Shown here one piece after another: positions 1-64,000 of a stretch of 64,000 bases of DNA. Below the pieces are notes generated by a model. It was not told the origin of the DNA and made no database searches. It saw nothing but the letters and a program-made list of their open reading frames with translations. The number at the start of each line of letters is the position of its first letter. Position 1 is the stretch's first letter. Source of the stretch: an uncultured Candidatus Saccharibacteria bacterium (GTDB lineage Bacteria > Patescibacteriota > Minisyncoccia > Phycocordibacterales > PALSA-1337); contig CAYWKB010000001.1 in the NCBI GenBank assembly GCA_964459225.1, positions 354,777-418,776 on the forward strand, in the 5' to 3' direction. The position numbers were made by a program, and so were the translations under genes.

Positions 1-542
1 CACTTTTTAAAAGTGTAAAAGAATCAAAACAATTAAGTGAGGGGAAGAGAGAAGAATGGTTTAAAAAAATCTGCGATATTAGGGACGGCGCTCGAAAGAA
101 TAAAAATCTTGATAAAAATTCTTATAAAAACCTCATCGATTTTGCCGTCACCTTTCAAAGTGAAAAAGTAATAGACAAAAAAGGACTTACTTTCGCTATA
201 AATAAATGCATTGAAATTTCATTAAATAAAATCGCCAAAAGAAATAATATAAAACCAGAACAAGCATTAATACTTCTCGATGGAGGTTTAAAAGCACCAA
301 AACAATATATAAATCAAAAAACAATAATAAAAGGAGATGCAAAAGAAAGGGTGATAGCTCTAGCGTCTATATGTGCAAAGGTGCTTAGGGATAGAAAAAT
401 GAAGGCATATGCCAAAAAGTATCCAAATTATGGTTTTGAAGTGCATAAAGGGTATGGAACGCGTAATCACTATGAAAAAATATCTAAAATGGGAATATCC
501 AAGATACACAGGCTAACTTTCTTGCAAAAAACTATTAAATAA
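1..542 (+). CDS. rnhB: Ribonuclease HII, C-terminal ~180 aa (5' end cut by window edge)
   Basis: Frame 3 is open from nt 3 to the stop at 542. The translation contains RNase HII motifs ILLDGG and RVIALASICAK and a C-terminal HKGYGT...H. The listed ORF 351..542 is only the part after an internal Met. Confidence 0.8.
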   Translation, partial: LFKSVKESKQLSEGKREEWFKKICDIRDGARKNKNLDKNSYKNLIDFAVTFQSEKVIDKKGLTFAINKCIEISLNKIAKRNNIKPEQALILLDGGLKAPKQYINQKTIIKGDAKERVIALASICAKVLRDRKMKAYAKKYPNYGFEVHKGYGTRNHYEKISKMGISKIHRLTFLQKTIK

Positions 543-559
543 GCTAGTATAATAAAACT

Positions 560-787
560 ATGGTTAATCGAATGAGAGCAAATAGGTCACATCGTGACAA
601 TCGCAGATCACATCATGCGCTTGACGATATTCGCCTATCAAAATGCGCAAATTGTGGCGCAATGCACAAGAGACACACAATGTGCGAAAAGTGCGGAAAT
701 TACAGGGGAAGAAAGGTGATAGACATGACAGCAATAGTAGCAAAGGAAACAGCAAAAAATAAGAAAAAGACAGCGGTAGCAAAATAA
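560..787 (+). CDS. rpmF: 50S ribosomal protein L32
   Basis: 75-aa basic protein. N-terminal RANRSHRDNRRSHHAL and a CxxC...CxxC zinc ribbon (CANCG...CEKCG) are typical of bL32. Confidence 0.8.
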   Translation: MVNRMRANRSHRDNRRSHHALDDIRLSKCANCGAMHKRHTMCEKCGNYRGRKVIDMTAIVAKETAKNKKKTAVAK

Positions 788-817
788 AAGTTTTAAAGTA
801 GGCGTTCTTCAAAAATT

Positions 818-1720
818 ATGGCAAATCGACACTTATCAAGATCAGTAGTACTACAATCACTCTTTGAGTGGGATTTCCGAGGTTGTCATGATGAAATAAT
901 TAAAGAAATAATCACCCGAGTTTCCAAGGAGTTCGCTTCTGGTATGGGTGATTTTTCTTTTATTGAAAACTTGGCAAATAATGTACTTTCAAAAAAGGCA
1001 GATCTAGATAAAATAATTGAAAAGGCAGCGCCAGATTGGCCACTTGATAAAATCTCAGTAATAGACAGAAATATTTTGCGAATTGGACTATATGAATTAC
1101 TTTTTTCAGATAGAAATGAAGTACCCGCAAAAGTGGCAATAAATGAAGCAATTGAACTTGCAAAGAGTTTTGGTGGTGAAAATAGTGGTAAGTTTATAAA
1201 CGGAGTTTTGGGTTCTGTATACAAGGAATTAGGTGAACCAGGCAAAGACAGTGCTCCAAAAAAGAAAAATAAAATAGCAGATATACCATACGAAGAAATG
1301 CCCATTCAAAACTTAGGCGGAGCAGTGGTATATGCAAATGACGGAGATGAAATATACCTAGCATTCGTGCACGATATATTTGGACATTGGACTTTATCAA
1401 AAGGTAAAATACCAGAAGGAGATGTAAAGGTTGGAACAATAGCAAAAGTAAAGGAAGAAATGGGATTGGATGTAGAAATCACTGATGATTTAGGTAAAAA
1501 TGAATATATAGCAAGTGATCCAGAAAAAGGAAAGCTCAGAAAGCAAGTACATTATTTCCTTGCAAAGACAAATTTTACTGATATAAAGCTCGCAGAAAAG
1601 CCAGGACTAGATGATGCAAAATGGTTCAAACTTGCAGACATACTTGAGCTAAATTTTTATGATGATATAGTACCTATTGTAACAAAAGCCATAACATTAT
1701 TGAGTAGTAAAACAAAATGA
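818..1720 (+). CDS. nusB: Transcription antitermination factor NusB (aa ~1-140) fused to a divergent NUDIX-fold domain (aa ~160-300)
   Basis: The N-terminal half matches NusB closely (LRIGLYELLF...VPAKVAINEAIELAKSFGGENSGKFINGVLG). The C-terminal half shows a Nudix-fold pattern (GGAVVYANDGDEIYLAFV...GHWTLSKGKIPEGD...KVKEEMGL) with an incomplete Nudix box. It is one uninterrupted 300-aa ORF. Confidence 0.7.
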   Translation: MANRHLSRSVVLQSLFEWDFRGCHDEIIKEIITRVSKEFASGMGDFSFIENLANNVLSKKADLDKIIEKAAPDWPLDKISVIDRNILRIGLYELLFSDRNEVPAKVAINEAIELAKSFGGENSGKFINGVLGSVYKELGEPGKDSAPKKKNKIADIPYEEMPIQNLGGAVVYANDGDEIYLAFVHDIFGHWTLSKGKIPEGDVKVGTIAKVKEEMGLDVEITDDLGKNEYIASDPEKGKLRKQVHYFLAKTNFTDIKLAEKPGLDDAKWFKLADILELNFYDDIVPIVTKAITLLSSKTK

Positions 1721-2415
1721 TGCCAGATTTCAATGAATTCGCAAATAAAATTAAAGTAGATTTTAATGATATCTCTTTATTAAAAAGAGCTTGTACTCAT
1801 CGTTCATATTTGAATGAAAATAAAGGTGCAGGACTTGAACATAATGAAAGATTAGAATTTTTGGGCGATGCCGTACTTGAACTTGTTGTAACTAGTTTCC
1901 TTTTTAAAAAGTTTCCAGATAGAGATGAGGGAGATTTGACTTCATATCGTTCAGCCTTGGTAAATACAAATAGCCTTTCAAAAGTCGCATTGCATATTGG
2001 TGTTGATGAATATTTACTTCTTTCAAAAGGTGAGTCAAAAGATACTGGCCGAGCAAGGTCAATAATACATGCAGATACTATTGAGGCGATTATAGGTGCT
2101 ATTTATATCGATAAAGGTTATGAATCAGCAGAAAAATTTATTTCTCAAAATCTATTTGAAGTTATAGACATAGACGATATAGTTAAAAATAAATTATGGC
2201 TTGATGCAAAAAGTCGTTTTCAAGAAAAAGCACAAGAAATGACAGGACAAACTCCATCATATAAAACAGTAAAAGAAGTTGGTCCAGATCATAATAAACT
2301 ATTTACTTTAGGTGTATTTATCGGTGATGTTCAAATAGCATTAGGAACAGGAATGTCAAAACAAGAAGCAGAACAAAAAGCAGCAGAAAAAGCACTTGAA
2401 GTTAAGGGATGGTAG
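1717..2415 (+). CDS. rnc: Ribonuclease III
   Basis: RNase III signature ERLEFLGDAVLELVV and a C-terminal dsRNA-binding domain. The start overlaps the nusB stop (ATGA). Confidence 0.9.
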   Translation: MMPDFNEFANKIKVDFNDISLLKRACTHRSYLNENKGAGLEHNERLEFLGDAVLELVVTSFLFKKFPDRDEGDLTSYRSALVNTNSLSKVALHIGVDEYLLLSKGESKDTGRARSIIHADTIEAIIGAIYIDKGYESAEKFISQNLFEVIDIDDIVKNKLWLDAKSRFQEKAQEMTGQTPSYKTVKEVGPDHNKLFTLGVFIGDVQIALGTGMSKQEAEQKAAEKALEVKGW

Positions 2416-2443
2416 TTAGTATTTGTTGTGATAAAATATACTC

Positions 2444-4657
2444 ATGTATCTCAAATCATTAGAGATTTCTGGTTTTAAATCTTTTGCAAAAAAGGCAGTT
2501 TTGAATTTTACTTCTCCCATTTCAGCAATAGTCGGTCCAAATGGATCAGGTAAATCAAATACAGCTGAAGCATTTCGCTTTGTGCTTGGTGAACAATCTA
2601 TAAAAAGTATGAGAGGTAAGCGAGGTGAAGATTTGATATTTAATGGTGGAGGTGAAGGAGCAAGAACAAATAGAGCATCAGTTAAGGTTGTGTTTGATAA
2701 TTCAAAGAGAATGCTCAATATTGATTTTGATGAAGTCACTTTGGAAAGAGTTGTGCATCGTGATAATTCAAATGAGTATTTTATAAATGGTTCTCCTACA
2801 AGATTAAAGGATATTGTAGAGCTACTTGTCGGTGCTCATATCGGAGCTTCAGGACATCATATAATCTCACAAGGTGAGGCAGATAGAATTTTGAATGCAA
2901 ATATTCGTGAAAGAAGGGAAATGATAGAGGATGCGCTTGGACTTAAAATATATCAATACAAAAAGATTGAAAGTGAAAGAAAATTAGAAAAGACAGAGGA
3001 AAATATGAAATCCGTTGAATCATTGCGTAGGGAAATCGCTCCTCATTTAAAATTCTTAAAAAAGCAGGTAGAAAAAGTAGAAAAAGTACAGGAAATGCGA
3101 GAAGAGCTACGCAAATTATATAAGGAATATTTTAAGCGTGAAGAAGCATATTTAAAAAATGAAAAAGACAGAATACATGAAATCAAAAATCCATTAATTA
3201 AAGAATTAGCAGTACTTGAAACTGAAATAAATGAAGCAAAAAGAATATTAGAAAGTTCAAAAAATCGCGATGCAAAAAGTGATGAATTAATCGCTATTGA
3301 AAGTGCATTACATAATATACGTATAGAAAAGGATAAGGTAATGCGTGAACTCGGAAATATAGAAGGTGAAATACGTGTGGGTGAAAGAAGTATTTCAAAA
3401 GAAAAAGAAAAATTGGCTAAAGATGAATTTAAAACAGTATATTTGCAAGACGTTGAAGAAGTTTTCAATAAAGTTAGCCTCCTGCAAACAATTTCAGAAA
3501 TCAAAGAATTACTTTTTGGCTTTATTTCATCACATAAAAATAAAGTAGATTCAAGTTTAATAGCAGAAACAGAAAAAGATATAAAAATCCTTTTAGATAA
3601 AAAAGGTAAATTTGAATTATCTCTTAAGGATTTTGATAATCAAGAAAAAGTTAAAACACTTGAATACAATACATTAAGACAAAAAATAGAAATAGAAAAA
3701 GACTCAAATAGAGATGCAGAAAAAAATGTTTTTAGAATAATAGCTAGACAAAATGAAGTAAGAGGAATATTAAATGGTATTAAAACAAGTGAAGATAAAT
3801 TGAGATTAGAAGAGGAATCATTTAAAAGGGAATTAAATGAAGCATATGTACTCGTTGGTCGCGAAGCAGTGGACTATAAAGATATAGTAATCACACAAGA
3901 AGAAAGAATAGCTCAAATTGATAGACAAAAAAATATTGAAAAAATAAAAATAAGAATTGAGGATTCAGGTGCGGGAAATAGTATAGATATAATGAAGGAA
4001 TATAAGGAGGTTGAAGAAAGAGATGCTTTCCTTGCAAAAGAAATAACAGATTTAGAAAATTCAAAAATAAGTCTCAAAAATCTAATAGCAGATTTGGATG
4101 CAAGAATAGATGTAGAATTCAAAGAAGGAATATTAAAAATAAATACACAATTTCAAAACTATTTTTCACTTATGTTTGGTGGAGGAAATGCAGGCCTTAC
4201 AGTAGTTAGAGAAAATAAAAGAAAAAAGAAAAGTGATACAGATCTATCATCACTACTTTCAAATGATGGAGGCGAGGCGATAGAGGAAAATGAAGAAGGG
4301 GAAGAGGGAATAGAAATAAATGTAAATTTACCAAGGAAAAAGGTAAAAGGGCTAATGATGCTATCAGGAGGTGAGAGAGCACTTACCTCAATTGCTCTAC
4401 TTTTTGCAATATCACAAGTAAATCCTCCACCATTTATAATTTTAGACGAAACAGATGCGGCACTAGATGAAGCAAATTCAAGAAAGTACGGGGATATGAT
4501 TTCAAATCTTTCAAAGTATTCACAGTTGATTTTGATTACACATAATAGAGAAACAATGTCACGAGCAGGAGTGCTTTATGGAGTTACTATGGGAAGTGAT
4601 GGGGCTTCAAAGTTATTATCAATACAATTTGAACAGGCAGTGCAGGTGGCGAAGTAG
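2444..4657 (+). CDS. smc: SMC-family chromosome segregation ATPase, unusually short (737 aa), no recognisable hinge
   Basis: N-terminal head MYLKSLEISGFKSF...GPNGSGKSN (Walker A). C-terminal head LSGGERALTSIALLFAI...IILDETDAALD (signature and Walker B). The middle is a long K/E-rich coiled coil. It sits directly downstream of rnc, as in the Firmicutes rnc-smc arrangement. Confidence 0.75.
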   Translation: MYLKSLEISGFKSFAKKAVLNFTSPISAIVGPNGSGKSNTAEAFRFVLGEQSIKSMRGKRGEDLIFNGGGEGARTNRASVKVVFDNSKRMLNIDFDEVTLERVVHRDNSNEYFINGSPTRLKDIVELLVGAHIGASGHHIISQGEADRILNANIRERREMIEDALGLKIYQYKKIESERKLEKTEENMKSVESLRREIAPHLKFLKKQVEKVEKVQEMREELRKLYKEYFKREEAYLKNEKDRIHEIKNPLIKELAVLETEINEAKRILESSKNRDAKSDELIAIESALHNIRIEKDKVMRELGNIEGEIRVGERSISKEKEKLAKDEFKTVYLQDVEEVFNKVSLLQTISEIKELLFGFISSHKNKVDSSLIAETEKDIKILLDKKGKFELSLKDFDNQEKVKTLEYNTLRQKIEIEKDSNRDAEKNVFRIIARQNEVRGILNGIKTSEDKLRLEEESFKRELNEAYVLVGREAVDYKDIVITQEERIAQIDRQKNIEKIKIRIEDSGAGNSIDIMKEYKEVEERDAFLAKEITDLENSKISLKNLIADLDARIDVEFKEGILKINTQFQNYFSLMFGGGNAGLTVVRENKRKKKSDTDLSSLLSNDGGEAIEENEEGEEGIEINVNLPRKKVKGLMMLSGGERALTSIALLFAISQVNPPPFIILDETDAALDEANSRKYGDMISNLSKYSQLILITHNRETMSRAGVLYGVTMGSDGASKLLSIQFEQAVQVAK

Positions 4658-4668
4658 GGGGTAATAAA

Positions 4669-4703
4669 TATTGACTATATTGTAATTGTGTTATATATTT
4701 TCT
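4669..4703 (+). promoter_or_regulatory. Sigma70-like promoter (TTGACT - 17 nt - TATATT) in front of the orphan ORF at 4724
   Basis: TTGACT at 4670-4675 and TATATT about 17 nt downstream. A GGAAGGA RBS lies ~10 nt before the ATG at 4724. Confidence 0.35.
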
Positions 4704-4723
4704 GATGGAAGGAAATTTAAAAC

Positions 4724-4993
4724 ATGCAAAATATTGATATTCTATGGCAAAAAATGAATAAATATGAACGATTCGTTGCGTACTATATTGCAACAATTGT
4801 GGCAAGTAAACTTGGTCTCATCAGTCATGAGGATGGTAATCATGATATTGGTCCTACAATGCTCGGGATTGATTTTGAAAAGATGAATCCTGCCAATTTT
4901 CGTCCCGAGGTATCTAGATTAATCAACGAACGGATCACGAATGCGAATGACGACTTTACAACCGTTTATCAAAGACTTTTAGAATCACTCTAA
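4724..4993 (+). CDS. Hypothetical small acidic protein (89 aa), no recognisable domain
   Basis: ORF with its own promoter-like sequence and RBS. Codon usage (CGT/CGG/ACG/CCC) and GC are atypical for this AT-rich genome. Confidence 0.4.
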   Translation: MQNIDILWQKMNKYERFVAYYIATIVASKLGLISHEDGNHDIGPTMLGIDFEKMNPANFRPEVSRLINERITNANDDFTTVYQRLLESL

Positions 4994-5057
4994 TTCAACT
5001 CTAAAAAGAGAGCATTGGCGCTAGGCTATGTCAGGTAAGGAGGATCTCAAAATCACA

Positions 5058-5117
5058 CCCGCAATCTGAAATATGGTTGCGGGACTCAATTGAGCCCTCG
5101 ACTGAAGTCGAAGGTTC
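5058..5117 (+). ncRNA. Candidate structured RNA element: two adjacent stable hairpins in a locally GC-enriched intergenic spacer
   Basis: Hairpin 1 is CCCGCAA(5058-5064)/TTGCGGG(5077-5083). Hairpin 2 is GAGCCCTCGAC-TGAA-GTCGAAGGTTC (5092-5117), 10 bp with one mismatch. No U-tract follows either, so they are not intrinsic terminators. They lie 40-100 nt upstream of the ORF at 5157. Confidence 0.25.
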
Positions 5118-5156
5118 ATAGGGTAAGTTCTAAACAATTAAATAGAAAGGTTAGTT

Positions 5157-5606
5157 ATGTCAATTGGAAGTCCAGAAGAATTGCAAGGAGATCGAGATAA
5201 TTTCTTGTACTATACCTCCCAGTATTATGAATGGAGGAAGAAAAACAGAAGAGCTGAAATCATTTGTTTTAAAAATAATGGACGCCATCTTTTTCTTAGA
5301 CGCGAGAAATGGCTTCTCCAAAGCGAAAAATGGTTTCTCGTTCGATACAATAAATTCCGTCGTACACAAATATTACTACTGGAAAATGAAGAGATCGTCT
5401 TTAAACATGGTGCACATCTTGATAGCTCTAGAGGTGTTAAGAGTCCTGTTCGCATATTTCTCTTCAGGAGATATGCAAATAAAAAACATGGAGTGTTTAG
5501 TTCTGTTAACTGTAAAGAAATCACGATTCCAGTAAGACATCATTGCTACATCGCAGTGTATAGAGGGCGAGTGATCAGTAGTTTATTACTACATTTTGTC
5601 GGTTAA
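5157..5606 (+). CDS. Hypothetical very basic, aromatic-rich protein (149 aa); coding status uncertain
   Basis: GAAAGG RBS 8 nt upstream. Internal peptide repeat EKWLLQS/EKWFLVR. Three frames and both strands are open here, so it could also be non-coding. Composition is atypical. Confidence 0.3.
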   Translation: MSIGSPEELQGDRDNFLYYTSQYYEWRKKNRRAEIICFKNNGRHLFLRREKWLLQSEKWFLVRYNKFRRTQILLLENEEIVFKHGAHLDSSRGVKSPVRIFLFRRYANKKHGVFSSVNCKEITIPVRHHCYIAVYRGRVISSLLLHFVG

Positions 5607-5692
5607 GTTTATTCAGTGCAGTAAGTTTTCAACAATTAGATTTTAGATATTATTATATACATACCTATACCATAATATCTGAAATCTCGATA

Positions 5693-5727
5693 AAAGCAGC
5701 TCGTATTATTTATGACTGCTTTTTTTA
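5693..5727 (+). terminator. Rho-independent terminator candidate
   Basis: AAAGCAG (5693-5699) pairs with CTGCTTT (5716-5722), followed by a T7 run. The loop is large, so confidence is moderate. Confidence 0.4.
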
Positions 5728-5817
5728 TTGACCAAATATTTAAATTATGTAATTATAAAAAACGATTAGCTTTTTAAATCGTATAGTCAAAAAACCAACC
5801 AAAGAAATGGAGGAAAT

Positions 5818-6171
5818 ATGCGTGGTTTTGTACATAAGGAGCCAGAAGAAGTTTCGGTTATGATCAAGAAGGGTCATGGAACAGAACATGATTTAGAAGG
5901 TAGACTGATAACGGATGGTATTGATATTGTTGGTGGGGAATATAGAGGAGAACTCAGTATATTCTCCTATGCTCGTATTAAGACCGGCAGTATTGAATTT
6001 AGGGGATGCCACATAAGAGGTAAACTTGATCTCGAAGGATTAGAAATTGATAATGGTCAATTGATTATTTCTGATGTAACAGTAGATGGTCACCTGTTAC
6101 TTCCAAGGCTCTTGATCGGTGTAACTAAACTAAGTAACTTTAGAGTTCGTGGACAGTTAGTGTGGGTTTAA
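5818..6171 (+). CDS. Hypothetical beta-solenoid protein (bactofilin-like repeat pattern?), 117 aa
   Basis: Strong RBS GGAGGA 7 nt upstream. Repetitive G-x-hydrophobic pattern (IDIVGGEYRGELSIF...IEFRGCHIRGKLDLEGLEIDNGQLIISDVTVDG). Atypical GC and codon usage. A TTGACC promoter-like hexamer lies near 5737. Confidence 0.45.
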   Translation: MRGFVHKEPEEVSVMIKKGHGTEHDLEGRLITDGIDIVGGEYRGELSIFSYARIKTGSIEFRGCHIRGKLDLEGLEIDNGQLIISDVTVDGHLLLPRLLIGVTKLSNFRVRGQLVWV

Positions 6172-6196
6172 CCAAAAAGACAAACCCACTCACAAA

Positions 6197-6226
6197 AGCC
6201 GGAATCAACCCCGGCTTTTCTTTTTA
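6197..6226. terminator. Bidirectional rho-independent terminator between convergent genes
   Basis: AGCCGG (6197-6202), 8-nt loop, CCGGCT (6211-6216), then TTTTCTTTTT on the + strand and an A/T-rich tract on the - strand. Confidence 0.6.
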
Positions 6227-8185
6227 TTGAACCAAAGCAAAATCCAAAGTCTTTTTATCCAAATCCGCCCCTATGACCTTAAATCTTATTTCATCACCAA
6301 GTGTAAACTTCTGACCCGATTTCTGTGCCTTTATTGAATATGTTTTTTTATCAAATTCATAATAGTCATTTCCGATATTTCTGATATTTATCATACCTTC
6401 TGATTTTGTTTCTTTTTCTTCTACATAGATTCCGTATTCTGAAACACCTGATATTGTACCAGCGAATTCTTGTCCAACTTTATCTGACATATATTCTACT
6501 TGTTTTAGTTTTTTTGATTCTCTTTCTGCGCCTGATGCATCTATTTCTCTTGCTGTAGATTTTTCGGCTATGTCTTGGAATTGTATTATTTCTCTGTCTC
6601 CAAATGGTTCATGTTTTAAATGTCTCTGCAATATTCTTTGTATTAATAGATCTGGATAGCGTCTAATTGGGGAAGTGAAATGAGTATAGTATTCGAATGC
6701 AAGACCAAAATGTCCAATGTTTTTGGTTGAATACACTGCCTTTTGCATTGAACGTATTACTGCTGTGCTTATAAGGGTCTCGTGTGGAGTGCCCTCAATC
6801 TGTTTTAAAAGGCTTTTTATGGCTTTTGCTGTCACTTTATTGTCTTTTATAGGCAAATCATAGCCAAGTGCATGTACAAATACAGATAATTCCTGCATTC
6901 TTTCTTGATCTGGCAAATCATGTATTCGATATATTGATCCTGTATCCTTTTTTCCTTTATGTTTTATTGAATCAAAAATGTATTTTGCAACTTCGCGATT
7001 TGCAAGCAACATGTATTCTTCTACGAGTTTATGTGTATCCAATCTTTCTTTTTTGTATACTCCTATTGGCTTACCATTTTCATCCAATTTAAATTTGATT
7101 TCTTCTTGTTCAAATTCTATTGCACCTTTATCAAACTTTTCTTTTTGTAGGATTTTTGCGATTGTATTTAATGTATTTAATTCTTTAAAATATTTTCCTT
7201 CTTTTTTATTTAAGACTTCTTGTGCATCCTCGTATGTAAATCTATGATCAGAATTGATTATTGTTTTTCCAAACTTTCTGTCTATTACTTCGCCTTTTTT
7301 ATTTAAAATAAACCAAGCAGAAAATGTAAGTTTTTCCTCATGTGGATTAAGACTACATACATCATCTGAAAGTACTTCAGGAAGCATGGGTATTGTCCTG
7401 TCGACTAGGTAAATAGAGCAACCACGTTTCAAGGCTTCTTTATCGAGCTCTGAGCCTTCTTTTACATAATGACTTACATCTGCAATATGTACTCCTATTT
7501 CGTATTTTTCTTCGCCATCTGTGTTTTCGAGTTCTTTAAAAGAGATAGCATCATCAAAGTCTTTTGCGTCAAATGGGTCGATTGTAAATGTAAGTGTATT
7601 TCTGAAATCAGTTCTCTTTGGTATCTCTGATTTTATGTCTGCTATTTTATTTTTTTCTATTTCATCTGCCTCAGCTTCAACCTGTTTTGGAAATCCTATT
7701 TCAAATCCGCGTTCAAGAACTATTGATTCCATTTCTACATTATTGTCTCCTTTTTTTCCTAAGATTTTAATTATTTTTCCTATTGGATTTACTTTTGGAT
7801 CTGTCCATTCATCCATTTTTACATAGACTTTGTCGCCAATATTTACCTTTTTCTTATCTTCCTCATTTAAACGAATAGAAGCATATGCCTTTTTATCATC
7901 TGGATATGCTGTTAAAACTCCTTCTTTGCTATCTATTACACAAACAAAATTATATCTAGCTCTCTCAACTATTTTTACAACTTTTCCTGTTAATCCTTTT
8001 GGACTTTTTTTATTATCTATTTCAACTTCAACTATATCTCCGTTTAATGCTGTGTTTAGGTATTCTCCTTCTATAAAAATATCATTATCAACATTATCTG
8101 AATTTTTAACAAAACCCATATACTTTCGATTAGTTGTGATAGTACCGGTTATCGTTTTGCCTGGCTCGAACTTTGTATCTTTCAT
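6224..8185 (-). CDS. rnr: Ribonuclease R (RNB family 3'-5' exoribonuclease)
   Basis: RNB catalytic motifs DFDDAIS, GVHIADVSHYV, GCSIYLVDRTIPMLPE and SPIRRYPDLL. N-terminal OB/cold-shock region and a C-terminal S1 domain. Confidence 0.9.
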   Translation of the reverse strand: MKDTKFEPGKTITGTITTNRKYMGFVKNSDNVDNDIFIEGEYLNTALNGDIVEVEIDNKKSPKGLTGKVVKIVERARYNFVCVIDSKEGVLTAYPDDKKAYASIRLNEEDKKKVNIGDKVYVKMDEWTDPKVNPIGKIIKILGKKGDNNVEMESIVLERGFEIGFPKQVEAEADEIEKNKIADIKSEIPKRTDFRNTLTFTIDPFDAKDFDDAISFKELENTDGEEKYEIGVHIADVSHYVKEGSELDKEALKRGCSIYLVDRTIPMLPEVLSDDVCSLNPHEEKLTFSAWFILNKKGEVIDRKFGKTIINSDHRFTYEDAQEVLNKKEGKYFKELNTLNTIAKILQKEKFDKGAIEFEQEEIKFKLDENGKPIGVYKKERLDTHKLVEEYMLLANREVAKYIFDSIKHKGKKDTGSIYRIHDLPDQERMQELSVFVHALGYDLPIKDNKVTAKAIKSLLKQIEGTPHETLISTAVIRSMQKAVYSTKNIGHFGLAFEYYTHFTSPIRRYPDLLIQRILQRHLKHEPFGDREIIQFQDIAEKSTAREIDASGAERESKKLKQVEYMSDKVGQEFAGTISGVSEYGIYVEEKETKSEGMINIRNIGNDYYEFDKKTYSIKAQKSGQKFTLGDEIRFKVIGADLDKKTLDFALVQ

Positions 8186-8273
8186 GTTTTTTATTTATAT
8201 CACTATACCAAAAAATCTCTAAAAGTCTAGGAGTATTGCCTTTTTTTATGACATCTGATAGTATGACTCCCAC

Positions 8274-8651
8274 ATGTTAATGATAAGATTACAAAGAGTA
8301 GGAAGGAAGAACGAACCAGTATTTCGTCTTGTTTTAACTGACTCAAAGAATGGTCCAAAGAGTGGAAAGTATATCGAAGTTTTGGGTTCTTATGATCCAA
8401 GACAAGAAAACAAATTAGAGCAATTTAATATTGTTAAAATCAAGGAGTATATGTCAAAGGGTGCAAAACTGTCTGACACTGTACACAATTTTCTTGTTTC
8501 AAGAAAGGCTATAGAAGGTAAAAAGAAAAATGCATTACCAAAGAAAACAGCAATCAAAAAAGAAGTAACTGAAGAAGCAAAAACTGATGCAAAAGCAGAA
8601 GTTAAGGCAGAAGCCAAAGCAGAAGAAGTTAAAACTGAGGTCACAGCATAA
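8274..8651 (+). CDS. rpsP: 30S ribosomal protein S16 with a C-terminal Lys/Ala/Glu repeat tail
   Basis: MIRLQRVGRKNEPVFRLVLTDSKNGPKSGKYIEVLGSYDP matches bS16. The tail is AKTDAKAEVKAEAKAEEVK. Confidence 0.9.
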   Translation: MLMIRLQRVGRKNEPVFRLVLTDSKNGPKSGKYIEVLGSYDPRQENKLEQFNIVKIKEYMSKGAKLSDTVHNFLVSRKAIEGKKKNALPKKTAIKKEVTEEAKTDAKAEVKAEAKAEEVKTEVTA

Positions 8652-8745
8652 TACAACTGTTGAAAACCTATTTTGTACTAGACATCTAGTCAAGGTACAA
8701 TATTAATGTGTTTTTAATTAATAAATACTAAGTGAAATAACAGAT

Positions 8746-9063
8746 ATGAATAATAATGATCAGCAATTTTTAGATTTTGTTGTAAAAGCATTGGTTGATA
8801 ATCCAAACGATGTCAAAATAACAAGAACAGTAGATGAAATGGGGGTACTTATGACACTTGAGGTAAATGGTGCAGATATGGGTAAGGTTATAGGACGTTC
8901 TGGAAACACAGCAAAAGCAATACGAACACTTTTGAGAGTTGTAGGTATGAAAAATAATTCAAGAGTAAATTTAAAGATAAATGAACCAGAGGGAAGTACA
9001 AGAGTTGTAGGAGATAAGGCAACAAAGACAGTAGATGAGGCAATGGCAGATTTAAATATCTAG
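8746..9063 (+). CDS. khpA: KH-domain RNA-binding protein (KhpA/YlqC family)
   Basis: GxxG KH loop (VIGRSGNTAKAIRTLL). ~100 aa. Canonical position between rpsP and trmD. Confidence 0.8.
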   Translation: MNNNDQQFLDFVVKALVDNPNDVKITRTVDEMGVLMTLEVNGADMGKVIGRSGNTAKAIRTLLRVVGMKNNSRVNLKINEPEGSTRVVGDKATKTVDEAMADLNI

Positions 9064-9091
9064 TTTATATAGATATAGCCAAGATTAAAAA

Positions 9092-9121
9092 AGTGTGGTA
9101 GAGTGTAACCACGCTTTTTTA
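9092..9121 (+). terminator. Rho-independent terminator between khpA and trmD
   Basis: AGTGTGGT / ACCACGCT 8-bp stem (one G-U pair) followed by TTTTTT. Confidence 0.5.
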
Positions 9122-9132
9122 ATTATACATTT

Positions 9133-9789
9133 ATGACATTTCACATAATTTCACTATTCCCACAATCCCTAGACTCATATCTAAATGAGTCTATTTTAAA
9201 GCGTGCAATAGATGATAAAAAGATTAGTATTAAATTTTATAATCCTCGTGATTTTACTAATGGAAATAGTTATGCAGATAGAAGAGTTGATGATAAGCCT
9301 TATGGTGGTGGTCCTGGCATGGTTATAGAAGCATTGCCAATAATAAAAGCAATTGAAAAGGCAATTGGAAAAAAGAATTCAAAGAAGAGATTTAAAATAG
9401 TATGGTTTACACCTTCTGGAAAACAATTTGATACAACAATAGCAAAAGAATATGCCAAAAAATATACTGACATTGTATTTATCTGCGGTCGCTATGAAGG
9501 AATAGACGCAAGAGTTAAAAAAGTATTTAAAGTGGAAGAAATTTCAGTTGGGCCATTTGTACTCACTGGTGGTGAATTGCCAGCTATGCTTTTAATTGAC
9601 TCAATTGGCAGACAAATAAAGGGTGTTTTGGGTGATATTAATTCATTAGAAGAAAATAGAATATCATCACCAGATGTTTATACTCGTCCAGAAGTAGTAC
9701 AATATAAGAATAAAAAATATAAAGTGCCAAAAGTACTTTTATCAGGTAATCATAAATTAATCGATGAATGGAGAAATAAAAATAAATAA
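9133..9789 (+). CDS. trmD: tRNA (guanine37-N1)-methyltransferase
   Basis: HIISLFPQ start, PYGGGPGMV and the SPOUT knot region. 218 aa. Confidence 0.9.
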   Translation: MTFHIISLFPQSLDSYLNESILKRAIDDKKISIKFYNPRDFTNGNSYADRRVDDKPYGGGPGMVIEALPIIKAIEKAIGKKNSKKRFKIVWFTPSGKQFDTTIAKEYAKKYTDIVFICGRYEGIDARVKKVFKVEEISVGPFVLTGGELPAMLLIDSIGRQIKGVLGDINSLEENRISSPDVYTRPEVVQYKNKKYKVPKVLLSGNHKLIDEWRNKNK

Positions 9790-10708
9790 TCTTTTTTATC
9801 TTTCAATTATCTTAATTTTGATTGGTGTATTTTTTAATTTCTATAAACCAAATCAAGATTATAACTATGTAAGGCCAGATAGTAATATAGTTGATGAAGT
9901 AAATGTGCTTATATTTGGTGATATGATGCTTGATAGGAATGTAAGAAATATCATTAATAAAAAAGGTTTTGATAGATTTTTTGCTGGTGTATCTGAGATA
10001 GTAAAAGGAGCAGATATTGCAGTTGCAAATCTTGAAGGTCCCTTTACTGATTATCCATCTATTACTGCAAGTCTTACAAATAAAGCATTGCAATTTACCT
10101 TTGATCCAAAACTAGCATATAAATTATCTGAATTCGGTTTTGATATTTTAGGTTTAGCAAATAATCATACATTAAACTTTGGTAGTGATGGTCTAGGGCA
10201 AACAAAAAAGTATATAGGTAATGCTGGGATGATATATTATGGTGATCCTTTAAATAAAGATGAAATAAGTACAATTGTAAATAAAAATGGCATTAAAATT
10301 GCTTTTATTGGTTTTCATGAATTTAACTATATAAATTACAATAATGTATTTAATGAAATTGAGCGTTTGAAAAATGATGTAGATATAATTATTGTCACAC
10401 CACATTGGGGAATAGAATACGAAAAAGTTCCAACAGATAAAATGAGAGAATGGGCACGTTTATTTATTGATTCCGGTGCAAATATTGTTGTGGGAGCGCA
10501 TCCACATGTGATTGGAATATCAGAAAAATATAATAATGGAACTATATATTATTCTCTTGGAAACTTTGTATTCGATCAATATTTTAGTGAAGACACTATG
10601 AATGGATTGGCTTTAAAAATAAAAATACTTAAAAATAATAAAAAAATTAACTATTCAATAATTGAAATTCCGATACGTATAGATCGAGATGGGGTTAGGG
10701 TTAAATAA
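9764..10708 (+). CDS. CapA/PgsA-family metallophosphoesterase (poly-gamma-glutamate capsule synthesis-like), N-terminal membrane anchor
   Basis: LANNHTLNFG, GAHPHVIG and SLGNFVFDQ motifs of the CapA (PGA_cap) family. The start overlaps the trmD end. Confidence 0.75.
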   Translation: MNGEIKINNLFYLSIILILIGVFFNFYKPNQDYNYVRPDSNIVDEVNVLIFGDMMLDRNVRNIINKKGFDRFFAGVSEIVKGADIAVANLEGPFTDYPSITASLTNKALQFTFDPKLAYKLSEFGFDILGLANNHTLNFGSDGLGQTKKYIGNAGMIYYGDPLNKDEISTIVNKNGIKIAFIGFHEFNYINYNNVFNEIERLKNDVDIIIVTPHWGIEYEKVPTDKMREWARLFIDSGANIVVGAHPHVIGISEKYNNGTIYYSLGNFVFDQYFSEDTMNGLALKIKILKNNKKINYSIIEIPIRIDRDGVRVK

Positions 10709-10765
10709 TAGATAGAAAAAGAGTATTTTGGTATAATCAAAGTATTAAAAGTTATTATAAATAAT

Positions 10766-11182
10766 ATGGATATAAATTATTGGGCAGTTATAGTTTGTGG
10801 GATTATTTCAATTGTACTTGGAACAGTGTGGTACGGGCCTATTTTTGGTAAAAAATGGATGCAAATAATGGGTGCAGAAAATTGTACTGAAGAAGAAATG
10901 AAAGAAAAAAGAAAGGGAATGGGAATATTATATTTAGTGCAGCTTTTACTGACCATTTTATACGCATATGTTTTGGCTAGATTTATTAATATGAATGCAG
11001 GCATTCCCGCTATACAGATTTCACTTTGGTTATGGCTTGGTTTTGCATTTACAATAAACGCGGGTGCTGGACTTTGGAATAATGAAAGCAAAAGTAATGC
11101 ATGGTGGAGATTTGGTATTACAACAGGGTATCAACTTTTGATTGCAATAATTTTCCCTTATATATTAGGAATGTGGAAATAG
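10766..11182 (+). CDS. Small integral membrane protein, DUF1761-like
   Basis: 138 aa with 4 predicted TM segments. N-terminal W..G..WYGPIFGKKW resembles the DUF1761 family. Confidence 0.45.
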   Translation: MDINYWAVIVCGIISIVLGTVWYGPIFGKKWMQIMGAENCTEEEMKEKRKGMGILYLVQLLLTILYAYVLARFINMNAGIPAIQISLWLWLGFAFTINAGAGLWNNESKSNAWWRFGITTGYQLLIAIIFPYILGMWK

Positions 11183-11218
11183 ATTTTAATTTTATAGGTA
11201 TTGTGTTATAGTAGTCAC

Positions 11219-11341
11219 ATGTCAAGAAGAACAAATGTACCAAAAAAGACCTCAAGGTCAAAGAAAACAGCAAAAAGACTTGCAATAAAAAGAGCAAGAC
11301 TTGCGCTAAGTAAGGGAAAGAGAAATAGTAAAAATAAATAA
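11219..11341 (+). CDS. Very small basic ORF (40 aa, MSRRTNVPKKTSRSKKTAKRLAIKRARLALSKGKRNSKNK), ribosomal-protein-like composition
   Basis: Not in the ORF track (<60 aa). A stem-loop plus T-run follows at ~11356-11390. No strong RBS. Confidence 0.25.
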   Translation: MSRRTNVPKKTSRSKKTAKRLAIKRARLALSKGKRNSKNK

Positions 11342-11355
11342 TTTAATAAAAACAA

Positions 11356-11390
11356 AAAGGTGGTTAAAAACCACTTTTCTGTTTTTTATT
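11356..11390 (+). terminator. Terminator candidate after the small basic ORF
   Basis: AGGTGG / CCACTT stem with a TTAAAAA loop, followed by TTTTCTGTTTTTT. Confidence 0.4.
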
Positions 11391-11417
11391 TAAATATGTG
11401 ATAGTATATTCTCCTAT

Positions 11418-12896
11418 ATGTCAAAAAGCGATATAGTACTAGGTTTCGACGAGGTTTCATTTGGTTTCGGATACAATAAACCCATATTAGATGAGGTTTC
11501 ATTTTCCGTACGTAGAGGTATGAAGGTTACACTAATGGGACAAAATGGAGCTGGTAAAAGTACTATTTTCGGTTTAATAACAGGTTCTACTAAACCTGAA
11601 TCAGGCAAAATAAATATTTTAAATGGTGTAAGTATTGCTATTGCTAAACAAGTTATAGCTCGCGATCAACTTGATCTTACTATGACTGAATTTTTCTTAA
11701 AATGTTTTGATGAAAGTAAGCATGGGAAAATATATGATATTGATAAAAGAATAGAAGAGGTGCTTGAAATAGTAAATTTTCATGCGCCACATGATAGGAT
11801 TATCAGATCATTTTCAGGAGGGCAGCAAGCTAGATTATTATTGGCTTCTGCTATTATACAAGACCCAGAAATATTGTTACTTGATGAGCCTACAAACAAT
11901 CTTGATAAAACAGGAATTGAGCATTTAACTAATTTTATTAAAAATAGTAATAAAACTGTTTTAGTTATTTCACATGATGCTGAATTTCTAAACTCATTTA
12001 CCGATGGAGTTTTGTATTTAGATGTTTATACAAAAAAGATTGAACAATATTCTGGAAACTATTTTGATGTGGTAAAGCAGATAAGCGCAAGAATTGAAAA
12101 GGAGAATATGAAAAATGCACAGCTTGCAAAAGAAATTCAGGAGAATAAAGATAAGGCGAATTTCTTTTCTAATAAGGGAGGACAAATGAGATTGGTAGCA
12201 AAGAGAATGAGAGAAAAAGCAGAAGAATTAGAAGATGAAATTGTGGATGTTAGAAAGGAGGATAAGACAATTAGACCATTTACCATACCGCATCAGGATG
12301 ATTTGATTGGTGAAGTAATTAGAATTAAGTCATACAAAGTTATCAAAAACCATAAACCGACAGTAAGGAAAACTGATATTTCATTAAATAAAAATAATCA
12401 TTTATTACTCAAAGGTCCAAATGGAATTGGTAAAAGTACATTATTGCAGACTATAGCAGAAGCAATAGGAAAGGATAATGAAAAAAGTGGGGTAGTCATT
12501 GCGCCAGATGTTCGTGTTGGATATTATAGACAGGATTTTTCGACATTAAACTTTGATCATACAGTAAGGGAATCATTACTTGAAGTTACAGAAAAGAAAA
12601 ATGAAGAAGAGATGAGATCAGTAGCAGCTGGATTCCTGATCACTAGTGATATTATAAATACAAAAATAGGTAGTTTATCAGAAGGACAAAAAGGTCTAGT
12701 TGCATTTGCAAGACTTGTACTTGAAAGACCAGGACTGCTTATACTTGATGAGCCTACAAATCATATAAATTTCCGCCATATACCTTTGATTGCTGAGGCA
12801 TTAAATAGTTATAAAGGTGCAATGATTTTTGTATCCCATGTACCAGAATTTGTGGATAAAATAAGAGTTGATCAGATATTGGATTTGGAGAAGTAA
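11418..12896 (+). CDS. ABC-F family ATPase (two ABC domains plus inter-domain linker; translation/ribosome-associated)
   Basis: Two Walker A motifs (GQNGAGKST, GPNGIGKST) and two signatures (LSGGQQARL, LSEGQKGLV). A charged ~80-aa linker and no transmembrane domain. Confidence 0.85.
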   Translation: MSKSDIVLGFDEVSFGFGYNKPILDEVSFSVRRGMKVTLMGQNGAGKSTIFGLITGSTKPESGKINILNGVSIAIAKQVIARDQLDLTMTEFFLKCFDESKHGKIYDIDKRIEEVLEIVNFHAPHDRIIRSFSGGQQARLLLASAIIQDPEILLLDEPTNNLDKTGIEHLTNFIKNSNKTVLVISHDAEFLNSFTDGVLYLDVYTKKIEQYSGNYFDVVKQISARIEKENMKNAQLAKEIQENKDKANFFSNKGGQMRLVAKRMREKAEELEDEIVDVRKEDKTIRPFTIPHQDDLIGEVIRIKSYKVIKNHKPTVRKTDISLNKNNHLLLKGPNGIGKSTLLQTIAEAIGKDNEKSGVVIAPDVRVGYYRQDFSTLNFDHTVRESLLEVTEKKNEEEMRSVAAGFLITSDIINTKIGSLSEGQKGLVAFARLVLERPGLLILDEPTNHINFRHIPLIAEALNSYKGAMIFVSHVPEFVDKIRVDQILDLEK

Positions 12897-12897
12897 A

Positions 12898-12930
12898 ACA
12901 AAAAACCGGCGTGGGCCGGTTTTTTGTTTC
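12898..12930. terminator. Strong bidirectional rho-independent terminator
   Basis: AAAAAACCGGC-GTGG-GCCGGTTTTTTG, serving the convergent ABC-F (+) and rpsA (-) genes. Confidence 0.7.
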
Positions 12931-12946
12931 TAATATACTTTATATA

Positions 12947-14137
12947 TTATTTCTTTTCTCCTTGGAATGATAATGCCATCTTTTGTTCTTTTACATCAAA
13001 TAATGTAATTTTGAATTTATATGACTTACCAAGTTCAATAGACTTTCGAAGTTTTTCTTCTGAACCGAATTCTGAAATATGCACAAGTCCTGCAATACCT
13101 TCTTCTATTGATGCAAGAGCTCCATGCTTATTAAATTTGATTACTACTCCCTCTACTTCTTGATCCTTTTTATATTTCTTTGATGCCTCTACCCATGGAT
13201 TTTCCTTTAATGCCTTTACGGATAGTGATACTTTTCCTTCCTTTATTTCAATTACCTTAACCTTTATCTTTTGTCCTACTTTAAATAGTGTTCTTGGATC
13301 TTCTACAAGTGACCAATCTATTTCTGAAATATGCACTAGTCCTTCCAATCCGTCTTCTAGTTTTACGAATACTCCGAAGTCTACAATACCTGTAACTGTT
13401 CCACTTACTGTATCGTCTACTTTGTATTTTCCTATTATCTTTTCCTTATCTTTTAATTCTGGTGTCTTTTCTGAGAATATTAGTTTACCTTCCTTTGGAA
13501 TCGCTGAAATAATAGAAACTGATATTTTTGTTCCTACCAATTTCTTTAATTCTTCTAATATCTTATCTTTGTCTCCATCTGCAACACGTGGATAGTGTTC
13601 AGTCTTAAGTTGAGATGCTGGAAGGAATCCTGAAATACCTTGCCATTGAATAATAAGTCCTCCCTTATTTGCTTCAATGATAGGAAGTTCAAGAGTTGTC
13701 TTGTTATTGATTGCAGCTTCTGCCTCTGACCAAATAAGTGCCTGACGAGCCTCCTTTAGGGAAAGTTCTATATATCCTTCCTTGTTATTTGTATCTACTA
13801 CTTTTGCAGCGATTACATCTCCTATATTTATCTTTTTGATAATATCGCGGGCAGTCAAATACTCACGTCCAAATATGATACCAGTACCAATTGGTGCAAG
13901 GTCGATATATACTGCTGACTTCTCTATATTTATAACTGGACCTTCAACCAAATCTCCTACAGCTGGAGGATTTACTGAGTCATTAACTAATCTATCCATT
14001 AATGTGTCCAACTTTGGGGCAACTACTACCTTTTCTTTTTTAACCTTTTTTGCCTTAACCTCTGTTTCTGTCTTTTCTACTTTTTCTACCTTTTCCTCAC
14101 TTTTACCTGAAATTACTTCTTTTATCTTTTTTAACAT
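12947..14137 (-). CDS. rpsA: 30S ribosomal protein S1 (four S1 domains; short form)
   Basis: Repeated S1 OB-fold domains (VGDLVEGPVINIE..., GDVIAAKVVD..., GTVTGIVDFGVFVKLEDGLEGLVHISEI..., VEGVVIKFNKHGALASI...). The track ORF extends to 14374, but the first 79 codons look like low-complexity read-through, so the likely start is the Met at 14137. Confidence 0.8.
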   Translation of the reverse strand: MLKKIKEVISGKSEEKVEKVEKTETEVKAKKVKKEKVVVAPKLDTLMDRLVNDSVNPPAVGDLVEGPVINIEKSAVYIDLAPIGTGIIFGREYLTARDIIKKINIGDVIAAKVVDTNNKEGYIELSLKEARQALIWSEAEAAINNKTTLELPIIEANKGGLIIQWQGISGFLPASQLKTEHYPRVADGDKDKILEELKKLVGTKISVSIISAIPKEGKLIFSEKTPELKDKEKIIGKYKVDDTVSGTVTGIVDFGVFVKLEDGLEGLVHISEIDWSLVEDPRTLFKVGQKIKVKVIEIKEGKVSLSVKALKENPWVEASKKYKKDQEVEGVVIKFNKHGALASIEEGIAGLVHISEFGSEEKLRKSIELGKSYKFKITLFDVKEQKMALSFQGEKK

Positions 14138-14341
14138 ATTTATATTGTCATGCGATCCGCTTTTTAATAATAATGATAAATTTGCGGGGTTAACACATGA
14201 AGTTACTAACGGGCATACTATATTATAAAAATACTGAATTTGCAAGGTTTTTATATTATTAACATTAATATAGATTTGTGTGTAACTTTTACAAAAATCT
14301 ATGTTAAAATATACACATAAATAAAACTGCTTTTTAAATTT

Positions 14342-16102
14342 ATGAATGAAGAAAGGATTACATATTTTGGTCAAACCGATTCAAGAAATAAAAGGGTGAG
14401 TTTTGGTATTAAGGCCAAGGATCGTACTAAACATGTTTATGTAATCGGAAAGACAGGAATGGGAAAGTCTACCTTGCTTGAAAACATGGCTGTTCAGGAT
14501 ATTAAAAATGGTGAAGGTCTCGCTTTTATTGATCCCCACGGCAAGACTGCAGAGTTGCTACTTGAATACGTTCCTGAACATAGAATGAAGGATGTTGTTT
14601 ACTTTGCTCCATTCGATGTTGATTATCCTATTTCATTTAATGTTTTAGAAAGTGTTGATCCAGACAAAAGACATCTAGTTGTTTCTGGTCTAATGAGTAC
14701 TTTCAAAAAGATTTGGCAAGATGCATGGTCTGCACGTATGGAATATATTCTAACAAATACCTTGCTTGCTTTGCTTGAATATCCTGATGCAACACTTCTT
14801 GGAGTAAATCGTATGTTGTCTGATAAGGAATTTAGAAATAAGGTTGTTGCATGTGTTACAGACTCTGCTGTAAAGGCATTTTGGACACAAGAATTTGCAA
14901 ATTATACCGAAAGAATGGCGGCTGAAGCAGTTCCCGCAATTCAAAACAAAATCGGTCAATTTACCGCTAATGCACTTATTCGAAATATGATAGGTCAGCC
15001 AAAATCATCATTTGATATTAGAAAAATGATGGATGAGGGTAAGATTTTCATAATTAACCTTTCAAAAGGAAGAATAGGCGAGTCAAATGCAAATCTTTTG
15101 GGTGGAATGCTTATTACAAAAATATATTTGGCTGCACTTTCACGCGCAGATATTCCTGATAGGGTTTTAAAGAAATTACCGAATTTTTATCTCTTTGTGG
15201 ACGAGTTCCAGTCTTTTGCAAATGAAAGTTTTGCGGATATTTTGTCTGAGGCTAGAAAATACAAATTAAATCTAACAATTGCACATCAATATATTGAGCA
15301 AATGGAAGATGAGGTTAGAGCAGCTGTTTTTGGTAACGTTGGTACCATGATTGTCTTTCGCGTTGGTGCATATGATGCAGAAATATTAGAAAAAGAATTC
15401 GCACCTCAATTTACCGCAGAGGACATTGTTAATCTTGGAATTTATCAAATATATTTAAAATTAATGATTGATGGTATTAGTTCTGCACCTTTTTCTGCTA
15501 CTACCTTGCCTCCAATAGATAAACCAGAAAGTTCAAGTATGGAAAAGGTTATACAGTCATCACGTGAACAATTTGCAAATAAACGTTCCGATGTTGAAAA
15601 AGCAATCGATGATTGGATGGTGCCTATTAAGCCGACTCCAAAAGCTATGGCCCCAAAATCAAATAATATAATTCAATCAAATCAGATACCTTCAAATCCA
15701 ATACCTAAACCTAATCCAATTTCACCCACACCTACACCTACACCCACTCCAGCTCCAACACCTGCGCCTGTATCTATACCTGTGCAAAAACCAGTTATCC
15801 CTACTCCAATGCCAATTCAAAAAGTTGAGCAACCTTTTAAAAAAGCTTTTTCAGAAATTAAAATTGAAGAGAAGAAGCCCGAAAGTGTAAAACCAATATC
15901 ATTAAATTCATTAGTCAAAAATAAAAAAGAAGCAGACCCTAGAAAGATAGATGATTTAAAGAGTGCATTAGCATCAGTTCTTGCAAATAAAAAAGTTGAA
16001 GAAAAACCAAAGACAAAGGAAGAAAAAAATAATACCGAAAAAAAGACAATTCCAAATGAAATTCCAGAGGATGTACTAAAAAACGTACTTAAGGTAGAGT
16101 AA
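14342..16102 (+). CDS. VirD4/TraD/TraG-like (type IV coupling protein / DUF87-type) P-loop ATPase with a low-complexity Pro/Thr/Lys-rich C-terminal tail
   Basis: Walker A VIGKTGMGKSTL, Walker B YLFVDEFQSF, and ARKYKLNLTIAHQY, typical of TrwB/TraD-type NTPases. Residues ~430-586 are PT- and K/E-rich. Confidence 0.55.
   Translation: MNEERITYFGQTDSRNKRVSFGIKAKDRTKHVYVIGKTGMGKSTLLENMAVQDIKNGEGLAFIDPHGKTAELLLEYVPEHRMKDVVYFAPFDVDYPISFNVLESVDPDKRHLVVSGLMSTFKKIWQDAWSARMEYILTNTLLALLEYPDATLLGVNRMLSDKEFRNKVVACVTDSAVKAFWTQEFANYTERMAAEAVPAIQNKIGQFTANALIRNMIGQPKSSFDIRKMMDEGKIFIINLSKGRIGESNANLLGGMLITKIYLAALSRADIPDRVLKKLPNFYLFVDEFQSFANESFADILSEARKYKLNLTIAHQYIEQMEDEVRAAVFGNVGTMIVFRVGAYDAEILEKEFAPQFTAEDIVNLGIYQIYLKLMIDGISSAPFSATTLPPIDKPESSSMEKVIQSSREQFANKRSDVEKAIDDWMVPIKPTPKAMAPKSNNIIQSNQIPSNPIPKPNPISPTPTPTPTPAPTPAPVSIPVQKPVIPTPMPIQKVEQPFKKAFSEIKIEEKKPESVKPISLNSLVKNKKEADPRKIDDLKSALASVLANKKVEEKPKTKEEKNNTEKKTIPNEIPEDVLKNVLKVE
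15724..15770 (+). repeat. Short CCnACn microsatellite-like repeat encoding (PT)n/(PA)n
   Basis: CACACCTACACCTACACCCACTCCAGCTCCAACACCTGCGCCT, locally GC-rich. Confidence 0.5.
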
Positions 16103-16106
16103 ATAT

Positions 16107-17252
16107 ATGAATGAGACAGAAATGACTAAAAAACCCCTTAAAATAATGATTTTATCATTAGCTTATTATCCTAACTATATAGGTGGGGCAGAGGTAGCTA
16201 TAAAAGAAATAACAGATAGGGTATCTGATATTGAATTTCATATGATTACTTTAGGTGAATCGAGACAAATTGGAAATATAAAAATATTTGGTATTTTAGG
16301 GAAACTTAATTTCATTAACAAAATACTCTATCCTTTTATTTCATTTATTAAATTATCTTTATTAAATAAAAAAAATAATTATGATTTGATATGGCCAATG
16401 ATGGCAAGTTATGCAGGCTTTTCAGCTATGTTATTTAAAGCTTTTAATAAAAATAGTAAAGTACTATTAACAATACAAGAAGGTGAAAATTTTGAGAGAA
16501 GAAAAGGAATATTTTATCCATTTTTCAGGGAGATTTTTGAAAGTGCAGATTATATACAAGTTATTTCTAATTTCCTCAAAACTTGGTCAATTGAAATGGG
16601 CGCCTCATGTCCTATCGAGGTAATTCCAAATGGTGTTGATATTAAATATTTTTCAAATAAGATTTCTGATACAGAATTAAATGATTTAAAGTTTAAATTA
16701 AATAAAAGAGATGAAGATGTGTTTTTAATTACTACAAGTAGATTAGTAAATAAAAATGCTGTGGAAGATATTATTTCATCATTACAATTTTTACCATCAA
16801 ATATTAAATTATTAATATTGGGAGATGGAGAACTTAAAAACAAATTAATTGATCAGGTCAGTAAAATGAAATTAAATAATAGAGTTTCATTTTTGGGACA
16901 TATAGATAGAAAGGAATTACCAAAATACTTGCAGATTAGTGATATTTTTGTTCGTCCATCTATAAGTGAGGGTTTTGGTATTTCATATATTGAGGCAATG
17001 GCTTGTAATATTCCAGTAATAGCAACTCAAGTTGGTGGTATTGTTGATTTTATAAAAGATAGAGAAACAGGAATATTTTGTCAGGTTAATAATCCAAAAG
17101 ATATAAGTGATAAAGTAAAAGAGTTAGTTGAGAATACTCAATTAAAAAACACTATTATCGAGAACGCTTTTAATCTAGTAAAAAATAAATATGATTGGTC
17201 AAAAGTATCAAATGATATGAAAGATTTATTTATAAAGGTGTCAAGTAAATAG
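16107..17252 (+). CDS. Glycosyltransferase family 4 (GT-B, retaining)
   Basis: C-terminal E-x7-E motif region EGFGISYIEAMACNIPVIATQVGG. Confidence 0.8.
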   Translation: MNETEMTKKPLKIMILSLAYYPNYIGGAEVAIKEITDRVSDIEFHMITLGESRQIGNIKIFGILGKLNFINKILYPFISFIKLSLLNKKNNYDLIWPMMASYAGFSAMLFKAFNKNSKVLLTIQEGENFERRKGIFYPFFREIFESADYIQVISNFLKTWSIEMGASCPIEVIPNGVDIKYFSNKISDTELNDLKFKLNKRDEDVFLITTSRLVNKNAVEDIISSLQFLPSNIKLLILGDGELKNKLIDQVSKMKLNNRVSFLGHIDRKELPKYLQISDIFVRPSISEGFGISYIEAMACNIPVIATQVGGIVDFIKDRETGIFCQVNNPKDISDKVKELVENTQLKNTIIENAFNLVKNKYDWSKVSNDMKDLFIKVSSK

Positions 17253-17302
17253 ATCAATAACTAAAGATTACAAAAGAGTTAAAATATGCTAATATTTTAC
17301 CT

Positions 17303-18322
17303 ATGAAAATACTGATTTCAACTGGTATATACCCACCTGATATTGGTGGTCCCGCACAGTATGCAAGAAATTTGTATGAAACCTGGAAAGGTGAGGGTCA
17401 TGATGTAAAAGTAGCCGCATATAGATGGGAAAGGGCTTTTCCTACATTTTTAAGGCATTTTTTATTTTTTACTAAAATAATTAGAAAAGGATGGAATGCT
17501 GATTTGATATTAGTACTTGATACATGGAGTGCGGCAGTACCTACAATGTATGCATGTAAATTAATGAGAAAAAAATACATAATACGTACTGGTGGTGATT
17601 TCCTATGGGAAAGTTATACCGAAAGAACAGGCGAATTGGTTTTGTTTAAAGATTTTTATTCTACTGCATTAAATAAATTATCAAAAAAAGAAAAGATAGT
17701 TTATAAATTTGGTGGTGAAGCACTTAGAAATGCTTCACTTATAATATTTAGTACTGAGTGGCAAAAAAATATTTTTGAAAAAGCATATAGATTAAATAAA
17801 AATAAAAATTACATAGTTGAAAATCATTGCGGTGAAAGGGAAGAACAAATAGAGCCAGAAAATAGGGTTTTTGTTGCTGGGACAAGAGACTTAGTCTGGA
17901 AAAATCTAAATACACTTAAGAGTGCATTTAAAATAGCACAAGGAAGAGTAATAGAAAAAGGATTTGAATCAATAGAATTCGATACAACTAAAGCGGTATA
18001 TGACAATTTCCTTGAAAGAATGCGAAGATCTTATGCTGTGATACTTACTTCAATTGGTGATATAAGTCCAAATATGATATTTGATGCAATTAAAGTTGGA
18101 ACACCATTTATCTTAACAAAAGAAAATGGAATAACCGAAAGAGTTAAAGATTGTGCAATATTTGTCGATCCAATGAATGAAAAAGATATCTCAGATAAAA
18201 TAACATGGTTATCTGATCCAAATAATCGCAAAATTCAAGCCGATAAAATTAAAAAATTTACATGGGTTCATACATGGAAAGATATAGCAAAAGAAATTAT
18301 TACATTGTATAAAAAGATATAA
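17303..18322 (+). CDS. Glycosyltransferase, GT4-like (divergent)
   Basis: N-terminal ILISTGIYPPDIGGPAQYARNL is GT4 N-domain-like. The C-terminal domain is weakly conserved. Confidence 0.5.
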   Translation: MKILISTGIYPPDIGGPAQYARNLYETWKGEGHDVKVAAYRWERAFPTFLRHFLFFTKIIRKGWNADLILVLDTWSAAVPTMYACKLMRKKYIIRTGGDFLWESYTERTGELVLFKDFYSTALNKLSKKEKIVYKFGGEALRNASLIIFSTEWQKNIFEKAYRLNKNKNYIVENHCGEREEQIEPENRVFVAGTRDLVWKNLNTLKSAFKIAQGRVIEKGFESIEFDTTKAVYDNFLERMRRSYAVILTSIGDISPNMIFDAIKVGTPFILTKENGITERVKDCAIFVDPMNEKDISDKITWLSDPNNRKIQADKIKKFTWVHTWKDIAKEIITLYKKI

Positions 18323-18323
18323 T

Positions 18324-19385
18324 ATGATTGTACCCAATAATAAAATACAATATAAAACAGATTACGATAATTACTCTGATTATAAGGCAATTATGATATC
18401 AACTGACAGAATGATATTTAATGAAAGAAGTGCTGTAAGAAAAAGAATGATTGAATACAGTAAATCATATAAAGAGCTACATATTATAATTTTTTCAAAA
18501 AAAACACTAAAAAATCCGTCAGAAATTAAGATTTCAGACAATTGCTATGTTTACTCCACAGATTCAATTACTAGATTTTCTTATATAAATAATGCATTTA
18601 AAATTGGTAAAAAAATACTTAAGAGCTTCGATATAAATGAAAAAGTACTAATTACTTGTCAGGATCCATTTGAAACTGGATTAGCGGGGCGTAAAATAGC
18701 CAGTTTAAGACAAAATACTCATTTATTATTGCAAATACATACAGATTTATTTAGTCCATATTTTACTAAACATTCAATATTAAATCGCATTAGACTTTCA
18801 ATAGCCAGAAATACTTTAAGAGATGCTCAAACTGTAAGGGTGGTTTCAAGAAAAATAGCTGACTCACTTGTTTTGAGGGGAATTCCTGCGGATGATATTG
18901 TGCTTAAACCTATTGAAATAGCTAATTATAGTAATGATTTGAATCCAAGTTTTAATTTAAGGGATAAGTATAAGGAATTTAAAAAAATAATTTTAATTGT
19001 AAGTAGATTAGAATCAGAAAAAAATATAGACATGGCGATTAGAGCATTTTCGATTGTAAATAAAACTTCAAAAGATACTGCACTTGTTATAGTCGGATCA
19101 GGTAGTAAAATGAATTCTTTGAAAAAGATGTCTAGGAAATTTGGCTTGGAAAATTGCGTAAAATTTGAAGGTTGGCAAAATGATACTTTTTCATATTATA
19201 AAGTAGCCGATATTGTACTTGTAACATCTTGGTATGAAGGATATGGAATGGTCCTTAAGGAAGCAGCACAATTAGGTAAAAAGATAATATCTACCGATGT
19301 TGGTATTGCACAAGATATAGGTGCAGAGATTGTGGATTGGAATGAAAAAGATATTTCAAGAGCATTACTAAATAATTTAAATTAA
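18324..19385 (+). CDS. Glycosyltransferase family 4
   Basis: LVTSWYEGYGMVLKEAAQLGKKIISTDVG. Confidence 0.7.
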   Translation: MIVPNNKIQYKTDYDNYSDYKAIMISTDRMIFNERSAVRKRMIEYSKSYKELHIIIFSKKTLKNPSEIKISDNCYVYSTDSITRFSYINNAFKIGKKILKSFDINEKVLITCQDPFETGLAGRKIASLRQNTHLLLQIHTDLFSPYFTKHSILNRIRLSIARNTLRDAQTVRVVSRKIADSLVLRGIPADDIVLKPIEIANYSNDLNPSFNLRDKYKEFKKIILIVSRLESEKNIDMAIRAFSIVNKTSKDTALVIVGSGSKMNSLKKMSRKFGLENCVKFEGWQNDTFSYYKVADIVLVTSWYEGYGMVLKEAAQLGKKIISTDVGIAQDIGAEIVDWNEKDISRALLNNLN

Positions 19386-20075
19386 ATGAATTCAGATATT
19401 ATTAAAAGATTTAATAAAGTCAAAGTCTCTAGAACCTTTCTTAATATATTAGAGATTTATAATTTTAGTAATAAAAAAGTATTAGATATTGGATGTGGTT
19501 ATGGTGAGTATTTGAAGCTTTTCGGTACAAATAGTCAAGGTATAACAACTACAGATGATGAGGTTCGATATGGTAGTGAAAATAATATAAATATAGTTAA
19601 AGGTAATATTGAGGAGATTAATAATATGATAGGTCTAGGTAAATTTGAAGCCATATGGGCAAATAATCTATTTGAACATCTATCATCACCACATGTTTTT
19701 TTAATAAACTTAAAATCAATATCAACGCCTGACACAAATTTGATACTGGGAGTACCTGTTGTACCTAAAATTGTAAATTTGATGAAAATATCTAAATTTA
19801 GAGGTGCACTTGCGTCAAATCATATAGGTTTTTATACAAAAGACACGTTAAAACTAACAGTTAAGTATGCGGGATGGAAAGTTATTGAGATAAGACCATT
19901 TATATTTAAGATAAAAATCCTAGATTACCTTGCATCATTTTTTGCTCCTCATTTATATATTGTTGCAAAAAATGATGCTTCATTCAGGTATCCTGAAAAG
20001 AAGCAGAAAGAATGGAGGGGTGAAAAAATGTACAGTAACTTATTTAAAATAACAGAAAATGAAACTATTAATTAA
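19386..20075 (+). CDS. Class I SAM-dependent methyltransferase
   Basis: Motif I VLDIGCGYGEY. 229 aa. Confidence 0.7.
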   Translation: MNSDIIKRFNKVKVSRTFLNILEIYNFSNKKVLDIGCGYGEYLKLFGTNSQGITTTDDEVRYGSENNINIVKGNIEEINNMIGLGKFEAIWANNLFEHLSSPHVFLINLKSISTPDTNLILGVPVVPKIVNLMKISKFRGALASNHIGFYTKDTLKLTVKYAGWKVIEIRPFIFKIKILDYLASFFAPHLYIVAKNDASFRYPEKKQKEWRGEKMYSNLFKITENETIN

Positions 20076-21531
20076 ATACATTATTTCAGGTGGTACTGCG
20101 GCTATTGTTGATTTATCGATTTTGCATTATTTGGATGTTAGAGGATTTCATCATATTGTAAGTGTAAATATAGCATTTTTAATTGCATTTATTGTTAGTT
20201 TTTCATTTCAAAAATACTGGACATTTTCGGATTCAAAAAGTTATGAAGTACATAAGCAATTAAGGGATTATTTTATAGTATCAGTTATAAATGTCTTTCT
20301 TAATAATTTGATTATACAGTTTATTATTAAAATAAATTTAGTATCTGAAATACCAATACTTAGGGAAATCGTATGGGCGCAAATTATATCGTCTGCAATT
20401 ATAGCCGTTGAGTCTTTTGTGATTTATAGATTTTTTATTTTCAAAAAATCAACTAACAATTTGAATAATGGTTCAAATAAAAAAGGTATTTTGATTATTA
20501 CACAAAAAGTTGATAAAGATGATTCAATATTAGGATTTTTCCATGATTGGATAATGGAATTCTCAAAACAATATAATAATGTCATAGTTATTTGTTTGCA
20601 AAAAGGAAATTATGATTTGCCTAAAAATGTCGAAATATTAAGTATGGAAAAGGATAAAAATCCTAATAAATTTAAGTATATTTATTTACTTAATAAATTT
20701 GCATTTGAAAATAGAAATAAATATGATTACGTATTTTGCCATATGTCACCACTCTATGTTATTTCTGGTTTTGTGATATGGAAGATATTGCATAAAAAAA
20801 TCTCAATGTGGTATGTTCATAGAAATGTTGATTTAAAACTTAAAATTGCTAACTTACTTTCTGATTATATTTTTTCTTCTACAAAAGAAGGCTACAGAAT
20901 AAATACTAAAAAAGTTAAATATCTTGGGCAAGCGATTTTGGTAAATAAATTTCCATATTTAAAACACAAAATCCTTGATAAAAATACTAATATCAATATA
21001 TTAACAGTGGGTAGAATCACAAAAATCAAAAATTTAGATTATCTCATTAATACAATTAAGATACTTAAAGATAAAAATTATAATGTAAATTTAAATATTA
21101 TTGGAGAAGCAAAAATATCAAGTGATATAGAGTATTATAATGAATTAAAAAATCAAATTTCAAAACTAGGTCTGAATAGCAATATTAATTTTATAGGTTC
21201 AGTTAAATATGATGAATTAGCACATTACTATAATATTAACGATATATTTGTTAATTTAGCGCCTAGTGGTGGTCAAGATAAGGCGGTACTTGAAGCTATG
21301 TCATCTGGTATTCCAACCTTTGTTGCTAATACTGGATTTAAGGACTTTTATGGTGAATTTGCCTCAGATATGATATTTGAGTTAAATAATGTTGTGAGTT
21401 TATCAGATAAAATTGTGCAATATATAGATCAAGATAATCAAATACAAATAACTGAAATTATAAATAAAAATATAATTCAAAAGGCAGATTTATCTATTTT
21501 GATAAGTAATATCAGTAATGAATTAAAATAG
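20059..21531 (+). CDS. GtrA-like 4-TM domain fused to a GT4 glycosyltransferase
   Basis: N-terminal ~130 aa has 4 TM segments with the GtrA pattern (GGTAAIVDL...FSFQKYWTF). The C-terminus is GT4 (GGQDKAVLEAMSSGIPTFV). Confidence 0.65.
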   Translation: MKLLIKYIISGGTAAIVDLSILHYLDVRGFHHIVSVNIAFLIAFIVSFSFQKYWTFSDSKSYEVHKQLRDYFIVSVINVFLNNLIIQFIIKINLVSEIPILREIVWAQIISSAIIAVESFVIYRFFIFKKSTNNLNNGSNKKGILIITQKVDKDDSILGFFHDWIMEFSKQYNNVIVICLQKGNYDLPKNVEILSMEKDKNPNKFKYIYLLNKFAFENRNKYDYVFCHMSPLYVISGFVIWKILHKKISMWYVHRNVDLKLKIANLLSDYIFSSTKEGYRINTKKVKYLGQAILVNKFPYLKHKILDKNTNINILTVGRITKIKNLDYLINTIKILKDKNYNVNLNIIGEAKISSDIEYYNELKNQISKLGLNSNINFIGSVKYDELAHYYNINDIFVNLAPSGGQDKAVLEAMSSGIPTFVANTGFKDFYGEFASDMIFELNNVVSLSDKIVQYIDQDNQIQITEIINKNIIQKADLSILISNISNELK

Positions 21532-21533
21532 GT

Positions 21534-22994
21534 ATGGATTACAAAAACAGTCATTTAAAATATTTATTATTAGTACCAGTAGTTATTTTATTGTTTTATA
21601 CATTTACTAATTTAACCGAAAGTCCTGCTACTTGGATGGATGAGGGTATTATTGTACAGACGGCAAGGAATTATTCTGTATCAGGTTTTTCTGGTTTAAG
21701 GGTCGATCCAGAAAATGTGGTTTCTGCTGGCTATGTTACAACAAGTTATCCAGTAACGATGCCAATTGCTACGGTTTTTAATATATTTGGAATATCTCTT
21801 TTTAATGCGAGAATGGTTATGGCTATTTTTATTCTGATTCTTGTATTTTTTGTTTATAAAAATAATAAAAAATATTTAGAAAATGATTACTATTTACTAG
21901 CATTATCACTAATATTATTGGTGTCATTTCCACCATTATATGGGCATGGCAAAAACGTTTTAGGTGAAGTTCCTGGCATGGCTCTACTGTTTATCTCAGT
22001 TTATCTTTTTGATAAACTTATTTCTAATCACGATGACAAGGATATTTCAAAATATAAACAATATTCACTATTATTCCTATCCTCATTATTTTTTGGATTA
22101 GTTTTTGTGACAAAGCCTATTTTTATTATTTTGATTCCCGCTATCTTTATTACATTTTTTATTAAAAATAGATCAAACTTATTAAGTTTATTTGATAGGA
22201 AAAATGTTTCGCTTTATGTCATGTCTTTGATTGCTTTTTTTATACCTGTGCTTTTTTGGATAAAATTTCAATTTCATGGGGAGGGACTTGCCTATATGCT
22301 ATCTATATATGTTAATCCACAAAGTAATAGTTTAGAAAGCAACATAATCATTAATATTAAAAGATTTTTTACTGAATCACAGCCAATATACACATTATTG
22401 TTAATGGTAATTTGGACAATAGCAATTATTAAAAATAAATTCAATAAAATTAAAATAGGTAGTACTCAATTATTTTTATATATATTTTCACTACTGATAC
22501 TTGTTGCATATATAAGGACAACTGGATATTACAGATACTTTTTTATTGCAGAATTCATCGCTTTAACTTTCTTTATTTCAAATCTCAAATGCCTATTTAA
22601 AAATAAGATAATTATTTATTTTATTGCGATACCACTTATCTTGTATCAAATTTATAATTTAAATTATTCGAGTTGGGTTTCAAAATCAATTGATAATTCA
22701 CAGAGTGAAGATTTACAATTATTACTTTCAAATATATCAGATAAAAATGAGATCTTTGTGTACCAAGCGCCAGAAATAGTGACATTTATTAAAGGTGAAA
22801 ACTATTCTCAATATTTGCAAATCACATCAAGTATCCAGGTTGGTAGCACAAGTTTAACTAGGCTGGCCGAAAAAAAGCCTGAACTAATAGTCACAAACAG
22901 TATGTATAATGATGTTGTGTACAAAATCGTCGGTGATGCATATGAGGGCTATGCAAGTATAGGAAAATATAGTTTTATAAGAAAAAAGCATTGA
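21534..22994 (+). CDS. GT-C fold polytopic membrane glycosyltransferase (ArnT/PMT_2-like, polyprenyl-phosphate-sugar dependent)
   Basis: ~11 predicted TM helices. The first extracytoplasmic loop carries WMDEGIIVQTARNY, a DE/Y motif characteristic of the ArnT/PMT_2 family. Confidence 0.55.
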   Translation: MDYKNSHLKYLLLVPVVILLFYTFTNLTESPATWMDEGIIVQTARNYSVSGFSGLRVDPENVVSAGYVTTSYPVTMPIATVFNIFGISLFNARMVMAIFILILVFFVYKNNKKYLENDYYLLALSLILLVSFPPLYGHGKNVLGEVPGMALLFISVYLFDKLISNHDDKDISKYKQYSLLFLSSLFFGLVFVTKPIFIILIPAIFITFFIKNRSNLLSLFDRKNVSLYVMSLIAFFIPVLFWIKFQFHGEGLAYMLSIYVNPQSNSLESNIIINIKRFFTESQPIYTLLLMVIWTIAIIKNKFNKIKIGSTQLFLYIFSLLILVAYIRTTGYYRYFFIAEFIALTFFISNLKCLFKNKIIIYFIAIPLILYQIYNLNYSSWVSKSIDNSQSEDLQLLLSNISDKNEIFVYQAPEIVTFIKGENYSQYLQITSSIQVGSTSLTRLAEKKPELIVTNSMYNDVVYKIVGDAYEGYASIGKYSFIRKKH

Positions 22995-23017
22995 TTTTCT
23001 GGTATTTCTGTTAGAAT

Positions 23018-24610
23018 GTGTGTATACATAAAGATATGAAAACGGTTGTAGTGATACCAACATATAATGAAAGAGATACTGTAGAATCAATAATTCATAG
23101 AGTATTTGAAACTGTGCCTAATATAAATGTTTTAATCGTAGACGATAATTCTCCCGATAAGACATCAGAAGTGGTGGAGGCATTAATGAACAAATTTCCA
23201 AATTTATCTATTTTGAAGCGTAAAGGTAAAGAGGGTTTAGGTAAAGCGTATGTACATGCTTTTAAAGTTATATTATCTGACCATAACATCGAGAGGATAA
23301 TAACAATGGATGCAGATCAAAGTCATGATCCAAGTTATATTCCATCAATGCTTAAGTTATCAAAAGATTACGATTTGGTTATCGGATCTAGATATGTTAA
23401 AGGTGGTGATATAGTTGGTTGGGAAAAAAGTAGGAAATTTTTGAGTTATTTTGGAAATTTATATTCAAGATTAATTACGAGAATCAAGGTTAAAGATTTA
23501 ACTGCTGGATACAATGTCATATCTACTGATTTTTTAAGATTAATTAATTTGGATAATATCGGTAGTGCAGGGTATTCATTTACAATTGAATTTAAAAATT
23601 GTTTTTCTAGAAGCGGTGCTAGAATATATGAATTTCCAATAATTTTTAGAAATAGAGTTGTTGGAGAGTCAAAGATATCTAAAAAAATAATATATGAAGG
23701 ATTACTGATACCTTGGAGATTAATCTCTAAGGGAATATATGTAAATCTAACATGTATAGCCTGTGACAATAGTAAACATATCTTTTTTTCAAGAAAGAAT
23801 AGTTTTACTCTATATAAATGTGTTGAGTGTAGTAAAATTGTGATAAACCCAATCCCTAAAAGTTTTGATAACGTATATAATCAAGAATATTTTTCTGGTG
23901 CAAAAAACGGTTTTGGTTATGTAAATTATGATAAAGATAAAGAGGCTATGAAAAACGTTTTTCATAAATATCTAGATAAAATAGAGCAATACATAATCAA
24001 TAATAAAAATAAAAAAATACTAGATATAGGTGCTGCTACTGGATTTTTCATGAAAATAGCAATTAGCAAAGGCTTTAAAATTAAAGGCATTGAGTATTCA
24101 AAGGATGCTGCTGAATCAGGTAAAAAGAACGGACTAAATATTAGTGTTGGCACAATCGAAGATTATGATAGTAAAAAAGAAAAATTTGATGTTGTAACTA
24201 TGTTTGATGTTATTGAACATATTCCTAATCCAAAATTTAGTATTAAGGCAGTTTCAAATTTACTTGTTAAAAATGGACTATTACTTATTAATACTCCAGA
24301 CTCAGGAAGCTTTTTTGCTAAGCTTATGGGAAGCAAATGGCATTTGATTGTACCACCTGAACATATACATTATTTTAATAAAAAATCTCTCATCACATTG
24401 CTTGAATCAAACGGTTTTGAAATTGTAGAATACACAAAGATAGGTAAAAAATTTACTCTGGAATACGTCTCATCAATGCTCGCAAGATGGACTAATGTTG
24501 CTGTGTTTGATAGTACAACTAATATGTTGAAAAAAAGCTTTATTGGACAACTATCAATTCCCATAAATTTGAGAGATAATATGTTTGTCATGGCAAGAAA
24601 AATAAAATGA
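23018..24610 (+). CDS. Polyprenyl-phosphate sugar synthase (Dpm1/GtrB-like GT2) fused to a Cys4 zinc ribbon and a class I SAM methyltransferase
   Basis: N-terminus VVVIPTYNERDTVESII...LIVDDNSPDKT...GKEGLGKAYVHAF is Dpm1/GtrB-like. Residues ~250-285 are CIACDN...CVECS. The C-terminus has MT motif I ILDIGAATGFF and FDVVTMFDVIEHI. The start may be the Met at 23036. Confidence 0.75.
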   Translation: MCIHKDMKTVVVIPTYNERDTVESIIHRVFETVPNINVLIVDDNSPDKTSEVVEALMNKFPNLSILKRKGKEGLGKAYVHAFKVILSDHNIERIITMDADQSHDPSYIPSMLKLSKDYDLVIGSRYVKGGDIVGWEKSRKFLSYFGNLYSRLITRIKVKDLTAGYNVISTDFLRLINLDNIGSAGYSFTIEFKNCFSRSGARIYEFPIIFRNRVVGESKISKKIIYEGLLIPWRLISKGIYVNLTCIACDNSKHIFFSRKNSFTLYKCVECSKIVINPIPKSFDNVYNQEYFSGAKNGFGYVNYDKDKEAMKNVFHKYLDKIEQYIINNKNKKILDIGAATGFFMKIAISKGFKIKGIEYSKDAAESGKKNGLNISVGTIEDYDSKKEKFDVVTMFDVIEHIPNPKFSIKAVSNLLVKNGLLLINTPDSGSFFAKLMGSKWHLIVPPEHIHYFNKKSLITLLESNGFEIVEYTKIGKKFTLEYVSSMLARWTNVAVFDSTTNMLKKSFIGQLSIPINLRDNMFVMARKIK

Positions 24611-25749
24611 AAATAATATTTTTTTCAGCAGATTATATTCCTACTGGTGGTGGTATTGCCACATACGTTCATGAGCTTGTTCATAATACCTATAGCCACC
24701 CTTTGGTTACCGATACCAAATTAATTGTCTTTGGTAATAAAAATCCAAGGAAAGAACAATTTGAAAATGGTCTTGGTAAATTATATATAAAGACATATTC
24801 AAGTATTAATTTTTTATATACTGGTATTATGGTTTTTTTCTATTTTATTAATAATTTTAAATATGATATTTTTCATTCACTTAATTTATTTCCATTAGGA
24901 TTTTGGACAGTTTTTTGGGGTAAGATTTTCAATAAAAAAACTATTATAACTTTTTACGGAACTGATGCATGTGATACAAAGGCAAGTACAAAAACATTAT
25001 TTTTGAAAAAATGGTCAATAGTTAATTCTTCATTACCTTTGACGATTAGTGACTTTACTAAAACTCAGGTTGAAAAAAGGTATAATTTAAATCCTAATTT
25101 AATTAAATTCATTCATCCAATTGTTCCTGAAATAATGCTTAAAAATAATAAAGATAATTTTGATATAGATAAAATAAAGAGCGAAAATAATATTGAAAAA
25201 GATGATTTTGTAATACTAACCGTTTCAAGACTGGTTAAAAGGAAAGGTACAGATGATTTAATAAAGGCTATAGGCATCTTGAATGACAATAATATAAAAC
25301 TATTAATAATAGGTGATGGAAAGGAAAGGGAAAACTTAGAGAAGTTGATAATAGATAACAACCTCAGCAAAAACGTTAGATTATTAGGCAAGGTTAAGGA
25401 CATAACACCCTATTATCATTTAGCCGATGTATTTGCGCTTACTTCATATATTATCGAAAATGATGGTGATTTTGAGGGTTTTGGACTTGTTATGACCGAG
25501 GCCCAGTCATACGGCTTACCGGTAATAGGTACAAAAAGTGGTGGTATACCTGAGACATTCAATCATATGCAGACTGGAATATTGTTACCTGAAAGGGATA
25601 TTAAAGCCATTGCAAATGCAATTAAACAAATAAAAGATGATGATGTATTACAAAAGACAATGTCAGATAATACCAAAGATTTTTTGATTAATAATTTTGG
25701 CTATAAAAATTCAATTAATAAATATATAGAGCTTTGTAAGTCTCTATGA
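24607..25749 (+). CDS. Glycosyltransferase family 4
   Basis: EGFGLVMTEAQSYGLPVIGTKSGGIPE. Confidence 0.8.
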   Translation: MKIIFFSADYIPTGGGIATYVHELVHNTYSHPLVTDTKLIVFGNKNPRKEQFENGLGKLYIKTYSSINFLYTGIMVFFYFINNFKYDIFHSLNLFPLGFWTVFWGKIFNKKTIITFYGTDACDTKASTKTLFLKKWSIVNSSLPLTISDFTKTQVEKRYNLNPNLIKFIHPIVPEIMLKNNKDNFDIDKIKSENNIEKDDFVILTVSRLVKRKGTDDLIKAIGILNDNNIKLLIIGDGKERENLEKLIIDNNLSKNVRLLGKVKDITPYYHLADVFALTSYIIENDGDFEGFGLVMTEAQSYGLPVIGTKSGGIPETFNHMQTGILLPERDIKAIANAIKQIKDDDVLQKTMSDNTKDFLINNFGYKNSINKYIELCKSL

Positions 25750-25763
25750 TATAGTAAATAAAT

Positions 25764-26750
25764 ATGAAAGTCTCTGTAATATTACCAAATGGTAAAAGTG
25801 ATTATCTGGCAAATACAGTATTGGACGGTTTGCTTGAACTGTCGACAATTGATAAGGATTTGGTTTTTAAGATCACTACAAATTACCCTAATCCTTTTAA
25901 TATTAAAGAATATGAGTTGAGTAATTCTGAATTTACGGATTTTGCGAATGATGCAGATCTTATTATTTTATGTTGGGGGAAAAATAGTACTAATTATGAT
26001 TTAGCAAATAATATAAATAAATGGAATAAAACTATTTTTATTGATGGTTCCGAATTAGGTAAAAATAATAGATTTGATAAAAAGATAATACAAGAAGTTT
26101 TAGATGGTACATATAAGGGTATTGGTGCTATAGATCAGGATATGTTAATTAAATGTAAGGCATATTATAGAAGAGAAAAGCCGTATATAAATGGCATTAT
26201 TCCTTTTCCATTTGGTATTGAAAATAGATATAGGAAATTTTATAAAAAGGACATAAAAAGAGATATTGATTTTACTTGTATATTTGGACAAGATGAATAT
26301 CCGATTATGAGAAGGCAAGTAAAAGAATATTTAGAAAAGTTTTGTAAGAAAAATAATTTGATTTGTAAGACAAAAAGAACAAGTGATTTTAATTTTGATG
26401 ATAATACTAAGATTGCTGGCAGAGATGAGTTTTATGAAATATTATCAAGAACTAAAGTCGGTATATCTATAGGAGGTGGTGGTTTTGATACGGCTAGATT
26501 TTGGGAGATATTGGGTAGTGGCGCTATACTCATGACTGAAAAAATAGATATAGATAATACTAATTTAAAATATAAAAGAATAAAAGAATTTAGTGATTTT
26601 GAAGATTTTAAGATAAAATTAGACCAAATGGCCAATTATTTAAAGAATGAATACAATAATGATATTGAAATATTGGATGATGAGTATATTGATGTGATTT
26701 CTAAGCATTCTACTATTGCGAGAATAAAAGATATCTTAAATCATAAATAA
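25764..26750 (+). CDS. Hypothetical protein, possible GT-B-type glycosyltransferase
   Basis: The only support is a weak C-terminal GGGGFDTARFWEILGSGAI motif that resembles the GT1/GT4 sugar-donor loop. Confidence 0.3.
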   Translation: MKVSVILPNGKSDYLANTVLDGLLELSTIDKDLVFKITTNYPNPFNIKEYELSNSEFTDFANDADLIILCWGKNSTNYDLANNINKWNKTIFIDGSELGKNNRFDKKIIQEVLDGTYKGIGAIDQDMLIKCKAYYRREKPYINGIIPFPFGIENRYRKFYKKDIKRDIDFTCIFGQDEYPIMRRQVKEYLEKFCKKNNLICKTKRTSDFNFDDNTKIAGRDEFYEILSRTKVGISIGGGGFDTARFWEILGSGAILMTEKIDIDNTNLKYKRIKEFSDFEDFKIKLDQMANYLKNEYNNDIEILDDEYIDVISKHSTIARIKDILNHK

Positions 26751-27655
26751 TGAATAATACTAAATGTATAATATGTAATGCAATAACCAATCCTTTTATG
26801 ATAAAGGATAACTACAGTCTGTTTAAGTGCAGTGAATGTGCTTTGGTATTTATGAATCCATTACCAGAGCAAAAGTTTTTAAATAATGAAGTTTATTCTT
26901 TTGAGTCTGGTTATCAATCAAATAAAAACTCAGATTTATCTAAAGTTGTTCCATCAAAAAAGACAATAGATATAGTTAACTTTTTAATTAAAGAAAATAG
27001 ATATAAAAATATTTTAGATATTGGTTGTTCAAGTGGGGAGTTTATACACTATGCAAAATCAAAGGGTTTTAATGTTGCTGGGGTAGAATTAAACAAAAGG
27101 ACAGCCCAAATTGCTCAAAATAATGGTCTAAGAGTGTTTAATGGCCTATTATCTGATGCGAAATATCAGAATGGTGAATTCGATGTGATATTTTTGGGTG
27201 ATGTAATAGAACATGTTTTATCACCAAGTGATTTAATCAATGAATGCAAAAGAGTTTTAAGTAGTAACGGTATTATAATAGTTTCAACCCCTAATCTTGA
27301 TTGCTTGTGGTCAAATATAACTTTACTATTTTACAGATATTTTAAAATACCTTGGTCATCTGTTACACCCCCGTACCATACGTTTCAGTTTTCAATAAAT
27401 AATATTGATTTATTTTTTAATAATCTCGGTTTTAACAAAATATCTGAATGGTTTTATAAACCACCTAGACTTATGTACGAATTAGGTTCATTGCATTTAT
27501 TAAAAAAATATAAAAAGTCTAAAAATATACTTGATTTATTATTTATGATTTTTTCTTTTGCTTTATATTCTGTAACATACTATATCTGTTATTTATTAAA
27601 TATTTTTCTAAAAAAGGATTTTTCACATTTAGTGATCTATAAAAAAAATGATTAA
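26750..27655 (+). CDS. Zinc-ribbon + class I SAM methyltransferase (paralog of the MT domain at 23018..24610), C-terminal TM segment
   Basis: CIICNA...FKCSECAL Cys4 ribbon, then ILDIGCSSGEF and FLGDVIEHV. The same architecture as the C-terminal half of the preceding fusion. Confidence 0.7.
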   Translation: MNNTKCIICNAITNPFMIKDNYSLFKCSECALVFMNPLPEQKFLNNEVYSFESGYQSNKNSDLSKVVPSKKTIDIVNFLIKENRYKNILDIGCSSGEFIHYAKSKGFNVAGVELNKRTAQIAQNNGLRVFNGLLSDAKYQNGEFDVIFLGDVIEHVLSPSDLINECKRVLSSNGIIIVSTPNLDCLWSNITLLFYRYFKIPWSSVTPPYHTFQFSINNIDLFFNNLGFNKISEWFYKPPRLMYELGSLHLLKKYKKSKNILDLLFMIFSFALYSVTYYICYLLNIFLKKDFSHLVIYKKND

Positions 27656-28667
27656 AGTATATCTATCTCCAAAAATAGAAGGATTAAAATATATTGATTT
27701 AATTAATCCTAATTTAAATATTAAAAATAATAAAACTTTTTTCGATGATTTTAATGTATTCAATGATTTGAGTGAAAATGTAGTAGAAATAGTTTCTGAT
27801 ATAGATCAAGCTCAATATATTATGATTCCATACAATATATTGCATATAGATAATTTAAATAATTATCTTAATTCAATTAGAGATATTTCAAAATCAAAAA
27901 AGATTATTGCATTTATTATAGGTGATTCTGATATCGATATTAAAATTGATAATTCAATAATATTTAGAATGTCTTGTTATGGTATAAAAATAAGAGAAAA
28001 TGAAATTATTATTCCTGCATATGCAAATGATTTATCAAAATATGATGCAATTAAGTTTCGAGTTAAAAATGAGATGCCAGTTATAAGCTTTTGTGGCTGG
28101 GCAGGTGTACAGGGATTTTATTCAAAAATAAAATATTTCATTAAAAATTATTTAATATTAAAAGGTCCGTACAAGCAGGGAATTTATTTTAGAAGGAAAG
28201 CAATAAAAATATTAAATAAATCAAAATTAGTTAAGACAAATTTTATAATCAGGGATTCATACAGCGCAAATGCTAAAACAATTAAAATAGATCCAAAGAT
28301 TGCAAGGAAAGAATATATTGATAATATTGTTAATTCTGATTTTGTACTTTGCCCTAAAGGTGACGGAAACTTTTCTGTTAGATTTTATGAAGTATTAAGC
28401 CTCGGTAGAATACCGATACTCATAGATACTGATATGATATTGCCTTTAAATAAGGATATTGATTATAGTAAATTTATTTTAAGAATTAATTATAAAGATA
28501 TTCATAATATTGATAAAATAGTCTCTGATTTCTATAATAAAATCACTGAAGATGAATGGATTAAAATGCAATCGATTGCAAGACAGGAATTCGTAAATCA
28601 TCTAAATATTGTATCTTTTTTTAAATTTATTTTGACTAAGGAAAACATTGAAAAATATATAAAATAA
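27648..28667 (+). CDS. Exostosin-like (GT47-like) glycosyltransferase
   Basis: C-terminal FVLCPKGDGNFSVRFYEVLSLGRIPILIDTDMILPL matches the exostosin motif F.LCP.GD..S.R..DA...GCIPVI. Confidence 0.55.
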   Translation: MIKVYLSPKIEGLKYIDLINPNLNIKNNKTFFDDFNVFNDLSENVVEIVSDIDQAQYIMIPYNILHIDNLNNYLNSIRDISKSKKIIAFIIGDSDIDIKIDNSIIFRMSCYGIKIRENEIIIPAYANDLSKYDAIKFRVKNEMPVISFCGWAGVQGFYSKIKYFIKNYLILKGPYKQGIYFRRKAIKILNKSKLVKTNFIIRDSYSANAKTIKIDPKIARKEYIDNIVNSDFVLCPKGDGNFSVRFYEVLSLGRIPILIDTDMILPLNKDIDYSKFILRINYKDIHNIDKIVSDFYNKITEDEWIKMQSIARQEFVNHLNIVSFFKFILTKENIEKYIK

Positions 28668-28671
28668 AAAA

Positions 28672-29787
28672 ATGAAAATTGCATATATTGAAAATATAAG
28701 ACTACCAACGGAAAAGGCGCATGGAATACAAATAATGAAAATGTGTGAGGCTTTTGCTTTAAATGGTCATGAAATAACCCTTATAGTTCCAGATAAACAC
28801 AATATACATAGTATAGATCCTTTTAAATACTATTCGATTTCAAATAAATTTAATATTATAAAAGTGTGGGTACCAAATACAATATTTTTGGGAAAGATTG
28901 GCTATTGGATACAAACTTTGTATTTCTCACAGGTCGCGTCTTTTTATATTCGTAAAATTAAATCAGATATAGTTTATTCAAGAGATGAATTGATTTTATT
29001 AAACTATATACTAATATTTAAAAACATTGTCTGGGAGGCTCATAGAGGTAGTTGGAATGTTGCATCTAAAATATTATCAAGATTTTCTAGAAAAATAATT
29101 GTAATCAGTAACGGTTTGAAGGATTTTTATTTAGATAAAAATAATAAATTATCACAAAAGATATTAGTATCACCTGATGCTGTTGATTTAGAAATGTTTA
29201 ATATTGTTATGAGTAAGGAAGAATGCAGAGATAAATTAAAATTAGATAAAGAAAAGAAAATCATACTATATTCAGGTCATTTATATGAATGGAAGGGTGC
29301 ATATCTGTTGGCGGAGGCAAGTAAATATTTCGATAATAATACAATAGCTGTGTTTGTGGGTGGAACACAATCAGACATAATTAAATATAAGGAAAAGTAT
29401 GAAAGCGACAAATGTATATTTATAGGTAAAAAAGATTATTCAGATATACCATACTATTTAAAAGCAGCAGACATTTTGGTATTACCAAATACACTAAAGG
29501 ATAATATGGGAAGTAAATACACATCACCGCTTAAATTATTTGAATACATGGCAAGTGGAACTTCCATCTTGGCTTCAGATGTTCCGGCGATAATGGAAGT
29601 TTTGAATGAAAATAATTCATTTATATTTAAATCTGATAACGTAAATGATTTAAATAATAAGATAAACTACATTTTAAATAACTTAAACAGTGAAATTGTA
29701 AATGATAGAGTTATAAAAGCTCAAAATGATGTAAAACAATATTCATGGGATAATCGTGCATCAAATATTATCAACTCAATTTTTTAG
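28672..29787 (+). CDS. Glycosyltransferase family 4
   Basis: SPLKLFEYMASGTSILASDVPAIMEV. Confidence 0.75.
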   Translation: MKIAYIENIRLPTEKAHGIQIMKMCEAFALNGHEITLIVPDKHNIHSIDPFKYYSISNKFNIIKVWVPNTIFLGKIGYWIQTLYFSQVASFYIRKIKSDIVYSRDELILLNYILIFKNIVWEAHRGSWNVASKILSRFSRKIIVISNGLKDFYLDKNNKLSQKILVSPDAVDLEMFNIVMSKEECRDKLKLDKEKKIILYSGHLYEWKGAYLLAEASKYFDNNTIAVFVGGTQSDIIKYKEKYESDKCIFIGKKDYSDIPYYLKAADILVLPNTLKDNMGSKYTSPLKLFEYMASGTSILASDVPAIMEVLNENNSFIFKSDNVNDLNNKINYILNNLNSEIVNDRVIKAQNDVKQYSWDNRASNIINSIF

Positions 29788-31342
29788 CAAGTCTAATTGC
29801 TAATGCGCAAATTGTATATGTAGGATTGGCACAACCACTAGTAGGGAAAACTGAACTACTACATATATATAAATTATTTATATCATGTACTCGTAGATCA
29901 TTTGAAACTACTGAGTGATTTTTATCTAATCCCATAATGGTACCTCCGATATGATGACTTGCATCAGAGTTTATATCAAATCTGTCTTTAAGAGTTGATT
30001 TTAAATAGCCAATATTATTTTGCCTAAAATATTCATCTATTTCATTATGTAATTGCACTAAAGACATTTTGTCTAATTCACTTAAATTTAAATGAACAAT
30101 TGGTAATTTATTTCCAAATACATCTTTTTGATTTGAAAGGGTAATATAATTATCTTTTCTAGGTTCCATCTCCATGAAATTCCTCAATCTGATCTTATCT
30201 ATCGGTAATTTAATATTTTTAAATAATCTATGAAAAATATAATATGTTATAGGTATAATGTTGATTATGATTTGATAAATTGATTTCAATAAATTATTTT
30301 TGGTATTCATATCATCACCAGTTTCATTCCAATCTCTTAGATTTACAACTCCTTTCTGGCTATTTTTCCAGAATGATAAAAATGATGTGAATTTCTTAGT
30401 TAATCCAATTAATTCTGTAATACCTTGATTGTCCGTCCAAGGGAATACTGGTTCAAATCTTACATAACTATTCAATACACCTAATTCCTTTTGTCTTTCC
30501 TCGCTAATTCTTATTCCAGCTGATTTTGCCCATCCTTTTTCTAAATAGCCAAATAAATAAGTTAGATTATATATCTTTTTATTTAAATAAATAATACCGG
30601 AATTATTTTTTGGATGATTCATTATAAATTTACCTATGATATTATTTTTATCAATATTTTTATATTTATCTTTAATAATTAACATTAATCTCGTACTTTC
30701 AATACCTCCAGCACATATTACGAATTTCTTTGATCTGATTTTTCTTTTTTCTTTTGTATTCAAATTACATATAGTTATATTATCAATATCGTTTTCATTC
30801 ACAATTTCAAAATCAATTACTGTTTCTCCTACAAATTGTTTTATGTTTTTGTTTGTAAATACTTCGGATAATTTGTGTGCAAAGTTCCATGCTGGGTCTT
30901 TTGCTATAAATATTTTTTCACTTAAATTTTTTGAATTTATTTTAAAATCGGCACTATCTTTTAATTGTCTAATATCCTCCAGACTAAATCTTTCATAATC
31001 TGCAAAACCGTATTTGTTTAAAAGCTTGTAGTATTGAGTTAATTCGCTGTATTGTAGAGGCCATTTTTGTATATCTATTTCATCCATCGGTGCTGATAAT
31101 CCAGCCCAAGTAGTTGATGTGCCACCTAATACTCTTTCTCTTGAATTGTCTTTAATTTTAATCTCTCCAGTGCTTATTACCTTTTTTAATTGAGAGTATT
31201 CTTTATTTTTCTTATTTAAACCGCTTTCGATTATGCATATTTTTTTATTACTATCTTTTAATTCATTGCACAATGTAAGTCCTGCTGGTCCAGTACCTAT
31301 AATACATATATCGTATTCATCTTTTATTATCTCTCCCTTCAT
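29771..31342 (-). CDS. GMC-family FAD-dependent oxidoreductase
   Basis: N-terminal Rossmann DICIIGTGPAGL. C-terminal GMC_oxred_C motif NLYICSSSVFPTSGCANPTYTICALAIRLAKK. Confidence 0.75.
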   Translation of the reverse strand: MKGEIIKDEYDICIIGTGPAGLTLCNELKDSNKKICIIESGLNKKNKEYSQLKKVISTGEIKIKDNSRERVLGGTSTTWAGLSAPMDEIDIQKWPLQYSELTQYYKLLNKYGFADYERFSLEDIRQLKDSADFKINSKNLSEKIFIAKDPAWNFAHKLSEVFTNKNIKQFVGETVIDFEIVNENDIDNITICNLNTKEKRKIRSKKFVICAGGIESTRLMLIIKDKYKNIDKNNIIGKFIMNHPKNNSGIIYLNKKIYNLTYLFGYLEKGWAKSAGIRISEERQKELGVLNSYVRFEPVFPWTDNQGITELIGLTKKFTSFLSFWKNSQKGVVNLRDWNETGDDMNTKNNLLKSIYQIIINIIPITYYIFHRLFKNIKLPIDKIRLRNFMEMEPRKDNYITLSNQKDVFGNKLPIVHLNLSELDKMSLVQLHNEIDEYFRQNNIGYLKSTLKDRFDINSDASHHIGGTIMGLDKNHSVVSNDLRVHDINNLYICSSSVFPTSGCANPTYTICALAIRLAKKLS

Positions 31343-31397
31343 TTATAGTATTTATTAAAGGATTGTATCATATAATTCGTACTGATATAATGTCCAT

Positions 31398-32033
31398 ATG
31401 TTAAGTAAAATAACAAGGAGAAACCTAGATATATTCCTTAAAAAGCACGCTTCAAATGAGCGTATTGTTGACATTGGTTCAGGTAACTCTTCTTATAATA
31501 GATTTTTCCCTAATAGAATATCGGTAGATATTGATCCAAATCGTAAACCAGATATTTTGGGCGATGCTCATGATTTGCCTTTTAAGGATGGAGAAGTTGA
31601 GGCAATACTCTCGACAGATGTCTTTGAACATTTAAAAGATCCAGTCAAGGCAGTTTCAGAAATGAAAAGAGTTTTAAAAAAGGGAGGTAGAGTCGTATTT
31701 GCTACTAGATTTATTTTTCCTATACATGATTCACCTAATGATTTTTGGAGATTTACAAAATACGGTTTAAGGGAATTATTTAAAGATTTTGAGATTTTAG
31801 AATTGGAAGAGGAGACAGTAAATTTTGAAACAATTTCTATTTTACTTCAGCGTATTGGATATCAAACAAAATTATTTTGTAATAAGCCAACAAAATTTAT
31901 TATTTTTATGATAGCAAAAATATTAGCAAAGATTAATTGGATAATAAATGAAGAATACGGTGATATAGCAAGGAAAAATAAAGAACACGGAATGCTAGCA
32001 AGTGGCTATTATATGATCGCAAAAAAGAAATGA
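31398..32033 (+). CDS. Class I SAM-dependent methyltransferase
   Basis: IVDIGSGNSSY and LSTDVFEHL. Confidence 0.7.
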   Translation: MLSKITRRNLDIFLKKHASNERIVDIGSGNSSYNRFFPNRISVDIDPNRKPDILGDAHDLPFKDGEVEAILSTDVFEHLKDPVKAVSEMKRVLKKGGRVVFATRFIFPIHDSPNDFWRFTKYGLRELFKDFEILELEEETVNFETISILLQRIGYQTKLFCNKPTKFIIFMIAKILAKINWIINEEYGDIARKNKEHGMLASGYYMIAKKK

Positions 32034-33160
32034 AGGTACTTTTAATCTCGATGACAAATAACATACAAAGTGGTGGGGGTAATCTCACTCACGAATTGTG
32101 CATGTTTTTAAAAGGCAAAGTGGATTTTACTCTTCTTTTACCTCATGATGAAAAGAGATATGAATACACCTCATATCCCGTTGAATACATACTACCTTCA
32201 TATATTTTTGATACCAAAACGCCTAAAATATTTGAATATCTTTTTTTTAACTATAAAACAGACGCTGATATTGTGCATTCAGTATTTGAATTTCCATATG
32301 CAATAGTTGCAAATAGAATTTCTAAGAAAAATAAAATACCTCTTATTATAGGCTTGGCTGGAACTTATGCTGTAAAGCCATTATTTACATTCCCCGATAG
32401 TTTATTCTTAAAGAGAGCATATAATCATGCAAAGAGAATGATTTCTATTAGTAAATTTACTGCTGATATGGTAATGAAATATTCAAAGACTAAAACACCT
32501 ATTGATATAATACATTGTGCTGTTAACTTTGGAAGGTTTTCTGCTAATTACGAGATTGAGGATATTAGAAAAAAATATTCTAATAAAAAATTATTTATGA
32601 CTGTAGGTGCTATAAAGCCTAGAAAAGGTCACGATATAGTACTTGAAGCTCTTTCTATCTTAAAAAAAGAAAGAAACGATTTCCACTATATAATTACTGG
32701 TAATAATGAAAAAAGAGATGGATATTTTAATAAATTAGATGAAATAATTGAGAGGGGAAATCTAAAAAATAATGTAACTTTTGCCGGATCAATAAGTGAT
32801 GAGGATATGCCAAGATATTTCAATGCGATTGATGTATATATCCATACCCCAGTCATGGTCAATTGGAATTTTGAAGGTTTCGGTATTGTATACTTAGAGG
32901 CTGGTTCTGCAAGAAAAGCGGTTATTGCATCAAATTCAGGTGGAACATTAGATGCTGTTATGGATGGTAAAACAGGTATTGTGGTTCCCGAAGGTGATAT
33001 TGTGTCTACTGCAAATGCTATTAGGAAATTAATTGATGATGAAGAATTAAGAACAAAATTCGGAAATGCTGGTTATGAATATGCCAAAGAGCATACTTGG
33101 GAGAATATTGGTATGAAAATTATAGAACAATATAAACATCTATTAGATAAAAATGCCTAA
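32030..33160 (+). CDS. Glycosyltransferase family 4
   Basis: EGFGIVYLEAGSARKAVIASNSGG. Confidence 0.8.
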   Translation: MKVLLISMTNNIQSGGGNLTHELCMFLKGKVDFTLLLPHDEKRYEYTSYPVEYILPSYIFDTKTPKIFEYLFFNYKTDADIVHSVFEFPYAIVANRISKKNKIPLIIGLAGTYAVKPLFTFPDSLFLKRAYNHAKRMISISKFTADMVMKYSKTKTPIDIIHCAVNFGRFSANYEIEDIRKKYSNKKLFMTVGAIKPRKGHDIVLEALSILKKERNDFHYIITGNNEKRDGYFNKLDEIIERGNLKNNVTFAGSISDEDMPRYFNAIDVYIHTPVMVNWNFEGFGIVYLEAGSARKAVIASNSGGTLDAVMDGKTGIVVPEGDIVSTANAIRKLIDDEELRTKFGNAGYEYAKEHTWENIGMKIIEQYKHLLDKNA

Positions 33161-34391
33161 AAGAAAAATAATTATTATAAATGATGATTTCCCTCCATAT
33201 AGTTCTGGTGGAGCGGCAATTATCGCGCATAATCAAGCGCTTGGATTGAAAGAAAAAGGTTTTGAAGTAATTGTCCTGACTACGGTTAATGATATAAAAA
33301 ATGAGGGTATATTTAATGAAAATGGTATCAGGATAATAAAAATATTTTATAGATATAATCTCAGATTTAGATCATATATATCAATATATAACAGTTTTTT
33401 ATCTAAAAAATTAAAATTAATTCTGATTCAAGAAAAACCTGAAATAGTACATTTTCATAATATTCATTCAAACTTTTCATATCATAGTATTCGTGTGGCA
33501 AGTAAGATTTGTAAAAAAGTGTTTATTACAGTACATGACTCTATGCCGTTTCACTATAGTAAACTTTACCCAAAAGACAAATTCAATCTATCAAAAGATA
33601 ATTATAAAGTATCCGCACTAAGACAAATTAAAGATTTTAAATTCAGATATAATCCATTTAGAAATATATTAATTAAATATTATCTTAAATTCCCGAATAA
33701 AATTATTGCAGTTAGCGATGCTTTAAAAGATGCTTTAGAAGTAAATGGAATAAAAAATGTTGTAACTATTCATAATGGAATTGATATAAGTAAATGGATA
33801 TTAAATAAAAATAAGGTAGATGAATTTAAAAATAAATATGACTTAAACAATAAAAAGGTACTCATGTTTTGTGGTAGGCTAAGTAGAGCAAAGGGTGGGG
33901 AGGTTGTACTCAATATGCTGAAGGAGCTGATAAAAACAATACCAAATATTAGATTGCTGGTAGTTGGTGAAATGGACAGTGAAGCACAGAACCTATCCAA
34001 TATAGCAACTAGGTCAGGTATAAGAGACTATATTATCTTTACCGGTAGTATGAATAGGGAAGAAATAGTAAATGCATATGGCACAAGTGATTTGGTGGTG
34101 GTTCCGTCATTATGTTTTGATTGGTTCCCAACGGTTAATCTTGAGGCAATGGCTTCTGGAATACCTGTTATTGCTACGTGTTTTGGCGGTAGTAAAGAAA
34201 TTATATCTGACGGTGTAAACGGTTATATTATTAATCCATATGATTTAACAGATACACTCAATAGAGTTAGTAAATTATTAAATGATAATTTACTAAGGTC
34301 AAAAATGTCTAACGATATAGTTTCACTATTAATAAAAGAATACGATATAAATAAATATTTACAGAATACTATTATCTGCTATAATCAATAA
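33153..34391 (+). CDS. Glycosyltransferase family 4
   Basis: FPTVNLEAMASGIPVIATCFGGSKE. Confidence 0.8.
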   Translation: MPKRKIIIINDDFPPYSSGGAAIIAHNQALGLKEKGFEVIVLTTVNDIKNEGIFNENGIRIIKIFYRYNLRFRSYISIYNSFLSKKLKLILIQEKPEIVHFHNIHSNFSYHSIRVASKICKKVFITVHDSMPFHYSKLYPKDKFNLSKDNYKVSALRQIKDFKFRYNPFRNILIKYYLKFPNKIIAVSDALKDALEVNGIKNVVTIHNGIDISKWILNKNKVDEFKNKYDLNNKKVLMFCGRLSRAKGGEVVLNMLKELIKTIPNIRLLVVGEMDSEAQNLSNIATRSGIRDYIIFTGSMNREEIVNAYGTSDLVVVPSLCFDWFPTVNLEAMASGIPVIATCFGGSKEIISDGVNGYIINPYDLTDTLNRVSKLLNDNLLRSKMSNDIVSLLIKEYDINKYLQNTIICYNQ

Positions 34392-34392
34392 A

Positions 34393-35394
34393 ATGAAGAC
34401 TGTATTAGTCACTGGGGTTGCGGGATTATTAGGCTCACATTTTTCTGAATATTTAGTAGATAAGGGTTATTTTGTTGTTGGTATTGATAATTTATCTGGA
34501 GGTTATTTATCAAATGTCCATAAACATATTATTGAGAATGAGAGATTTTATAAAATTGACCTAACTAATGCAAAAGAATTAGATAAAATTTTTAAAAAAT
34601 ATAAAATAGATTACGTATATCATTTTGCTGCTTATGCAGCTGAGGGTTTATCACCTTTTATCAGAAGATATAATTATAATAATAATCTAATTTCTTCGAT
34701 TAATGTTATAAATAATTGTATTAAATATAATGTCAAAAAAATGATTTTTGCTTCATCCATGGCTGTATATGGATTTGGAAACCCTCCATTTACCGAAAAT
34801 CAAATTCCAAATCCAGTTGATCCATATGGAGTTGCAAAATATGCGGTAGAAATGGATTTGAAGCAGGCTTGTGAACAATTCGGATTAAAATATACAATTG
34901 TCAGACCACATAATGTTATTGGTGCAAGGCAAAATATTTGGGATAAATATAGGAATGTAATAGGAATATGGATAAGAAAAGTTATTAATGGTGAGAAGAT
35001 TTCTGTTTTTGGTACAGGTAAACAAAAGAGAGCATTTTCTGATATTAGATACTATATGGATCCATTTAAAAAACTTATGACGATGGGTGATGGACAGATA
35101 TTTAATATTGGTGCAGATAAGGATTATAGAATAATTGATGCTGCAAAGATACTTGTTAAAGTCGCAAAAGAGTTTGGGTATAATGCGGAGATTGAATATC
35201 TAGAAAAAAGACATGAAGTAGATGTAGCGTACTGTAATCATGATAAGGCTAAAAAATACCTGAAATTTTATGATGGTACAGATTTAGAATCAACAGTAAG
35301 GGAGATGTTTAGTTGGGCTATAAAACAACCTGTAAGAAAGACTAAAAAAATGGATTATGAAATAGAAAAAAATATGTATAGCTACTGGAAATAA
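34393..35394 (+). CDS. NAD-dependent nucleotide-sugar epimerase/dehydratase (extended SDR)
   Basis: VLVTGVAGLLGSH Rossmann motif and the YGVAK catalytic YxxxK. Confidence 0.8.
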   Translation: MKTVLVTGVAGLLGSHFSEYLVDKGYFVVGIDNLSGGYLSNVHKHIIENERFYKIDLTNAKELDKIFKKYKIDYVYHFAAYAAEGLSPFIRRYNYNNNLISSINVINNCIKYNVKKMIFASSMAVYGFGNPPFTENQIPNPVDPYGVAKYAVEMDLKQACEQFGLKYTIVRPHNVIGARQNIWDKYRNVIGIWIRKVINGEKISVFGTGKQKRAFSDIRYYMDPFKKLMTMGDGQIFNIGADKDYRIIDAAKILVKVAKEFGYNAEIEYLEKRHEVDVAYCNHDKAKKYLKFYDGTDLESTVREMFSWAIKQPVRKTKKMDYEIEKNMYSYWK

Positions 35395-36126
35395 ATGGAT
35401 TTTTTAAATACAAAATTTTATGACGATGCAAGTAAAAATTATTCTCGAAATAGATATAGTTTAGTTAGTGTTAGTTATATTAACTTTTTCTTTAAGAAAA
35501 GATTGAAAATTGTTGTTAACCAGATTTCAAATATTATTTCAAATAATTATCATAACCAAGATAATTTAACATTGCTTGAGAGTGGTTGTGCTGATGGAGT
35601 AGTGATAAATAAAATTATTAAAGAATTTCCGAATAGATTTAGTGTTTATGTCGGTACAGACATATCCCAAGGGATGATTGATGAGGCGATTAAACAAAAT
35701 AAGTTCGAAAATGTAAGATATTATCTTAAGGGTAAAGAAGACGGTGATCTTAAGTATGATATAGTTCTTGCAATTGGGTATTTGAGCCCTGGAATATTTG
35801 ATCAGGAATTTGGGTATTTATTAAGTAATTTAAAAAAAGACGGATTTTTAATAATTTCTCTCGCATCAAGAAATTCTATATATACTAAATTAAAATTAAA
35901 TAATAAGGAGTACATAAGAGATTACTGGTCACATAATGAATATTATAAATACTTATCCAAGAGATTTGATATAGTTAGCATATCTACATGCGGATTATTT
36001 ATACCAAAATTATGGAAATTTCCTTATATAGCTCGTATATTTCAACCAGTAATTGAAGACATTTTAGATATATTCATACCTAATTTATACCATGAAAAGA
36101 TATTTGTACTTAAAATTAGAAATTGA
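35395..36126 (+). CDS. Class I SAM-dependent methyltransferase
   Basis: LLESGCADGVV motif I. Confidence 0.6.
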   Translation: MDFLNTKFYDDASKNYSRNRYSLVSVSYINFFFKKRLKIVVNQISNIISNNYHNQDNLTLLESGCADGVVINKIIKEFPNRFSVYVGTDISQGMIDEAIKQNKFENVRYYLKGKEDGDLKYDIVLAIGYLSPGIFDQEFGYLLSNLKKDGFLIISLASRNSIYTKLKLNNKEYIRDYWSHNEYYKYLSKRFDIVSISTCGLFIPKLWKFPYIARIFQPVIEDILDIFIPNLYHEKIFVLKIRN

Positions 36127-37083
36127 TTTATAAATTTTATGTATTTTTTTAAAAATATTATATAAAAAAGGTAGATTAAATTTAAATAATAAAAATAATT
36201 TTTGAGATATTCTTGTATTGATACCAAATACTTTTTTATATATTAATTCATCCGCAATTTCATTTTGAAATATAGATTGAGGATGAACTAGAGGAAAATC
36301 AATTTCCTCTAGTTTGAAATTTCCAAAATTACCCTTGATTCCATTAGAGTGAGTGGAATTAACACCAAATCCGATGTTCTTTATCATGTTTCGGTTCGGA
36401 ACAATTGCATACGCACCCTCTTTCATACAGGTATATGTCCATGCGACATCCCATGTACTTAATTCGCCCCTATACATTCTTTCAAAGAGATAGTTGAAAT
36501 AATCTATATTATATTTGTCCTTTAGTACTTTATTAATTATCCCCTCATTCTTTATTAATGGCCAGTCAGACATCTTGACATCATATTTTTTCCAAGCTCT
36601 TTTCCATGTTGCCCACCCCCATATCTGTGCTATTCTTGAAAAATAATAACTATTATCAACTTTATTTTTTTCGTCTTGCATATTTAGACCACCAATATGC
36701 ATAATTTCTGTCGAATCTTTGTATTTTATAAGAAGTTCTTCACAAAAGTAGAAAAAAGAATTACTGGGAACACAGTCATCCTCGAGTATTATTGCTTTTT
36801 CGTTATTAGCAAAGACCCAGTCTATGCCACTTGATAATCGATTTTTACATCCAAGATTTACATCTGAGTAATTTTTACGGACTATACATGGCCAGTCTAT
36901 ATTTTTTAATATCTCTCTGGTTTCATCACATAATTGGCTCTCGGATTTATCTCTAGGTCCATCAGCAATAATAAATAATGATTTTGGTTTAACTTTTCTA
37001 ATGCATTCAAATACTGTAGAAGTTTCTTTTGGTCTATTAAATATAAATAATGCAACAGTTGTATCTAATTGTTTATTTTCCAT
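36085..37083 (-). CDS. Putative GT-A fold glycosyltransferase (HlpA-like / GT2-like)
   Basis: ALFIFNRP...LFIIADGPRD and ILEDDCVP (DxD-like). The fold assignment is tentative. Confidence 0.45.
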   Translation of the reverse strand: MENKQLDTTVALFIFNRPKETSTVFECIRKVKPKSLFIIADGPRDKSESQLCDETREILKNIDWPCIVRKNYSDVNLGCKNRLSSGIDWVFANNEKAIILEDDCVPSNSFFYFCEELLIKYKDSTEIMHIGGLNMQDEKNKVDNSYYFSRIAQIWGWATWKRAWKKYDVKMSDWPLIKNEGIINKVLKDKYNIDYFNYLFERMYRGELSTWDVAWTYTCMKEGAYAIVPNRNMIKNIGFGVNSTHSNGIKGNFGNFKLEEIDFPLVHPQSIFQNEIADELIYKKVFGINTRISQKLFLLFKFNLPFLYNIFKKIHKIYKSISNFKYKYLFMV

Positions 37084-38024
37084 ATATCTAATATTTTTTG
37101 ATATTTGCCAATAATATAATGTTGTATCATCATTTTTACTCTACCCCTATAAGCCTGTATTATGATTTTATCATTTGATATTTTATTTTTATAAATAAAT
37201 GACTTAGTCAATTTATTTAATATACGTATAGATCTAATAAGTGATATTATGGCAGTATTTTTACTTGGTTTTTTAATTATCATTATCTCTAAAACACTAT
37301 CAAATTCCTCTCTACTTAATTTTATATATTGATTAATATTTCTAAAAACTATGTTCAATGCATTCTTATATACCGTAGGTTGTGTGTTATTACTACCGGT
37401 AATTGAGGAGTTATGTAATCTTAATTTAAATAGGACCTTAGGTATATTTGCACATCGCAATTCCTTTCCTGGTCTAGAATACATCTCATAGTCTTCTGAA
37501 TGTATAAATTCTTTACTGTATCCTCCATTATTTACCACGACATCAGATCTAAAAAATATAGAACTGTGGAACATAATATTATTGAAAAGGAAATCATATT
37601 TGATAGCTAACGGATCGGTATTATTTCTTGAAATTTTAAGATTATTACCTTTTTCATCAATACACTCAGTCCACGAACCTACTACATCAATTTCTCTATT
37701 TTTTTCCATAAAATCATATTGAGTAGATAGCCTCTCAGGTAAGGCAATATCATCATGATCTAGTCTTGCAATGTATCTTCCTCTTGCGGTATTTAATCCT
37801 ATGTTAAGGCTTTCTATTAGTCCTCTGTTTGTATTATTATTAATTAATATAATTCTTGTATCTTTATATGATTCAATAATTTCTCTAGATTTATCAGTTG
37901 AACCATCATTTACTATAATAAATTCAAAATCAGTGAAAGACTGGTTTAATATACTTTCAATTGACTCATTTAAATATTTTTCACCATTATATACTGTCAT
38001 CAATACAGATATCATCTTTTGCAT
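37065..38024 (-). CDS. Glycosyltransferase family 2
   Basis: ISVLMTVYNGEKYLNESIESILNQSFTDFEFIIVNDGSTD and a downstream DHDD. Confidence 0.85.
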   Translation of the reverse strand: MQKMISVLMTVYNGEKYLNESIESILNQSFTDFEFIIVNDGSTDKSREIIESYKDTRIILINNNTNRGLIESLNIGLNTARGRYIARLDHDDIALPERLSTQYDFMEKNREIDVVGSWTECIDEKGNNLKISRNNTDPLAIKYDFLFNNIMFHSSIFFRSDVVVNNGGYSKEFIHSEDYEMYSRPGKELRCANIPKVLFKLRLHNSSITGSNNTQPTVYKNALNIVFRNINQYIKLSREEFDSVLEIMIIKKPSKNTAIISLIRSIRILNKLTKSFIYKNKISNDKIIIQAYRGRVKMMIQHYIIGKYQKILDIWKINN

Positions 38025-38026
38025 AA

Positions 38027-38842
38027 TTATATTTTAATCCAGTTTTGCGGTATTAAATCAACGGTATTAATATTTTCATCCAAAAACCATTTTTTTGGTG
38101 AAATTACAATCTTATTTTTCTTATCGTTTAACCATGCTGACCACCAACTAAATGTACTATTTGATATGATGTTATTTTCACAATTACTCATTATTATTAA
38201 TTCTTCACAATCACTAATCTTTCTATCATCATTCACGAAGAATATTTTATTTTTAATATTAATATTATTTTTACACCACTCTATATCATCAGAAAATATA
38301 TAGGCATCTGGTAAATCACATATGCTGTTAATATAATCGATTGCATTATTATAATAATCTAGATCGCATACACCATGAAATAGATTAGTCTTTTTTTCGG
38401 TTATGTAATCACCTCTACGGATATGAATTGATACTGAAGATCTAGTTTTTATCTGTTCAATAATTTTATTTGCAGCATTAGTCATTTTACCTCTTATTGT
38501 TAATTCGTCTCTAATAGACTGTGCGATTTCTTCAAAATATCTTTCGCTTTGCCAGTAACCATTTATTATACTGTTATCACTTATTTCTTTATATTTATAA
38601 TCGAATGCAAAATTATGTTCTTTAAATTCTATTAAATTAAAAACTTTTATAGTTACTTCGGCATCTATGTTAAATGCGTCAAGCATGTATTTTCTCTTAT
38701 TTTGATTTCTATAAAAACTAATATCTAACAACAATTTTGTTCCTTGTTTATTAGCTAAATACCTTCCAAATGAGTATTGAAATAGTTGATTACCAAGACC
38801 TCCAGATAATTTACTCACAATCATATTTACTGATATTATCAT
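38027..38842 (-). CDS. Alpha-1,2-fucosyltransferase (GT11)
   Basis: GT11 motifs LSGGLGNQLFQYSFG and VSIHIRRGDY. Confidence 0.85.
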   Translation of the reverse strand: MIISVNMIVSKLSGGLGNQLFQYSFGRYLANKQGTKLLLDISFYRNQNKRKYMLDAFNIDAEVTIKVFNLIEFKEHNFAFDYKYKEISDNSIINGYWQSERYFEEIAQSIRDELTIRGKMTNAANKIIEQIKTRSSVSIHIRRGDYITEKKTNLFHGVCDLDYYNNAIDYINSICDLPDAYIFSDDIEWCKNNINIKNKIFFVNDDRKISDCEELIIMSNCENNIISNSTFSWWSAWLNDKKNKIVISPKKWFLDENINTVDLIPQNWIKI

Positions 38843-38859
38843 TTGTTACGTTAATTGTC

Positions 38860-39777
38860 ATGATGTATACTGGGAATAATATGTTTTTAATAAAAAATAG
38901 AAGAATTACAATTAATAATGTATTTGTTAATTGGCCAAAATCTGCATTGTGGAAAATATATGAAAGTATTATTAGAAAGAGTTTTTTAAGGAATATTATT
39001 TTTTTTAATAGCCCAGTTGTACTTACTGATAAATTTGGTATGCGTTTTGTATTTTATTCTTGGATCCATGAACCATTAGAAAAGCTGATTACAAAAAGAC
39101 ATTTAGTTGGTGAATTTGAGGCGATATCTCGAATAGTAAGACAGGGTAATGTTGTTATTGACATAGGTGCAAATGTAGGAACACACAGTTATATTATGAG
39201 TAAAATTATAGGAAATGAGGGTGTTCAGTATTCATTTGAGCCTGTACCTGAAACATATAAAATTCTTATGGAAAATGTCGCTTTAAATCGCATCTCAAAT
39301 ACAATATGTATTAATTCGGCATTATCAGATAATGATGGTAGTGTAGATATGAATATATTTCCTATGGATTTTTCTGAGTGGAACTCATTCGGTACTCCAG
39401 ACACAAATGAATCTAAACCAATTAGTAAGATTAATGTTAATACTATTAAGTTAGACACTTTCATTAGAAATAACAATATTAAATATGTCGATTTTATTAA
39501 GATTGATGCAGAAGGTGCAGAGAAAAATATTTTTGATGGTTCAGTCAACGTTTTTAATACGAACCGTGTTGGTGTAATTTCATTTGAAATATCAAAGATA
39601 CCGCTTGCGGGTAACGGATCTAATTCAAATGATATATTTGATTTTTTGAAGAAAATTGAGTTTAATGTTTATGAGTTTGATAATAAAGAAAAAAAATTTA
39701 AGGGGCCAATATATGAATCTAATAAAGATTATGCACAGTACTATGCATCGAAGAGTCTGGATTTAAGCAAAATGTAA
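38860..39777 (+). CDS. FkbM-family methyltransferase
   Basis: VVIDIGANVGTHS and FEPVPETYKILMENV (Methyltransf_21). The track ORF starts at 38770, overlapping the fucosyltransferase, so the likely start is the Met pair at 38860. Confidence 0.7.
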   Translation: MMYTGNNMFLIKNRRITINNVFVNWPKSALWKIYESIIRKSFLRNIIFFNSPVVLTDKFGMRFVFYSWIHEPLEKLITKRHLVGEFEAISRIVRQGNVVIDIGANVGTHSYIMSKIIGNEGVQYSFEPVPETYKILMENVALNRISNTICINSALSDNDGSVDMNIFPMDFSEWNSFGTPDTNESKPISKINVNTIKLDTFIRNNNIKYVDFIKIDAEGAEKNIFDGSVNVFNTNRVGVISFEISKIPLAGNGSNSNDIFDFLKKIEFNVYEFDNKEKKFKGPIYESNKDYAQYYASKSLDLSKM

Positions 39778-40665
39778 TTTTGTATTTTCCTTAATCTCAT
39801 TAATTAAATCATTTCTTATAAATAGATAATTTGCTCCATTAAGCTTATCGATCTCTTGAGTTGATTCGATTTTCCCATTTTCATTAACTAAATATGATTT
39901 GTATCCCATTCCATGTATTAGATCGAAAGTACTTTTAAAGTTAGGATTAATTCCTCCAGACCAGATGTCACATATTTCGATTATCATACCAATAGGTTTA
40001 CATTTTTTAATGAAATTTTGTGCTCCTAATAATAAATCGTACTCTTTAGATTCAACATCAATTTTTAGGAAAATTCTACTGTAATCTTTAACTACATTAA
40101 TGTAGTTATCTAATAAATCAGTTTTCACAACCCCTTGTATTTCTGGTTCACCATAAAAACTATTTTTATTTATTGAACTCAATGCATCATGACCGTATAT
40201 GTTCTCTTCACCGACTGTATTTGATAATGCAATATTATAAACTTTAATATTGGTGAAATTATTAATTTTAATATTTTCCATCAATGAATCTAAATTATTC
40301 TGACTTGGCTCAAAAGTTAATATTTCAATATTCTTGTTTTTTGACGTTACAAGACATGAGTAGTAACCTATATGGCCACCAATATCAATAAAACAATCTA
40401 TATTTTTAATAAATTCTTTTATTACGTTTGTTTCTGGTAATTCAAATTCGCCGAGCGCCATTCTCTTCCACGGAGGACAATTATCAATATTTCGAACTCC
40501 GATCATAAAACTATTATCAATAAGTGTTGCAATAAAATTACTATGTTTAAAAGGGGTGCATCGTATTTCATGTATCCAATAAAAGACTCTTCTAAAACCT
40601 GGTTTGTTATTTAAAAATCTGAGGATATTGATAAATAATTTTTTATTTTTTGATATTAATCCCAT
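39763..40665 (-). CDS. FkbM-family methyltransferase
   Basis: FIDIGGHIGYYS and FEPSQNNLDSLMENI. Confidence 0.7.
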   Translation of the reverse strand: MGLISKNKKLFINILRFLNNKPGFRRVFYWIHEIRCTPFKHSNFIATLIDNSFMIGVRNIDNCPPWKRMALGEFELPETNVIKEFIKNIDCFIDIGGHIGYYSCLVTSKNKNIEILTFEPSQNNLDSLMENIKINNFTNIKVYNIALSNTVGEENIYGHDALSSINKNSFYGEPEIQGVVKTDLLDNYINVVKDYSRIFLKIDVESKEYDLLLGAQNFIKKCKPIGMIIEICDIWSGGINPNFKSTFDLIHGMGYKSYLVNENGKIESTQEIDKLNGANYLFIRNDLINEIKENTKLHFA

Positions 40666-40724
40666 ATAATTTTTTTAAGCTAAGTATAGTATATTTTCTT
40701 TTAAAATGATACCATGTAAAAACC

Positions 40725-42035
40725 ATGAAGATAATAGATAATTTCAGTCGTAAAATAAGGAATATATATTTTCAAATACCATATCTTCTATTAGGTTCAA
40801 AAATAGTAGAATTACTTAAAGATAACGGTATTGTTGGGATGTTCAGATCTATCGCAAACGAGGAGATAAAATTACCATATATGTCCGTGTGTATGCCTAC
40901 ACATGAGATGAGGGGATATGATGGTTTTTTAAGACACAGTCTGGACATGTTTGTTGCGCAGTCATTCAAGGATTTTGAGATAATTATATCTGATCATTCT
41001 AAGACTAATGGTATTAAAAATATCTGTAAAGAATATTCTGATAAAATTAATATAAGATATTTCAGAAATCCAAAAGGTCCATATACCTCATCAGCGAATT
41101 TAAATAATGCAATACAGAGGGCTAGAGGTAAGATTATTAAAATAATATTTCTTGATGATTACCTCTACCATAAAGATTCATTAAAGGATATTGTAGATAA
41201 TTTTGATATCAATAAAGATTATTGGCTGGTTACGGCAAGTGAACATACTAGAGATGGTATTAATTATTATATGCCTTATTATCCTAAATATAATGACAAG
41301 ATTCATTTAGGTGATAATACTATTAGTTCTCCTTCTGTCCTCACAATTAAAAATGATACGCCCCTTCTTTTTGATAGAAGAATGATATGGTTAATGGATG
41401 TAGATTATTATAGGAGATTATACGATAAATTTGGTCCACCGGTTATTTTAAATAAAATTAATGTTGTTAATAGAACTGGAGAACATCAAGTTTCAAATAC
41501 ATCAGCAGGTAAAAATATTAGAGGTTTAGAATACAGATGGGTATTAAAGAAGTTTGGTGAAAAGGATTTACTTAAGATATATGATAACCGAAAACCTATC
41601 AAACTAAATTTGTCGAATGTAACTTTGGTAGTAGTTGGTAAGTACGCAAGGATGATTGCATTTATTTCGTCTGACGGAATTGATTTTTCAAAGACAATAT
41701 ATACCGAAAATATAGATGATCAAATCAACATAGATACTGATTTTGCATTATACGTATCGAGACAAGGTTTTGTAATTTCAGCGTATAAATGGAAGGAGGA
41801 ATTCTTGAATTATGATCTAATTGGTGATGAATCTATGACTCTTAGAAGTAAAAAGTATATTAATGGTAATAGAGAAAATATTAGGGTTGCAGATAAAAAT
41901 ATGTTCAATGGATTTGGTGTCTATAAATATAATTTATTTTTACTGTATGTACTTTGGTTTAAAAAATATATAAAAAGTATAAAGTTTTTTAAGAAGATAT
42001 TTAGATTGTACAGTATAGGAAAAAATGGTCATTAG
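40725..42035 (+). CDS. Glycosyltransferase family 2-like
   Basis: MSVCMPTHEM...FEIIISDHSKT...IIFLDDY follows the GT2 pattern. The N-terminal start is uncertain. Confidence 0.55.
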   Translation: MKIIDNFSRKIRNIYFQIPYLLLGSKIVELLKDNGIVGMFRSIANEEIKLPYMSVCMPTHEMRGYDGFLRHSLDMFVAQSFKDFEIIISDHSKTNGIKNICKEYSDKINIRYFRNPKGPYTSSANLNNAIQRARGKIIKIIFLDDYLYHKDSLKDIVDNFDINKDYWLVTASEHTRDGINYYMPYYPKYNDKIHLGDNTISSPSVLTIKNDTPLLFDRRMIWLMDVDYYRRLYDKFGPPVILNKINVVNRTGEHQVSNTSAGKNIRGLEYRWVLKKFGEKDLLKIYDNRKPIKLNLSNVTLVVVGKYARMIAFISSDGIDFSKTIYTENIDDQINIDTDFALYVSRQGFVISAYKWKEEFLNYDLIGDESMTLRSKKYINGNRENIRVADKNMFNGFGVYKYNLFLLYVLWFKKYIKSIKFFKKIFRLYSIGKNGH

Positions 42036-42071
42036 TATGTTGATCAATTATAATAAATTAAATAAAATAAA

Positions 42072-42878
42072 ATGAAATCAGTCATAAAATCTTATCTCAT
42101 AAAATTATTCTTCACTTTAGGTTATAAAGAAGCTAAAAATGATGGTATATTGACTACGTTTAAAAATATTGTATTAACTAAATCAGGAAGGGAAAATGGT
42201 CCAGCAAGAGAAAAATGGATTCAGGATAAAATTAATGAATTAAATAAGGGTGAGAGCATATTAGATGCCGGAGCTGGAGAATTGAAGTATAAACCATTTT
42301 GTGGTCATCTAAAGTACACTAGTCAAGATTTTGGTGGTTATGATGGTGTTGGAACAGGGGAGGGGGTGCAAATGGGTAATTGGGATAATTCAAAATTAGA
42401 TATTGTATCTGATATAGTCAAAATACCTGTACCAGATTCGTCATTTGATAACATATTATGTGTTGAAGTTTTTGAGCATATATCTGAACCAGCACTAGCG
42501 GTAAAAGAATTTTCTAGAATAATTAAGAAGGGTGGAAAAGTTATAATTACAGCACCATTTTGTTCATTAAACCATTTTGCTCCATATTATTATGCAAATG
42601 GATATAGTAAATATTGGTATGAAAAAATCTTATCTCAGTATGGGTTTGAAATAGAAGAAATAAAATTGAACGGTAATTATTTCATGTACTTAGCACAAGA
42701 GATATCATATATTAAAGAAAGAATGTTAAAATATTCTAAAGTAAACTTATTAATCTGGTCTATATTTAAGATATCACAATTGATAATGTTACAGACACTA
42801 AGACTGATGTCTAAAAACGATACCGGTTCTAGTGAATTATTATGTTTTGGGGTTTTTGTTTTGGCAAGGAAAAAATAA
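42072..42878 (+). CDS. Class I SAM-dependent methyltransferase
   Basis: ILDAGAGELKY and LCVEVFEHI. Confidence 0.7.
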   Translation: MKSVIKSYLIKLFFTLGYKEAKNDGILTTFKNIVLTKSGRENGPAREKWIQDKINELNKGESILDAGAGELKYKPFCGHLKYTSQDFGGYDGVGTGEGVQMGNWDNSKLDIVSDIVKIPVPDSSFDNILCVEVFEHISEPALAVKEFSRIIKKGGKVIITAPFCSLNHFAPYYYANGYSKYWYEKILSQYGFEIEEIKLNGNYFMYLAQEISYIKERMLKYSKVNLLIWSIFKISQLIMLQTLRLMSKNDTGSSELLCFGVFVLARKK

Positions 42879-42886
42879 GATGCACA

Positions 42887-44131
42887 ATGAGTTTAAAAAA
42901 TAAATACATAAAATCTTTTTTGTATAAATATAATATGTTAAAACATAGTGTATTTTCTTTTTTAGGAGAATATATTATTTATTATGAAATATTGTTTCTG
43001 TTGAATAGTTTATACTATAAAATTTCCTCAAAATTTTATGGGACAGATGATGAAAATACCTTTAGTGAGATTAAGAGTGTAGCAATTGTGTATTCAAAAA
43101 AACATTTTAACCCTAAAAATAATGATTACTCTGGAATAAAATTACAGTATTCTGCCTCTAGTATTGCCGAGAGAATATACTCCGTATTTAAGAATAATAA
43201 TATTAATATTTATTACTATGATCATAGTGAAATTATTGATAAATTACCTAAGGTAGATATGGTAATAGGTATAGTTAGTGAAAATTATTTAAGATTAGTT
43301 AAAAATAACCCCAAGTCTAAAAAAATTCTCTTTTTAGTTAATTCACATCCATTGTATAGGCTTAAGGCTCTAATTAATGAAAGCAAATTATTGAATAAAG
43401 TTTTTCCTTATTCTGAATATGTTTCTCCATTATTATTTCTTAAATCTATTAAGTATACAGATTATTTTGTAATGATAGGTAATGATTTTGTCAGAGAAAC
43501 CTTTATAAAATATAGAATACCTAAAAATTCTATTACATTATTAAATACTGGTATTAATGATTTTTTATATCCCGATAGTTCAAAGAGACCAAAAGATAAA
43601 ATTAGAATTGCCTATGTTGGCAGTCACCTCGCAATACGTAAGGGATTATTTAGGGTAATGCAAGTCTGGGATAAACTTAATAGTGATATTGTAAATAGAG
43701 ATAAATACGAATTAATTATACTTGGTGGTGTCGATAAGTTCAAAAGTGAATTAGAAAGATTTATCTCTAAAAATAGAAATGTAAAGTATTATGGATGGAT
43801 TGAGTCAAATACTGAGCAATATAGGGAACTGTTGCAATCATCACATATAGGAATAAATTTATCCATAGAAGAAGGGCAGGTAGGATGTGTTATTGATGAA
43901 ATGTCTTGTGGGTTAATCCCCATTATAACTATGGAGAGTGGAATAGGTATAATAAATGGTAAGGATGGGTATATAGTAAAACATGATGATATAGAGTGTA
44001 TTTGTAATATTATATCTTCTCTCAATGAACAAAAACTTAGGGATAGTATTGAAAGTAATTTGTCCAAATATCTGAATATGCATCATAATTGGAGTGATTT
44101 TAACAAGGGAATAGAAAAACTATTGCGGTAA
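42887..44131 (+). CDS. Glycosyltransferase, GT4-like
   Basis: C-terminal EEGQVGCVIDEMSCGLIPIIT (E-x7-E). The start is taken at the internal Met to avoid a 37-nt overlap. Confidence 0.55.
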   Translation: MSLKNKYIKSFLYKYNMLKHSVFSFLGEYIIYYEILFLLNSLYYKISSKFYGTDDENTFSEIKSVAIVYSKKHFNPKNNDYSGIKLQYSASSIAERIYSVFKNNNINIYYYDHSEIIDKLPKVDMVIGIVSENYLRLVKNNPKSKKILFLVNSHPLYRLKALINESKLLNKVFPYSEYVSPLLFLKSIKYTDYFVMIGNDFVRETFIKYRIPKNSITLLNTGINDFLYPDSSKRPKDKIRIAYVGSHLAIRKGLFRVMQVWDKLNSDIVNRDKYELIILGGVDKFKSELERFISKNRNVKYYGWIESNTEQYRELLQSSHIGINLSIEEGQVGCVIDEMSCGLIPIITMESGIGIINGKDGYIVKHDDIECICNIISSLNEQKLRDSIESNLSKYLNMHHNWSDFNKGIEKLLR

Positions 44132-44141
44132 AAATCAATAA

Positions 44142-45125
44142 TTACTTAGCAGATTTAGATTTTTTACTATTTTTTATTTGTTCTGAAATCCAATTATATG
44201 TTTTTTCAATACCTTTTTCCAATTTAAAATTTGGTGCCCATTTTAATTTATTTTTAATTAGATTATTATCTGAATTTCTACCTCTTACACCAGTTGGGCC
44301 TTTAATATATTTAATATTTATCTTTTTACCACTTACTTTTTTTGCAATTTCTACTAATTGATTAATTGTCACCATTTCATCTGAGCCTATATTAACAGGT
44401 CCAGAAAAATTAGATTCCATAAGTCTTCTTATTCCTTCAAGACACTCATCAATATACAAGAATGATCTTGTTTGTTTACCATCACCCCATATTTCTATGG
44501 TTCCATTGTCTTTTGTCTCAGCGACCTTTCTGCATATTGCTGCAGGTGCTTTTTCTTTACCACCTGTCCATGTGCCCTCAGGTCCAAATATATTATGAAA
44601 ACGTGCAATTCTAACTTTAACTCCATAATTTTTCTGGAATGACAAAAACATTCTTTCACTAAATAACTTTTCCCAACCATATTCGCTATCTGGTGCTGCA
44701 GGGTATGCTGATGATTCCTCACAATTTGGATTGTTAGGATCTTTTTGATTATGTTCTGGATATATACATGCAGATGATGAATAAAATATCTTATTAATGC
44801 CTTTCTTAACTGCAATACTAGCTACATTGAGATTGATCGTCGCAGAGTTGTGCATTATATCTGCATCATGCTCACCAGTAAAGATATAACCAGCTCCTCC
44901 CATATCAGCTGCTAATTGATATATTTCATCAATACTCGGGTCAATCACTAGATTACACACGGCATAATCTCTTAAGTCACCTATAATAAATTCATCAGCT
45001 TGATTTATTGAGTATTCTGGATATTTAACATCTACCCCTCTGACCCAATAGCCCTCTTTCTTTAATCTATTTACTAAGTGATGTCCAATAAAACCTCCTG
45101 CTCCAAGTACAAGCGCTTTTTTCAT
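44142..45125 (-). CDS. NAD-dependent nucleotide-sugar epimerase/dehydratase (extended SDR)
   Basis: ALVLGAGGFIGHHL and the YGWEK (YxxxK) catalytic motif. Confidence 0.8.
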   Translation of the reverse strand: MKKALVLGAGGFIGHHLVNRLKKEGYWVRGVDVKYPEYSINQADEFIIGDLRDYAVCNLVIDPSIDEIYQLAADMGGAGYIFTGEHDADIMHNSATINLNVASIAVKKGINKIFYSSSACIYPEHNQKDPNNPNCEESSAYPAAPDSEYGWEKLFSERMFLSFQKNYGVKVRIARFHNIFGPEGTWTGGKEKAPAAICRKVAETKDNGTIEIWGDGKQTRSFLYIDECLEGIRRLMESNFSGPVNIGSDEMVTINQLVEIAKKVSGKKINIKYIKGPTGVRGRNSDNNLIKNKLKWAPNFKLEKGIEKTYNWISEQIKNSKKSKSAK

Positions 45126-45194
45126 TCTTTCGATTTATTATTTATATAATGTATGATTATATCTTTTTCATTTTATATTAACAAGTTCATCAAT

Positions 45195-46211
45195 TTATTC
45201 TATACCAAAAATCATTTTTATAGATTTCTTAACGCCATTTTCTTCTGCTTTATCTATACCTAGTATTTTAAATAATTTAATTATACATATCTTTGGATAT
45301 GTAAATATAAAATCCTTAATATAGTAGGATTTTATTCTAACCGGATAAATAAATATTGATTTAAGTAAATTTTTCTTTATATTTTTATCATAATCTATTT
45401 CTGATTCTTTAATAATGATATTTTCGTCGTGCTTAATTCCTATATTAATATATTCCTTATGATCATTGCGTAGATTTAAAGCATTTTTTGATATCGATTT
45501 ACCAACATTCATTGTAGAATCCTTGGCTCTTGCCTTACCCCATCTAATATCAGAAATATAATTTATCCAGAATGCACCCGAGCGCAATTTTTTTTGTGTC
45601 CATGCTCTCATGCATAAATCCGCATCATCCATATCAGAGGGTGCATACTTTTCGTTTAGATAATTAACAGATTTCAAATGTTCAGTATTAAACGCTATTG
45701 GACCTCTGTTTATTCCGTCTCTTATGGCAAATGTTTCTCTATTAAGATTCTTCAATTCTTTTGCGATTTGGTTAACGAAGATTTTGTTGTTATCAAAATC
45801 AGTCATAGTACCGAGGTTTTGAGCTGTCCTAGCACTTACTGCAATTACGTCATTAAATTTTCTTAATGGGAAAGTAAGTCTTTTTTCCCAAGCGAATTCA
45901 TTTATTACCATATCATCTTGAAGAGTTATAAAAAAATCACTACTGACTAATTTAAAGCCTATATTGTTTGCTCTGGTTTCGTATACATTAGGAGCGTATT
46001 CAATTGTTATATTTTTTAATAATTTAGGTCTATATCTACCAATATACCTTCTAACTCTTTCCTCGGTCCTGTCACTGCATCCATCAAATACAATTACCAT
46101 GTTAAATGAAGTGGTAGTATTAATGAAAATACCATATAATACTCTCTCTATTATTTTTTCCTGATTAAAGATACTCAGAACTATATCGAGTCTATCAAGC
46201 TTTTTAAGCAT
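45195..46211 (-). CDS. Glycosyltransferase family 2-like
   Basis: IVLSIFNQEK...VIVFDGCSDRT...ITLQDDM. Confidence 0.55.
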   Translation of the reverse strand: MLKKLDRLDIVLSIFNQEKIIERVLYGIFINTTTSFNMVIVFDGCSDRTEERVRRYIGRYRPKLLKNITIEYAPNVYETRANNIGFKLVSSDFFITLQDDMVINEFAWEKRLTFPLRKFNDVIAVSARTAQNLGTMTDFDNNKIFVNQIAKELKNLNRETFAIRDGINRGPIAFNTEHLKSVNYLNEKYAPSDMDDADLCMRAWTQKKLRSGAFWINYISDIRWGKARAKDSTMNVGKSISKNALNLRNDHKEYINIGIKHDENIIIKESEIDYDKNIKKNLLKSIFIYPVRIKSYYIKDFIFTYPKICIIKLFKILGIDKAEENGVKKSIKMIFGIE

Positions 46212-46219
46212 TATTTTAT

Positions 46220-48007
46220 TTATTTACTACTAATAATTTTATGAAAATATGAATTTTCTGAAGCCCTAAGTTCACTTGGTGTTCCAGATTCTACTATATT
46301 ACCATTCCTCAATACAATTAATTTATCTGCACCCTCAACCGTAGTTGGTCTGTGCGCAATAATTATAACCGTTACATCCCCACGTAGTCTATCAATTGCC
46401 TGTTGAACCATTGTTTCTGATTCATTATCAAGAGAGCTTGTGGCTTCGTCTAATATAATTATCTTAGGTTTTCTTGCTAGCACTCTTGCAAGAGCTATTC
46501 TCTGTCTTTGTCCACCAGATATCTCCATACCTCTTTCGCCAACATGTGATTTAAATTTATTTGGAAGGGAATTTATAAAATCATAAATATTCGCAATTTT
46601 TGTGGCATTGATCATGTCTTCTTCACTAATATTAGTATTATGAAGCTTAATATTATTTTCAATAGTATCATTTATTAGAAAAACATCCTGTGAGACGTAG
46701 CCTATGTTATTTCGCCAAACGTCCTTCCTAATATCTGAAATATTTATTTCTCCGATTGATATACTACCTGATTCAGGTTCAATTAGTTTTAATATCAAAT
46801 CTACAATAGTTGTTTTACCGGAACCAGAAGGGCCGATAATACCAGTAATCTTTCCATGATCAATTCTCATGTTTATGTTATTCAGTGTATTATCTTTCCC
46901 ATCATATTTAAAATACAGGTCTTTTATGATTATATCTGCCTTAAAATCTATATCACTTATATTTCCATCATTTTCTTGGTTCTGTATAGCTTTAGCCTCA
47001 TAATCAAATGCTGTTTTTAGGAAAGGGTATAATGAATTAATATTTTGTATCCTAGCTTGTCCATCTTGTATATATGTAAAAATCTTATTTATTGCATAAA
47101 CTATCACAGCAAATGACGCAAAATTAAAGTCAGTTAATTTATATGAAAATATAAATAATCCTATAATCAATAAAACACTTAATGGTTGAGTTACCACATA
47201 TGTAAGACTGGTTAAAACAGAAGTCTTTATTTCGATGTTTTTTAAATCCTCAAAAAACGATGTACCGTGCTTGTACACCTCTGATTCAAGGTGCATTGCT
47301 TTAATTGTCTTCATTCCAATCATACTTTCATTGATATGATTGGCTACCTTTTTTAATATATCTGCACTCTGATGTGACACAATTCTTACCCTATATACTA
47401 ATGGTTTGAAGGCTAAAAAAAATATTCCGCCCATTGAAATTGTTATACCTATAACAATTGGAGAAATGTTAAATGCAATTACTACATAAATAATAGTATT
47501 AATCATAAGAATAACTGTACTACTAGTGTATGAAAGCAGGGCACTATAAGTGTTTATGTCTGTCATCAAGACTTTTTCGAGATAACCGATCTTTTGCTTT
47601 GATAAATAGGTCCAATTTGAGTTTAGGGTAAGTTTGAAAAGTTTTGATCTAGTCTTTTTAATATAATCATTTTTTATTCTATCTGTTATATAATTGGTTA
47701 GAAATACCATTAATGATTTACCTATAAACAAAAGCGCGATTATTATTAAAAGATATTTAAGTTCGTATGGTAGCCCAATATAATTAAAAATATTTTCAGT
47801 GAATTTAGATATAGAATCTGTTGTCTGATTTTGGTCCTTAACTACAAATGAAAACAAAGGGATTATACTGTTGATACCAATACCTTCAAAAAGCCCCCCT
47901 AAGAAACTGACGATTATTAATACTATAATCCTTGTCTTATATGTTCCAAAAGCTCTCCAGAATATTTTTAATGTAAACATTAAACGACTCTCCTTGTTGT
48001 TTTTCAT
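46220..48007 (-). CDS. ABC exporter, fused permease-ATPase (MsbA/PglK-like; candidate lipid-linked glycan flippase)
   Basis: 6-TM N-terminal domain. NBD with GPSGSGKTT, LSGGQRQRIALAR and IIILDEATSSLD. Confidence 0.85.
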   Translation of the reverse strand: MKNNKESRLMFTLKIFWRAFGTYKTRIIVLIIVSFLGGLFEGIGINSIIPLFSFVVKDQNQTTDSISKFTENIFNYIGLPYELKYLLIIIALLFIGKSLMVFLTNYITDRIKNDYIKKTRSKLFKLTLNSNWTYLSKQKIGYLEKVLMTDINTYSALLSYTSSTVILMINTIIYVVIAFNISPIVIGITISMGGIFFLAFKPLVYRVRIVSHQSADILKKVANHINESMIGMKTIKAMHLESEVYKHGTSFFEDLKNIEIKTSVLTSLTYVVTQPLSVLLIIGLFIFSYKLTDFNFASFAVIVYAINKIFTYIQDGQARIQNINSLYPFLKTAFDYEAKAIQNQENDGNISDIDFKADIIIKDLYFKYDGKDNTLNNINMRIDHGKITGIIGPSGSGKTTIVDLILKLIEPESGSISIGEINISDIRKDVWRNNIGYVSQDVFLINDTIENNIKLHNTNISEEDMINATKIANIYDFINSLPNKFKSHVGERGMEISGGQRQRIALARVLARKPKIIILDEATSSLDNESETMVQQAIDRLRGDVTVIIIAHRPTTVEGADKLIVLRNGNIVESGTPSELRASENSYFHKIISSK

Positions 48008-48113
48008 ATTTATTATATTATAATATAACCCAAAATTGACTTTTATTCAAGACTAAAAATTGATAAATAATAAAGTATTTTTTTAAATAATTCGTAAATA
48101 ATTACAAAAATAT

Positions 48114-48608
48114 ATGAAGCCTGCTAAAATCGTCACTTTCGAAGAATTTTCAAGAATTAAGAAAAATTTAGGTAAAATAGTTTGTACTTCTGGTGGCTTC
48201 GATCCTATCCATCCTGGTCATGTATCTTGCATCTTTGAATCAAAGAAATATGGTGACACACTAGTGGTTATTGTGAATGGTGATACTTTTTTGAAAAATA
48301 AGAAAGGGAAGCATTTTATGGACTTGAATACAAGATGCCATATTGTATCTTATATTAAAGGCGTTGATTATGTTATCCCATTTGAAATTGAAAATGATCA
48401 AACTGTTTGTGTTGCATTAGAGAGGATTAAGCCGAATGTGTTTACCAAGGGTGGAGATAGAATAAATGAAAAAACAATACCTGAATGGTCTATTTGTAAT
48501 AAAAATAAAATAAAAGTTATATCTGGGGTTGGATTTGATAAGAAATGGAGTAGTTCTGACCTACTTAAAGATTGGATAGAATACAATAATACTCTTTCTG
48601 TAAAGTAG
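48114..48608 (+). CDS. Cytidylyltransferase-family nucleotidyltransferase (TagD / RfaE domain II-like)
   Basis: TSGGFDPIHPGH (HxGH motif). 164 aa. Confidence 0.7.
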   Translation: MKPAKIVTFEEFSRIKKNLGKIVCTSGGFDPIHPGHVSCIFESKKYGDTLVVIVNGDTFLKNKKGKHFMDLNTRCHIVSYIKGVDYVIPFEIENDQTVCVALERIKPNVFTKGGDRINEKTIPEWSICNKNKIKVISGVGFDKKWSSSDLLKDWIEYNNTLSVK

Positions 48609-48642
48609 CAATTACTTACATGTTTATGATAAACTCATATTC

Positions 48643-50898
48643 ATGAATAACAATATAAATACAGTTTTGAAGTATGCGGTTATTATTGGGCTTTTTATTA
48701 TACCTTTTACTCCGCTTTATATAGCTAACACTTTATTTTTCCCGTTCATTGCTGGTAAGGCATTTATGTTTAGGGTAATAGTTGAAATTGTATTTGCATT
48801 GTGGCTTATACTTTTGCTAAGAGAAAGGGGTACAAGTACAGCTGGTACAGACAGGAGTGTTGCTCCAAGAATAAATTCACTCACAGTTACTGTTACTGTA
48901 TTTACTCTAGTTATCTTTATCGCCGATATGTTTGGCTTAAACTTCATAAGAAGTATTTGGTCAAATTATGAAAGAATGGAAGGATTTATAACTATATCTC
49001 ATTTATGGTTGTATTATATTGTTGCTACTAGTATGTTTGGTGAAGGTGAATACGCAAAGAAAAACTGGAAAGTATTTTTGAATATCATATTGACTGCAGG
49101 ATTCTTTACAGCAATTTATGGATTATTCCAATATTTTGGTAAGGCAGATATTCATCAAGGTTCATCAAGAATAGACGCGTCTCTCGGTAACTCTGCATAC
49201 ATGGCGGTTTATATGCTTATAAATGCATTTATCGCACTATACCTGGCAATAGTATCATTTAAAAATAAGTCTCTGATAGCATTATATTCAGTACTATTTT
49301 CTTTGTATTCATTTTTACTATTTCAAACAGCAACAAGAGGTACAATACTAGGTTGGATTGCCTCAGTTTTGGTAATTTGTGCAATTTATTCAGTATTTGG
49401 AAGAAAGTCTAAGGGTCAATCAAATGTATCAAGAGTTATCTCAGGTTCAGTAATAGTAATTGTAATCATCTCAGGTATTGCATTCTACTTTAATAGAGAT
49501 TCACAATTTATCAAAAATAATTCAGTTCTAGCACGTTTGGCAACTATATCTATTTCAGATACAAAGACTCAAGCAAGAGGATTTATTTGGCCAATGGCAG
49601 TAAAGGGAGTTATGGAAAGCCCAAAGACAATAATATTGGGTGTAGGACAAGAAAATTTCAATTATATTTTCAACAAAAATTACAATCCACTAATGTGGAA
49701 GCATGAACAATGGTTTGATAGAGCACACAGTGTGTTTTTGGACTGGTTAGTTGCTGGAGGTGTATTGGGACTTATTGCATATTTGTCACTCTATGTATTA
49801 TCACTTGTATACATATTAAAAAGCGATTTAACTATTGGACAAAAGTCAGTTTTGATAGGACTTATTACGGGATATGGAATACATAATATATTCGTATTCG
49901 ATAATCAAACAAGTTATATCATGTTCTTTTCTCTTCTTGCTTATGTACATTCGTTTAGAAAAGGCAAAATCAATAAAGTATTCCTAAATAAAGATAAAGG
50001 TTTGACTGAAGATTATATTACCGTTAGAGATTATGTCTGTATTCCAGTTGTTGTAATAGTATTTATTGCTGCGCAGTATTTTATAAATGTACGCGCTTTA
50101 CAGGCTAACAAAGCAATAGTTAACAATCTAATATTATGTAATGGGGGTGGCAAAAATCTTACAGTTAAAAATCTTGAAATAGTATTTAAAATGGATCAAA
50201 CTGTTGCAAATCAAGAGGCTAGAGAGCAACTTATGTCATGTATATCTGGAATAATTAATGGAGGAGATTCACAACAAAGAAAGGCAGAATTTTATGTATT
50301 AGCAAATAAAGAAATAGAAAAGCAAATAGCAACAACACCAAATGATGCAAGAATATATATTATTGCTGGAAGCTTCTATAATACAATAGGGGATTATAAT
50401 AAAGCTCTACCATTACTCGAAAAAGCACGTCAATTATCTCCAAGTAAACAAACAATAGCTTTTGAATTAGCGTTAAATTATATAAATACTGGAAAAAGAA
50501 AAGAAGCAGTTGAATTAACAAAGAGTACTTATGAATTAGCTAAGGAAAATGATTCAGCTAAGGTTGCATATATAATTTCACTTATATCAAATAATCAAGA
50601 ATCAATTGCAAAAACAGAGTTTAAAGATGATAAAGAGATATTTAAAGATCCAAGAGTTATAAATGCATATCTTGCAAATAAACAATACGCTAAAGCGATT
50701 GATTTATATAAAGAAATATTAAAGTCTAATCCGGATGATCAAAATGTATATTCTGCTCTAGCCTCAGCATATCTTATGGATAAACAAGATTACATGGCCA
50801 TTCAAACTCTTAAAGACGCTGCGGTTAAGTTTCCAATTATAAAGACTCAAATAGATTCAATAATTAAACAAATTCAAGAAGGAAAATTTAATCGATAA
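48643..50898 (+). CDS. O-antigen ligase/polymerase-family (Wzy_C) polytopic membrane protein with C-terminal TPR repeats; candidate O-oligosaccharyltransferase
   Basis: ~12 TM helices with Wzy_C-like topology. The C-terminal ~250 aa form soluble TPR-like repeats (ALPLLEKARQLSP..., AYLANKQYAKAIDLYKEILKSNPDD...). Confidence 0.55.
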   Translation: MNNNINTVLKYAVIIGLFIIPFTPLYIANTLFFPFIAGKAFMFRVIVEIVFALWLILLLRERGTSTAGTDRSVAPRINSLTVTVTVFTLVIFIADMFGLNFIRSIWSNYERMEGFITISHLWLYYIVATSMFGEGEYAKKNWKVFLNIILTAGFFTAIYGLFQYFGKADIHQGSSRIDASLGNSAYMAVYMLINAFIALYLAIVSFKNKSLIALYSVLFSLYSFLLFQTATRGTILGWIASVLVICAIYSVFGRKSKGQSNVSRVISGSVIVIVIISGIAFYFNRDSQFIKNNSVLARLATISISDTKTQARGFIWPMAVKGVMESPKTIILGVGQENFNYIFNKNYNPLMWKHEQWFDRAHSVFLDWLVAGGVLGLIAYLSLYVLSLVYILKSDLTIGQKSVLIGLITGYGIHNIFVFDNQTSYIMFFSLLAYVHSFRKGKINKVFLNKDKGLTEDYITVRDYVCIPVVVIVFIAAQYFINVRALQANKAIVNNLILCNGGGKNLTVKNLEIVFKMDQTVANQEAREQLMSCISGIINGGDSQQRKAEFYVLANKEIEKQIATTPNDARIYIIAGSFYNTIGDYNKALPLLEKARQLSPSKQTIAFELALNYINTGKRKEAVELTKSTYELAKENDSAKVAYIISLISNNQESIAKTEFKDDKEIFKDPRVINAYLANKQYAKAIDLYKEILKSNPDDQNVYSALASAYLMDKQDYMAIQTLKDAAVKFPIIKTQIDSIIKQIQEGKFNR

Positions 50899-51553
50899 TA
50901 TATCCTCTACCGGGAATATTCCTTAAAATATCTCTCTTTCCGTTTGTATTGATCTTTTTCCTGAGATTTAATATGTGAGCTTCAACGGTATTTGAAAAAG
51001 GATCACTTTCTGAATTCCAAACATATTCCATTATCATACCTCTAGATAATATGATTCCTCTGTTTCTGACTAGGTATTCTAGGAGATTGTATGTTTTGCG
51101 GGTTAAATATATTTGTCTGCCATCTCTCCTAACTGTCTTTTTAATTGTATCAATTACCATATCATCGACCCTTAATATACTTTCCTCCATTGTTTTTGGT
51201 CTACGACCTACTGCTCTTATTCGTGCTTTCAGCTCTTCGAGTGAAAAAGGTTTTGTTATATAGTCATCTGCACCGATATTTAATGCATTTACCTTTTTTC
51301 TTAATTCATTATGAATTGAAAGGAAAATAATTGGCGTAGAATCACCGGTTTTACGTATTTCGTCACATATTTCCATACCATTTTTGCTTGGTAGCGAATT
51401 ATCCATGATAATAACATCATAATTATTTGTCTTTGCCATAAACAATCCAGCCTGACCATCGTGCGATACCTCTACATTAAATGAGTCTTCAGTAAGCCCC
51501 AATCTAATATTATACGAAACTTCCTTATCATCCTCTATTAATAATATTTTCAT
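50888..51553 (-). CDS. OmpR/PhoB-type response regulator (orphan; no kinase in window)
   Basis: Receiver MKILLIEDD...DVIIMDNSLP and a winged-helix C-terminus ...LTRKTYNLLEYLVRNRGIILSRGMIMEYVW. Confidence 0.85.
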   Translation of the reverse strand: MKILLIEDDKEVSYNIRLGLTEDSFNVEVSHDGQAGLFMAKTNNYDVIIMDNSLPSKNGMEICDEIRKTGDSTPIIFLSIHNELRKKVNALNIGADDYITKPFSLEELKARIRAVGRRPKTMEESILRVDDMVIDTIKKTVRRDGRQIYLTRKTYNLLEYLVRNRGIILSRGMIMEYVWNSESDPFSNTVEAHILNLRKKINTNGKRDILRNIPGRGYIID

Positions 51554-51664
51554 ACACTGATTATATGTGATTCAAACATATTAATCATTTATTTTTGTGG
51601 AAATCATGCATAATAATTTTATCAGGATTTTATCATAAATATGGTATAATGATTTATCAATAAA

Positions 51665-52951
51665 ATGGCAGATATAAATCCAAGCTTTTTCGCAAGTATT
51701 CTTATACATTTGGAATCAATATTGAGGCATGGTGGTTATACTGTGCTATTTATGGTCTCATTACTTGAAGGATTCCCAATTATCGGGCAATTTATACCCG
51801 GACATACTATAGTTATATTTTCCGGATTCCTTACCAAAATTTCAGTGTTAAATATTAAAATAGTTTTACCTCTTGTTGTCTTGGGTGCAATGATAGGGGA
51901 TATAATAGGATATTTAATAGGTAAAAAGTTTGGATTTGTATTTTTAAATAAATATGGAAAGTATTTTTTTATTACTGAAGCACATATTGAAAAAGCAAAA
52001 AAATTAATTAAAGATCATGTGGGTAAGACTATTATTTTGGGTAGATTTAGTCCTATCACAAGACAATTAACTCCATATATAGTAGGTGCAAGTGATATAC
52101 ATATTAAATCATTTTGGATATATGACTTACTTGGCGTTTTGATATGGTCCGCCACCTCTATAGGTATCGGATATATGTTTGGGGCAAGTTATCATATTGT
52201 TGCAGGAATATTCGGTAAATTTATTGTAGTCGCAATTATTATATCTATTATATTAATTTGGGCATATAAGTTTATAAATAAAGAATTCCACCTTTTTGCA
52301 AAGTATGAATTAATCACATTAGGTTTAAATATTTCAAGCCTCTATATCTTTTTTAAGACCCTGCAAGATGCAACAAGCAATAGTTCTTATATGTCAGAAT
52401 TAGATATATGGTTTAATGTGTTTATCAATGAAAGAACGACGACATGGGGATTGTATTTTATGAATTTGGTAGATAATTTCTTCAATATTAATACATTAAT
52501 TATCTGTACATTAATATGCACAACATATCTTATTTTTAAGAAAAAATGGAGATACACATTTATTACAATAATTTCAATCGGTCTCGGACCGATATTAAAC
52601 GGGTTTTTAAAGGAATTAATAATGAGAGATAGACCAATAAACAGTGTAATACTTGAAACAGGCTATAGTTTCCCAAGTGGGCATGCTATGGCTGTGACTG
52701 TGTTTTTTACTCTATTAATTTACTTTTTCATCGGCAATGTTAAAAACATACTATATAGAGAGTCCCTGATACTACTTTCTGTATTAATTATTTTGACTAT
52801 TTCATTTAGTAGATTATATCTTGGAGTTCATTGGCTAACCGATATTATTGCAGGTATTTCATTTGGATTGTTTTGGACAACATTTACTATACTATCAGTT
52901 AGATATATAGGAATGATTGTTTCTAGGATATTTAAAAGCAATAAAAACTAG
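51665..52951 (+). CDS. DedA-family membrane protein fused to a PAP2 (type 2 phosphatidic acid phosphatase / undecaprenyl-diphosphatase-like) domain
   Basis: DedA signature region (LEGFPIIGQFIPGHTIVIFSGFL...ILGRFSPITRQLTPYIVGAS). The C-terminus has PAP2 motifs KELIMRDRP (Kx6RP), PSGH and SRLYLGVHWLTD (SRx5Hx3D). Confidence 0.75.
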   Translation: MADINPSFFASILIHLESILRHGGYTVLFMVSLLEGFPIIGQFIPGHTIVIFSGFLTKISVLNIKIVLPLVVLGAMIGDIIGYLIGKKFGFVFLNKYGKYFFITEAHIEKAKKLIKDHVGKTIILGRFSPITRQLTPYIVGASDIHIKSFWIYDLLGVLIWSATSIGIGYMFGASYHIVAGIFGKFIVVAIIISIILIWAYKFINKEFHLFAKYELITLGLNISSLYIFFKTLQDATSNSSYMSELDIWFNVFINERTTTWGLYFMNLVDNFFNINTLIICTLICTTYLIFKKKWRYTFITIISIGLGPILNGFLKELIMRDRPINSVILETGYSFPSGHAMAVTVFFTLLIYFFIGNVKNILYRESLILLSVLIILTISFSRLYLGVHWLTDIIAGISFGLFWTTFTILSVRYIGMIVSRIFKSNKN

Positions 52952-54474
52952 ATTAATGGCTTGCCAGTCATTTCATTTGGTTTATCTATATTCATTAACT
53001 TTAAAATAGTAGGAGCGATATCTGATAAACCACCATCATTTAGCTTATATTTATTTGATGTAAGTATTGCTGGTACAGGATTTATGGTATGTGAAGTATG
53101 TTTTGTTCCAGTATTTTCATCTATGTTTACTTCTGCATTACCATGATCAGCTGTTATAAATGCTATACCACCAACTGCTTCCAATTCATCCATAACTCTT
53201 CCAAGTTCGGTATCAACAGTTTCAATAGCTTTTATTATCGCTGGTACATTTGCTGTATGACCTACCATATCTGGATTTGCAAAATTTATAAATATAAAAT
53301 CAACACCTTTTTTAATTTCGAGAATAGCTTTGTCCGCAATATCATGAGCCTTCATTTCTGGAGCCTCATCATGTGTTTTAACATCCTTTCTGCTTGGTAG
53401 CATGATATCTACCTCACCTTCATAAGGCTTTTCTCTTCCGCCATTTAGGAAATATGTTGCATGGGCAAATTTCTCCGTTTCTGCTATATGTGACTGTTTA
53501 TAACCTACTCTTGAAATTTCACTACCTAATGTTTTTGTGATGTTTGTAGGAGGGAATGCAACATGACAAATATAATCTACACAATACTCAGTAAGTGTAA
53601 CAACATATATATTATCTGCTTTTTGTTTTTCAATTAATTTTTGAGTTAACATTCTTGCGCGATCTGCTCTAAAATTAAAGAAAAACACCCCGTCATTTTT
53701 ATTTAGTGCACAACCTATTCCTTCGGTGTTTGCGCAAACTGTTGGTTCTAACAATTCATCATTAACTCCATTTTTGTATTGATTTTCAAGATAAAGTGAT
53801 GGTTTAATGTCGCAGATATTACCTTTACACTCAAACATTGCCTTTTCAACTCTCGCTAATCTGTCCCAATTATTATCTCTATCCATGGCATAATATCTAC
53901 CTGATATTGTTGCAATGAAAAACTTTGAATTACCAGTACTATTTAATTCATCAATCAGTATTTCGAGGCTTTTTATAAACTCACTTGCACTTTGTGGTGC
54001 AGTATCTCTACCATCAGTAAAAACATGAATTGCTACCTTACTTATATTTTGTTTTTTTGCCTCTTTAAGAAAAGCAAAAAGGTGATTTTGATGACTGTGA
54101 ACACCACCATTACTTACTAATCCTTGAACATGTAGTACGGAATTATTTTTCTTTACATGTTCAAATAGGGAAGTAAAAGCAGGATTTACTCCGTATTCAC
54201 CATTTGATATTGCTTTGTCTATTCTTACTAGATCAGTGTCTGCAGGTTTACCTGAACCAATTGTTGTATGTCCTACTTCACTATTTCCCATTTGTCCTTC
54301 TGGTAGCCCTACAGCATTACCTGAAGCTTTTAATAATGAATGTGGAAATTTACTCCATAGAGAGTTAAACACAGGTGTTTTTGAAGCCAAAATAGCATTA
54401 TCTTTTTTGCTTTCCCTATATCCCCAGCCGTCCAAGACTATTAACATTACTGGTTTTTGTGAAGACATACTCAT
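52948..54474 (-). CDS. gpmI: 2,3-bisphosphoglycerate-independent phosphoglycerate mutase
   Basis: VMLIVLDGWGYRE N-terminus and metal-binding HG/DHGN motifs. 508 aa. Confidence 0.9.
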   Translation of the reverse strand: MSMSSQKPVMLIVLDGWGYRESKKDNAILASKTPVFNSLWSKFPHSLLKASGNAVGLPEGQMGNSEVGHTTIGSGKPADTDLVRIDKAISNGEYGVNPAFTSLFEHVKKNNSVLHVQGLVSNGGVHSHQNHLFAFLKEAKKQNISKVAIHVFTDGRDTAPQSASEFIKSLEILIDELNSTGNSKFFIATISGRYYAMDRDNNWDRLARVEKAMFECKGNICDIKPSLYLENQYKNGVNDELLEPTVCANTEGIGCALNKNDGVFFFNFRADRARMLTQKLIEKQKADNIYVVTLTEYCVDYICHVAFPPTNITKTLGSEISRVGYKQSHIAETEKFAHATYFLNGGREKPYEGEVDIMLPSRKDVKTHDEAPEMKAHDIADKAILEIKKGVDFIFINFANPDMVGHTANVPAIIKAIETVDTELGRVMDELEAVGGIAFITADHGNAEVNIDENTGTKHTSHTINPVPAILTSNKYKLNDGGLSDIAPTILKLMNIDKPNEMTGKPLI

Positions 54475-54482
54475 ATTATATA

Positions 54483-55817
<1,335 letters not shown>

Positions 55818-55865
55818 TTATTATAAAATACAAAAAAATAAATTTTAAAAAATGGTATAATATTT

Positions 55866-57293
55866 ATGCAAAATAATCACATGATTAAAAAGTTTTTTGA
55901 AAATAAATACCTTCCAATACTGACTATAATAGCAGTTAGTCTAATCACTCATTTTATTTTCTTTGGTTATCCTAGTTCTGTTGTATTTGATGAAGTGCAT
56001 ATAGGGAAATACATAATGTGGCATTTACAAGGTAGCTACTTTTTTGATGTACATCCGCCACTCGGTAGACTTATTTTTGCTTTTTTCGCTTATATTTTTA
56101 ATGATGGTAATTTCAATGTTGATTTCAATAAAATAGGTAATACATTACCACATTGGATAATTATGCTCAGATTAATACCAACATTATTTGGTATTGCACT
56201 CCCACTTGTCTGTTATGGGATTTCAAATAGATTAAAAATTGATAAGGTATTGTCATTTATAGGAGCAATATTTATTTGTTTTGAAAATTCACTTATAGTT
56301 CAATCTAGATTTATACTCACTGATAGTTTTATTTTGTTTTTTGGCTTTATTTCAATTTATATTTATTTGATTTATAGAGATAATCTTAATAGTAAAAATA
56401 ATTGGATAATATTGTACTCATCAATTTTCTTCGCGAGTTTAACATTTAGTATTAAGTGGATTGGACTTTCTTTTATTGGGACAATATTTTTCTTTGAAAT
56501 AATTTCCTATATCAAATTTGGATTTAAGAGATTTACTATTGATTCGCTTAAGTTTTCGATGATTTCATTTATAATATTTATGTCTGTTTACATGTCTATA
56601 TTTGCAATACACTTTAAAGTTTTGCCTAAAACTGGCGATGGGGATCCATATATGTCCGAAGCATTTCAAAAGACATTAATAGGTAATAAAAATGAAAATA
56701 ACAGTGCGATAATTCCTAAGGATAAATTTATAAGTAAATTTGCCGAATTAAATGCTGAAATGATAAGTGCAAATAATAGACTTACGCAAAAACACGACTA
56801 TTCAAGCCTTTGGTATACATGGCCAATTATGAAAAGACCAATTTATTATTGGAATTCTGGAGATGATAAAAGTATTATAAATATGGTAGGGGAAAAGTCT
56901 CATATATATTTTATTGGTAATCCTTTCCTGTATTGGTTTGGGGCATTAAGTATTATTGTTTTAATAATTATTTCACTGATTAAATATAAAGAAATTCAGA
57001 AAAATTATTCTACAAATTTGATTTTATTTGGATATTTTATAAATTTCTTACCTTTTATATTTATCGGAAGAGTTATGTTTTTATACCATTATGCATGTGC
57101 ACTAGTCTTTGGTATTTTAGCAATTATTATTTTAATAAATAAAATAAAAGGTGAAAATGAGAGAAAAATAACAGCAACATTACTATTAATAATTGTTACT
57201 ATGTCCTATATATACTTCAGTCCACTTACATATGGACTTGCTCTAAATGATACACAATTACAAAATAGGATTTGGATCTCTAGTTGGAGATAG
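55866..57293 (+). CDS. Dolichyl/polyprenyl-phosphate-mannose protein O-mannosyltransferase (PMT family, GT39)
   Basis: VVFDEVHIGKYIMWHLQGSYFFDVHPPLGRL closely matches the PMT loop-1 DE motif. Polytopic membrane protein. Confidence 0.8.
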   Translation: MQNNHMIKKFFENKYLPILTIIAVSLITHFIFFGYPSSVVFDEVHIGKYIMWHLQGSYFFDVHPPLGRLIFAFFAYIFNDGNFNVDFNKIGNTLPHWIIMLRLIPTLFGIALPLVCYGISNRLKIDKVLSFIGAIFICFENSLIVQSRFILTDSFILFFGFISIYIYLIYRDNLNSKNNWIILYSSIFFASLTFSIKWIGLSFIGTIFFFEIISYIKFGFKRFTIDSLKFSMISFIIFMSVYMSIFAIHFKVLPKTGDGDPYMSEAFQKTLIGNKNENNSAIIPKDKFISKFAELNAEMISANNRLTQKHDYSSLWYTWPIMKRPIYYWNSGDDKSIINMVGEKSHIYFIGNPFLYWFGALSIIVLIIISLIKYKEIQKNYSTNLILFGYFINFLPFIFIGRVMFLYHYACALVFGILAIIILINKIKGENERKITATLLLIIVTMSYIYFSPLTYGLALNDTQLQNRIWISSWR

Positions 57294-58466
57294 TTATTTT
57301 GTATCTCTAATCATAAATATTGGATAAATAGTTAATAAGACTATTATCCCAAGTATTGCAAATAAATACTTTTCATCAACATATACTAAACCCACAGTTG
57401 TTATAAGTGGTGCAACAAAATACGAAGCGGGTCTCGTTGTTCTAAACATACTTAGCATTTCTGGATCCCTGCCGTCTATTTTTTTGAAAAAATAAGTTTC
57501 AATCATCATTTCAGCAGCTGCTGCACCAATACGTGTAATAAATAATAGTATTGCCCAGATAAAAATATTTTTATCTGTAAATAAAACTAAAGATATTGTT
57601 GAAATACCCATAATTAAAAAACCAAGTATCATCATTTCCTTTTCGCCCCACTTTTTGTCTGCTAATTTACCAAGTGGTAATTCGATAATTACAAAAGGGA
57701 TAAGCATTATTGTTAAAATTATGCTTATTTCTTGCCAGTTAAAACCAATATGATTGTGTAGATATAGTGGAGCATATACTGTCATCCAAGCGTAAAATGT
57801 CTGCAGTACTATATTAACAATAAAAATTTTTGAAATGTCTTTATTTTTAATGATTCTAATTAATGTTTCTCCAATTGAAATCTTTTCGTATTTTGAATCA
57901 TGGAATTTATTGAAATTTTTATAGACCAAATATAGTAAAGGGAATAATAGAGCAAATGATGCAATGTATATATTTTTGTAATTTTCACCGACGAGTAGGA
58001 ATCCTCCAAGCATAGGACCAAATATCCAAGCAGCATTTATAGCGGTCATATACACCCCTCTAATTGTTCCTGTATGTCCTATTTCAGTGTTTTTCTGAAG
58101 GAATATATCAAAAGTAAATATAATCATATTTATCATAGATAATCCTAAGATAAAAAGTGGTATTAGGGTTTTATCTGAATCTGAATTGATTATTCCAAAA
58201 AATATAACTATTTGTAGTATTATAAAAATTAAAGAGGTTCTTAGATTTCCTATCTTTTTTAATAATACATTTATACTTAAAAAGCCCAAGATTGTAACTA
58301 TAGAAATAATAAAATAAATTAGTCCTATAGACTTTTCATCTATATATTGAGATAAAAAGCTAGAATTATAATAGGCAGGTAGTGCAATATGTAGTGCAGA
58401 AAGAAAGCCAATTATGGCAAGAGAATAAAGAGCTGCTGATTTTTTAATTCCTTCACTATGTCTCAT
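57294..58466 (-). CDS. MFS-type transporter
   Basis: ~12 TM segments. 390 aa. Confidence 0.55.
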   Translation of the reverse strand: MRHSEGIKKSAALYSLAIIGFLSALHIALPAYYNSSFLSQYIDEKSIGLIYFIISIVTILGFLSINVLLKKIGNLRTSLIFIILQIVIFFGIINSDSDKTLIPLFILGLSMINMIIFTFDIFLQKNTEIGHTGTIRGVYMTAINAAWIFGPMLGGFLLVGENYKNIYIASFALLFPLLYLVYKNFNKFHDSKYEKISIGETLIRIIKNKDISKIFIVNIVLQTFYAWMTVYAPLYLHNHIGFNWQEISIILTIMLIPFVIIELPLGKLADKKWGEKEMMILGFLIMGISTISLVLFTDKNIFIWAILLFITRIGAAAAEMMIETYFFKKIDGRDPEMLSMFRTTRPASYFVAPLITTVGLVYVDEKYLFAILGIIVLLTIYPIFMIRDTK

Positions 58467-58502
58467 ACGCTAATTATTATAGCATATGAAAAATTACCTA
58501 AA

Positions 58503-60392
58503 TTATATTGTGAGTAATACTGGAATAACTATTGGGCGCTTTGCTGTTTTTTGTAATAGGAATTTACTAATATTATCTGAAATATTACTCTTAATAAAAT
58601 CTACATTGATAGGATTCATTCCTCTTGTTGAATCTTCAATTGTATTTTTAATTATTATTCTTGCATTGTGTAATAGTTCTTGCGATTCTCTTAGATAAAC
58701 GAAACCACGAGATATAATATCTGGAGATTTCTTAAGCTTTCCTGTCTGTGAATTAATTATTGCAAAAACAATAAATATTCCGTCTTGTGCAAGCATTTGT
58801 CTATCTCTTATAACTACATCCTGTATATCTCCAACTGAAAATCCATCAACCATAACTATACCTGATGGTGCTTTTTCTTTTATTTTTACTATTTTTTCTC
58901 CTCCATTTTGTATTTCAACGATTGATCCATTGTCTGGAATTATTATCTGATCTTCGGTTAAACCATTTGCTTCGTGGGCAATATCTCCGTGAACTCTAAG
59001 CATATAATGATATCCGTGAACAGGCATAAAGAACTTAGGCTTAATCTTTTTATGTATCCAAGCAGTTTCATCTCTATTTGCGTGACCAGATGAGTGAACA
59101 TCGGCAATACGATAGTGAATAATATTTGCACCTTGTCTTGAAAGATTATCTTTTAGCTTTTGTACCGCTCTTTCATTTCCAGGAACAATAGATGATGAAA
59201 GTAATATTGTATCTCTCTTATTAATCTTTATGTATTTATGTGTCTTATTAGACATACGCATCATTGCGGCAAATTCGTCACCCTGCGCTCCCGTTGCAAG
59301 CACAACTATTTTATCTGGTGCGTAATTATCGATTTCCTCAACTGAAATTATTGTGTCTTTTTTAGGTTTCAATAGACCAAGATTTCTACAAATTTCTATA
59401 TTTGTTTTCATGCTTCTACCCTCAACTACGACTTTTTTGCCGTATTTTTCAGAGTAATCAATTATTTTAAGCATTCTTTCAAGTAGGGAAGCAAAAGTTG
59501 CAATAATCAATCTACCTTTTGTGTTCTTGATTATTTCTTCAATATTTTTATGAACTGTTTTTTCTGGAATTGAAAAGCCTGGGTTTTCAACATTTGTTGA
59601 ATCAGCCATAAGTAGTAAAACCTTTTCATTTTTAAATACTCTATCGTATTCTGCTTCTTCATCATCTGTTGGTATGCCGTTTTCATGATCAAGCTTAAGG
59701 TCTCCTGTATGTACTATTGAGCCATGCGGAGTTTGTATAACTATTCCCATAGCATCAGGTATAGTATGTGTAACTGCAAAAAACTTTACCTTTAAATTTC
59801 CAAGTGTGATTGATTCATCCTTTTCAACAATTTTAATATCAAGAGGCGGAACATGTGAAAATTCTTCCTGGCGCTTTTTGATCATAACGGCAGTTAGCAT
59901 TCTAGTATAAAGTGGGGGATTGCCTATTCTTGGCATAACATAAGGTATTCCTCCTATGTGATCAAGGTGACCGTGAGTTATTATAACTGCTCTTATTTTA
60001 TCTTTTCTTTCTTCAAGGTATTTTGTATTTGGAAGTATATAGTCTATTCCTGGTGTATTTTCATCTTTAAACTGAAAACCAATATCAATAACGATTATAT
60101 CGTTACCGTATTCAATCATAGTCATGTTTTTACCGATTTCCTCCACACCTCCTAATGGAATAATTCTTATTGAATTTTCCTGTAGAGCTGGAACAGTATC
60201 CTCAACTTTTTTATGTACCTGTGTAGCCTCTGGTGGTCGTGACGGTCTCATTCCATGTGATCTACCTCCCCCAGTTCTCCTCATATCTCTTTGAGTATGT
60301 CTTTGTGCTGGCCTTCCTGTTGTGGGTGTGGCCGTCGTAACTGTCCCTTGTGCTCTTTCAATTGCTCCTTCTAATTTTTTTTCTGTGTTCAT
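58503..60392 (-). CDS. rnj: Ribonuclease J (metallo-beta-lactamase/beta-CASP) with Arg/Thr/Gly-rich N-terminal extension
   Basis: VIITHGHLDHIGG and beta-CASP motifs. The N-terminal ~60 aa (RPAQRHTQRDMRRTGGGRSHGMRPSRPP) are encoded by a locally GC-rich patch. Confidence 0.85.
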   Translation of the reverse strand: MNTEKKLEGAIERAQGTVTTATPTTGRPAQRHTQRDMRRTGGGRSHGMRPSRPPEATQVHKKVEDTVPALQENSIRIIPLGGVEEIGKNMTMIEYGNDIIVIDIGFQFKDENTPGIDYILPNTKYLEERKDKIRAVIITHGHLDHIGGIPYVMPRIGNPPLYTRMLTAVMIKKRQEEFSHVPPLDIKIVEKDESITLGNLKVKFFAVTHTIPDAMGIVIQTPHGSIVHTGDLKLDHENGIPTDDEEAEYDRVFKNEKVLLLMADSTNVENPGFSIPEKTVHKNIEEIIKNTKGRLIIATFASLLERMLKIIDYSEKYGKKVVVEGRSMKTNIEICRNLGLLKPKKDTIISVEEIDNYAPDKIVVLATGAQGDEFAAMMRMSNKTHKYIKINKRDTILLSSSIVPGNERAVQKLKDNLSRQGANIIHYRIADVHSSGHANRDETAWIHKKIKPKFFMPVHGYHYMLRVHGDIAHEANGLTEDQIIIPDNGSIVEIQNGGEKIVKIKEKAPSGIVMVDGFSVGDIQDVVIRDRQMLAQDGIFIVFAIINSQTGKLKKSPDIISRGFVYLRESQELLHNARIIIKNTIEDSTRGMNPINVDFIKSNISDNISKFLLQKTAKRPIVIPVLLTI

Positions 60393-60404
60393 TTTTTTTA
60401 TTAA

Positions 60405-62147
60405 TTATTTTTTAAATATTTTCCATATATTACTTGTCTCTATATACCATTTACTGATTCCATAAAATCTGTCCGATGTATTTGTTATATTGTTTATACT
60501 GATTCCGTTTACTCTGTTTGTTGCTAAATACATATATTCTGGTGAGTAAATAAATACTGCGGGCATGTCTTCTTTTATGATTTTTTCAAATGTGTCATAT
60601 AATGCTGTCCTCTTTTTCTCATCAATATTTGTTCTTGCTTCCTCAAGTATTTTGTCTACTTTACTATTTACATACATTGGAATATTTAATCCGGGATAAT
60701 TTTTCTGTGATGAATGCCAAAATGCATAGAGGTCAAGATTTTTACCTATTGCCTCACCGAATAGTAATGCATCATACTTTCTTGTTTTTATAATATTTTG
60801 TGACAAATCACCGTATTCAAATACCTTTATATTTACTTTTGCGCCCAACATTTCCCAACGTGACTTTATGATTTCAGCAATTTGTTTTAAATCCTCTGCA
60901 TCTGTTGTAGAAATTGAAAAATCCAGTACTTGATTTGCAACATTCTTTTTGTCACTCTTTTTTTCTAAGATCCCATCCTTATTTATTGCCCAACCCGCCT
61001 TTCTTAATAGTTCTTTGGCAACTTCAATATCTGAATCACTAGATTTGTATTTTGGTGAATTAGAATCAGGTGGCAATGGTCCATCAATACTTATTCCGTA
61101 TCCATAAAGCACTTTATTTATTATTTCATCTCTATCAATTACGAGATTTAGTGCAAGTCTAACTTCTTTGTTTGCAAGAACAGGTGAATTGTTTTGATTA
61201 AAAAATACTCCAAATATTCTAGGTAATGGACTGTGTAAAATATTTACATCTTTTGAAGTTGAAGCTATTGATGACGCTTCCTTAGGTGAAACACCTGCAA
61301 AATTATCAATTTCACTTGAATTATATGCATCAAGAGTTAATTTTTCATTTGAATAAAATTTTATATTTACATTTGAAATAAAAGGTTCACCGTTATAATA
61401 TTTTTTAAAAGCAGTCAAAAGATATTGTGAAGGTATGCCACTTTTATCTTTTTCAATACTTTTGATTTTGTATGGTCCTGATCCAATTGGTTCAAGATTG
61501 TACTTACTAAATACAAATTGATCTGTATCAAGATTTTTCCAAATATGCTTAGGTAGTATTCCTATTGTATTGTTTGATAAGAAAGGGGTATATGGTTGCT
61601 TAAGTATAAACTGAATTTCTTTTTCACTTACCTTTTTGATTGTTACGCCAGCCCAATCAGTCTTTTTTGGACTTTTGATTGTACTATCCTGGATTTTTTG
61701 AATTGTAAATTCTATATCTTCGGTAGTTAAATCAACGCCGTCATGAAATCTCATATTGTCTTTAAGTATAAAGTCATAAACTAAACCATCTTCAGAAATT
61801 GTATATGATTTTGCTATATCATTAACTAAATTTCCATTTTCATACTTCAATAATCCAGAATATAAAAGTGTTGTAAGGTCTCTATCAGCATCAGTAAAGG
61901 CCAAGACAGGGTTAATAGTCCTTGGTAATCCAATAACACCTTCACTAAATGACCCACCATGTGAAGGTGTTTCAATCATAAATATTTTACTTGCTTTATA
62001 CAGTAAATTTAGTGAGGAAAGTATAAGTACAATACAAAGTAATGCAAATAAAACCTTTTCTGTTGCGTCAAAAGATTTGATTATTGATAGTAATTTTTCA
62101 CTACCTTTTATTCTTAACTCACCTTTAAATTCGTTGTCTGTGTTCAC
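60405..62147 (-). CDS. ABC transporter solute-binding protein, family 5 (oligopeptide/dipeptide-binding-like), membrane anchored
   Basis: N-terminal TM anchor and SBP_bac_5-like length and motifs (e.g. DLTTLLYSGLLKY..., NIKVFEYGDL...). Confidence 0.6.
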   Translation of the reverse strand: MNTDNEFKGELRIKGSEKLLSIIKSFDATEKVLFALLCIVLILSSLNLLYKASKIFMIETPSHGGSFSEGVIGLPRTINPVLAFTDADRDLTTLLYSGLLKYENGNLVNDIAKSYTISEDGLVYDFILKDNMRFHDGVDLTTEDIEFTIQKIQDSTIKSPKKTDWAGVTIKKVSEKEIQFILKQPYTPFLSNNTIGILPKHIWKNLDTDQFVFSKYNLEPIGSGPYKIKSIEKDKSGIPSQYLLTAFKKYYNGEPFISNVNIKFYSNEKLTLDAYNSSEIDNFAGVSPKEASSIASTSKDVNILHSPLPRIFGVFFNQNNSPVLANKEVRLALNLVIDRDEIINKVLYGYGISIDGPLPPDSNSPKYKSSDSDIEVAKELLRKAGWAINKDGILEKKSDKKNVANQVLDFSISTTDAEDLKQIAEIIKSRWEMLGAKVNIKVFEYGDLSQNIIKTRKYDALLFGEAIGKNLDLYAFWHSSQKNYPGLNIPMYVNSKVDKILEEARTNIDEKKRTALYDTFEKIIKEDMPAVFIYSPEYMYLATNRVNGISINNITNTSDRFYGISKWYIETSNIWKIFKK

Positions 62148-62189
62148 AATATTATACGCTCTTTAAAACTAGCGTTATTAAATAATAAA

Positions 62190-62420
62190 TTAAATTAGCC
62201 CAACAAGTGCTGAAATAGCAAAAAGAATTGCAATGATTATTGTTATAATGAAGAGTGTCTTTTCGAATCCACGTCTAGTGTGAAAAGCTGAACTAAAGTT
62301 ATCACTACCACCAAAAGCTCCACCGATTTGAGCTCCAGTACGCTGAAGAAGTATTGCGGTCATTAGAATAACTGCAAGTACGATCTGTATATAAGGTAGT
62401 ATTGAGACTATAGTCTTCAT
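62190..62420 (-). CDS. secG: Preprotein translocase subunit SecG
   Basis: LLQRTGAQIGGAFGGS, with two TM helices. 76 aa. Confidence 0.8.
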   Translation of the reverse strand: MKTIVSILPYIQIVLAVILMTAILLQRTGAQIGGAFGGSDNFSSAFHTRRGFEKTLFIITIIIAILFAISALVGLI

Positions 62421-62540
62421 TGCCGAGTACTATATCATAGGGTATTTGTGAATGCAAGACAATATTTATTTGTCAACTTGTAACTACTCTGCGTTTATAT
62501 ATAATATCGTTACTAATTATTATTAATTCAATATACTAAT

Positions 62541-62867
62541 ATGCCAAAAAAAGAAAATTCAAAAGAAATAAAGAGAGAAATAATTCCGCTTAGAGATAGG
62601 GTATTGGTTAAGGAAGTTAAATCAGAAAAAGAAAAAAAGACAGAATCAGGAATAATCATTCCAGTAACAGTAAGCGATGATAAAACAAATAAAATAGCTA
62701 CAGTAATAAATGTTGGTTCAGGTAATGTCGGTAGTGATGGAAAAGATATACCAATAAAGGTCAAAAAGGGAGATAAGGTAGTATTTCAATGGGGAGATAA
62801 AATAATCATTGATGAAGAAGAGTATTATATAGTTAAAGAAAGTGAGATTTTAGCAATAATTAATTAA
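62541..62867 (+). CDS. groES: Co-chaperonin GroES
   Basis: IIPLRDRVLVKEV...VVFQWGDKIIIDEEEYYIV. A promoter-like TTGTCA...TATATAAT lies upstream at ~62485-62520. Confidence 0.85.
   Translation: MPKKENSKEIKREIIPLRDRVLVKEVKSEKEKKTESGIIIPVTVSDDKTNKIATVINVGSGNVGSDGKDIPIKVKKGDKVVFQWGDKIIIDEEEYYIVKESEILAIIN

Positions 62868-64000
<1,133 letters not shown>

Follow-up and report, generated by a model that had tools for sequence, protein, structure and literature searches.

A Putative Lipid-Linked Sugar Glycosylation Module Built from Fusion Proteins in a Patescibacteria-Type Genome

Introduction

The closest described systems to the locus considered here, phage GtrA-GtrB-Gtr*, ArnC-ArnE/F-ArnT, CsbB-GtcA-YfhO and GacI/GacJ-GacK-GacL, follow one and the same logic, in which a GT-A/GT2 polyprenyl-P-sugar synthase is combined with a small membrane protein of the GtrA family and a GT-C enzyme. 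Variants in which a soluble GT-A enzyme works together with a separate membrane protein are recognised among such systems; in the case of GacI/GacJ, the synthase has no transmembrane (TM) segment of its own and depends on a separate membrane protein (PMC8035078). Flippase activity has not been directly demonstrated for any member of the GtrA family, the founders included, and the same has been stated for comparable flippases (PMC11127046). According to section 10 of PMC12992685, which cites Kolly 2015, it has been disputed that the mycobacterial GtrA protein Rv3789 acts as a flippase.

In the type-III Dol-P-Man synthase (DPMS) of Pyrococcus furiosus (PfDPMS; PDB 5mlz/5mm1/9ep0), the catalytic domain and a 4-TM domain are parts of a single polypeptide. 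Transferase activity persists without the TM domain, which holds a flipped Dol-P-Man (PMC12992685). By the authors' definition, strict type III occurs in archaea only (PMC12992685).

Here, we describe three consecutive genes, ORF1–ORF3, in a window of 64,000 nucleotides (the whole stretch of DNA that was analysed; all positions are counted from its first letter) from an uncultured host of the Patescibacteria, Paceibacteria/Parcubacteria type. The three-part machinery, which puts a sugar on a membrane lipid, carries it to the other side of the membrane and adds it to a target outside the cell, is already known; at this locus, it occurs with recurrent fusions and with regular methyltransferase (MT) and GT4 partners. 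The module differs from the systems above in that GtrA does not stand alone as a small protein but shares one ORF with a GT4. The synthase carries a zinc-ribbon methyltransferase, GT4 and MT are conserved extra partners, and the genes lie within a large cluster for glycan synthesis in a genome of the Patescibacteria type.

Results and Discussion

Gene Layout

The features of the locus are as follows:

19386..20075, + strand: small class I methyltransferase, 229 aa (Methyltransf_23, 52 bits), directly upstream of ORF1
20059-21531, + strand: ORF1, fusion of a GtrA 4-TM domain and a GT4
20059..20454, + strand: N-terminal GtrA-like 4-TM domain of ORF1, aa 1-132 (PF04138; predicted N-in/C-in)
20482..21531, + strand: C-terminal GT4 (GT-B fold) glycosyltransferase domain of ORF1, aa ~142-490 (Glycos_transf_1; predicted cytoplasmic)
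21534-22994, + strand: ORF2, 11-TM GT-C with an extracytoplasmic C-terminal α/β domain, aa ~385-486 (PMT_2, AF2 model)
23036 (probable start) to 24610, + strand: ORF3, a DPMS/Ppm1-like GT2 that continues into a Cys4 zinc ribbon and then a class I SAM methyltransferase
23036..23731, + strand: predicted N-terminal GT2 (GT-A) polyprenyl-phosphate hexose synthase domain of ORF3 (Glycos_transf_2, phmmer, Foldseek)
23744..23845, + strand: Cys4 zinc ribbon of ORF3 (C246, C249, C268 and C271; conserved Cys)
23846..24610, + strand: class I SAM-dependent methyltransferase domain of ORF3 with C-terminal extension (Methyltransf_23)

The three ORFs are closely packed on the + strand. ORF1 starts within the upstream methyltransferase gene, and its stop is separated from the start of ORF2 by 2 nt. 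The start of ORF3 is most likely the ATG at 23036 (MKTVVVIPTYNE, 524 aa) rather than the GTG at 23018, and the database protein P0121 is identical to the 524-aa product. All Pfam matches of ORF1–ORF3 exceeded the curated cut-offs, which upheld the domains that the initial annotation had assigned to the three genes. Its numbers of TM helices for ORF1 and ORF2 also agreed with hydropathy analysis, which gave four segments in ORF1 (aa 6-128), 10–11 in ORF2 and none in ORF3.

The GtrA and GT4 Domains of ORF1

As the initial annotation had supposed, the N-terminus of ORF1 belongs to the GtrA family and is fused to a GT4 in one ORF. Residues 6-128 matched GtrA_DPMS_TM (PF04138) at 64.1 bits, compared to a cut-off of 26.1, and covered the profile from end to end (positions 1-117 of 117). 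The positive charges are concentrated at the N-terminus, in the loop between TM2 and TM3 and in the stretch past TM4. This distribution and the hydropathy fit a predicted four-TM, N-in/C-in layout, as do all of the natural fusion orders described below. In the domain alignment, the WTF motif (W54, T55 and F56), G11, Q51 and K52 are invariant; the invariant polar and aromatic residues within the TM helices are Q51, K52, W54, T55, F56 and N82.

The sole PDB match of the GtrA profile was the TM domain of PfDPMS (5mlz, residues 255-370, E 2e-7). Since the ORF3 GT2 domain matched residues 21-247 of the same chain (see below), the two domains together span the whole of PfDPMS. The catalytic domain of PfDPMS corresponds to the ORF3 GT2, in which its DAD, SRY, Arg and Ser ligands recur, and its TM domain to the ORF1 GtrA, which likewise has the WTF motif. 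Whereas the type-III enzyme is a single polypeptide, the catalytic and 4-TM parts are here split over ORF3 and ORF1, and each is fused to another enzyme. The TM residues N277, F338 and R341 of the type-III enzyme are replaced by S47, A116 and S119 in ORF1, and the polar-pocket Asn248 aligns to D18, which is D or N in relatives. The split polypeptides, together with the unkept polar pocket (Asn248, Asn277) and gating Phe338, rule out a strict type-III DPMS.

The C-terminal domain of ORF1 matched Glycos_transf_1 at aa 308-459 (80 bits), and the EAM/E412 and K408 region is conserved in the GT4 alignment. Parcubacteria are rich in free-standing GT4 orthologues of ~350 aa with 38–48% identity to this domain. 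The GtrA:GT4 fusion was found in ~20 clusters at 90% identity clustering; with clustering at 50% identity, ~9 of the 150 best representatives carried it.

The GT-C Protein ORF2

ORF2 was predicted from the sequence to be a GT-C of ~11 TM helices with a WMDEG...ARNY motif, and the family, fold and motif results all agreed with this. Residues 78-242 matched PMT_2 (PF13231) at 34.3 bits (cut-off 26.1), and the AlphaFold (AF2) model has 11 TM helices and a C-terminal α/β domain (pLDDT 91.5, pTM 0.92). The best Foldseek match of the model was ArnT (5ezm, E 1.7e-7, TMq 0.60); others included ALG12, STT3, AglB, DPY19, AftA/B and Pmt4, and all of the top 23 PDB matches were GT-C enzymes. The GT-C homology of the 21534 protein was thus found both by PMT_2 and by Foldseek, and places it with the ArnT/PMT_2-like enzymes near GT83/GT39.

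The catalytic-loop motif, W34-M-D36-E37-G38...A44-R-N-Y47, lies at aa 34-47, with D36 and E37 in the first outer loop, directly past TM1. Among 45 homologues, conservation reaches at least 90% at W34, D36, E37 and G38. The fold, together with fusions to and adjacency with the GT2 synthase, suggests that ORF2 would use a polyprenyl-phosphate-linked donor.

The Synthase and Methyltransferase Domains of ORF3

ORF3 had been described as a Dpm1/GtrB-like synthase fused to a zinc ribbon and a SAM methyltransferase, a description borne out by Pfam, the invariant cysteines and Foldseek. Residues 11-169 matched Glycos_transf_2 (100 bits), and in a phmmer search aa 5-236 aligned to the PfDPMS chain (5mlz, 21-247; E 1.6e-31), which was also the best Foldseek match of the GT2 domain (E 3.6e-18, 29% identity, rmsd 2.6 Å), followed by ArnC and GtrB. 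The closest NCBIfam match was AglJ (E 6e-16), well under the family cut-off. The domain ends with an amphipathic interface helix at aa 222-237 (530-aa numbering), with a hydrophobic moment of 0.44.

Metal and lipid-phosphate ligands, defined as in PMC12992685, were compared across 38 homologues. The DXD motif, 98-DADQSHDP-105, corresponds to DADxQHPP in PfDPMS; D100 is invariant and D98 nearly so. The lipid-phosphate ligands are also kept: S124, R125, R139 and S143 do not vary, Y126 hardly does, and these residues align to Arg117 (SRY), Arg131 and Ser135 of PfDPMS. Lys178 of PfDPMS (KIL) aligns to S187 in a gapped stretch, and a nearly invariant K193 follows 6 residues downstream.

In the C-terminal half, C246, C249 and C271 of the zinc ribbon are invariant and C268 nearly invariant in the 38 fused homologues, while all four are invariant in an alignment with 17 free-standing homologues. 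Residues 313-471 matched Methyltransf_23 (94 bits), and neither the SAM motif D336-x-G338-x-A340-x-G342 nor E400-H401 varies among the 38 homologues. The zinc ribbon and MT fold was closest to the NDP-sugar C-methyltransferases MtmC, KijD1 and TcaB9 (E about 1e-13), and the sequence profile matched the same group (E 2e-10). In these enzymes, as in this half of ORF3, a Cys4 zinc domain at the N-terminus precedes a class I SAM methyltransferase; the TcaB9/KijD1-type match spans about 300 columns at 13–16% identity. In contrast to them, ORF3 is without a full C-terminal sugar-nucleotide-binding domain and is fused to a lipid-phosphate glycosyltransferase. ORF3 shares the zinc and MT core of the TcaB9/KijD1 type, but Pfam gave no match to the N-domain Methyltransf_13 or the C-terminal, NDP-sugar-binding Methyltransf_14 (PF08421, PF08484) at E ≤ 0.01. 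Because the fold resembles soluble NDP-sugar C-methyltransferases, the zinc-ribbon methyltransferase (Zn-MT) may never touch a lipid-linked sugar.

A paralogue of this half is encoded downstream:

26750..27655, + strand: zinc-ribbon methyltransferase paralogue that ends in a hydrophobic C-terminal tail (30% identical to the C-terminal half of ORF3)

The two have the CxxC...CxxC pattern in common, and the hydrophobic tail suggests that the paralogue may act at the membrane. It is a conserved cluster member, and a Zn-MT match of ~160 bits recurs near GT-C in many loci.

Conserved Fusions and Gene Order

Both fusions recur in other Patescibacteria genomes. The GT2:Zn-ribbon:MT fusion is widespread, with at least 85 protein clusters at 36–56% identity, and among 80 species-level loci GT2 and Zn-MT were fused in 7 and adjacent as separate genes in 20. 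The earlier view that this fusion is unusual was thus not sustained. For GtrA:GT4 it was overstated: the fusion is the rarer of the two, yet it is the fused, minority form of two genes, GtrA|GT4, that commonly lie side by side. The GT2:Zn-ribbon:MT fusion is already named in one NCBI record.

GtrA was present in 45/80 loci, and the GT4 and GT2 orthologues occurred together in 23/80 (odds ratio 7.7, uncorrected for phylogeny); in 38/80, the GT-C was accompanied only by more distant GT2s. The order MT-GtrA:GT4-GT-C-GT2:MT is kept in L006-L008, with orthologues 43–50% identical, while L009 has the order GT4 | GtrA:GT-C | GT2:MT; the small upstream methyltransferase holds the same position in L006, L007, L008 and L009. 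The three-gene module first proposed is therefore supported by synteny, but it is not a strict trio, since in L004 neither a GT-C nor a GT2-MT adjoins the orthologous GtrA:GT4. Rather, the conserved unit consists of five domains: GtrA, GT4, GT-C, GT2 and Zn-MT. The components are also joined in Rosetta-stone fusions: GtrA:GT-C in at least 9 protein clusters (P0248 and 8 others), GT2:GT-C of the ORF2 family in P0311 and L065, and GT2:GtrA:MT in P0155, where GtrA is inserted between GT2 and MT. The five-domain gene set appears to occur in several interchangeable states of fusion, of which the one in the window is an example, and the two fusions suggest that synthesis, flipping and the GT/MT steps may be physically coupled.

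We considered the possibility that the ORF1 GtrA does no more than anchor or recruit the GT4 at the membrane, or hold the enzyme complex together as a scaffold, with flipping carried out by another protein (the ABC exporter described below or an unlinked flippase) and with GT-C and GT2 as mere cluster members. Such an anchor role fits because GtrA pairs mostly with GT4: it adjoins (11 loci) or is fused to (7 loci) the GT4 orthologue more often than GT-C or GT2. The GtrA:GT4 of L004, the unproven flippase activity of the family and the lost PfDPMS pocket and gating residues point the same way. However, the GtrA domain of P0248 has 58.6% identity to that of ORF1, and is by this measure the same orthologue, fused to a GT-C whose 11 TM helices need no anchor. 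Furthermore, GtrA is also placed between GT2 and MT in P0155, and the invariant residues in its TM helices suggest more than an anchor. We thus consider a pure anchor unlikely, and regard the ORF1 GtrA as a candidate polyprenyl-P-sugar translocator and/or membrane dock.

A Proposed Pathway

The locus probably encodes a Patescibacteria form of multi-component transmembrane glycosylation, with a GT2 synthase, GtrA and a GT-C as its parts. The GtrABC and ArnC/ArnT logic read from the sequence in the initial annotation is supported by homology, fold, synteny and the Rosetta-stone fusions. The sugar, lipid carrier, acceptor and methylation site named in the following are those that we infer.

By strong homology, the TM-less ORF3 GT2 would act at the cytoplasmic face, where it would load polyprenyl phosphate with a hexose (most plausibly mannose) taken from an NDP-sugar. 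The ORF1 GtrA, in which the TM domain of the archaeal type-III Dol-P-Man synthase would exist in detached form, would then take up the polyprenyl-P-sugar and aid its crossing of the membrane; it may additionally dock the soluble synthase and the GT4. Finally, judging from fold and motif, ORF2 would use the flipped polyprenyl-P-sugar to glycosylate an acceptor outside the membrane, most likely a glycan or lipoglycan made by the surrounding cluster of GT4, GT2, GT11, GT47 and methyltransferase genes. The GT4 probably makes or extends the lipid-linked acceptor at the cytoplasmic face, and the Zn-MT probably methylates the sugar at either the NDP-sugar or the polyprenyl-P-sugar stage.

The mycobacterial Ppm1/PimA-PimB/PimE-MptA lipoglycan pathway likewise combines cytoplasmic GT4s, a GT2 polyprenyl-P-mannose synthase without its own TM segments and an extracytoplasmic GT-C that uses the lipid-linked sugar. 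The resemblance of the present module is in general outline only; no phosphatidylinositol chemistry is implied, and no orthology to PimA, PimB or PimE is claimed.

A more elaborate, five-activity system is conceivable, but tentative. The ORF3-coupled Zn-MT would give a methylated sugar on polyprenyl monophosphate, acting on the NDP-sugar immediately before transfer or on the polyprenyl-P-hexose immediately after it, the GT-C would add methyl-hexoses outside, and GtrA would be a mobile translocator that contacts synthase, GT4 and GT-C in turn, as suggested by the alternative GtrA fusions to each. If so, neither methylation of a donor sugar at the stage of the lipid monophosphate nor a client-fused GtrA would have a described bacterial precedent in the literature searched.

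The Surrounding Cluster

The five-domain unit lies inside a ~30-kb methylated-glycan cluster, which also encodes a Wzy_C-family protein and an ABC exporter. Two features of the window bear on the pathway:

46220-48007: ABC exporter
55866..57293, + strand: second GT-C of the window, a GT39-type PMT (PMT 112 bits, PMT_4TMC 153 bits)

Among the window ORFs with 100 aa or more that were run against Pfam, none matched a phosphoglycosyl transferase (PF00953, PF02397). This would suit an archaeal-style, AglJ/AglP-like scheme, in which the GT2 primes polyprenyl monophosphate, GT4s and MTs build a methylated oligosaccharide, and the GT-C transfers it en bloc after flipping, in the manner of an oligosaccharyltransferase. 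The AglJ match of the GT2, distant as it is, the fusions and adjacencies that tie GT4 and MT to GT2 and GtrA, the presence of STT3 and AglB among the ORF2 fold matches and the tail of the paralogous Zn-MT are consistent with such a scheme. However, the nearest fold to ORF2 is ArnT, a monosaccharide transferase, and ORF2, judging from its length and sequence, appears to lack the large STT3-type C-terminal domain and WWDYG. Moreover, an initiating transferase may sit elsewhere in the genome, and the Wzy_C-family protein and ABC exporter suit a conventional Und-PP pathway. We consider en bloc transfer improbable.

The PMT may also draw on the lipid-linked sugar that ORF3 would make, as a second consumer. 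That it is the main one, in protein O-mannosylation as in actinobacteria, with ORF2 a secondary or unrelated consumer, strikes us as rather doubtful. A bona fide PMT and PMT_4TMC protein does lie 31 kb downstream, and P0240, a natural fusion, carries PMT and PMT_4TMC together with a GT2 that has 52% identity to that of ORF3. The conserved immediate neighbour, however, is ORF2 and not the PMT, and GT2:GT-C fusions occur in the ORF2 family as well. The two uses are not mutually exclusive.

Gene Arrangement and Domain Composition

From 14342 to 29787, every gene is on the + strand, and neighbouring genes overlap or nearly abut; the GC content is uniformly ≈28% across the window. Three consecutive genes in this run encode the proteins considered here, listed with their Pfam matches:

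20059–21531, + strand, ORF1 (490 aa): GtrA_DPMS_TM, residues 6–128 (64 bits); Glycos_transf_1, residues 308–459 (80 bits)
21534–22994, + strand, ORF2 (486 aa): PMT_2, residues 78–242 (34 bits)
23018–24610, + strand, ORF3 (530 aa counted from GTG): Glycos_transf_2, residues 11–169 (100 bits); Methyltransf_23, residues 313–471 (94 bits)

ORF1 starts within the preceding methyltransferase (MT) gene, and 2 nt separate its stop from the start of ORF2. ORF3 most likely starts at ATG 23036 (MKTVVVIPTYNE...) rather than at GTG 23018, since the ATG agrees with the family consensus and with the 524-aa database protein P0121; the 530-aa numbering is used throughout. All of these matches exceeded the curated cut-offs, and each domain that the initial annotation had named in the three proteins was thereby recovered. 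NCBIfam gave sub-threshold matches only for all three proteins, so that no equivalog name could be assigned. By hydropathy, there are four TM segments in residues 6–128 of ORF1, ten to eleven in ORF2, and none in ORF3. The possibility that the fusions were assembly or frameshift artefacts was ruled out by the presence of identical proteins on 4–6 independent contigs and of orthologous fusions in many MAGs.

The GT-C Transferase, ORF2

Searching the PDB with the ORF2 sequence alone returned no match, and the fold was therefore established through AlphaFold and Foldseek. The AlphaFold model, calculated with 45 homologues as input, is confident (pLDDT 91.5, pTM 0.92) and consists of 11 TM helices and a C-terminal α/β domain. 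When this model was compared to the PDB, the top 23 matches were exclusively GT-C enzymes, led by ArnT (5ezm; E = 1.7e-7, TMq 0.60) and followed by ALG12, STT3, AglB, DPY19, AftA/B and Pmt4. Together with the PMT_2 match, this upheld the proposed GT-C identity. The WMDEG...ARNY motif previously pointed out in this protein is real: W34, D36, E37 and G38, which lie immediately C-terminal to TM1, are kept in at least 90% of the 45 homologues. In GT-C enzymes, the catalytic acidic residues are located directly after TM1.

The Predicted Synthase-Methyltransferase, ORF3

The N-terminal half of ORF3 is clearly predicted, from sequence and model, to be a polyprenyl-phosphate hexose synthase. Its best phmmer match was the Dol-P-Man synthase of Pyrococcus furiosus (PfDPMS; E = 1.6e-31), with weaker matches to ArnC and GtrB, and the AlphaFold model (pLDDT 90.2) superimposed on the PfDPMS structure (5mlz) at 2.6 Å with 29% identity. 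The residues defining the active site and lipid-phosphate site of DPMS were taken from PMC12992685; in ORF3, 98-DADQSHDP-105, S124-R125-Y126, R139 and S143 are invariant or nearly so among 38 homologues, and the position of PfDPMS Lys178 is ambiguous in the alignment. The GT2 domain ends in an amphipathic helix (residues 222–237, hydrophobic moment 0.44), the counterpart of the interface helix located ahead of the TM domain of PfDPMS.

The GT2 domain is followed by a Cys4 zinc ribbon, with three of its cysteines (C246, C249, C271) invariant and the fourth, C268, nearly so in the same 38 homologues, and then by a class I methyltransferase whose SAM motif is intact. By profile and by fold, this C-terminal half is nearest to the NDP-sugar C-methyltransferases MtmC, KijD1 and TcaB9, with which it has the layout of a zinc domain plus methyltransferase in common, although the identity is only 13–16% and Pfam did not detect the Pfam-defined terminal domains of these enzymes in ORF3.

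The GtrA Domain and Its Relationship to DPMS

When the PDB was searched with a profile built from the ORF1 GtrA domain and related sequences, the sole match was to chain residues 255–370 of PfDPMS (E = 2e-7), which constitute the TM domain of that enzyme. ORF3 aligns with residues 21–247 of the same chain, so that the two proteins jointly tile the archaeal enzyme. The WTF motif is common to both GtrA and PfDPMS (W54, T55 and F56 are invariant), whereas the residues that form the polar pocket and the gate in type III enzymes are replaced in ORF1 (N277 by S47, F338 by A116 and R341 by S119). Strict membership in type III DPMS was consequently rejected, these residues being part of its definition. 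From the shared halves and motif, ORF1 GtrA and ORF3 may work like a split type III DPMS that falls outside the definition of the authors (PMC12992685).

PfDPMS lacking its TM domain retains wild-type transferase activity, and the TM domain is able to hold flipped Dol-P-Man (PMC12992685). By analogy, these results fit a TM-less ORF3 that would be active alone and a detached, GtrA-like translocator. The pair would be a bacterial split counterpart of archaeal type III DPMS, for which flipping of the product by the TM domain has recently been proposed. That the GtrA domain serves merely as an anchor or scaffold is unlikely in our estimation; we favor a translocator that may also dock soluble enzymes.

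Fusion States and the Conserved Unit

Protein searches with Pfam checks showed that the partners of the GtrA domain vary by lineage. In about 17 clusters GtrA precedes GT4, as in the window; it follows the orthologous GT4 in three database proteins (P0046, P0104 and P0115), precedes the orthologous GT-C in P0248 and at least eight others, and is inserted between GT2 and MT in P0155. Fusions of GT2 to GT-C (P0311 and locus L065) and to PMT (P0240) were also found. The GtrA domain of P0248 is 58.6% identical to that of ORF1, equal to the similarity among the GtrA:GT4 orthologues themselves (the colon denoting fusion). A GtrA topology of four TM segments with both termini inside is consistent with all fusion orders.

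Both fusions in the window had initially been described as unusual. This does not apply to the GT2:Zn-MT fusion of ORF3; it is common, being found in 85 or more clusters at 90% identity, and is already labelled as such in one NCBI record. GtrA:GT4 is indeed a minority form, but it recurs. Among the best 150 matches when all 1.84 billion representatives were searched with HMMER, ≈9 were fused forms (six GtrA:GT4 and three GT4:GtrA), ≈110 were free-standing GT4s of ≈350 aa, and some twelve carried two GT4 domains in tandem (GT4-GT4).

The order MT, GtrA:GT4, GT-C, GT2:MT is kept in three orthologous loci at 43–50% identity, and locus L009 has separate GT4, GtrA:GT-C and GT2:MT genes. Locus L004 is an exception, with GtrA:GT4 present and an adjacent GT-C or GT2-MT absent. 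Eighty species-level loci around GT-C, all from Patescibacteria-type MAGs (e.g., Paceibacterota, Kaiser-, Yonath-, Vogel-, Zambryski-, Taylor- and Nomurabacteria), were scanned with purpose-built domain HMMs.

Domain arrangements in 80 loci around GT-C
GT2 orthologue present: 32/80
GT2 orthologue fused to Zn-MT: 7/80
GT2 orthologue followed by a separate Zn-MT gene: 20/80
GtrA present: 45/80
GtrA free-standing, directly upstream of the GT4 orthologue: 11/80
GtrA fused to GT4: 7/80
GtrA fused to GT-C: 7/80
GtrA fused to GT2: 3/80
Both GT4 and GT2 orthologues: 23/80

The odds ratio for co-occurrence of GT4 and GT2 was 7.7, uncorrected for phylogeny, and a spot check of L075 revealed a wholly unfused arrangement. 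From the varied fusions, the synteny and these counts, we conclude that the conserved unit is a set of five domains, and that the two fusions in the window are one among several interchangeable states.

Members of the GT4 family are also found in tandem, as GT4-GT4 proteins of ≈700–740 aa, and joined to a methyltransferase, as 594-aa MT:GT4 fusions (P0328, P0052, P0333, P0117 and others); fusion among glycan-cluster members is therefore pervasive in Patescibacteria. Many MAG records with the Paceibacteria-type cluster (L012, L013, L017, L051, L065 and others) are titled “uncultured Candidatus Saccharibacteria” or “uncultured Gammaproteobacteria”, titles that look unreliable for the bins of these GTDB-representative records.

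Proposed Mechanism

In the mechanism that we consider likely, the GT2 domain of ORF3 would charge polyprenyl phosphate with a hexose, the GtrA domain of ORF1 would take up and translocate the product, and ORF2 would pass the sugar, outside the membrane, to the glycan or lipoglycan of the cluster. Mannose is favored as the hexose because of the DPMS homology and the GT2:PMT fusion. Judging from linkage alone, the methyltransferase probably methylates the sugar shortly before or after lipid loading, and GT4 probably builds or extends the lipid-linked acceptor. The overall logic is that of known three-component glycosylation systems (PMC8035078, PMC11127046). Literature searches on GtrA in Patescibacteria, Parcubacteria glycosylation and GtrA/GT2/MT fusions gave nothing relevant; in the searched literature, three features seem to be undescribed: the conserved linkage with a Zn-ribbon methyltransferase and a GT4, the mobile nature of the GtrA domain, and the split-DPMS relationship in Patescibacteria.

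The system bears on whether GtrA-family proteins truly translocate lipid-linked sugars and on how TM-less synthases couple to them. One orthologous GtrA domain is naturally fused to each presumed client (synthase, GT-C and GT4), and these fusions, with the split DPMS, are ready-made constructs for tests of coupling and flipping. The data also point to a widespread, uncharacterised synthase-methyltransferase pairing that may account for the arrival of methylated sugars at the Patescibacteria surface. To our knowledge, the envelope glycans of Patescibacteria are essentially unstudied.

The Surrounding Glycan Cluster

ORF1–ORF3 lie within a ≈30-kb cluster (16.1–46 kb). Its glycosyltransferases include at least ten GT4s, several GT2s, one GT11 and one GT47-like enzyme; it also encodes no fewer than seven methyltransferases, one of them a Zn-ribbon paralogue of ORF3, together with an ABC exporter and two epimerase/dehydratases. 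Farther downstream, the window carries a Wzy_C+TPR protein and a DedA+PAP2 fusion, as well as a bona fide GT39 PMT. Coordinates of these and other features of the window are:

818–1720, + strand: NusB fused to a NUDIX hydrolase domain (300 aa)
14342–16102, + strand: TrwB/VirD4-like coupling-protein ATPase (TrwB_AAD_bind, T4SS-DNA_transf, DUF87)
26750–27655, + strand: Zn-ribbon methyltransferase paralogue of ORF3 (30% identity, same CxxC...CxxC)
46220–48007, − strand: ABC exporter
48114–48608: cytidylyltransferase-like gene
48643–50898, + strand: Wzy_C (O-antigen ligase/polymerase-like) with C-terminal TPR repeats (751 aa)
51665–52951, + strand: DedA/VTT domain fused to PAP2 phosphatase (428 aa)
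55866–57293, + strand: GT39-type protein O-mannosyltransferase (PMT + PMT_4TMC, 475 aa)

The flanks consist of housekeeping genes (S16, TrmD, RNase R, enolase and GroES), and the locus is therefore chromosomal and no prophage gtr cassette; these flanks and the uniform GC content ruled out a phage- or mobile-element-borne locus comparable to gtrABC.

No initiating phosphoglycosyl transferase (PF00953, PF02397) was detected by Pfam among ORFs of at least 100 aa between 14000 and 62000, despite more than 15 glycosyltransferases in the cluster. In this connection, en-bloc transfer of a glycan assembled on a monophosphate carrier, as in an AglJ/AglP-like pathway, was considered and appears unlikely compared to transfer of a single sugar by ORF2. 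The GT39 PMT is a second lipid-linked-sugar-dependent enzyme in the window, and the GT2 domain of P0240, the GT2:PMT fusion related to it, is 52% identical to that of ORF3. As an alternative, most of the lipid-linked sugar could go to this PMT; we regard this reading, which is compatible with the proposed mechanism, as rather unlikely.

The C-terminus of the paralogue at 26750–27655 is a hydrophobic tail (LLFMIFSFALYSVTYYICYLLNIFL) suggestive of membrane anchoring, and a ≈160-bit match to the Zn-MT HMM recurs ≈2 kb upstream of GT-C at many other loci. A part in recycling undecaprenyl phosphate is ascribed to DedA proteins, and one in dephosphorylating Und-PP to PAP2 enzymes; given these general roles, the DedA+PAP2 fusion may be a lipid-carrier recycling module. 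The Wzy_C+TPR gene adjoins the cytidylyltransferase-like gene and the ABC exporter. The TrwB/VirD4-like ATPase gene immediately precedes the first GT4 gene in the cluster, a placement kept in loci L001, L004, L006 and L007, and in L006 two prepilin-type (N_methyl) genes lie ahead of it; the glycan cluster is headed by a secretion- or pilus-type ATPase. The NusB:NUDIX architecture at 818–1720 looks uncommon.

Follow-up and report, generated by a model that had tools for sequence, protein, structure and literature searches.

Three-component systems are a general bacterial route for decorating surface glycans or proteins outside the cytoplasm. Editing of a polyprenyl-phosphate sugar before it is flipped has precedents in ArnD (a deformylase), NaxD (a deacetylase), and DprE1/DprE2 (epimerisation), and we know of no description of its methylation at this stage. 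WbdD of E. coli O8/O9a is a kinase-methyltransferase with a coiled-coil ruler. The three-component (Gtr-type) extracytoplasmic systems include GtrA/GtrB/Gtr*, CsbB/GtcA/YfhO, and ArnC/ArnEF/ArnT (PMC11127046). A SAM methyltransferase that is physically joined to glycan-assembly enzymes is found in WsaE of the Geobacillus S-layer glycan (PMC2943079), and AglP of Haloferax is a SAM methyltransferase that acts on a dolichol-phosphate-linked glycan (PMC3871713). For a fusion gene in the window, i.e., the whole stretch of 64,000 nucleotides that was analyzed, we tentatively propose a three-component system of the Gtr type in which an integral methyltransferase (MT) would methylate the polyprenyl-phosphate sugar before flipping.

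The fusion gene (ORF1) is located on the plus strand at positions 23036 to 24610 and encodes 524 aa. It is listed from a GTG at 23018 (530 aa); the probable start is the ATG at 23036, as indicated by a database twin (P0001; 100% identical, 524 aa) and by the alignment to Met1 of P. furiosus DPMS. Pfam assigns Glycos_transf_2 (PF00535) to aa 11 to 169 (2e-28) and Methyltransf_23 to aa 313 to 471 (1.1e-26). A Dpm1/DPMS-type GT2 catalytic domain (aa 1 to 232; 23036 to 23731, plus strand) is followed by a Cys4 zinc ribbon (C240, C243, C262, and C265, plus the conserved P272; 23753 to 23851, plus strand) and by a class I SAM methyltransferase fold (23951 to 24607, plus strand), which consists of a Rossmann core (aa 306 to 474) and a C-terminal helical insert with the last strand (aa 475 to 524). 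The AF2 model of the two-domain protein (pLDDT, 90.2; pTM, 0.85) has three short strands in the ribbon region (aa 247 to 270).

The GT2 half matches P. furiosus DPMS (PDB 5mlz) with an E value of 1.7e-31 and keeps the DPMS residues, which bears out the Dpm1-like synthase that had been recognized in the sequence-only reading. By alignment, PfDPMS Glu12, Asp39, Asp89/Asp91, His94, Arg117, Arg131, Ser135, Arg202, and Lys208 are identical in the fusion, and the equivalent positions are invariant or at least 90% conserved among 42 fusion homologs. The DAD motif of the D92-A-D94-x-S-H97 stretch aligns to PfDPMS Asp89-Ala-Asp91, with D94 invariant and D92/A93 at least 90% conserved (n = 42); R119, R133, and S137, which align to the lipid-phosphate residues Arg117/Arg131/Ser135, are invariant in the 42 homologs; R207, K213, E12, D37, and H97, which align to Arg202, Lys208, Glu12, Asp39, and His94, are at least 90% conserved. 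A difference is Gln93 of PfDPMS, which is Ser in the fusion. Human DPM1 and M. smegmatis Ppm1 are members of the DPMS family without transmembrane (TM) segments. Therefore, the absence of such a segment from the fusion protein, in which a hydropathy search found no hydrophobic segment (top 19-aa value, 1.17), does not exclude it from that family. Where other DPMSs carry a type III TM domain or a type I single TM anchor, its C terminus is instead a 290-aa zinc-ribbon methyltransferase. In PfDPMS, Arg117/Arg131/Ser135 form the acceptor-phosphate site, "conserved in bona fide DPMSs," Arg202 and Lys208 belong to the A-loop, Asp39 is guanine binding, and His94 contacts the mannose (PMC5526996). Furthermore, the GT2 half is 40 to 49% identical to ordinary Dpm1-like genes of ~245 aa from many phyla, and in P0120 a GT2 of this kind (52% identity) is joined to a PMT mannosyltransferase. 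The GT2 half is thus of the Dpm1/DPMS type and is predicted to transfer a hexose to polyprenyl phosphate, most likely mannose from GDP-mannose, the identity of the sugar being read solely from the conserved DPMS residues.

The ribbon-MT module occurs a second time in the window, in a stand-alone paralog of 301 aa (ORF2; 26750 to 27655, plus strand) with a ribbon (aa 6 to 37), a Rossmann MT (Methyltransf_23, aa 73 to 231; 5.3e-18), and a hydrophobic C-terminal helix (aa 260 to 286; nucleotides 27527 to 27607). Both ORFs thus carry the same Cys4 ribbon and class I MT, as had been claimed: the motif reads CIACDN..x..YKCVEC in ORF1 and CIICNA..x..FKCSEC in ORF2. The paralogy of the two modules, which an alignment was to establish, is evident from BLASTP (ORF1 aa 243 to 467 versus ORF2 aa 3 to 228; 30% identity, E value of 1e-30, with the Cys4 motif inside the aligned range) and from the profile-profile comparison of the two families (probability, 100%; E value, 3.7e-51), which spans 279 columns, beginning at the ribbon and ending at the C terminus. 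In 42 fusion homologs and 43 ORF2 homologs, conservation of the four ribbon cysteines is complete or at least 90%, and the shared motif is far beyond chance. In the fusion, the MT has motif I (D330-G332-G336), E353, E394-H395, W435, P440-P441-x-H443, Y477, and D514. Across 85 sequences of both families, the D-x-G-x-x-x-G SAM motif, the motif II acidic residue, and about 15 more polar residues are invariant; therefore, the ribbon-MT is likely catalytic.

GT2-MT fusions account for 83 of the 240 proteins returned by the homolog searches with both ORFs (all 83 from the ORF1 search, a few of them truncated); when representatives were taken at 50% identity, about 40 of the top 150 were fusions as well. 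They form an uncharacterized family that is widespread among the Patescibacteria; in a locus outside this group, LPG_synthase_TM, PMT_2, GT2-MT, and epimerase follow one another. No paper describing the GT2-MT coupling was found, in keeping with the earlier remark that it was not known as a described one; some members already carry the generic NCBI name [quoted passage not shown] In a neighbor-joining tree, the fused clade contains nested stand-alone MTs. In the split forms, the MT gene is directly 3′ of a Dpm1-like GT2 gene of 233 to 239 aa in all four cases examined, with an overlap of 16 to 28 nucleotides in three of them and abutting genes in the fourth. A contig scan for taxonomic spread was dominated by a generic GT2 peptide pattern and served only as a negative control: 76 of its 80 loci carried plain Dpm1-like genes from other phyla, 3 to 4 of which had an MT neighbor. 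Some Dpm1-like genes of Patescibacteria have no adjacent MT (L006 and L035), an observation that speaks against our best reading.

The MT-like half could also be noncatalytic, serving as a scaffold or for membrane docking in place of the TM domain that type III DPMS has and the fusion lacks, or the fusion could be an assembly or frameshift artifact. TM-less Dpm1 enzymes other than the fusion need a partner, and the fusion is devoid of any TM segment; moreover, a frameshift could mimic the few-base overlap of the split forms. Yet the MT half is not hydrophobic, its SAM motif and polar residues are fixed across both families as described above, and the 83 fusion clusters come from independent samples and several sources, for which reason an assembly artifact is rejected. 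We regard this explanation as extremely improbable.

The module is also found in other fusions: with a GtrA_DPMS_TM domain (P0253 and P0271), in the order GT2-TM-MT with a TM insert that is the GtrA_DPMS_TM domain (P0035) or has no Pfam match (P0308, a cluster of 97 members), with PMT_2 (P0344), with the MprF-type flippase domain LPG_synthase_TM (P0372), in the reverse order MT-GT2 (P0322), and, in one case, with an SDR epimerase (P0254). A Dpm1-like GT2 is again present in the loci of the GtrA-MT, PMT_2-MT, and SDR-MT fusions; a separate protein with 9 to 10 TM segments is also present with GtrA-MT and SDR-MT, and PMT_2-MT is itself the polytopic GT-C of its locus. In every inspected locus except L092, which lies at a contig end, a polytopic GT-C-like protein adjoins the module or is at most a few genes away. 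This domain-fusion network and the conserved gene order strengthen the earlier suggestion that a sugar, either lipid-linked or nucleotide-bound, may be methylated at the membrane.

The top structural match of the MT of both paralogs is TcaB9, a zinc-domain NDP-sugar C3-methyltransferase. With TcaB9, TylC3, and KijD1 the module shares a Cys4 zinc domain N terminal to a Rossmann MT and a similar overall fold, and to this extent the likeness to NDP-hexose methyltransferases held. It did not extend to the family domains: PF08421 (Methyltransf_13) had no match in the whole proteins (E ≤ 0.01) or in the isolated ribbons (E ≤ 10), and PF08484 (Methyltransf_14), the C-terminal NDP-sugar-binding domain of TcaB9, was not detected in either paralog. 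The ribbon-MT is therefore a fold relative of TcaB9 and not a member of its family. A search of the PDB with a ribbon-only profile returned generic Elf1/GATA/S27e ribbons (Elf1 type, 3e-4), TcaB9 not being among them. Identity to the TcaB9/KijD1/MtmC/TylC3-type enzymes is just 14 to 17%, and the module is ~120 aa shorter; its context is a lipid carrier, whereas theirs is an antibiotic deoxysugar. Tentative candidates for counterparts of the TcaB9 catalytic residues Tyr76, His181, Tyr222, Glu224, and His225 are Y281, H395, and E442-H443, with alignment offsets that are roughly compatible; TcaB9 was not among the top five alignments, and a shorter fragment gave no match. A quinone methyltransferase was also considered: the UbiG model TIGR01983 gives 57.9 bits for ORF1 and 47.1 for ORF2 (cutoff, 102.95), and the context is entirely glycan. 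For these two reasons, the UbiG/UbiE reading was rejected; the resemblance to UbiG is that of class I enzymes in general. Although the top matches of the MT at the sequence level are generic, this overwhelming glycan setting means that the refutation set out in the sequence-only reading does not apply.

Among solved structures, TcaB9 is the nearest to the MT, and its substrate is a soluble NDP-sugar and not a lipid-linked one, which counts against our best reading. The MT may accordingly be thought to methylate the nucleotide sugar first, as TcaB9 and TylC3 do and possibly on an SDR-made keto-sugar, after which the GT2 would load the methylated sugar and the fusion would serve substrate channeling. 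Methylation at the NDP-sugar level is consistent with the SDR epimerase-MT fusion and with the SDR neighbors that recur outside Patescibacteria. However, both PF08421 and the PF08484 domain, which in TcaB9 closes over the dTDP-sugar, are absent, the GT2 retains the DPMS residues that touch unmodified mannose, including the His94 equivalent, and in the window no SDR gene adjoins the fusion gene. In addition, a soluble substrate would not readily explain why the MT is fused to flippase-type and GT-C membrane domains and why the paralog has a hydrophobic anchor. We consider this order of events unlikely. Very unlikely, in our estimate, is that the ribbon-MT works as TcaB9 does, with the polyprenyl-phosphate hexose being oxidized by a conserved GMC oxidoreductase or an SDR, the keto intermediate C-methylated, and the product re-reduced; if true, a DprE1/DprE2-like edit would be combined with methylation, and a branched-chain sugar donor would be assembled wholly on its lipid carrier before a GT-C transfers it.

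The fusion gene is preceded by two genes on the same strand that complete a three-component set with the GT2 at 23036. A GtrA/DPMS_TM flippase-type domain (aa 6 to 128; PF04138, 1.8e-17) fused to a GT4 (PF00534, 1.5e-22) is encoded at 20059 to 21531 and is a candidate lipid-linked-sugar flippase, and a PMT_2-type polytopic GT-C (PF13231, 3.4e-8; ~10 hydrophobic segments, with WMDEG after the first) is encoded at 21534 to 22994 and is a candidate user of the lipid-linked sugar. The syntenic locus L087 has the full set of GtrA, PMT_2, and GT2, the GtrA-GT4 fusion being two separate genes there; L001 has PMT_2 and GT2, and L093 has GtrA-MT, GT2, and an unclassified 10-TM protein. The PMT_2 orthologs of L001 and L087 are 37 to 39% identical to that of the window. 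A 529-aa neighbor without Pfam match in L002 was tried as a further homolog, gave no significant BLASTP match, and represents a second polytopic family. At the edge of the glycan locus, a DedA(VTT)-PAP2 fusion (51665 to 52951, plus strand), probably for polyprenyl-phosphate recycling, was found; such a fusion also adjoins the GT2-PMT fusion P0120.

ORF2 has other neighbors. Directly 5′ of it, a conserved 328-aa protein to which no function was assigned (25764 to 26750, plus strand; weak Glyco_trans_1_2 match) has a 47% identical ortholog at the same position in L087, and the end of ORF2 is overlapped by a gene for a GT47 (exostosin)-like glycosyltransferase (27648 to 28667, plus strand; PF03016, 2.9e-12). 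This adjacency is conserved in L087 and in longer contigs carrying P0087 (L001 has a truncated P0087 copy). Since ORF2 is linked to a GT47-like enzyme and not to a GT2 synthase, the ribbon-MT type is not restricted to polyprenyl-phosphate monosaccharides, a point that also counts against our best reading.

The latter pairing, with a cytoplasmic GT, would suit an MT that acts on another acceptor, e.g., on a residue within an undecaprenyl-diphosphate-linked oligosaccharide or, like WsaE/WbdD caps, at the chain end, the GT2 fusion being only a tether to the membrane-bound assembly complex. With 8 MT domains encoded in the locus alongside more than 10 cytoplasmic GTs, many methylations of the main glycan are to be expected; gene fusions are abundant in Patescibacteria genomes. 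Chain-capping MT-GT fusions are known, e.g., WsaE (PMC2943079). Against this, the fusions recur in varied arrangements, also outside Patescibacteria, and specifically with the synthase, flippase-type domain, and GT-C of the polyprenyl-phosphate sugar branch; the strict GT2-MT adjacency in the split forms points to the same branch and not to the main chain; and a Wzm/Wzt pair was not seen in the window, where the sole ABC exporter observed is a fused ABC_membrane and ABC_tran protein (46220 to 48007). Action on another acceptor is, in our view, rather unlikely.

With methylation of the lipid-linked monosaccharide as the preferred reading, the fusion protein would be a bifunctional, membrane-peripheral enzyme of a Gtr-type extracytoplasmic glycosylation system. 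On the cytoplasmic face, the GT2 domain would move a hexose, most likely the mannose of GDP-mannose, to polyprenyl phosphate, as suggested by homology and by the conservation of catalytic and acceptor-binding residues. The zinc-ribbon MT, probably packed on the GT2 domain, would then transfer a methyl group from SAM to the sugar head of the fresh polyprenyl-phosphate sugar, a step to which we give somewhat less than an even chance. Gene context and the fusion network suggest that the GtrA/DPMS_TM protein encoded two genes 5′ flips the methylated lipid-linked sugar and that the PMT_2 GT-C encoded immediately 5′ passes it to a surface glycan or protein. The ORF2 paralog may catalyze an equivalent reaction on another membrane-bound intermediate, with its own hydrophobic anchor and its conserved GT47-like partner.

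If this holds, a "four-component" variant of the three-component system would exist. The known edits of lipid-linked donors are deformylation, deacetylation, and epimerisation, and the repeated fusion of an MT to synthase, flippase-type domain, or GT-C would add methylation. The GT2-MT variant is common among Patescibacteria, which live as episymbionts by way of their cell surfaces, the chemistry of which is almost unexplored. The fusion is a one-polypeptide enzyme with cheap substrates that lends itself to testing. It would also allow a genome-based prediction of methylated surface sugars, and it would carry the fold of zinc-ribbon sugar methyltransferases, known from antibiotic deoxysugar pathways, into envelope biogenesis.

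In sum, the locus resembles the three-component systems (PMC11127046) in having a GT2 polyprenyl-phosphate sugar synthase, a GtrA-family flippase-type domain, and a GT-C encoded side by side, but the synthase is of the TM-less Dpm1 type and not of the GtrB type, and a SAM methyltransferase is built into it or, in relatives, into the flippase-type domain or the GT-C. With ArnD, NaxD, and DprE1/DprE2 it would share the logic of a lipid-linked monosaccharide edited on the cytoplasmic face before export, although the chemistry would be methylation, carried out by a domain of the synthase polypeptide itself. The GT domains of WsaE are polymerizing rhamnosyltransferases, whereas the GT2 of the fusion is of the nonpolymerizing DPMS type; AglP is a stand-alone protein that methyl-esterifies an oligosaccharide; and WbdD joins its MT to a kinase and a ruler, where the fusion joins it to a GT2.

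ORF1 (23018..24610, + strand; listed with a GTG start at 530 aa) encodes a GT2-methyltransferase (MT) fusion, and ORF2 (26750..27655, + strand; 301 aa) a stand-alone paralog of its ribbon-MT module. A database protein of 524 aa (P0001) is 100% identical to the ORF1 product, and because its N-terminal sequence, MKTVVVIPTYNER, lines up with Met1 of the P. furiosus DPMS (PfDPMS; PDB 5mlz), the true start is most likely ATG 23036. Pfam assigned Glycos_transf_2 (aa 11-169, 2e-28) and Methyltransf_23 (aa 313-471, 1.1e-26) to ORF1 and Methyltransf_23 (5.3e-18) to ORF2. The sequence-only reading had claimed that the two genes share a ribbon-MT module with the same Cys4 ribbon, and this was borne out: ORF1 aa 243-467 and ORF2 aa 3-228 are 30% identical (E 1e-30) in an alignment that spans the ribbon, and profile-to-profile comparison of the two families gave a probability of 100% and an E value of 3.7e-51, with 279 aligned columns that reach from the first cysteine to the C-terminus. 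Both families have, identical and conserved to at least 90%, the four cysteines, one lysine within the ribbon, a proline and a tyrosine that follow the ribbon, the SAM motif D-x-G-x-x-x-G, an E-H pair behind strand 4, W-x4-P-P-x-H, and Y and D near the end. Since the SAM motifs and the set of polar residues are invariant, we infer that the ribbon-MT is catalytic; that the MT half is a noncatalytic domain, or the fusion an artefact, is highly improbable.

Alignment of the GT2 half with PfDPMS (residues numbered as chain numbering minus 22) matched E12 of the fusion to Glu12, D37 to Asp39 (guanine), D92/D94 to Asp89/Asp91, H97 to His94 (mannose O3), R119, R133, and S137 to Arg117, Arg131, and Ser135, R207 to Arg202, and K213 to Lys208, all of which vary little or not at all across 42 fusion homologs. 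Arg117, Arg131, and Ser135 of PfDPMS have been assigned to the phosphate of dolichyl-phosphate and described as "conserved in bona fide DPMSs" (PMC5526996). Furthermore, the domain is 40 to 49% identical to ordinary Dpm1-like genes of ~245 aa from many phyla and shares 52% identity with the GT2 domain of P0120, a database protein in which GT2 is fused to a PMT protein-O-mannosyltransferase and whose gene adjoins a DedA-PAP2 gene. These conserved residues and identities mark the N-terminal half as a TM-less polyprenyl-phosphate hexose synthase, with mannose as the probable hexose. Hydropathy analysis revealed no hydrophobic segment in the fusion.

By sequence, the MT half matched generic class I families only; its score for UbiG was far below the family cut-off, and the best PDB matches were the uncharacterised MTs 3cc8 and 1vlm. 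AlphaFold models were obtained for the fusion (pLDDT 90.2, pTM 0.85) and for ORF2 (pLDDT 94.3, pTM 0.90), and Foldseek placed KijD1, MtmC, and TcaB9, zinc-domain NDP-sugar C3-methyltransferases, on top for the MT. The likeness to NDP-hexose methyltransferases proposed earlier thus stands at the level of fold but not of family, as PF08421 and PF08484 were not detected by Pfam in ORF1 or ORF2, isolated ribbons included. The ribbon alone resembles a generic Elf1-type ribbon. A TcaB9 fold would suit methylation of an NDP-sugar before transfer; however, TcaB9 has a C-terminal NDP-sugar domain that is missing from the ribbon-MT, which argues against this reading. ORF2-type proteins have a C-terminal hydrophobic helix (median hydropathy 1.74; at least 1.6 in 28 of 43) that the fusion lacks. 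In the AF2 model of ORF2, aa 260-301 form a hydrophobic helix (aa 260-286) and then a strand that turns back to pack against the Rossmann sheet. Such packing points to an anchor that re-enters the membrane or lies in its plane, and not to a helix that spans it.

The protein search placed the fusion in a large uncharacterised family whose sources are all Patescibacteria by name (Paceibacterota, Parcubacteria, Kaiserbacteria, Minisyncoccota) and whose members are called "glycosyltransferase," "dolichol-phosphate mannosyltransferase," or [quoted passage not shown] Among 240 retrieved proteins were 83 GT2-MT fusions (a few truncated), 36 orthologs of the fused MT that stand alone, and 120 of the ORF2 type; a neighbour-joining tree scattered these 36 among the fused clade and set the ORF2 type as outgroup. 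In all four cases examined (loci L001, L005, L087, and L088 on other contigs), the stand-alone MT gene lies directly 3' of a gene for a Dpm1-like GT2 of 233 to 239 aa, overlapping it by 16 to 28 nt in three and abutting it in the fourth. A wider profile search of 1.84 billion representatives, followed by domain HMMs and Pfam, showed that, of the best 150 representatives, about 40 were fusion clusters. In other arrangements, the ribbon-MT is fused to GtrA_DPMS_TM (P0253, P0271), to PMT_2 (GT-C; P0344), to LPG_synthase_TM (P0372), to an SDR epimerase (P0254), and to GT2 in reverse order (MT-GT2; P0322); in GT2-TM-MT proteins, Pfam identifies the TM insert as a GtrA_DPMS_TM domain (P0035) or finds no match for it (P0308; cluster of 97 members). 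The Cys4 ribbon accompanies the MT in every one of these arrangements. A Dpm1-like GT2 is also present at the loci of the GtrA-MT, PMT_2-MT, and SDR-MT fusions, together with a separate protein of 9 to 10 TM segments at the GtrA-MT and SDR-MT loci; at the PMT_2-MT locus, the fusion itself is polytopic. One non-Patescibacteria locus encodes LPG_synthase_TM, PMT_2, GT2-MT, and an epimerase consecutively; the protein occurs on a 5.3-Mb contig as well.

Only 3 to 4 of 76 Dpm1-like loci of other phyla have an MT neighbour. In two Gemmatimonadota loci (L071, 4260-9436, and L050), a Dpm1-like GT2 gene overlaps that of a ribbon-less class I MT, a distant relative of the fused MT (about 1e-10); the pair in L071 lies downstream of an 849-aa ORF, YfhO-like by eye, and a 418-aa polytopic ORF. 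Such pairs represent the GT2-MT coupling in a looser form.

Because the ribbon-MT is variously fused to all three components of the polyprenyl-phosphate sugar branch, and adjacent to the synthase when split, we infer that it is part of this branch. The SDR-MT fusion and SDR neighbours would also suit methylation of an NDP-sugar before transfer but, given the MT fusions with membrane proteins, we consider that order of events unlikely. In our model, the GT2 domain would, by homology, load a hexose, probably mannose, onto polyprenyl phosphate, and the ribbon-MT would methylate the lipid-linked monosaccharide after its synthesis and before flipping. SAM is cytoplasmic and the active sites of GT-C enzymes are extracytoplasmic; hence, the simplest candidate substrate is the lipid-linked monosaccharide once made but not yet flipped, an assignment that is tentative but quite possibly correct.

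Directly upstream of the fusion lie a GtrA_DPMS_TM flippase-type domain fused to GT4 (20059-21531, + strand), which in L087 are separate adjacent genes (2759-3160 and 3162-4235), and a PMT_2 GT-C by Pfam (21534-22994; about 10 hydrophobic segments) with orthologs of 37 to 39% identity in L001 and L087. A second polytopic family without Pfam match directly follows the GT2-MT module in L002 (9535-11124), L005 (9569-11269), L087 (9888-11453), and L088 (9860-11581); these proteins (521 to 573 aa, 9 to 11 hydrophobic segments, two subgroups by BLASTP) are likely an unclassified GT-C-like family. The surrounding glycan locus covers about 35 kb (16107-52951) of a chromosome of ~28% GC and contains more than 10 GT4, GT11, GT47-like, and several GT2 genes, eight MT domains (19386, C-half of 23036, 26750, 31398, 35395, 38770, 39763, and 42072), two SDRs (epimerase/dehydratase), a GMC oxidoreductase, an ABC exporter, a Wzy_C/ligase-TPR protein, and a DedA-PAP2 fusion. 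This content implies a heavily methylated surface glycan. ORF2 is preceded by a gene for a 328-aa protein (25764-26750, + strand; sub-threshold Glyco_trans_1_2 match only), possibly a glycosyltransferase and an unclassified partner of ORF2, and overlapped by a GT47-like gene; L087 has the same three-gene arrangement, with a 328-aa ortholog of 47% identity. The many MTs of the locus, the pairing of the paralog ORF2 with GT47, and the precedent of WsaE (PMC2943079) would fit an MT that acts on another lipid-linked glycan, with the GT2 fusion only a tether, which we regard as somewhat unlikely. The GMC-family oxidoreductase (29771-31342, - strand; pyranose-oxidase-like C-terminus, TIGR02462 4.9e-20, below cut-off) is conserved in the syntenic L087 (13689-15050, - strand); a sugar oxidase of this kind is unusual inside a glycan locus and could yield a keto-sugar. 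The DedA (VTT)-PAP2 fusion (51665-52951, + strand) recurs on another Patescibacteria contig (L085, 3061-4344), where it adjoins P0120; this recurrence hints that the fusion recycles the lipid carrier in a unit linked to Dpm1-like synthases. A VirD4/TraG-type coupling ATPase (14342-16102, + strand; PF10412, PF02534) with a low-complexity, Pro/Thr/Lys-rich tail of ~170 aa is encoded just upstream of the glycan locus. The flanks of the window carry housekeeping genes (NusB-NUDIX fusion, RNase III, SMC, RNase R, TrmD), and no tRNA genes or Rfam families at gathering threshold were found in 1-64000.

In sum, every part either belongs to a known family or is related to one by fold: DPMS, the Zn-ribbon sugar MT fold, and the Gtr-type three-component glycosylation system (PMC11127046). 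AglP is known to methylate a glycan linked to dolichol phosphate (PMC3871713), and WsaE is a known MT-GT fusion (PMC2943079). Some fusion members already bear a generic "bifunctional" name in databases. In the literature, as far as covered, we found no description of an MT built into the lipid-carrier-charging synthase, the flippase-type domain, or the GT-C of a three-component system. Lipid-linked sugars are edited by ArnD, NaxD, and DprE1/E2, and the proposed MT step would be an analogous editing, with methylation as its chemistry.

Follow-up and report, generated by a model that had tools for sequence, protein, structure and literature searches.

Does an open reading frame in a bacterial glycan locus encode a working glycosyltransferase with the exostosin (GT47-like) fold, and what would such an enzyme do there? 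The window, i.e. the whole stretch of 64,000 nt that was analyzed, contains an ATG-initiated reading frame for a protein of 339 amino acids, whose coordinates agree exactly with those of an earlier note on this DNA (Table 1). Homologs can be aligned from residue 1 with the consensus MxKVYIG, which supports the start codon. No transmembrane segment was found in the 339-aa protein and we therefore regard it as soluble. The peptide FVLCPKGDGNFSVRFYEVLSLGRIPILIDTDMILPL, which the note had read as an exostosin hallmark, was located at aa 232–267. An NCBIfam profile search of the protein gave 0 matches, and scanning the window for Rfam families and tRNA genes yielded nothing. The results described below indicate that the gene is real and that its predicted product is a probably active glycosyltransferase with an exostosin (GT47-like) fold.

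Table 1. Coordinates of the GT47-like gene, its domains and the surrounding glycan locus (positions in the window)
Feature	Position	Strand	Basis or property
GT47-like gene (exostosin-fold, GT-B glycosyltransferase)	27648..28667	+	339 aa, pI 9.15
N-terminal Rossmann-like (acceptor-side) domain, ~aa 1–141	27648..28070	+	secondary structure of predicted model
C-terminal Rossmann-like (nucleotide-sugar donor) domain, ~aa 142–339	28071..28664	+	predicted model; invariant residues
Hallmark motif, aa 232–267	28341..28448	+	phmmer/hmmsearch/hhalign alignments to EXT1
Co-directional 13-gene block including the GT47-like gene	16107..29787	+	ORF gaps −17 to +50 nt; Pfam
Gtr-like module	20059..24610	+	Pfam; NCBIfam sub-threshold
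GtrA-GT4 fusion	20059–21531	+	Pfam
PMT_2 GT-C transferase	21534–22994	+	Pfam
GT2-methyltransferase fusion	23018–24610	+	Pfam
Unannotated 328-aa ORF, GT-B-like	25764..26750	+	weak Glyco_trans_1_2 match
Upstream SAM-dependent methyltransferase	26750..27655	+	Pfam Methyltransf_23/11
Downstream GT4 glycosyltransferase	28672..29787	+	Pfam Glycos_transf_1, 85 bits
Rest of biosynthetic part of locus	31398..45125	.	Pfam; NCBIfam below curated cutoffs
Candidate export/transfer end	45195..50898	.	Pfam; NCBIfam sub-threshold
GT2	45195–46211	-	Pfam
Fused TMD-NBD ABC exporter, HepA/MsbA/PglK type	46220–48007	-	Pfam; NCBIfam sub-threshold
Wzy_C (O-antigen ligase/polymerase-like) protein with TPR repeats	48643–50898	+	Pfam; NCBIfam sub-threshold

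The exostosin profile PF03016 matched the protein with 47.0 bits (E = 2.9e-12) against a gathering cutoff of 33.4, a significant Exostosin match that bears out the motif assignment of the earlier note. The same profile is matched by 76/76 aligned family members (best E = 7.7e-17). A search of the PDB with the family profile yielded EXT1 (E = 1.4e-5), EXTL3 (1.3e-4) and EXT2 (3e-3), and fold comparison of the predicted model found a GT-B fold most like characterized GT47 catalytic modules, with EXT2 and EXTL3 among the structurally nearest proteins. Judged from these profile matches, the protein resembles exostosins far more closely than chance would allow. The EXT1 sequence used here agrees with the published enzyme in its length of 746 aa and in 11 residue numbers (PMC9675754).

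The extent of the match is limited: PF03016 aligns at aa 216–293 with profile positions 211–291 of 293 and not with the full model, and hhalign of the family against EXT1 89–435 (93% probability) aligned only aa 219–319. As the sequence similarity to GT47 is found only in the C-terminal ∼80–100 residues, the term ‘GT47-like’ is justified and a strict assignment to CAZy GT47 is not implied. A second model, RXYLT1_C (PF24785), also exceeded its gathering cutoff (30.3 versus 27 bits; aa 184–261, profile positions 36–108 of 187) and matched 74/76 family members at E ≤ 0.01, but it overlaps the exostosin core motif and is thus not independent evidence. The chlorovirus protein A075L was once placed in GT47 because of a PF03016 match and later moved to the new family GT114 (PMC11571054), a precedent according to which a PF03016 match alone is insufficient for CAZy GT47; A075L itself is not the closest relative of our protein by sequence or structure. 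A match spanning 80 of 293 profile positions, the restricted hhalign alignment, the second passing model and the A075L case, together with an N-terminal domain that gave no significant alignment to EXT1 (see below), would all fit an active glycosyltransferase outside CAZy GT47, i.e. a separate GT-B family sharing only a C-terminal nucleotide-binding motif with exostosins. This is possible, if on the unlikely side, and we prefer to describe the protein as an exostosin-fold, GT47-like transferase.

We then asked which residues the family has kept. In an alignment of 76 sequences with 39–57% identity, 17 positions are invariant and a further 36 nearly so; such conservation among divergent sequences points to selection on an active site. 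G238, N241, R245 and E248 are invariant (76/76), as is R202, and the C-terminal domain also holds F148-x-G150 and an invariant R182. In three independent alignments (phmmer, hmmsearch, hhalign) R245 corresponds to EXT1 R346 and E248 to EXT1 E349, and the segment K237-G-D-G-N-F-S243 aligns with the EXT1 loop R338/G339–F345. In EXT1, R346 and E349 contact UDP, the exchange R346A almost abolishes activity and the loop has been proposed to read the donor sugar; F266-K-G268 and R280 belong to the active site, D162/D164 are the proposed catalytic base and catalysis by GT47 needs no metal (PMC9675754). Going by motif order, F148-x-G150 may be equivalent to EXT1 F266-K-G268 and R182 to R280. The donor-site residues of active GT47 enzymes thus appear to be present, R245/E248 according to alignment and R182 according to motif order.

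The charged residues conserved in the N-terminal domain are D93, R138 and K140 (76/76 each), D128 (75/76) and E119 (73/76). Neither hhalign nor Smith–Waterman alignment revealed a demonstrable counterpart of EXT1 D162/D164 in the family. The Smith–Waterman alignment of the N-domain to EXT1 (KVYLSP/KVYVYP, SDIDQAQ/SDPSQAC) reached z = 2.7, the best shuffled sequence scored higher, and it was discarded; residues 66–68, which this non-significant alignment paired with D162/D164, are variable in the family. In the predicted model the N-domain would be related to EXT1 by fold only. We consider D93 the best candidate for a catalytic base, with E119 and D128 as alternatives.

The unrecognizable D162/D164 pair could also be taken as a sign that the protein is a pseudo-glycosyltransferase, without catalytic activity and serving as a scaffold. 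EXT2 and EXTL3, two of the nearest structures, would be the models for this, as their GT47 domains appear inactive or devoid of a donor pocket (PMC9675754, PMC9178029). However, R245 and E248 are invariant in our family whereas EXT2 lacks an equivalent of R346 (PMC9675754), and the sugar-reading loop as well as D93, E119 and D128 vary little or not at all among the divergent sequences. Moreover, a stand-alone single module is retained in very small genomes and recurs in glycosyltransferase-rich loci, and we judge a dead enzyme very improbable compared with an active GT47-like transferase.

The earlier note had placed the gene in a glycan locus, and the annotation of the surroundings is in agreement with this: GT4, GT2, GT11 and GT-C transferases, methyltransferases, epimerases, an ABC exporter and a Wzy_C protein are spread over ∼35 kb (∼16.1–50.9 kb), with about twenty sugar-adding or sugar-modifying genes, the GT47-like gene among them. 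The 13-gene block comprises six stand-alone GT4 genes, the GtrA-GT4 fusion, the PMT_2 GT-C gene, the GT2-methyltransferase fusion, two SAM methyltransferases, the unannotated GT-B-like ORF and the GT47-like gene, and its arrangement recurs in independent assemblies. The end of the upstream methyltransferase overlaps the start of the GT47-like gene by 8 nt (ATGATTAA), implying translational coupling, and the downstream GT4 gene begins 4 nt past the stop codon. The unannotated 328-aa ORF is probably another GT-B transferase, as far as its sequence tells; BLASTP against the GT47-like protein gave E = 0.003 in a single comparison, a motif-level resemblance to its donor-binding half that is too faint for us to claim a paralog. 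The GT2 part of the fusion protein resembles polyprenyl-phosphate-hexose synthases; in NCBIfam, the Gtr-like module has sub-threshold matches to AglJ, PpgS, ArnC and dolichyl-P-hexose transferase. In the rest of the biosynthetic part we found SAM- and FkbM-type methyltransferases, three GT4, two GT2, a GT11 (fucosyltransferase family) and two SDRs: one GalE-like and one GDP-fucose-synthase-like. Since both SDR matches lie below the NCBIfam cutoffs, an assignment of the donor sugar from these genes was dropped. Among the scanned window ORFs of ≥100 aa, none was recognized as an initiating phosphoglycosyl transferase, which leaves a lipid-carrier model unanchored.

Similar surroundings were observed in 77 related loci carrying a family member. 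A GT4 gene is found near the family gene in 67 of the 77, and a SAM methyltransferase lies at most five genes away in 42, directly adjoining in 27. Small GtrB-like GT2 genes (28/77), PMT_2 (21(+11) of 77), GtrA (16/77) and Wzx-like genes (10/77) also occur nearby, and a counterpart of the 328-aa ORF co-occurs in 19. GT-B enzymes that move a non-sugar group, for example polysaccharide pyruvyl or polyol-phosphate (TagF-like) transferases, share this scaffold and are at home in glycan loci, and RXYLT1, whose C-terminal model our protein matches, uses ribitol phosphate as acceptor (PMC4924997). For the GT47-like protein, polysaccharide pyruvyl transferase (PF04230) and TagF-like enzymes are neither HMM matches nor the closest fold, and a non-sugar activity seems highly unlikely to us. 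Transfer of a sugar by the GT47-like protein is the reading we follow.

The family is large and widespread in Patescibacteria/CPR: it is present in at least 202 species-representative genomes, nearly all of them Patescibacteria, and forms 1,048 clusters at 50% identity (E ≤ 1e-30). For this group the statement of the earlier note that such enzymes are uncommon in bacteria was overstated. Its description of them as essentially uncharacterized appears correct, as the literature searched, a limited library, yielded no biochemically characterized bacterial GT47 member. Homologs in NCBI and UniRef already carry the name ‘exostosin family protein’ or ‘Exostosin GT47 domain-containing protein’, so that the annotation is not new; it is sound and not surprising, and nothing contradicts what is expected of a bacterial polysaccharide locus. 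That the host is bacterial, as had been noted before, follows from the enolase in the same window, which is 81–86% identical to Patescibacteria/Parcubacteria enolases. That the gene was recently acquired by horizontal transfer from a eukaryote or giant virus, or is a contaminant, might be suspected because plants and animals are the best-known sources of GT47 and because a cyanophage exostosin-domain protein was the top viral structural match (E = 3e-11), but it is scarcely credible: the gene lies among CPR housekeeping genes on contigs up to 523 kb, its GC content is about that of the flanking locus, it overlaps its neighbor, its homologs occupy similar loci in the species counted above, and the similarity to eukaryotic GT47 is remote (12–17% identity, only the last 80 Pfam positions).

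Taken as a whole, the gene probably encodes a soluble, cytoplasmic two-domain GT-B transferase of exostosin (GT47-like) fold that adds one sugar to a methylated glycan. The C-terminal domain would bind a nucleotide sugar, probably a UDP-sugar, with R245 and E248 and probably R182 holding the nucleotide diphosphate, so that the leaving group could be stabilized without a metal, while the invariant loop G238-D-G-N-F-S243 would read the sugar. Deprotonation of the acceptor hydroxyl may fall to an invariant N-domain acid, with D93 as the best candidate, and result in a single-displacement, inverting transfer; we infer inversion from the fact that all characterized relatives (EXT1 GlcA-T, RXYLT1/TMEM5, A075L) invert. 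In the cell the enzyme would be co-expressed with the translationally coupled methyltransferase and GT4 genes and contribute one sugar to the stepwise assembly, at the cytoplasmic face, of a heavily O-methylated heteroglycan, presumably built on a polyprenyl-phosphate carrier. The product could be exported by the ABC exporter here and by a Wzx-type flippase in some related loci, and GT-C or Wzy_C-type enzymes might attach it to a surface acceptor outside the membrane.

With the domain match already in public annotation the case is otherwise ordinary, and what is gained is a firm annotation, backed by structure, of a single gene in a very large CPR glycan locus (∼35 kb of a contig of about half a megabase). 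Glycosylation in Saccharibacteria was called "unexplored" in a 2024 preprint (PMC11623550), and surface glycans of CPR probably matter for episymbiotic life on other bacteria. The family is coherent, with ∼1,000 clusters at 50% identity and invariant residues that could be mutated (D93, K140, R182, R202, R245 and E248, among others), and a soluble 339-aa member would make a practical model of the GT47 fold, otherwise studied via large membrane-bound eukaryotic enzymes. A bolder view, in which these soluble, stand-alone proteins represent a minimal prokaryotic lineage with the true GT47 fold that is nearer in structure to animal exostosins than the other solved families and possibly the bacterial stock of eukaryotic Golgi GT47, appears doubtful to us. 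If true, the small cytosolic protein could become the first easily crystallizable active GT47-type enzyme for the study of catalytic base and donor recognition.

Compared with known systems, the protein shows only 12–17% identity to human EXT1 (PDB 7ZAY, 7SCH, 7UQY). EXT1 is a type II Golgi membrane protein of ∼740 aa that is fused to GT64 and forms a heterodimer, whereas the GT47-like protein is soluble and consists of a single module of 339 aa, with an N-domain that has no detectable sequence similarity to EXT1 and no conserved D162/D164 equivalent. The sugar-reading loop is acidic/neutral (GDGNFS) in contrast to the basic GRRLGSF of EXT1, which would argue against a uronic-acid donor. The plant GT47 enzymes, such as the xyloglucan galactosyltransferase MUR3 and the xylan synthase IRX10, have the PF03016 family in common with our protein; they match the whole profile and either transfer a single sugar or lengthen glycans of the cell wall. 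These are Golgi type II membrane proteins, and no plant GT47 structure was among the PDB matches. The plant enzymes are inverting (PMC3797821). RXYLT1/TMEM5, an exostosin-like UDP-Xyl transferase that acts as ribitol-5-phosphate β1,4-xylosyltransferase (PMC4924997), shares the PF24785 model, with a match at aa 184–261 only. Unlike the soluble GT47-like protein, RXYLT1 is membrane-bound, a type II protein of the Golgi. Enzymes of GT4 work with retention and have a motif of the E-x7-E type; the downstream GT4 protein matches Glycos_transf_1 in Pfam, whereas the GT47-like protein does not, even at E ≤ 10. A075L of PBCV-1 (GT114; PDB 8ASA, 8AVQ, 8Q8I) is an inverting β-xylosyltransferase with an Asp base, from a family with many bacterial homologs (PMC11571054), and like the GT47-like protein it is a small, soluble, cytosolic GT-B enzyme with a PF03016 match.

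The earlier note had read the product of the target gene as an exostosin-like glycosyltransferase. We ran the check proposed there, an hmmscan against Pfam, and found a significant match to PF03016 (Exostosin_GT47; 47.0 bits, E = 2.9e-12) above the gathering cutoff of 33.4, so that this reading is upheld and the protein is a PF03016 member by Pfam's own rule. The match is limited to profile positions 211–291 of 293 (aa 216–293). RXYLT1_C (PF24785) is matched as well (30.3 bits, cutoff 27), and no NCBIfam model matches the protein. In an alignment of 76 family members, all match PF03016 and 74 match RXYLT1_C.

The AlphaFold2 model obtained with a 76-sequence alignment is confident (pLDDT 92.9, pTM 0.91) and consists of two Rossmann-like halves. 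When this model was submitted to Foldseek, the best 16 matches were all EXT1, EXT2 or EXTL3 (E = 1e-12 to 2e-9), the first family after this group followed at E = 7e-6, and A075L, the β-xylosyltransferase of chlorovirus PBCV-1, at 5.6e-5. Since the alignments extend beyond the C-terminal domain, both the N- and the C-terminal domain are exostosin-like in the predicted fold, to which GT47 is structurally the closest family. The best viral match in BFVD was the cyanophage protein M4QPL1 (Synechococcus phage S-SKS1, 281 aa, E = 3.2e-11), annotated as 'Exostosin GT47 domain-containing', and exostosin-fold transferases are therefore present in phages, too.

According to the cryo-EM study of human EXT1–EXT2, the GT47 domain of EXT1 binds UDP via R280, R346 and E349 with Y319 and Y324, the loop G339–F345 probably reads the sugar and D162/D164 is the proposed base; activity is nearly lost in R346A and D162N/D164N, and the reaction is metal-independent (PMC9675754). 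The EXT1 sequence we used agrees with this publication in length and in the numbering of 11 residues. In independent alignments, phmmer, hmmsearch with the family and hhalign all three pair K237-G-D-G-N-F-S243 of the target with R338-G-R-R-L-G-S344 of EXT1, and R245 and E248 with R346 and E349. These donor-site residues are conserved, with G238, N241, R245 and E248 invariant (76/76). Judged from motif order, F148-x-G150 would correspond to EXT1 F266-K-G268 and the invariant R182 to R280. For the N-terminal domain hhalign finds no alignment to EXT1; a local alignment appears plausible on inspection but lacks significance (z = 2.7), and its counterparts of D162/D164 are variable across the family. 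Conserved charges in this domain are D93 (76/76), E119 (73/76), D128 (75/76), and R138 and K140 (76/76). D93, which lies in a G-D-S-D turn directly after strand 85–90, is a candidate for the catalytic base.

A strict assignment to CAZy GT47 is tentative, because the sequence match is partial and the alignments map no equivalent of the GT47 acceptor-side acid. Both points would also favour curators giving it a CAZy family of its own, as would the precedent of A075L, once assigned to GT47 because of the same kind of Pfam match and now founder of GT114 (PMC11571054). However, in sequence and Foldseek comparisons the target family is far closer to EXT than to A075L, and we regard a separate family as rather unlikely.

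Full-length homologs number in the hundreds (~39–57% identity), and a scan with one genome per species found at least 202 relatives, nearly all in Patescibacteria (CPR): Saccharibacteria-labelled MAGs, Peregrinibacteria/Peribacteria, Paceibacterota, and Vogel-, Taylor- and Zambryskibacteria. When 1.84 billion cluster representatives were searched exhaustively by HMM, 1,048 clusters matched at E ≤ 1e-30, rising to 2,249 at 1e-10 and 5,916 at 1e-3. The rarity in bacteria claimed earlier is thus overstated for CPR. The annotation is not new either: public databases already carry the label, a few homologs being named "exostosin family protein" or "Exostosin GT47 domain-containing protein", and NCBI and Logan assemblies contain the identical protein, on contigs as long as 523 kb. 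As evidence independent of the glycan gene, the enolase of the window is 81–86% identical to named Patescibacteria, Parcubacteria and Pacebacteria enolases, and the flanks encode housekeeping functions (NusB, RNase III, SMC, RNase R, S16, TrmD, S1, iPGM, enolase, RNase J). Given CPR relatives, enolase and flanks, the target is therefore native to the chromosome of a CPR bacterium, rather than contamination or a mobile element.

Homologs aligning from residue 1 back the start codon (consensus MxKVYIG). The 5′ end shares 8 nt with the upstream methyltransferase gene (ATGATTAA) and only 4 nt separate the target from the next GT4 gene, which couples it into a tightly packed co-directional operon block; independent assemblies show the same arrangement.

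Features of the target gene and the surrounding glycan locus
Feature	Position	Strand	Remarks
TraG/VirD4/HerA-like P-loop ATPase	14342-16102	+	directly 5′ of first GT4 gene of locus; matches TrwB_AAD_bind, T4SS-DNA_transf, DUF87
Co-directional block with target	16107-29787	+	13 genes
Glycan genes, ~30	about 16.1-50.9 kb		
GT4-type genes, ten including a GtrA fusion	~16.1-50.9 kb		Pfam
GT2s, one GT11, one PMT_2 GT-C	~16.1-50.9 kb		Pfam
HepA/MsbA/PglK-like ABC exporter	~16.1-50.9 kb		Pfam, NCBIfam
Wzy_C-TPR protein	~16.1-50.9 kb		Pfam
Two SDR sugar-nucleotide enzymes (one GalE-like, one GDP-fucose-synthase-like)			both under NCBIfam cutoffs
SAM- or FkbM-type methyltransferase genes/domains, at least 9	19386-42878		scattered among glycosyltransferases
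Unannotated ORF, 328 aa	25764-26750	+	no Pfam match above cutoff
Target gene, 339 aa	27648-28667	+	ATG start
C-terminal hallmark peptide of target	28341-28448		aa 232-267
GMC-family flavin oxidoreductase	29771-31342	-	mid-locus
VTT/DedA + PAP2 phosphatase fusion	51665-52951	+	just outside glycan locus, past response-regulator gene
PMT + PMT_4TMC protein	55866-57293	+	full architecture (112, 153 bits), as in protein O-mannosyltransferases; adjoins enolase gene

The methyltransferases among the glycosyltransferases suggest that the glycan is unusually heavily methylated. The C-terminal domain of the GMC oxidoreductase resembles pyranose oxidase, well under the NCBIfam cutoff, and the enzyme may oxidize a sugar. 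By analogy with the roles of DedA and PAP2 elsewhere, their fusion could serve to recycle polyprenyl-(pyro)phosphate. Among the scanned window ORFs (≥ 100 aa) we found no initiating phosphoglycosyl transferase (Bac_transf, MraY/WecA type), against about 20 glycosyltransferase genes. GC content is 0.245–0.29 in the glycan locus (16000–44000) and 0.30–0.35 in the housekeeping flanks; lower GC is common in surface-polysaccharide loci.

We called and clustered ORFs in 77 related loci and counted neighbours within five genes of the GT47-like gene. GT4 was found in 67 of the loci and SAM methyltransferases in 42, as immediate neighbours in 27. A small GtrB/DPM1-like GT2 occurs in 28 loci, PMT_2 GT-C proteins in 21 plus 11, GtrA in 16, SDR epimerases in 14 and a Wzx-like flippase in 10. 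By this recurrent context the family thus belongs to the usual inventory of CPR loci in which cytoplasmic GT-B/GT-A steps occur together with polyprenyl-phosphate-sugar (Gtr-like) machinery. Two neighbouring families are unmatched in Pfam. One (23/77 loci; ~347 aa, representative ORF 9 of locus L044) is absent from the window; the other (19/77) is that of the unannotated 328-aa ORF, whose C-terminal half bears a faint likeness to the donor-binding motif of the target (GGGGF-DTARFWE vs GDGNF-SVRFYE, BLASTP E = 0.003). With a weak Glyco_trans_1_2 match, this ORF is probably another unclassified GT-B transferase.

Most likely, the target is a soluble, metal-independent, inverting GT-B transferase, for which we infer chemistry and base. 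Co-expressed with the methyltransferase and GT4 enzymes, it would use a nucleotide sugar, probably a UDP-sugar, to extend by one residue a glycan growing on a presumed carrier on the cytoplasmic side; the glycan would then be exported and attached to a presumed surface acceptor. Our literature search revealed no publication on a bacterial member that has been characterised, in line with the earlier description of such enzymes as essentially uncharacterised in bacteria, and CPR glycosylation has been termed unexplored (PMC11623550). We consider it improbable that eukaryotic GT47 has its prokaryotic root in this soluble minimal family, or a tractable model. The target is basic (pI 9.15) and has no transmembrane segment (maximum 19-residue hydropathy 1.39), whereas EXT1 of animals is large, resides in the Golgi lumen and carries a second, fused GT domain (PMC9675754), and identity to EXT proteins is 12–17%. 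The sugar-reading loop is GDGNFS in the target, in contrast to the basic GRRLGSF of the GlcA-transferring EXT1, and because of this difference a uronic-acid donor appears slightly disfavoured.

What the first reader, a model, noticed from the sequence alone, without database searches (positions are those of the whole stretch)
51665..52951. DedA-PAP2 fusion: possible undecaprenyl-phosphate flippase fused to a lipid pyrophosphatase
The N-terminal two thirds is a DedA/SNARE-associated family membrane domain. The C-terminal third carries all three PAP2 phosphatase motifs: Kx6RP (KELIMRDRP), PSGH, and SRx5Hx3D (SRLYLGVHWLTD). DedA-family proteins were recently shown to recycle undecaprenyl phosphate across the membrane. 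PAP2 enzymes (PgpB, BcrC, YbjG) dephosphorylate C55-PP on the outer face. A single polypeptide combining both would couple carrier-lipid dephosphorylation to re-import. This fusion independently supports the DedA flippase model, and it sits next to a very large lipid-linked glycan locus.
Basis: partly seen in the sequence, partly recalled or inferred. Interest (0 to 1): 0.65.

Follow-up and report, generated by a model that had tools for sequence, protein, structure and literature searches.

The report
Known DedA–PAP2 lipid-carrier recycling fusion
This gene really does join a DedA-type membrane transporter to a PAP2 lipid phosphatase whose active site is predicted to face outward, but this fusion is common, already has a standard database name, and was already used in the 2022-23 papers as evidence that DedA proteins recycle the cell-wall lipid carrier.

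Summary
Window 51665-52951 (+) encodes a 428-aa protein. Both Pfam domains score above their curated thresholds: VTT/DedA (aa 44-170) and PAP2 (aa 300-414). The proportions need correcting: the PAP2 part is a complete 6-TM enzyme (aa ~213-428), so it is half of the protein, not a third. Charge bias, homology to B. subtilis PgpB and published YqjA topology all place the PAP2 site outside the cytoplasm.

The idea is not new. NCBI names homologs 'bifunctional DedA family/phosphatase PAP2 family protein'. Roney & Rudner, Sit et al. and Todor et al. all described the fusion and made the same argument. The family is large: 223 clusters at 50% identity reach E<=1e-30, spread over Patescibacteria, Actinomycetota and Proteobacteria.

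There is one caution. The only fusion tested genetically, P. aeruginosa PA4011, was judged 'likely not involved' in C55-P flip-back.

Two modest additions come from this work:
- In Patescibacteria the gene is usually paired divergently with an OmpR-type response regulator. Conserved 11-bp-spaced direct repeats sit at the -35 position of its promoter.
- The residue equivalent to YqjA Asp51 is His. This is a trait of the DedA subclade, not of the fusion.

Verdict: real, already known, low interest.

The parts
51665..52951 (+). Complete ORF, 428 aa, for a bifunctional DedA family / PAP2 phosphatase protein
   Evidence: A 100% identical protein (P0001) occurs on 6 public contigs with the same neighbours.
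51665..52288 (+). DedA half (aa 1-208): N-terminal amphipathic helix, TM1, hairpin 1, TM2, K/R-rich cytoplasmic loop, hairpin 2, TM3, TM4. The Pfam VTT_dom hit covers aa 44-170 (nt 51794-52174).
   Evidence: 25% identity to YqjA over 152 aa, E=9e-13
51767..51805 (+). Hairpin 1 (aa 35-47). E35 corresponds to YqjA E39 / UptA E32 and is invariant. H47 occupies the position of YqjA D51 (34 H, 5 Q, 2 N among 41 homologs).
52043..52063 (+). Hairpin 2 arginine pair (GRFSPITR). R127 and R133 correspond to YqjA R130/R136 and UptA R112/R118, the proposed phosphate-binding residues. Invariant W161 corresponds to UptA W146.
52301..52948 (+). PAP2 half (aa 213-428): a complete 6-TM lipid phosphate phosphatase fold. 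The Pfam PAP2 hit covers aa 300-414 (nt 52562-52906).
   Evidence: 5jki, E=8e-16; TM-score 0.81, rmsd 2.7 A
52610..52636 (+). PAP2 motif C1, KELIMRDRP (Kx6RP), in a predicted extracytoplasmic loop
52673..52684 (+). PAP2 motif C2, PSGH
52808..52843 (+). PAP2 motif C3, SRLYLGVHWLTD (SRx5Hx3D, with the nucleophile His389)
51616..51635 (+). Two direct repeats, ATTTTATCA (51616-51624 and 51627-51635), with 11-bp period, at the -35 position of the fusion gene's promoter. Candidate binding site for an OmpR/PhoB-type regulator.
   Evidence: the perfect site is unique in the 64 kb; conserved in RR-linked relatives, about 100-fold enriched, absent where no RR is adjacent
51642..51650 (+). Conserved extended -10 element TGGTATAAT, 14 nt upstream of the ATG
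   Evidence: TGGTATAAT is identical in L012, L084, L085 and L086; L006 has TGTTATGAT and L009 has TGGTATGCT
50888..51553 (-). Divergently transcribed OmpR/PhoB-family response regulator (Response_reg + Trans_reg_C), the most conserved neighbour of the fusion gene

Best explanation
The gene encodes a member of the already described family of bifunctional DedA-PAP2 membrane proteins. The C-terminal half is a complete 6-TM PAP2 lipid phosphate phosphatase, and its catalytic motifs are predicted to sit at the outer face of the cytoplasmic membrane. The N-terminal half is a COG0586-type DedA transporter domain that keeps the Glu/Arg/Arg/Trp network which binds C55-P in B. subtilis UptA. The most likely job is recycling of the polyprenyl carrier lipid. 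Undecaprenyl-PP released outside (by peptidoglycan synthesis and by Wzy_C-type enzymes) would be dephosphorylated by the PAP2 half. The resulting Und-P, together with Und-P released directly by PMT-type GT-C enzymes, would be returned to the inner leaflet by the DedA half. In this Patescibacteria lineage the gene is probably switched on by the divergently encoded OmpR/PhoB-type response regulator, acting through 11-bp-spaced direct repeats at the -35 position. What is shown here: the domain architecture, conservation of the catalytic and binding residues, the 6-TM PAP2 fold prediction, charge-bias topology, and conservation of the regulator and the repeats. What is inferred: the substrate (C55-PP / C55-P), transport activity, any kinetic coupling between the halves, and regulator binding.
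For: Both Pfam domains score above gathering thresholds. Sub-threshold NCBIfam similarity goes to DedA PRK10847, UptA, SepP, PgpB and the YbjG type. All PAP2 catalytic residues, plus E35, R127, R133 and W161, are invariant or nearly so in 41 homologs, and these map onto YqjA E39/R130/R136 and UptA E32/R112/R118/W146. The AF2 model has pLDDT 90.2 and pTM 0.79, and its PAP2 half matches 5jki with TM-score 0.81. For topology, K+R density is 0.18 in predicted inside loops against 0.06 in outside loops over 41 sequences. YqjA SCAM places the DedA C-terminus in the cytoplasm, and PAP2 active sites are known to face outward. A cytoplasm-requiring GT2 domain is fused after the last PAP2 helix in locus L032. 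Pathway context also fits: a Wzy_C-TPR protein, an ABC exporter and PMT-family GTs lie nearby, and in relative L086 a GT2+PMT gene starts 5 nt after the fusion gene. Published gene-neighbourhood and fusion arguments point the same way. For regulation.
Against: No biochemical data exist for any member of this clade. The only DedA-PAP2 fusion examined genetically, PA4011 (about 25% identical in related Pseudomonas orthologs), failed to complement the C55-P flippase mutant and did not add to its defects. The position of YqjA Asp51, which Todor et al. regard as a conserved proton-binding residue of COG0586, is His/Gln/Asn here. The closest solved PAP2 relative is a phosphatidylglycerophosphate phosphatase, not a dedicated C55-PP phosphatase. 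NCBIfam equivalog cut-offs for UptA, SepP, PgpB and YbjG are all missed by a wide margin. The repeat motif was derived from the same loci on which its enrichment was measured, so that test is partly circular.
Confidence: 0.6

Rival explanations
1. The protein remodels membrane lipids rather than recycling the carrier lipid. The PAP2 half would dephosphorylate phosphatidylglycerophosphate, phosphatidic acid or another lipid phosphate. The DedA half would scramble or translocate glycerophospholipids, as eukaryotic VMP1/TMEM41B do. This could matter in Patescibacteria, which are thought to depend on host-derived lipids.
For: The best solved-structure match is the PGP phosphatase bsPgpB/YodM. The authors studying PA4011 suggest 'phosphoregulation or membrane lipid remodeling' after it failed C55-P-related tests. 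UptA itself also binds anionic phospholipids. The Asp51-equivalent acid is missing.
Against: The C55-P-binding residues of UptA are all conserved. The DedA half resembles COG0586-type proteins, the subfamily linked to UndP. Neighbouring genes in the window and in relatives are glycan-assembly enzymes that use polyprenyl-P, not phospholipid genes. Many PAP2 enzymes, E. coli PgpB included, act on both PGP and C55-PP (8bm3 description), so the structural match does not discriminate between the two.
Confidence: 0.22
2. Both halves act on the carrier lipid but are not mechanistically coupled. The fusion would only ensure co-expression, stoichiometry or co-localisation, or the DedA half would serve mainly as a dimerising membrane scaffold for the phosphatase.
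For: Standalone DedA relatives with 36-45% identity to the N-terminal half, and apparent standalone PAP2 relatives, exist. In other genomes the two genes are merely adjacent. UptA and YqjA dimerise.
Against: The DedA transport-site residues are under strict conservation in the fused proteins, which argues against a pure scaffold. The AF2 pTM of 0.79 suggests a defined inter-domain arrangement. These tools cannot tell kinetic channeling from co-localisation.
Confidence: 0.15

Closest known systems
Bifunctional DedA family / phosphatase PAP2 family proteins (NCBI product name; the fusions of Roney & Rudner 2022/23 Fig. 3A/S11, Sit et al. 2022/23 and Todor et al. 2023)
   Same: The domain order is the same (DedA at the N-terminus, PAP2 at the C-terminus) and so is the size (about 420-440 aa). 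Homologs at 42-55% identity carry exactly this name. The proposed role is also the same: sequential steps of UndPP to UndP and then flip-back.
   Different: Nothing differs in architecture. This Patescibacteria clade has His/Gln/Asn at the YqjA-Asp51 position and is usually linked to an OmpR-type regulator. I did not find either point in the papers I read.
P. aeruginosa PA4011 (437 aa, DedA + PAP2)
   Same: It has the same two-domain architecture. Orthologs in Pseudomonas and Stutzerimonas were recovered as distant relatives (22-27% identity) with all catalytic residues conserved and a non-acidic residue (Thr) at the Asp51 position.
   Different: The sequences are very divergent. PA4011 sits in a Gram-negative organism that has several other DedAs and a dedicated flippase, PA4029. 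It did not complement the PA4029 deletion. Whether a genome-reduced Patescibacteria organism has other flippases is unknown.
B. subtilis UptA (YngC) / E. coli YqjA and YghB (COG0586 DedA)
   Same: It shares the VTT/DedA fold with two hairpins, and E35, R127, R133 and W161 correspond to UptA E32, R112, R118 and W146.
   Different: It is fused to PAP2. The Asp51 equivalent is His. It scores far below the UptA equivalog cut-off (57.6 against 250 bits). An invariant Asp79 in TM2 has no counterpart in YqjA, which has Cys there.
B. subtilis PgpB/YodM (PDB 5jki), E. coli PgpB, BcrC/YbjG-type PAP2 phosphatases
   Same: It has the same 6-TM PAP2 fold, the same C1-C3 motifs and the same predicted outward-facing active site.
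   Different: It is preceded by a DedA domain. Substrate preference is unknown, and equivalog thresholds are not reached.

Membership tests
DedA / VTT-domain family (PF09335), COG0586-type | Significant match to the family profile | tested here: met
   PF09335 scores 65.9 bits against gathering 33.9. The best NCBIfam similarity is to DedA PRK10847 and the UptA models. BLASTP to YqjA gives E=9e-13.
DedA / VTT-domain family (PF09335), COG0586-type | Two helix-break-helix re-entrant hairpins flanked by TM helices | tested here: met
   AF2 secondary structure shows broken helices at aa 36-58 and 126-146, each with a conserved Pro/Gly, between long helices. This is a prediction, not an experiment.
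DedA / VTT-domain family (PF09335), COG0586-type | Conserved charged residues: YqjA/YghB E39, D51, R130, R136 | tested here: inconclusive
   E35, R127 and R133 are conserved. The D51 position is H47 (34 H, 5 Q, 2 N; never acidic). The same non-acidic state is found in the closest standalone DedAs.
UptA (undecaprenyl phosphate transporter) equivalog | Score above the NCBIfam equivalog cut-off | tested here: not met
   NF052604 scores 57.6 bits against 250, and NF052605 scores 50.7 against 300.
UptA (undecaprenyl phosphate transporter) equivalog | C55-P binding and translocation activity | not testable with these tools
   Only residue conservation could be checked (E35, R127, R133, W161 against UptA E32, R112, R118, W146).
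PAP2 membrane lipid phosphate phosphatases (PF01569) | Profile match plus motifs C1 Kx6RP, C2 PSGH and C3 SRx5Hx3D | tested here: met
   PF01569 scores 63.8 bits against gathering 27.2. The motifs lie at aa 316-324, 337-340 and 382-393 and are invariant in homologs.
PAP2 membrane lipid phosphate phosphatases (PF01569) | Six-TM fold as in PgpB | tested here: met
   Foldseek against 5jki gives TM-score 0.81 (target-normalised), rmsd 2.7 A and 193 columns.
PAP2 membrane lipid phosphate phosphatases (PF01569) | Active site on the extracytoplasmic face | tested here: met
   Prediction only. Positive-inside bias is 0.18 against 0.06 K+R per residue. The DedA C-terminus is cytoplasmic by YqjA SCAM. 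PAP2 orientation is taken from the literature. A C-terminal GT2 fusion occurs in L032.
Undecaprenyl-diphosphatase equivalogs (SepP, YbjG type, PgpB) | Score above the equivalog cut-off, or demonstrated C55-PP hydrolysis | tested here: not met
   SepP scores 37.6 against 250, PgpB 31 against 261, and PRK11837 29.1 against 229 bits. Activity cannot be tested here.
Bifunctional DedA-PAP2 fusion class | Both domains in one ORF, DedA N-terminal; homology along the full length to proteins so named | tested here: met
   It is a single 428-aa ORF. The top 120 homologs all carry both Pfam domains, and several are named 'bifunctional DedA family/phosphatase PAP2 family protein'. Single-ORF fusions were verified in Pseudomonas and Nocardioidaceae loci.
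OmpR/PhoB-type activated promoter (regulatory context) | Adjacent winged-helix response regulator, plus direct repeats with about 11-bp period overlapping the -35 position upstream of a -10 box | tested here: met
   The repeats and the extended -10 are conserved across loci. Actual binding cannot be tested here.

The most novel reading that the evidence does not exclude
In genome-reduced Patescibacteria this single polypeptide could be the main or only machine for recycling the lipid carrier, induced by a dedicated two-component envelope-stress circuit. Its DedA half belongs to a subclade that lacks one of the two proposed proton-binding acids (Asp51 replaced by His/Gln/Asn). Flipping might therefore be driven by hand-over of freshly made Und-P from the attached PAP2 site rather than by the canonical proton-coupled cycle.
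Probability: 0.12. Interest if true: 0.55.

Novelty: already known. Interest (0 to 1): 0.22.

Why it matters
DedA-PAP2 fusions mattered as comparative-genomic support when DedA proteins were proposed as the long-sought undecaprenyl-phosphate flippases. That argument has been made and published. This instance adds another member from an uncultured, genome-reduced lineage. Its limited added value has three parts. First, it shows the fused form is widespread and strongly conserved in Patescibacteria. Second, it offers a compact single-protein candidate for structural or biochemical study of phosphatase-flippase coupling. Third, it points to a conserved regulator-promoter pair that may report carrier-lipid or envelope stress in these organisms.

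Tried and rejected
1. I tested whether loss of the Asp51-equivalent acid is specific to fused DedAs. It is not. Actinobacterial fusions keep Glu, and the closest standalone DedAs also carry H/M/N/S/A/Q/L.

2. I tested whether linkage to the glycan locus is a conserved feature. It is only partly conserved. Wzy_C-TPR is adjacent in 4 of 12 Patescibacteria loci, against 8 of 12 for the response regulator and 6 of 12 for iPGM.

3. I looked in the window for a cognate histidine kinase, or for a second DedA, PAP2 or UppP gene. None appeared among the ORFs of at least 120 aa that were scanned against Pfam; a few ORFs that overlap better-supported genes on the other strand or frame, and 58503-60392 (RNase J by the precomputed calls), were not scanned. 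Relative L084 does have a kinase next to the regulator.

4. A Foldseek search against AFDB50 was unavailable. No solved DedA structure turned up by sequence or fold search.

5. Rfam and tRNA scans of the window found nothing.

6. The consensus promoter scan did not call the + strand promoter. It was identified by cross-locus conservation instead.

7. Literature searches for 'Patescibacteria + DedA' and for the NCBI product name found nothing specific.

8. I could not read model coordinates, so the geometry between the PAP2 site and the DedA cavity was not analysed.

Full report
**Observation.** Window 51665..52951 (+) is a single ATG-initiated ORF of 428 aa.
- Pfam reports VTT_dom/DedA (PF09335) at aa 44-170 (E=6e-18, 65.9 bits, gathering 33.9) and PAP2 (PF01569) at aa 300-414 (E=1.8e-17, 63.8 bits, gathering 27.2).
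- NCBIfam gives only sub-threshold similarity. On the N-terminal half the matches are DedA PRK10847 and the two UptA models. On the C-terminal half they are SepP, PgpB and a YbjG-type undecaprenyl-diphosphatase.

**Anatomy.**
- An alignment of 41 homologs (38-65% identity) shows invariant K316, R323, P324, S338, H340, R383, H389 and D393 in the PAP2 half. In the DedA half E35, D79, R133 and W161 are invariant and R127 is nearly so.
- An AlphaFold2 model built on this alignment is confident (mean pLDDT 90.2, pTM 0.79).
- Foldseek against the PDB superposes the C-terminal part on essentially the whole 6-TM B. subtilis PgpB/YodM structure 5jki (193 of 201 columns, rmsd 2.7 A, target-normalised TM-score 0.81). 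LpxE and E. coli PgpB follow. phmmer agrees (5jki, E=8e-16).
- The PAP2 module therefore spans about aa 213-428, which is half of the protein and not a third. The DedA module is about aa 1-208.
- No solved DedA structure was found.
- BLASTP to E. coli YqjA maps its functionally essential residues as follows: E39 to E35, R130 to R127, R136 to R133, and D51 to H47.
- The UptA residues shown by native MS to support C55-P binding (E32, R112, R118, W146) correspond to E35, R127, R133 and W161. The Arg-to-Trp spacing is 28 residues in both proteins.

**Topology.**
- I used the AF2 helices and hydropathy. The chain reads: cytoplasmic N-terminus, TM1, hairpin 1, TM2, a K/R-rich loop (aa 85-125), hairpin 2, TM3, TM4, a short K-rich linker (aa 201-215), then six PAP2 helices.
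- Over 41 sequences the predicted inside loops carry 0.18 K+R per residue and the outside loops 0.06. Most of the outside positives are the catalytic K316, R321, R323 and R383.
- Published cysteine-accessibility data put the YqjA N-terminus, V99/L117 and the C-terminal G217 in the cytoplasm, and S52/V59 in the periplasm. The DedA module therefore ends inside.
- The PAP2 module then starts inside, as PgpB does, which places C1-C3 outside. This agrees with the accepted outward orientation of PAP2 active sites.
- An independent hint comes from a Marmoricola MAG, where a nucleotide-sugar-type GT2 domain is fused after the last PAP2 helix in one stop-free frame. That requires a cytoplasmic C-terminus.

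**Is it known?** Yes.
- The top 120 database homologs all carry both domains and are about 420-430 aa. Several are named by NCBI 'bifunctional DedA family/phosphatase PAP2 family protein' (Patescibacteria group, Ca. Taylorbacteria), and JGI names some 'undecaprenyl-diphosphatase'.
- Roney & Rudner reported dedA genes adjacent to or fused with pap2. [quoted passage not shown] - Todor et al. listed PAP2 fusions of COG0586 DedAs.
- A scan of the whole representative library gave 223 clusters (50% identity) at E<=1e-30. Most of the best 150 are full-length two-domain proteins of 410-440 aa.
- A scan of species-representative genomes found full-length fusions in Patescibacteria (38-56% identity), in Actinomycetota, and in Alpha-, Beta- and Gammaproteobacteria. 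The last group includes cultured Pseudomonas, Stutzerimonas, Marinobacter, Geminicoccus and Mesorhizobium. Single ORFs were verified in two of these loci.

**A caution for the functional reading.**
- The Pseudomonas representative PA4011 (437 aa, present in 235 of 236 other Pseudomonas genomes) has been tested genetically.
- Deleting it lowers the emergence of colistin resistance. However, it neither complements the C55-P flippase PA4029 nor aggravates loss of PA4029.
- The fusion is thus suggestive evidence for coupling, not proof of it.

**The Asp51 position.**
- Todor et al. treat Glu39 and Asp51 as the conserved proton-binding pair of COG0586 DedAs.
- Here the Asp51 position is His in 34 homologs, Gln in 5 and Asn in 2, and it is never acidic.
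- Across true fusions the residue varies by lineage. It is H/N/M in Patescibacteria and T/V/S/A in Proteobacteria (Thr in PA4011-like proteins), but Glu in Actinomycetota. E35, D79, R127, R133 and the PAP2 catalytic residues are kept throughout, apart from one proteobacterial locus with Lys at R133 and some actinobacterial loci that vary at the C1 positions K316 and R323.
- I tested whether loss of the acid goes with fusion, and it does not. The closest standalone DedAs (36-45% identical to the N-terminal half) carry H/M/N/S/A/Q/L there.
- It is therefore a subclade trait of unknown mechanistic meaning.

**Genomic context.**
- The window comes from a low-GC (about 30%) Patescibacteria-type genome.
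- From about 16.1 to 50.9 kb it encodes a large glycan-assembly locus. This contains at least ten GT4 enzymes, several GT2, a GT11, a GT47-like enzyme, a GtrA-GT4 fusion, a PMT_2 GT-C enzyme, many methyltransferases, two epimerases, a HepA/MsbA/PglK-like ABC exporter, a cytidylyltransferase and a 751-aa Wzy_C-TPR protein.
- A PMT-family mannosyltransferase lies 3 kb downstream.
- These enzymes would release Und-PP (Wzy_C type) and Und-P (PMT type) at the outer face, which fits a recycling role.
- The linkage is only partly conserved. Among 12 Patescibacteria loci, Wzy_C-TPR is adjacent in 4, iPGM lies convergently downstream in 6, and a divergently transcribed OmpR/PhoB-family response regulator lies immediately upstream in 8.
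- In relative L086 a GT2(Ppm1-like)+PMT gene begins 5 nt after the fusion gene.

**Regulation (new here, modest).**
- The 111-bp regulator-fusion intergenic region holds two ATTTTATCA repeats (51616-51624 and 51627-51635, 11-bp period). They sit 6 bp upstream of an extended -10 element, TGGTATAAT (51642-51650), which is 14 nt before the ATG.
- The same layout recurs in L007, L009, L012, L084, L085 and L086 despite otherwise diverged spacers: two to four TTTYATM repeats with 11-bp period, followed by TGGTATAAT or a near variant. L006 has the repeats further upstream.
- The perfect 18-mer is unique in the 64-kb window.
- A degenerate two-repeat pattern occurs 7 times in the 12 upstream regions and 6 times in the remaining about 200 kb. 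That is roughly 100-fold enrichment.
- Every one of those upstream occurrences is on the gene's strand. The pattern is found in 6 of 8 regulator-linked loci and in 0 of 4 loci without an adjacent regulator.
- The pattern was derived from these same loci, so the statistic is partly circular.
- This is the classic geometry of a PhoB/OmpR-type activator site replacing the -35 box.
- The regulator matches no specific NCBIfam equivalog, and no histidine kinase is encoded in the window. L084 has one next to the regulator.
- By analogy with sigma-M control of uptA in B. subtilis, I infer stress-responsive control of carrier recycling. This is an inference only.

**Verdict.**
- The feature is real and correctly described, apart from the domain proportions.
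- Its most likely function is outward-facing polyprenyl-pyrophosphate dephosphorylation joined to DedA-mediated return of the monophosphate (confidence about 0.6).
- The rivals are a role in phospholipid or other lipid-phosphate remodelling (about 0.22) and uncoupled or scaffold arrangements (about 0.15).
- The architecture and its interpretation are already in the literature and in routine annotation, so novelty is 'already known' and interest is low.
- The regulator-repeat pairing and the subclade-wide replacement of Asp51 are minor additions that could guide experiments.

Noticed in passing
window 51554-51664 (also L007, L009, L012, L084, L085, L086 upstream regions): Conserved 11-bp-spaced direct repeats (ATTTTATCA x2 at 51616-51635) sit at the -35 position, followed by the extended -10 element TGGTATAAT, in front of the DedA-PAP2 gene. 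The layout tracks with the presence of the divergent OmpR-type response regulator.
   Followed up: yes
window 51554-51575 (minus strand, upstream of the RR start at 51553): A TATAAT-like box lies only about 6-8 nt upstream of the response regulator's ATG, and there is no Shine-Dalgarno sequence. The same is seen in L006 and L086. This suggests a leaderless or near-leaderless mRNA. The fusion gene also has only about 14 nt between its -10 box and its ATG.
   Followed up: no
L019, L020, L021, L025, L026, L030, L035 (proteobacterial loci); e.g. L020 5893-7938: In many proteobacterial versions an LssY_C-like region (PF14067) follows the DedA-PAP2 part. It lies within one stop-free ORF of about 670-705 aa in L020, L021, L025, L026 and L030, and it was confirmed by Pfam only in L020. 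The function of this third domain is unknown.
   Followed up: partly
L032 5353-8250 (Marmoricola MAG); L086 8289-10388: In one actinobacterial MAG, DedA-PAP2 is joined in a single stop-free frame to a GT2 that resembles polyprenyl-phosphate sugar synthase. In a 60%-identical Patescibacteria relative, a GT2+PMT fusion gene starts 5 nt after the DedA-PAP2 gene. Both tie the family to polyprenyl-phosphate sugar metabolism.
   Followed up: partly
window ~16107-50898: This is a glycan locus of about 35 kb with an unusual mix: at least 10 GT4, a GT11 (fucosyltransferase-like), a GT47/exostosin-like enzyme, a GtrA-GT4 fusion, a GT2-methyltransferase fusion, two FkbM methyltransferases and a GMC oxidoreductase. 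No initiating phosphoglycosyltransferase (WecA/MraY or Bac_transf type) was detected among the ORFs scanned.
   Followed up: partly
window 818-1720: One 300-aa ORF combines NusB and NUDIX domains, which is an unusual pairing.
   Followed up: no
window 14342-16102: A protein resembling a type IV secretion coupling protein (TrwB/VirD4/HerA-like ATPase) lies directly at the upstream edge of the glycan locus.
   Followed up: no
P0266, P0268 (181-182 aa) from the representative library: These apparent standalone PAP2 proteins begin at the equivalent of residue ~243 of the fusion, so they lack the first PAP2 TM helix. They may be gene fissions, alternative starts or truncated gene calls.
   Followed up: no
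window 52948-52951 and 50888-50898: There are convergent 3'-end overlaps. The fusion gene and the iPGM gene share 4 nt, and the Wzy_C-TPR gene and the response regulator gene share 11 nt. The whole 64-kb window has no tRNA and no Rfam match.
   Followed up: no
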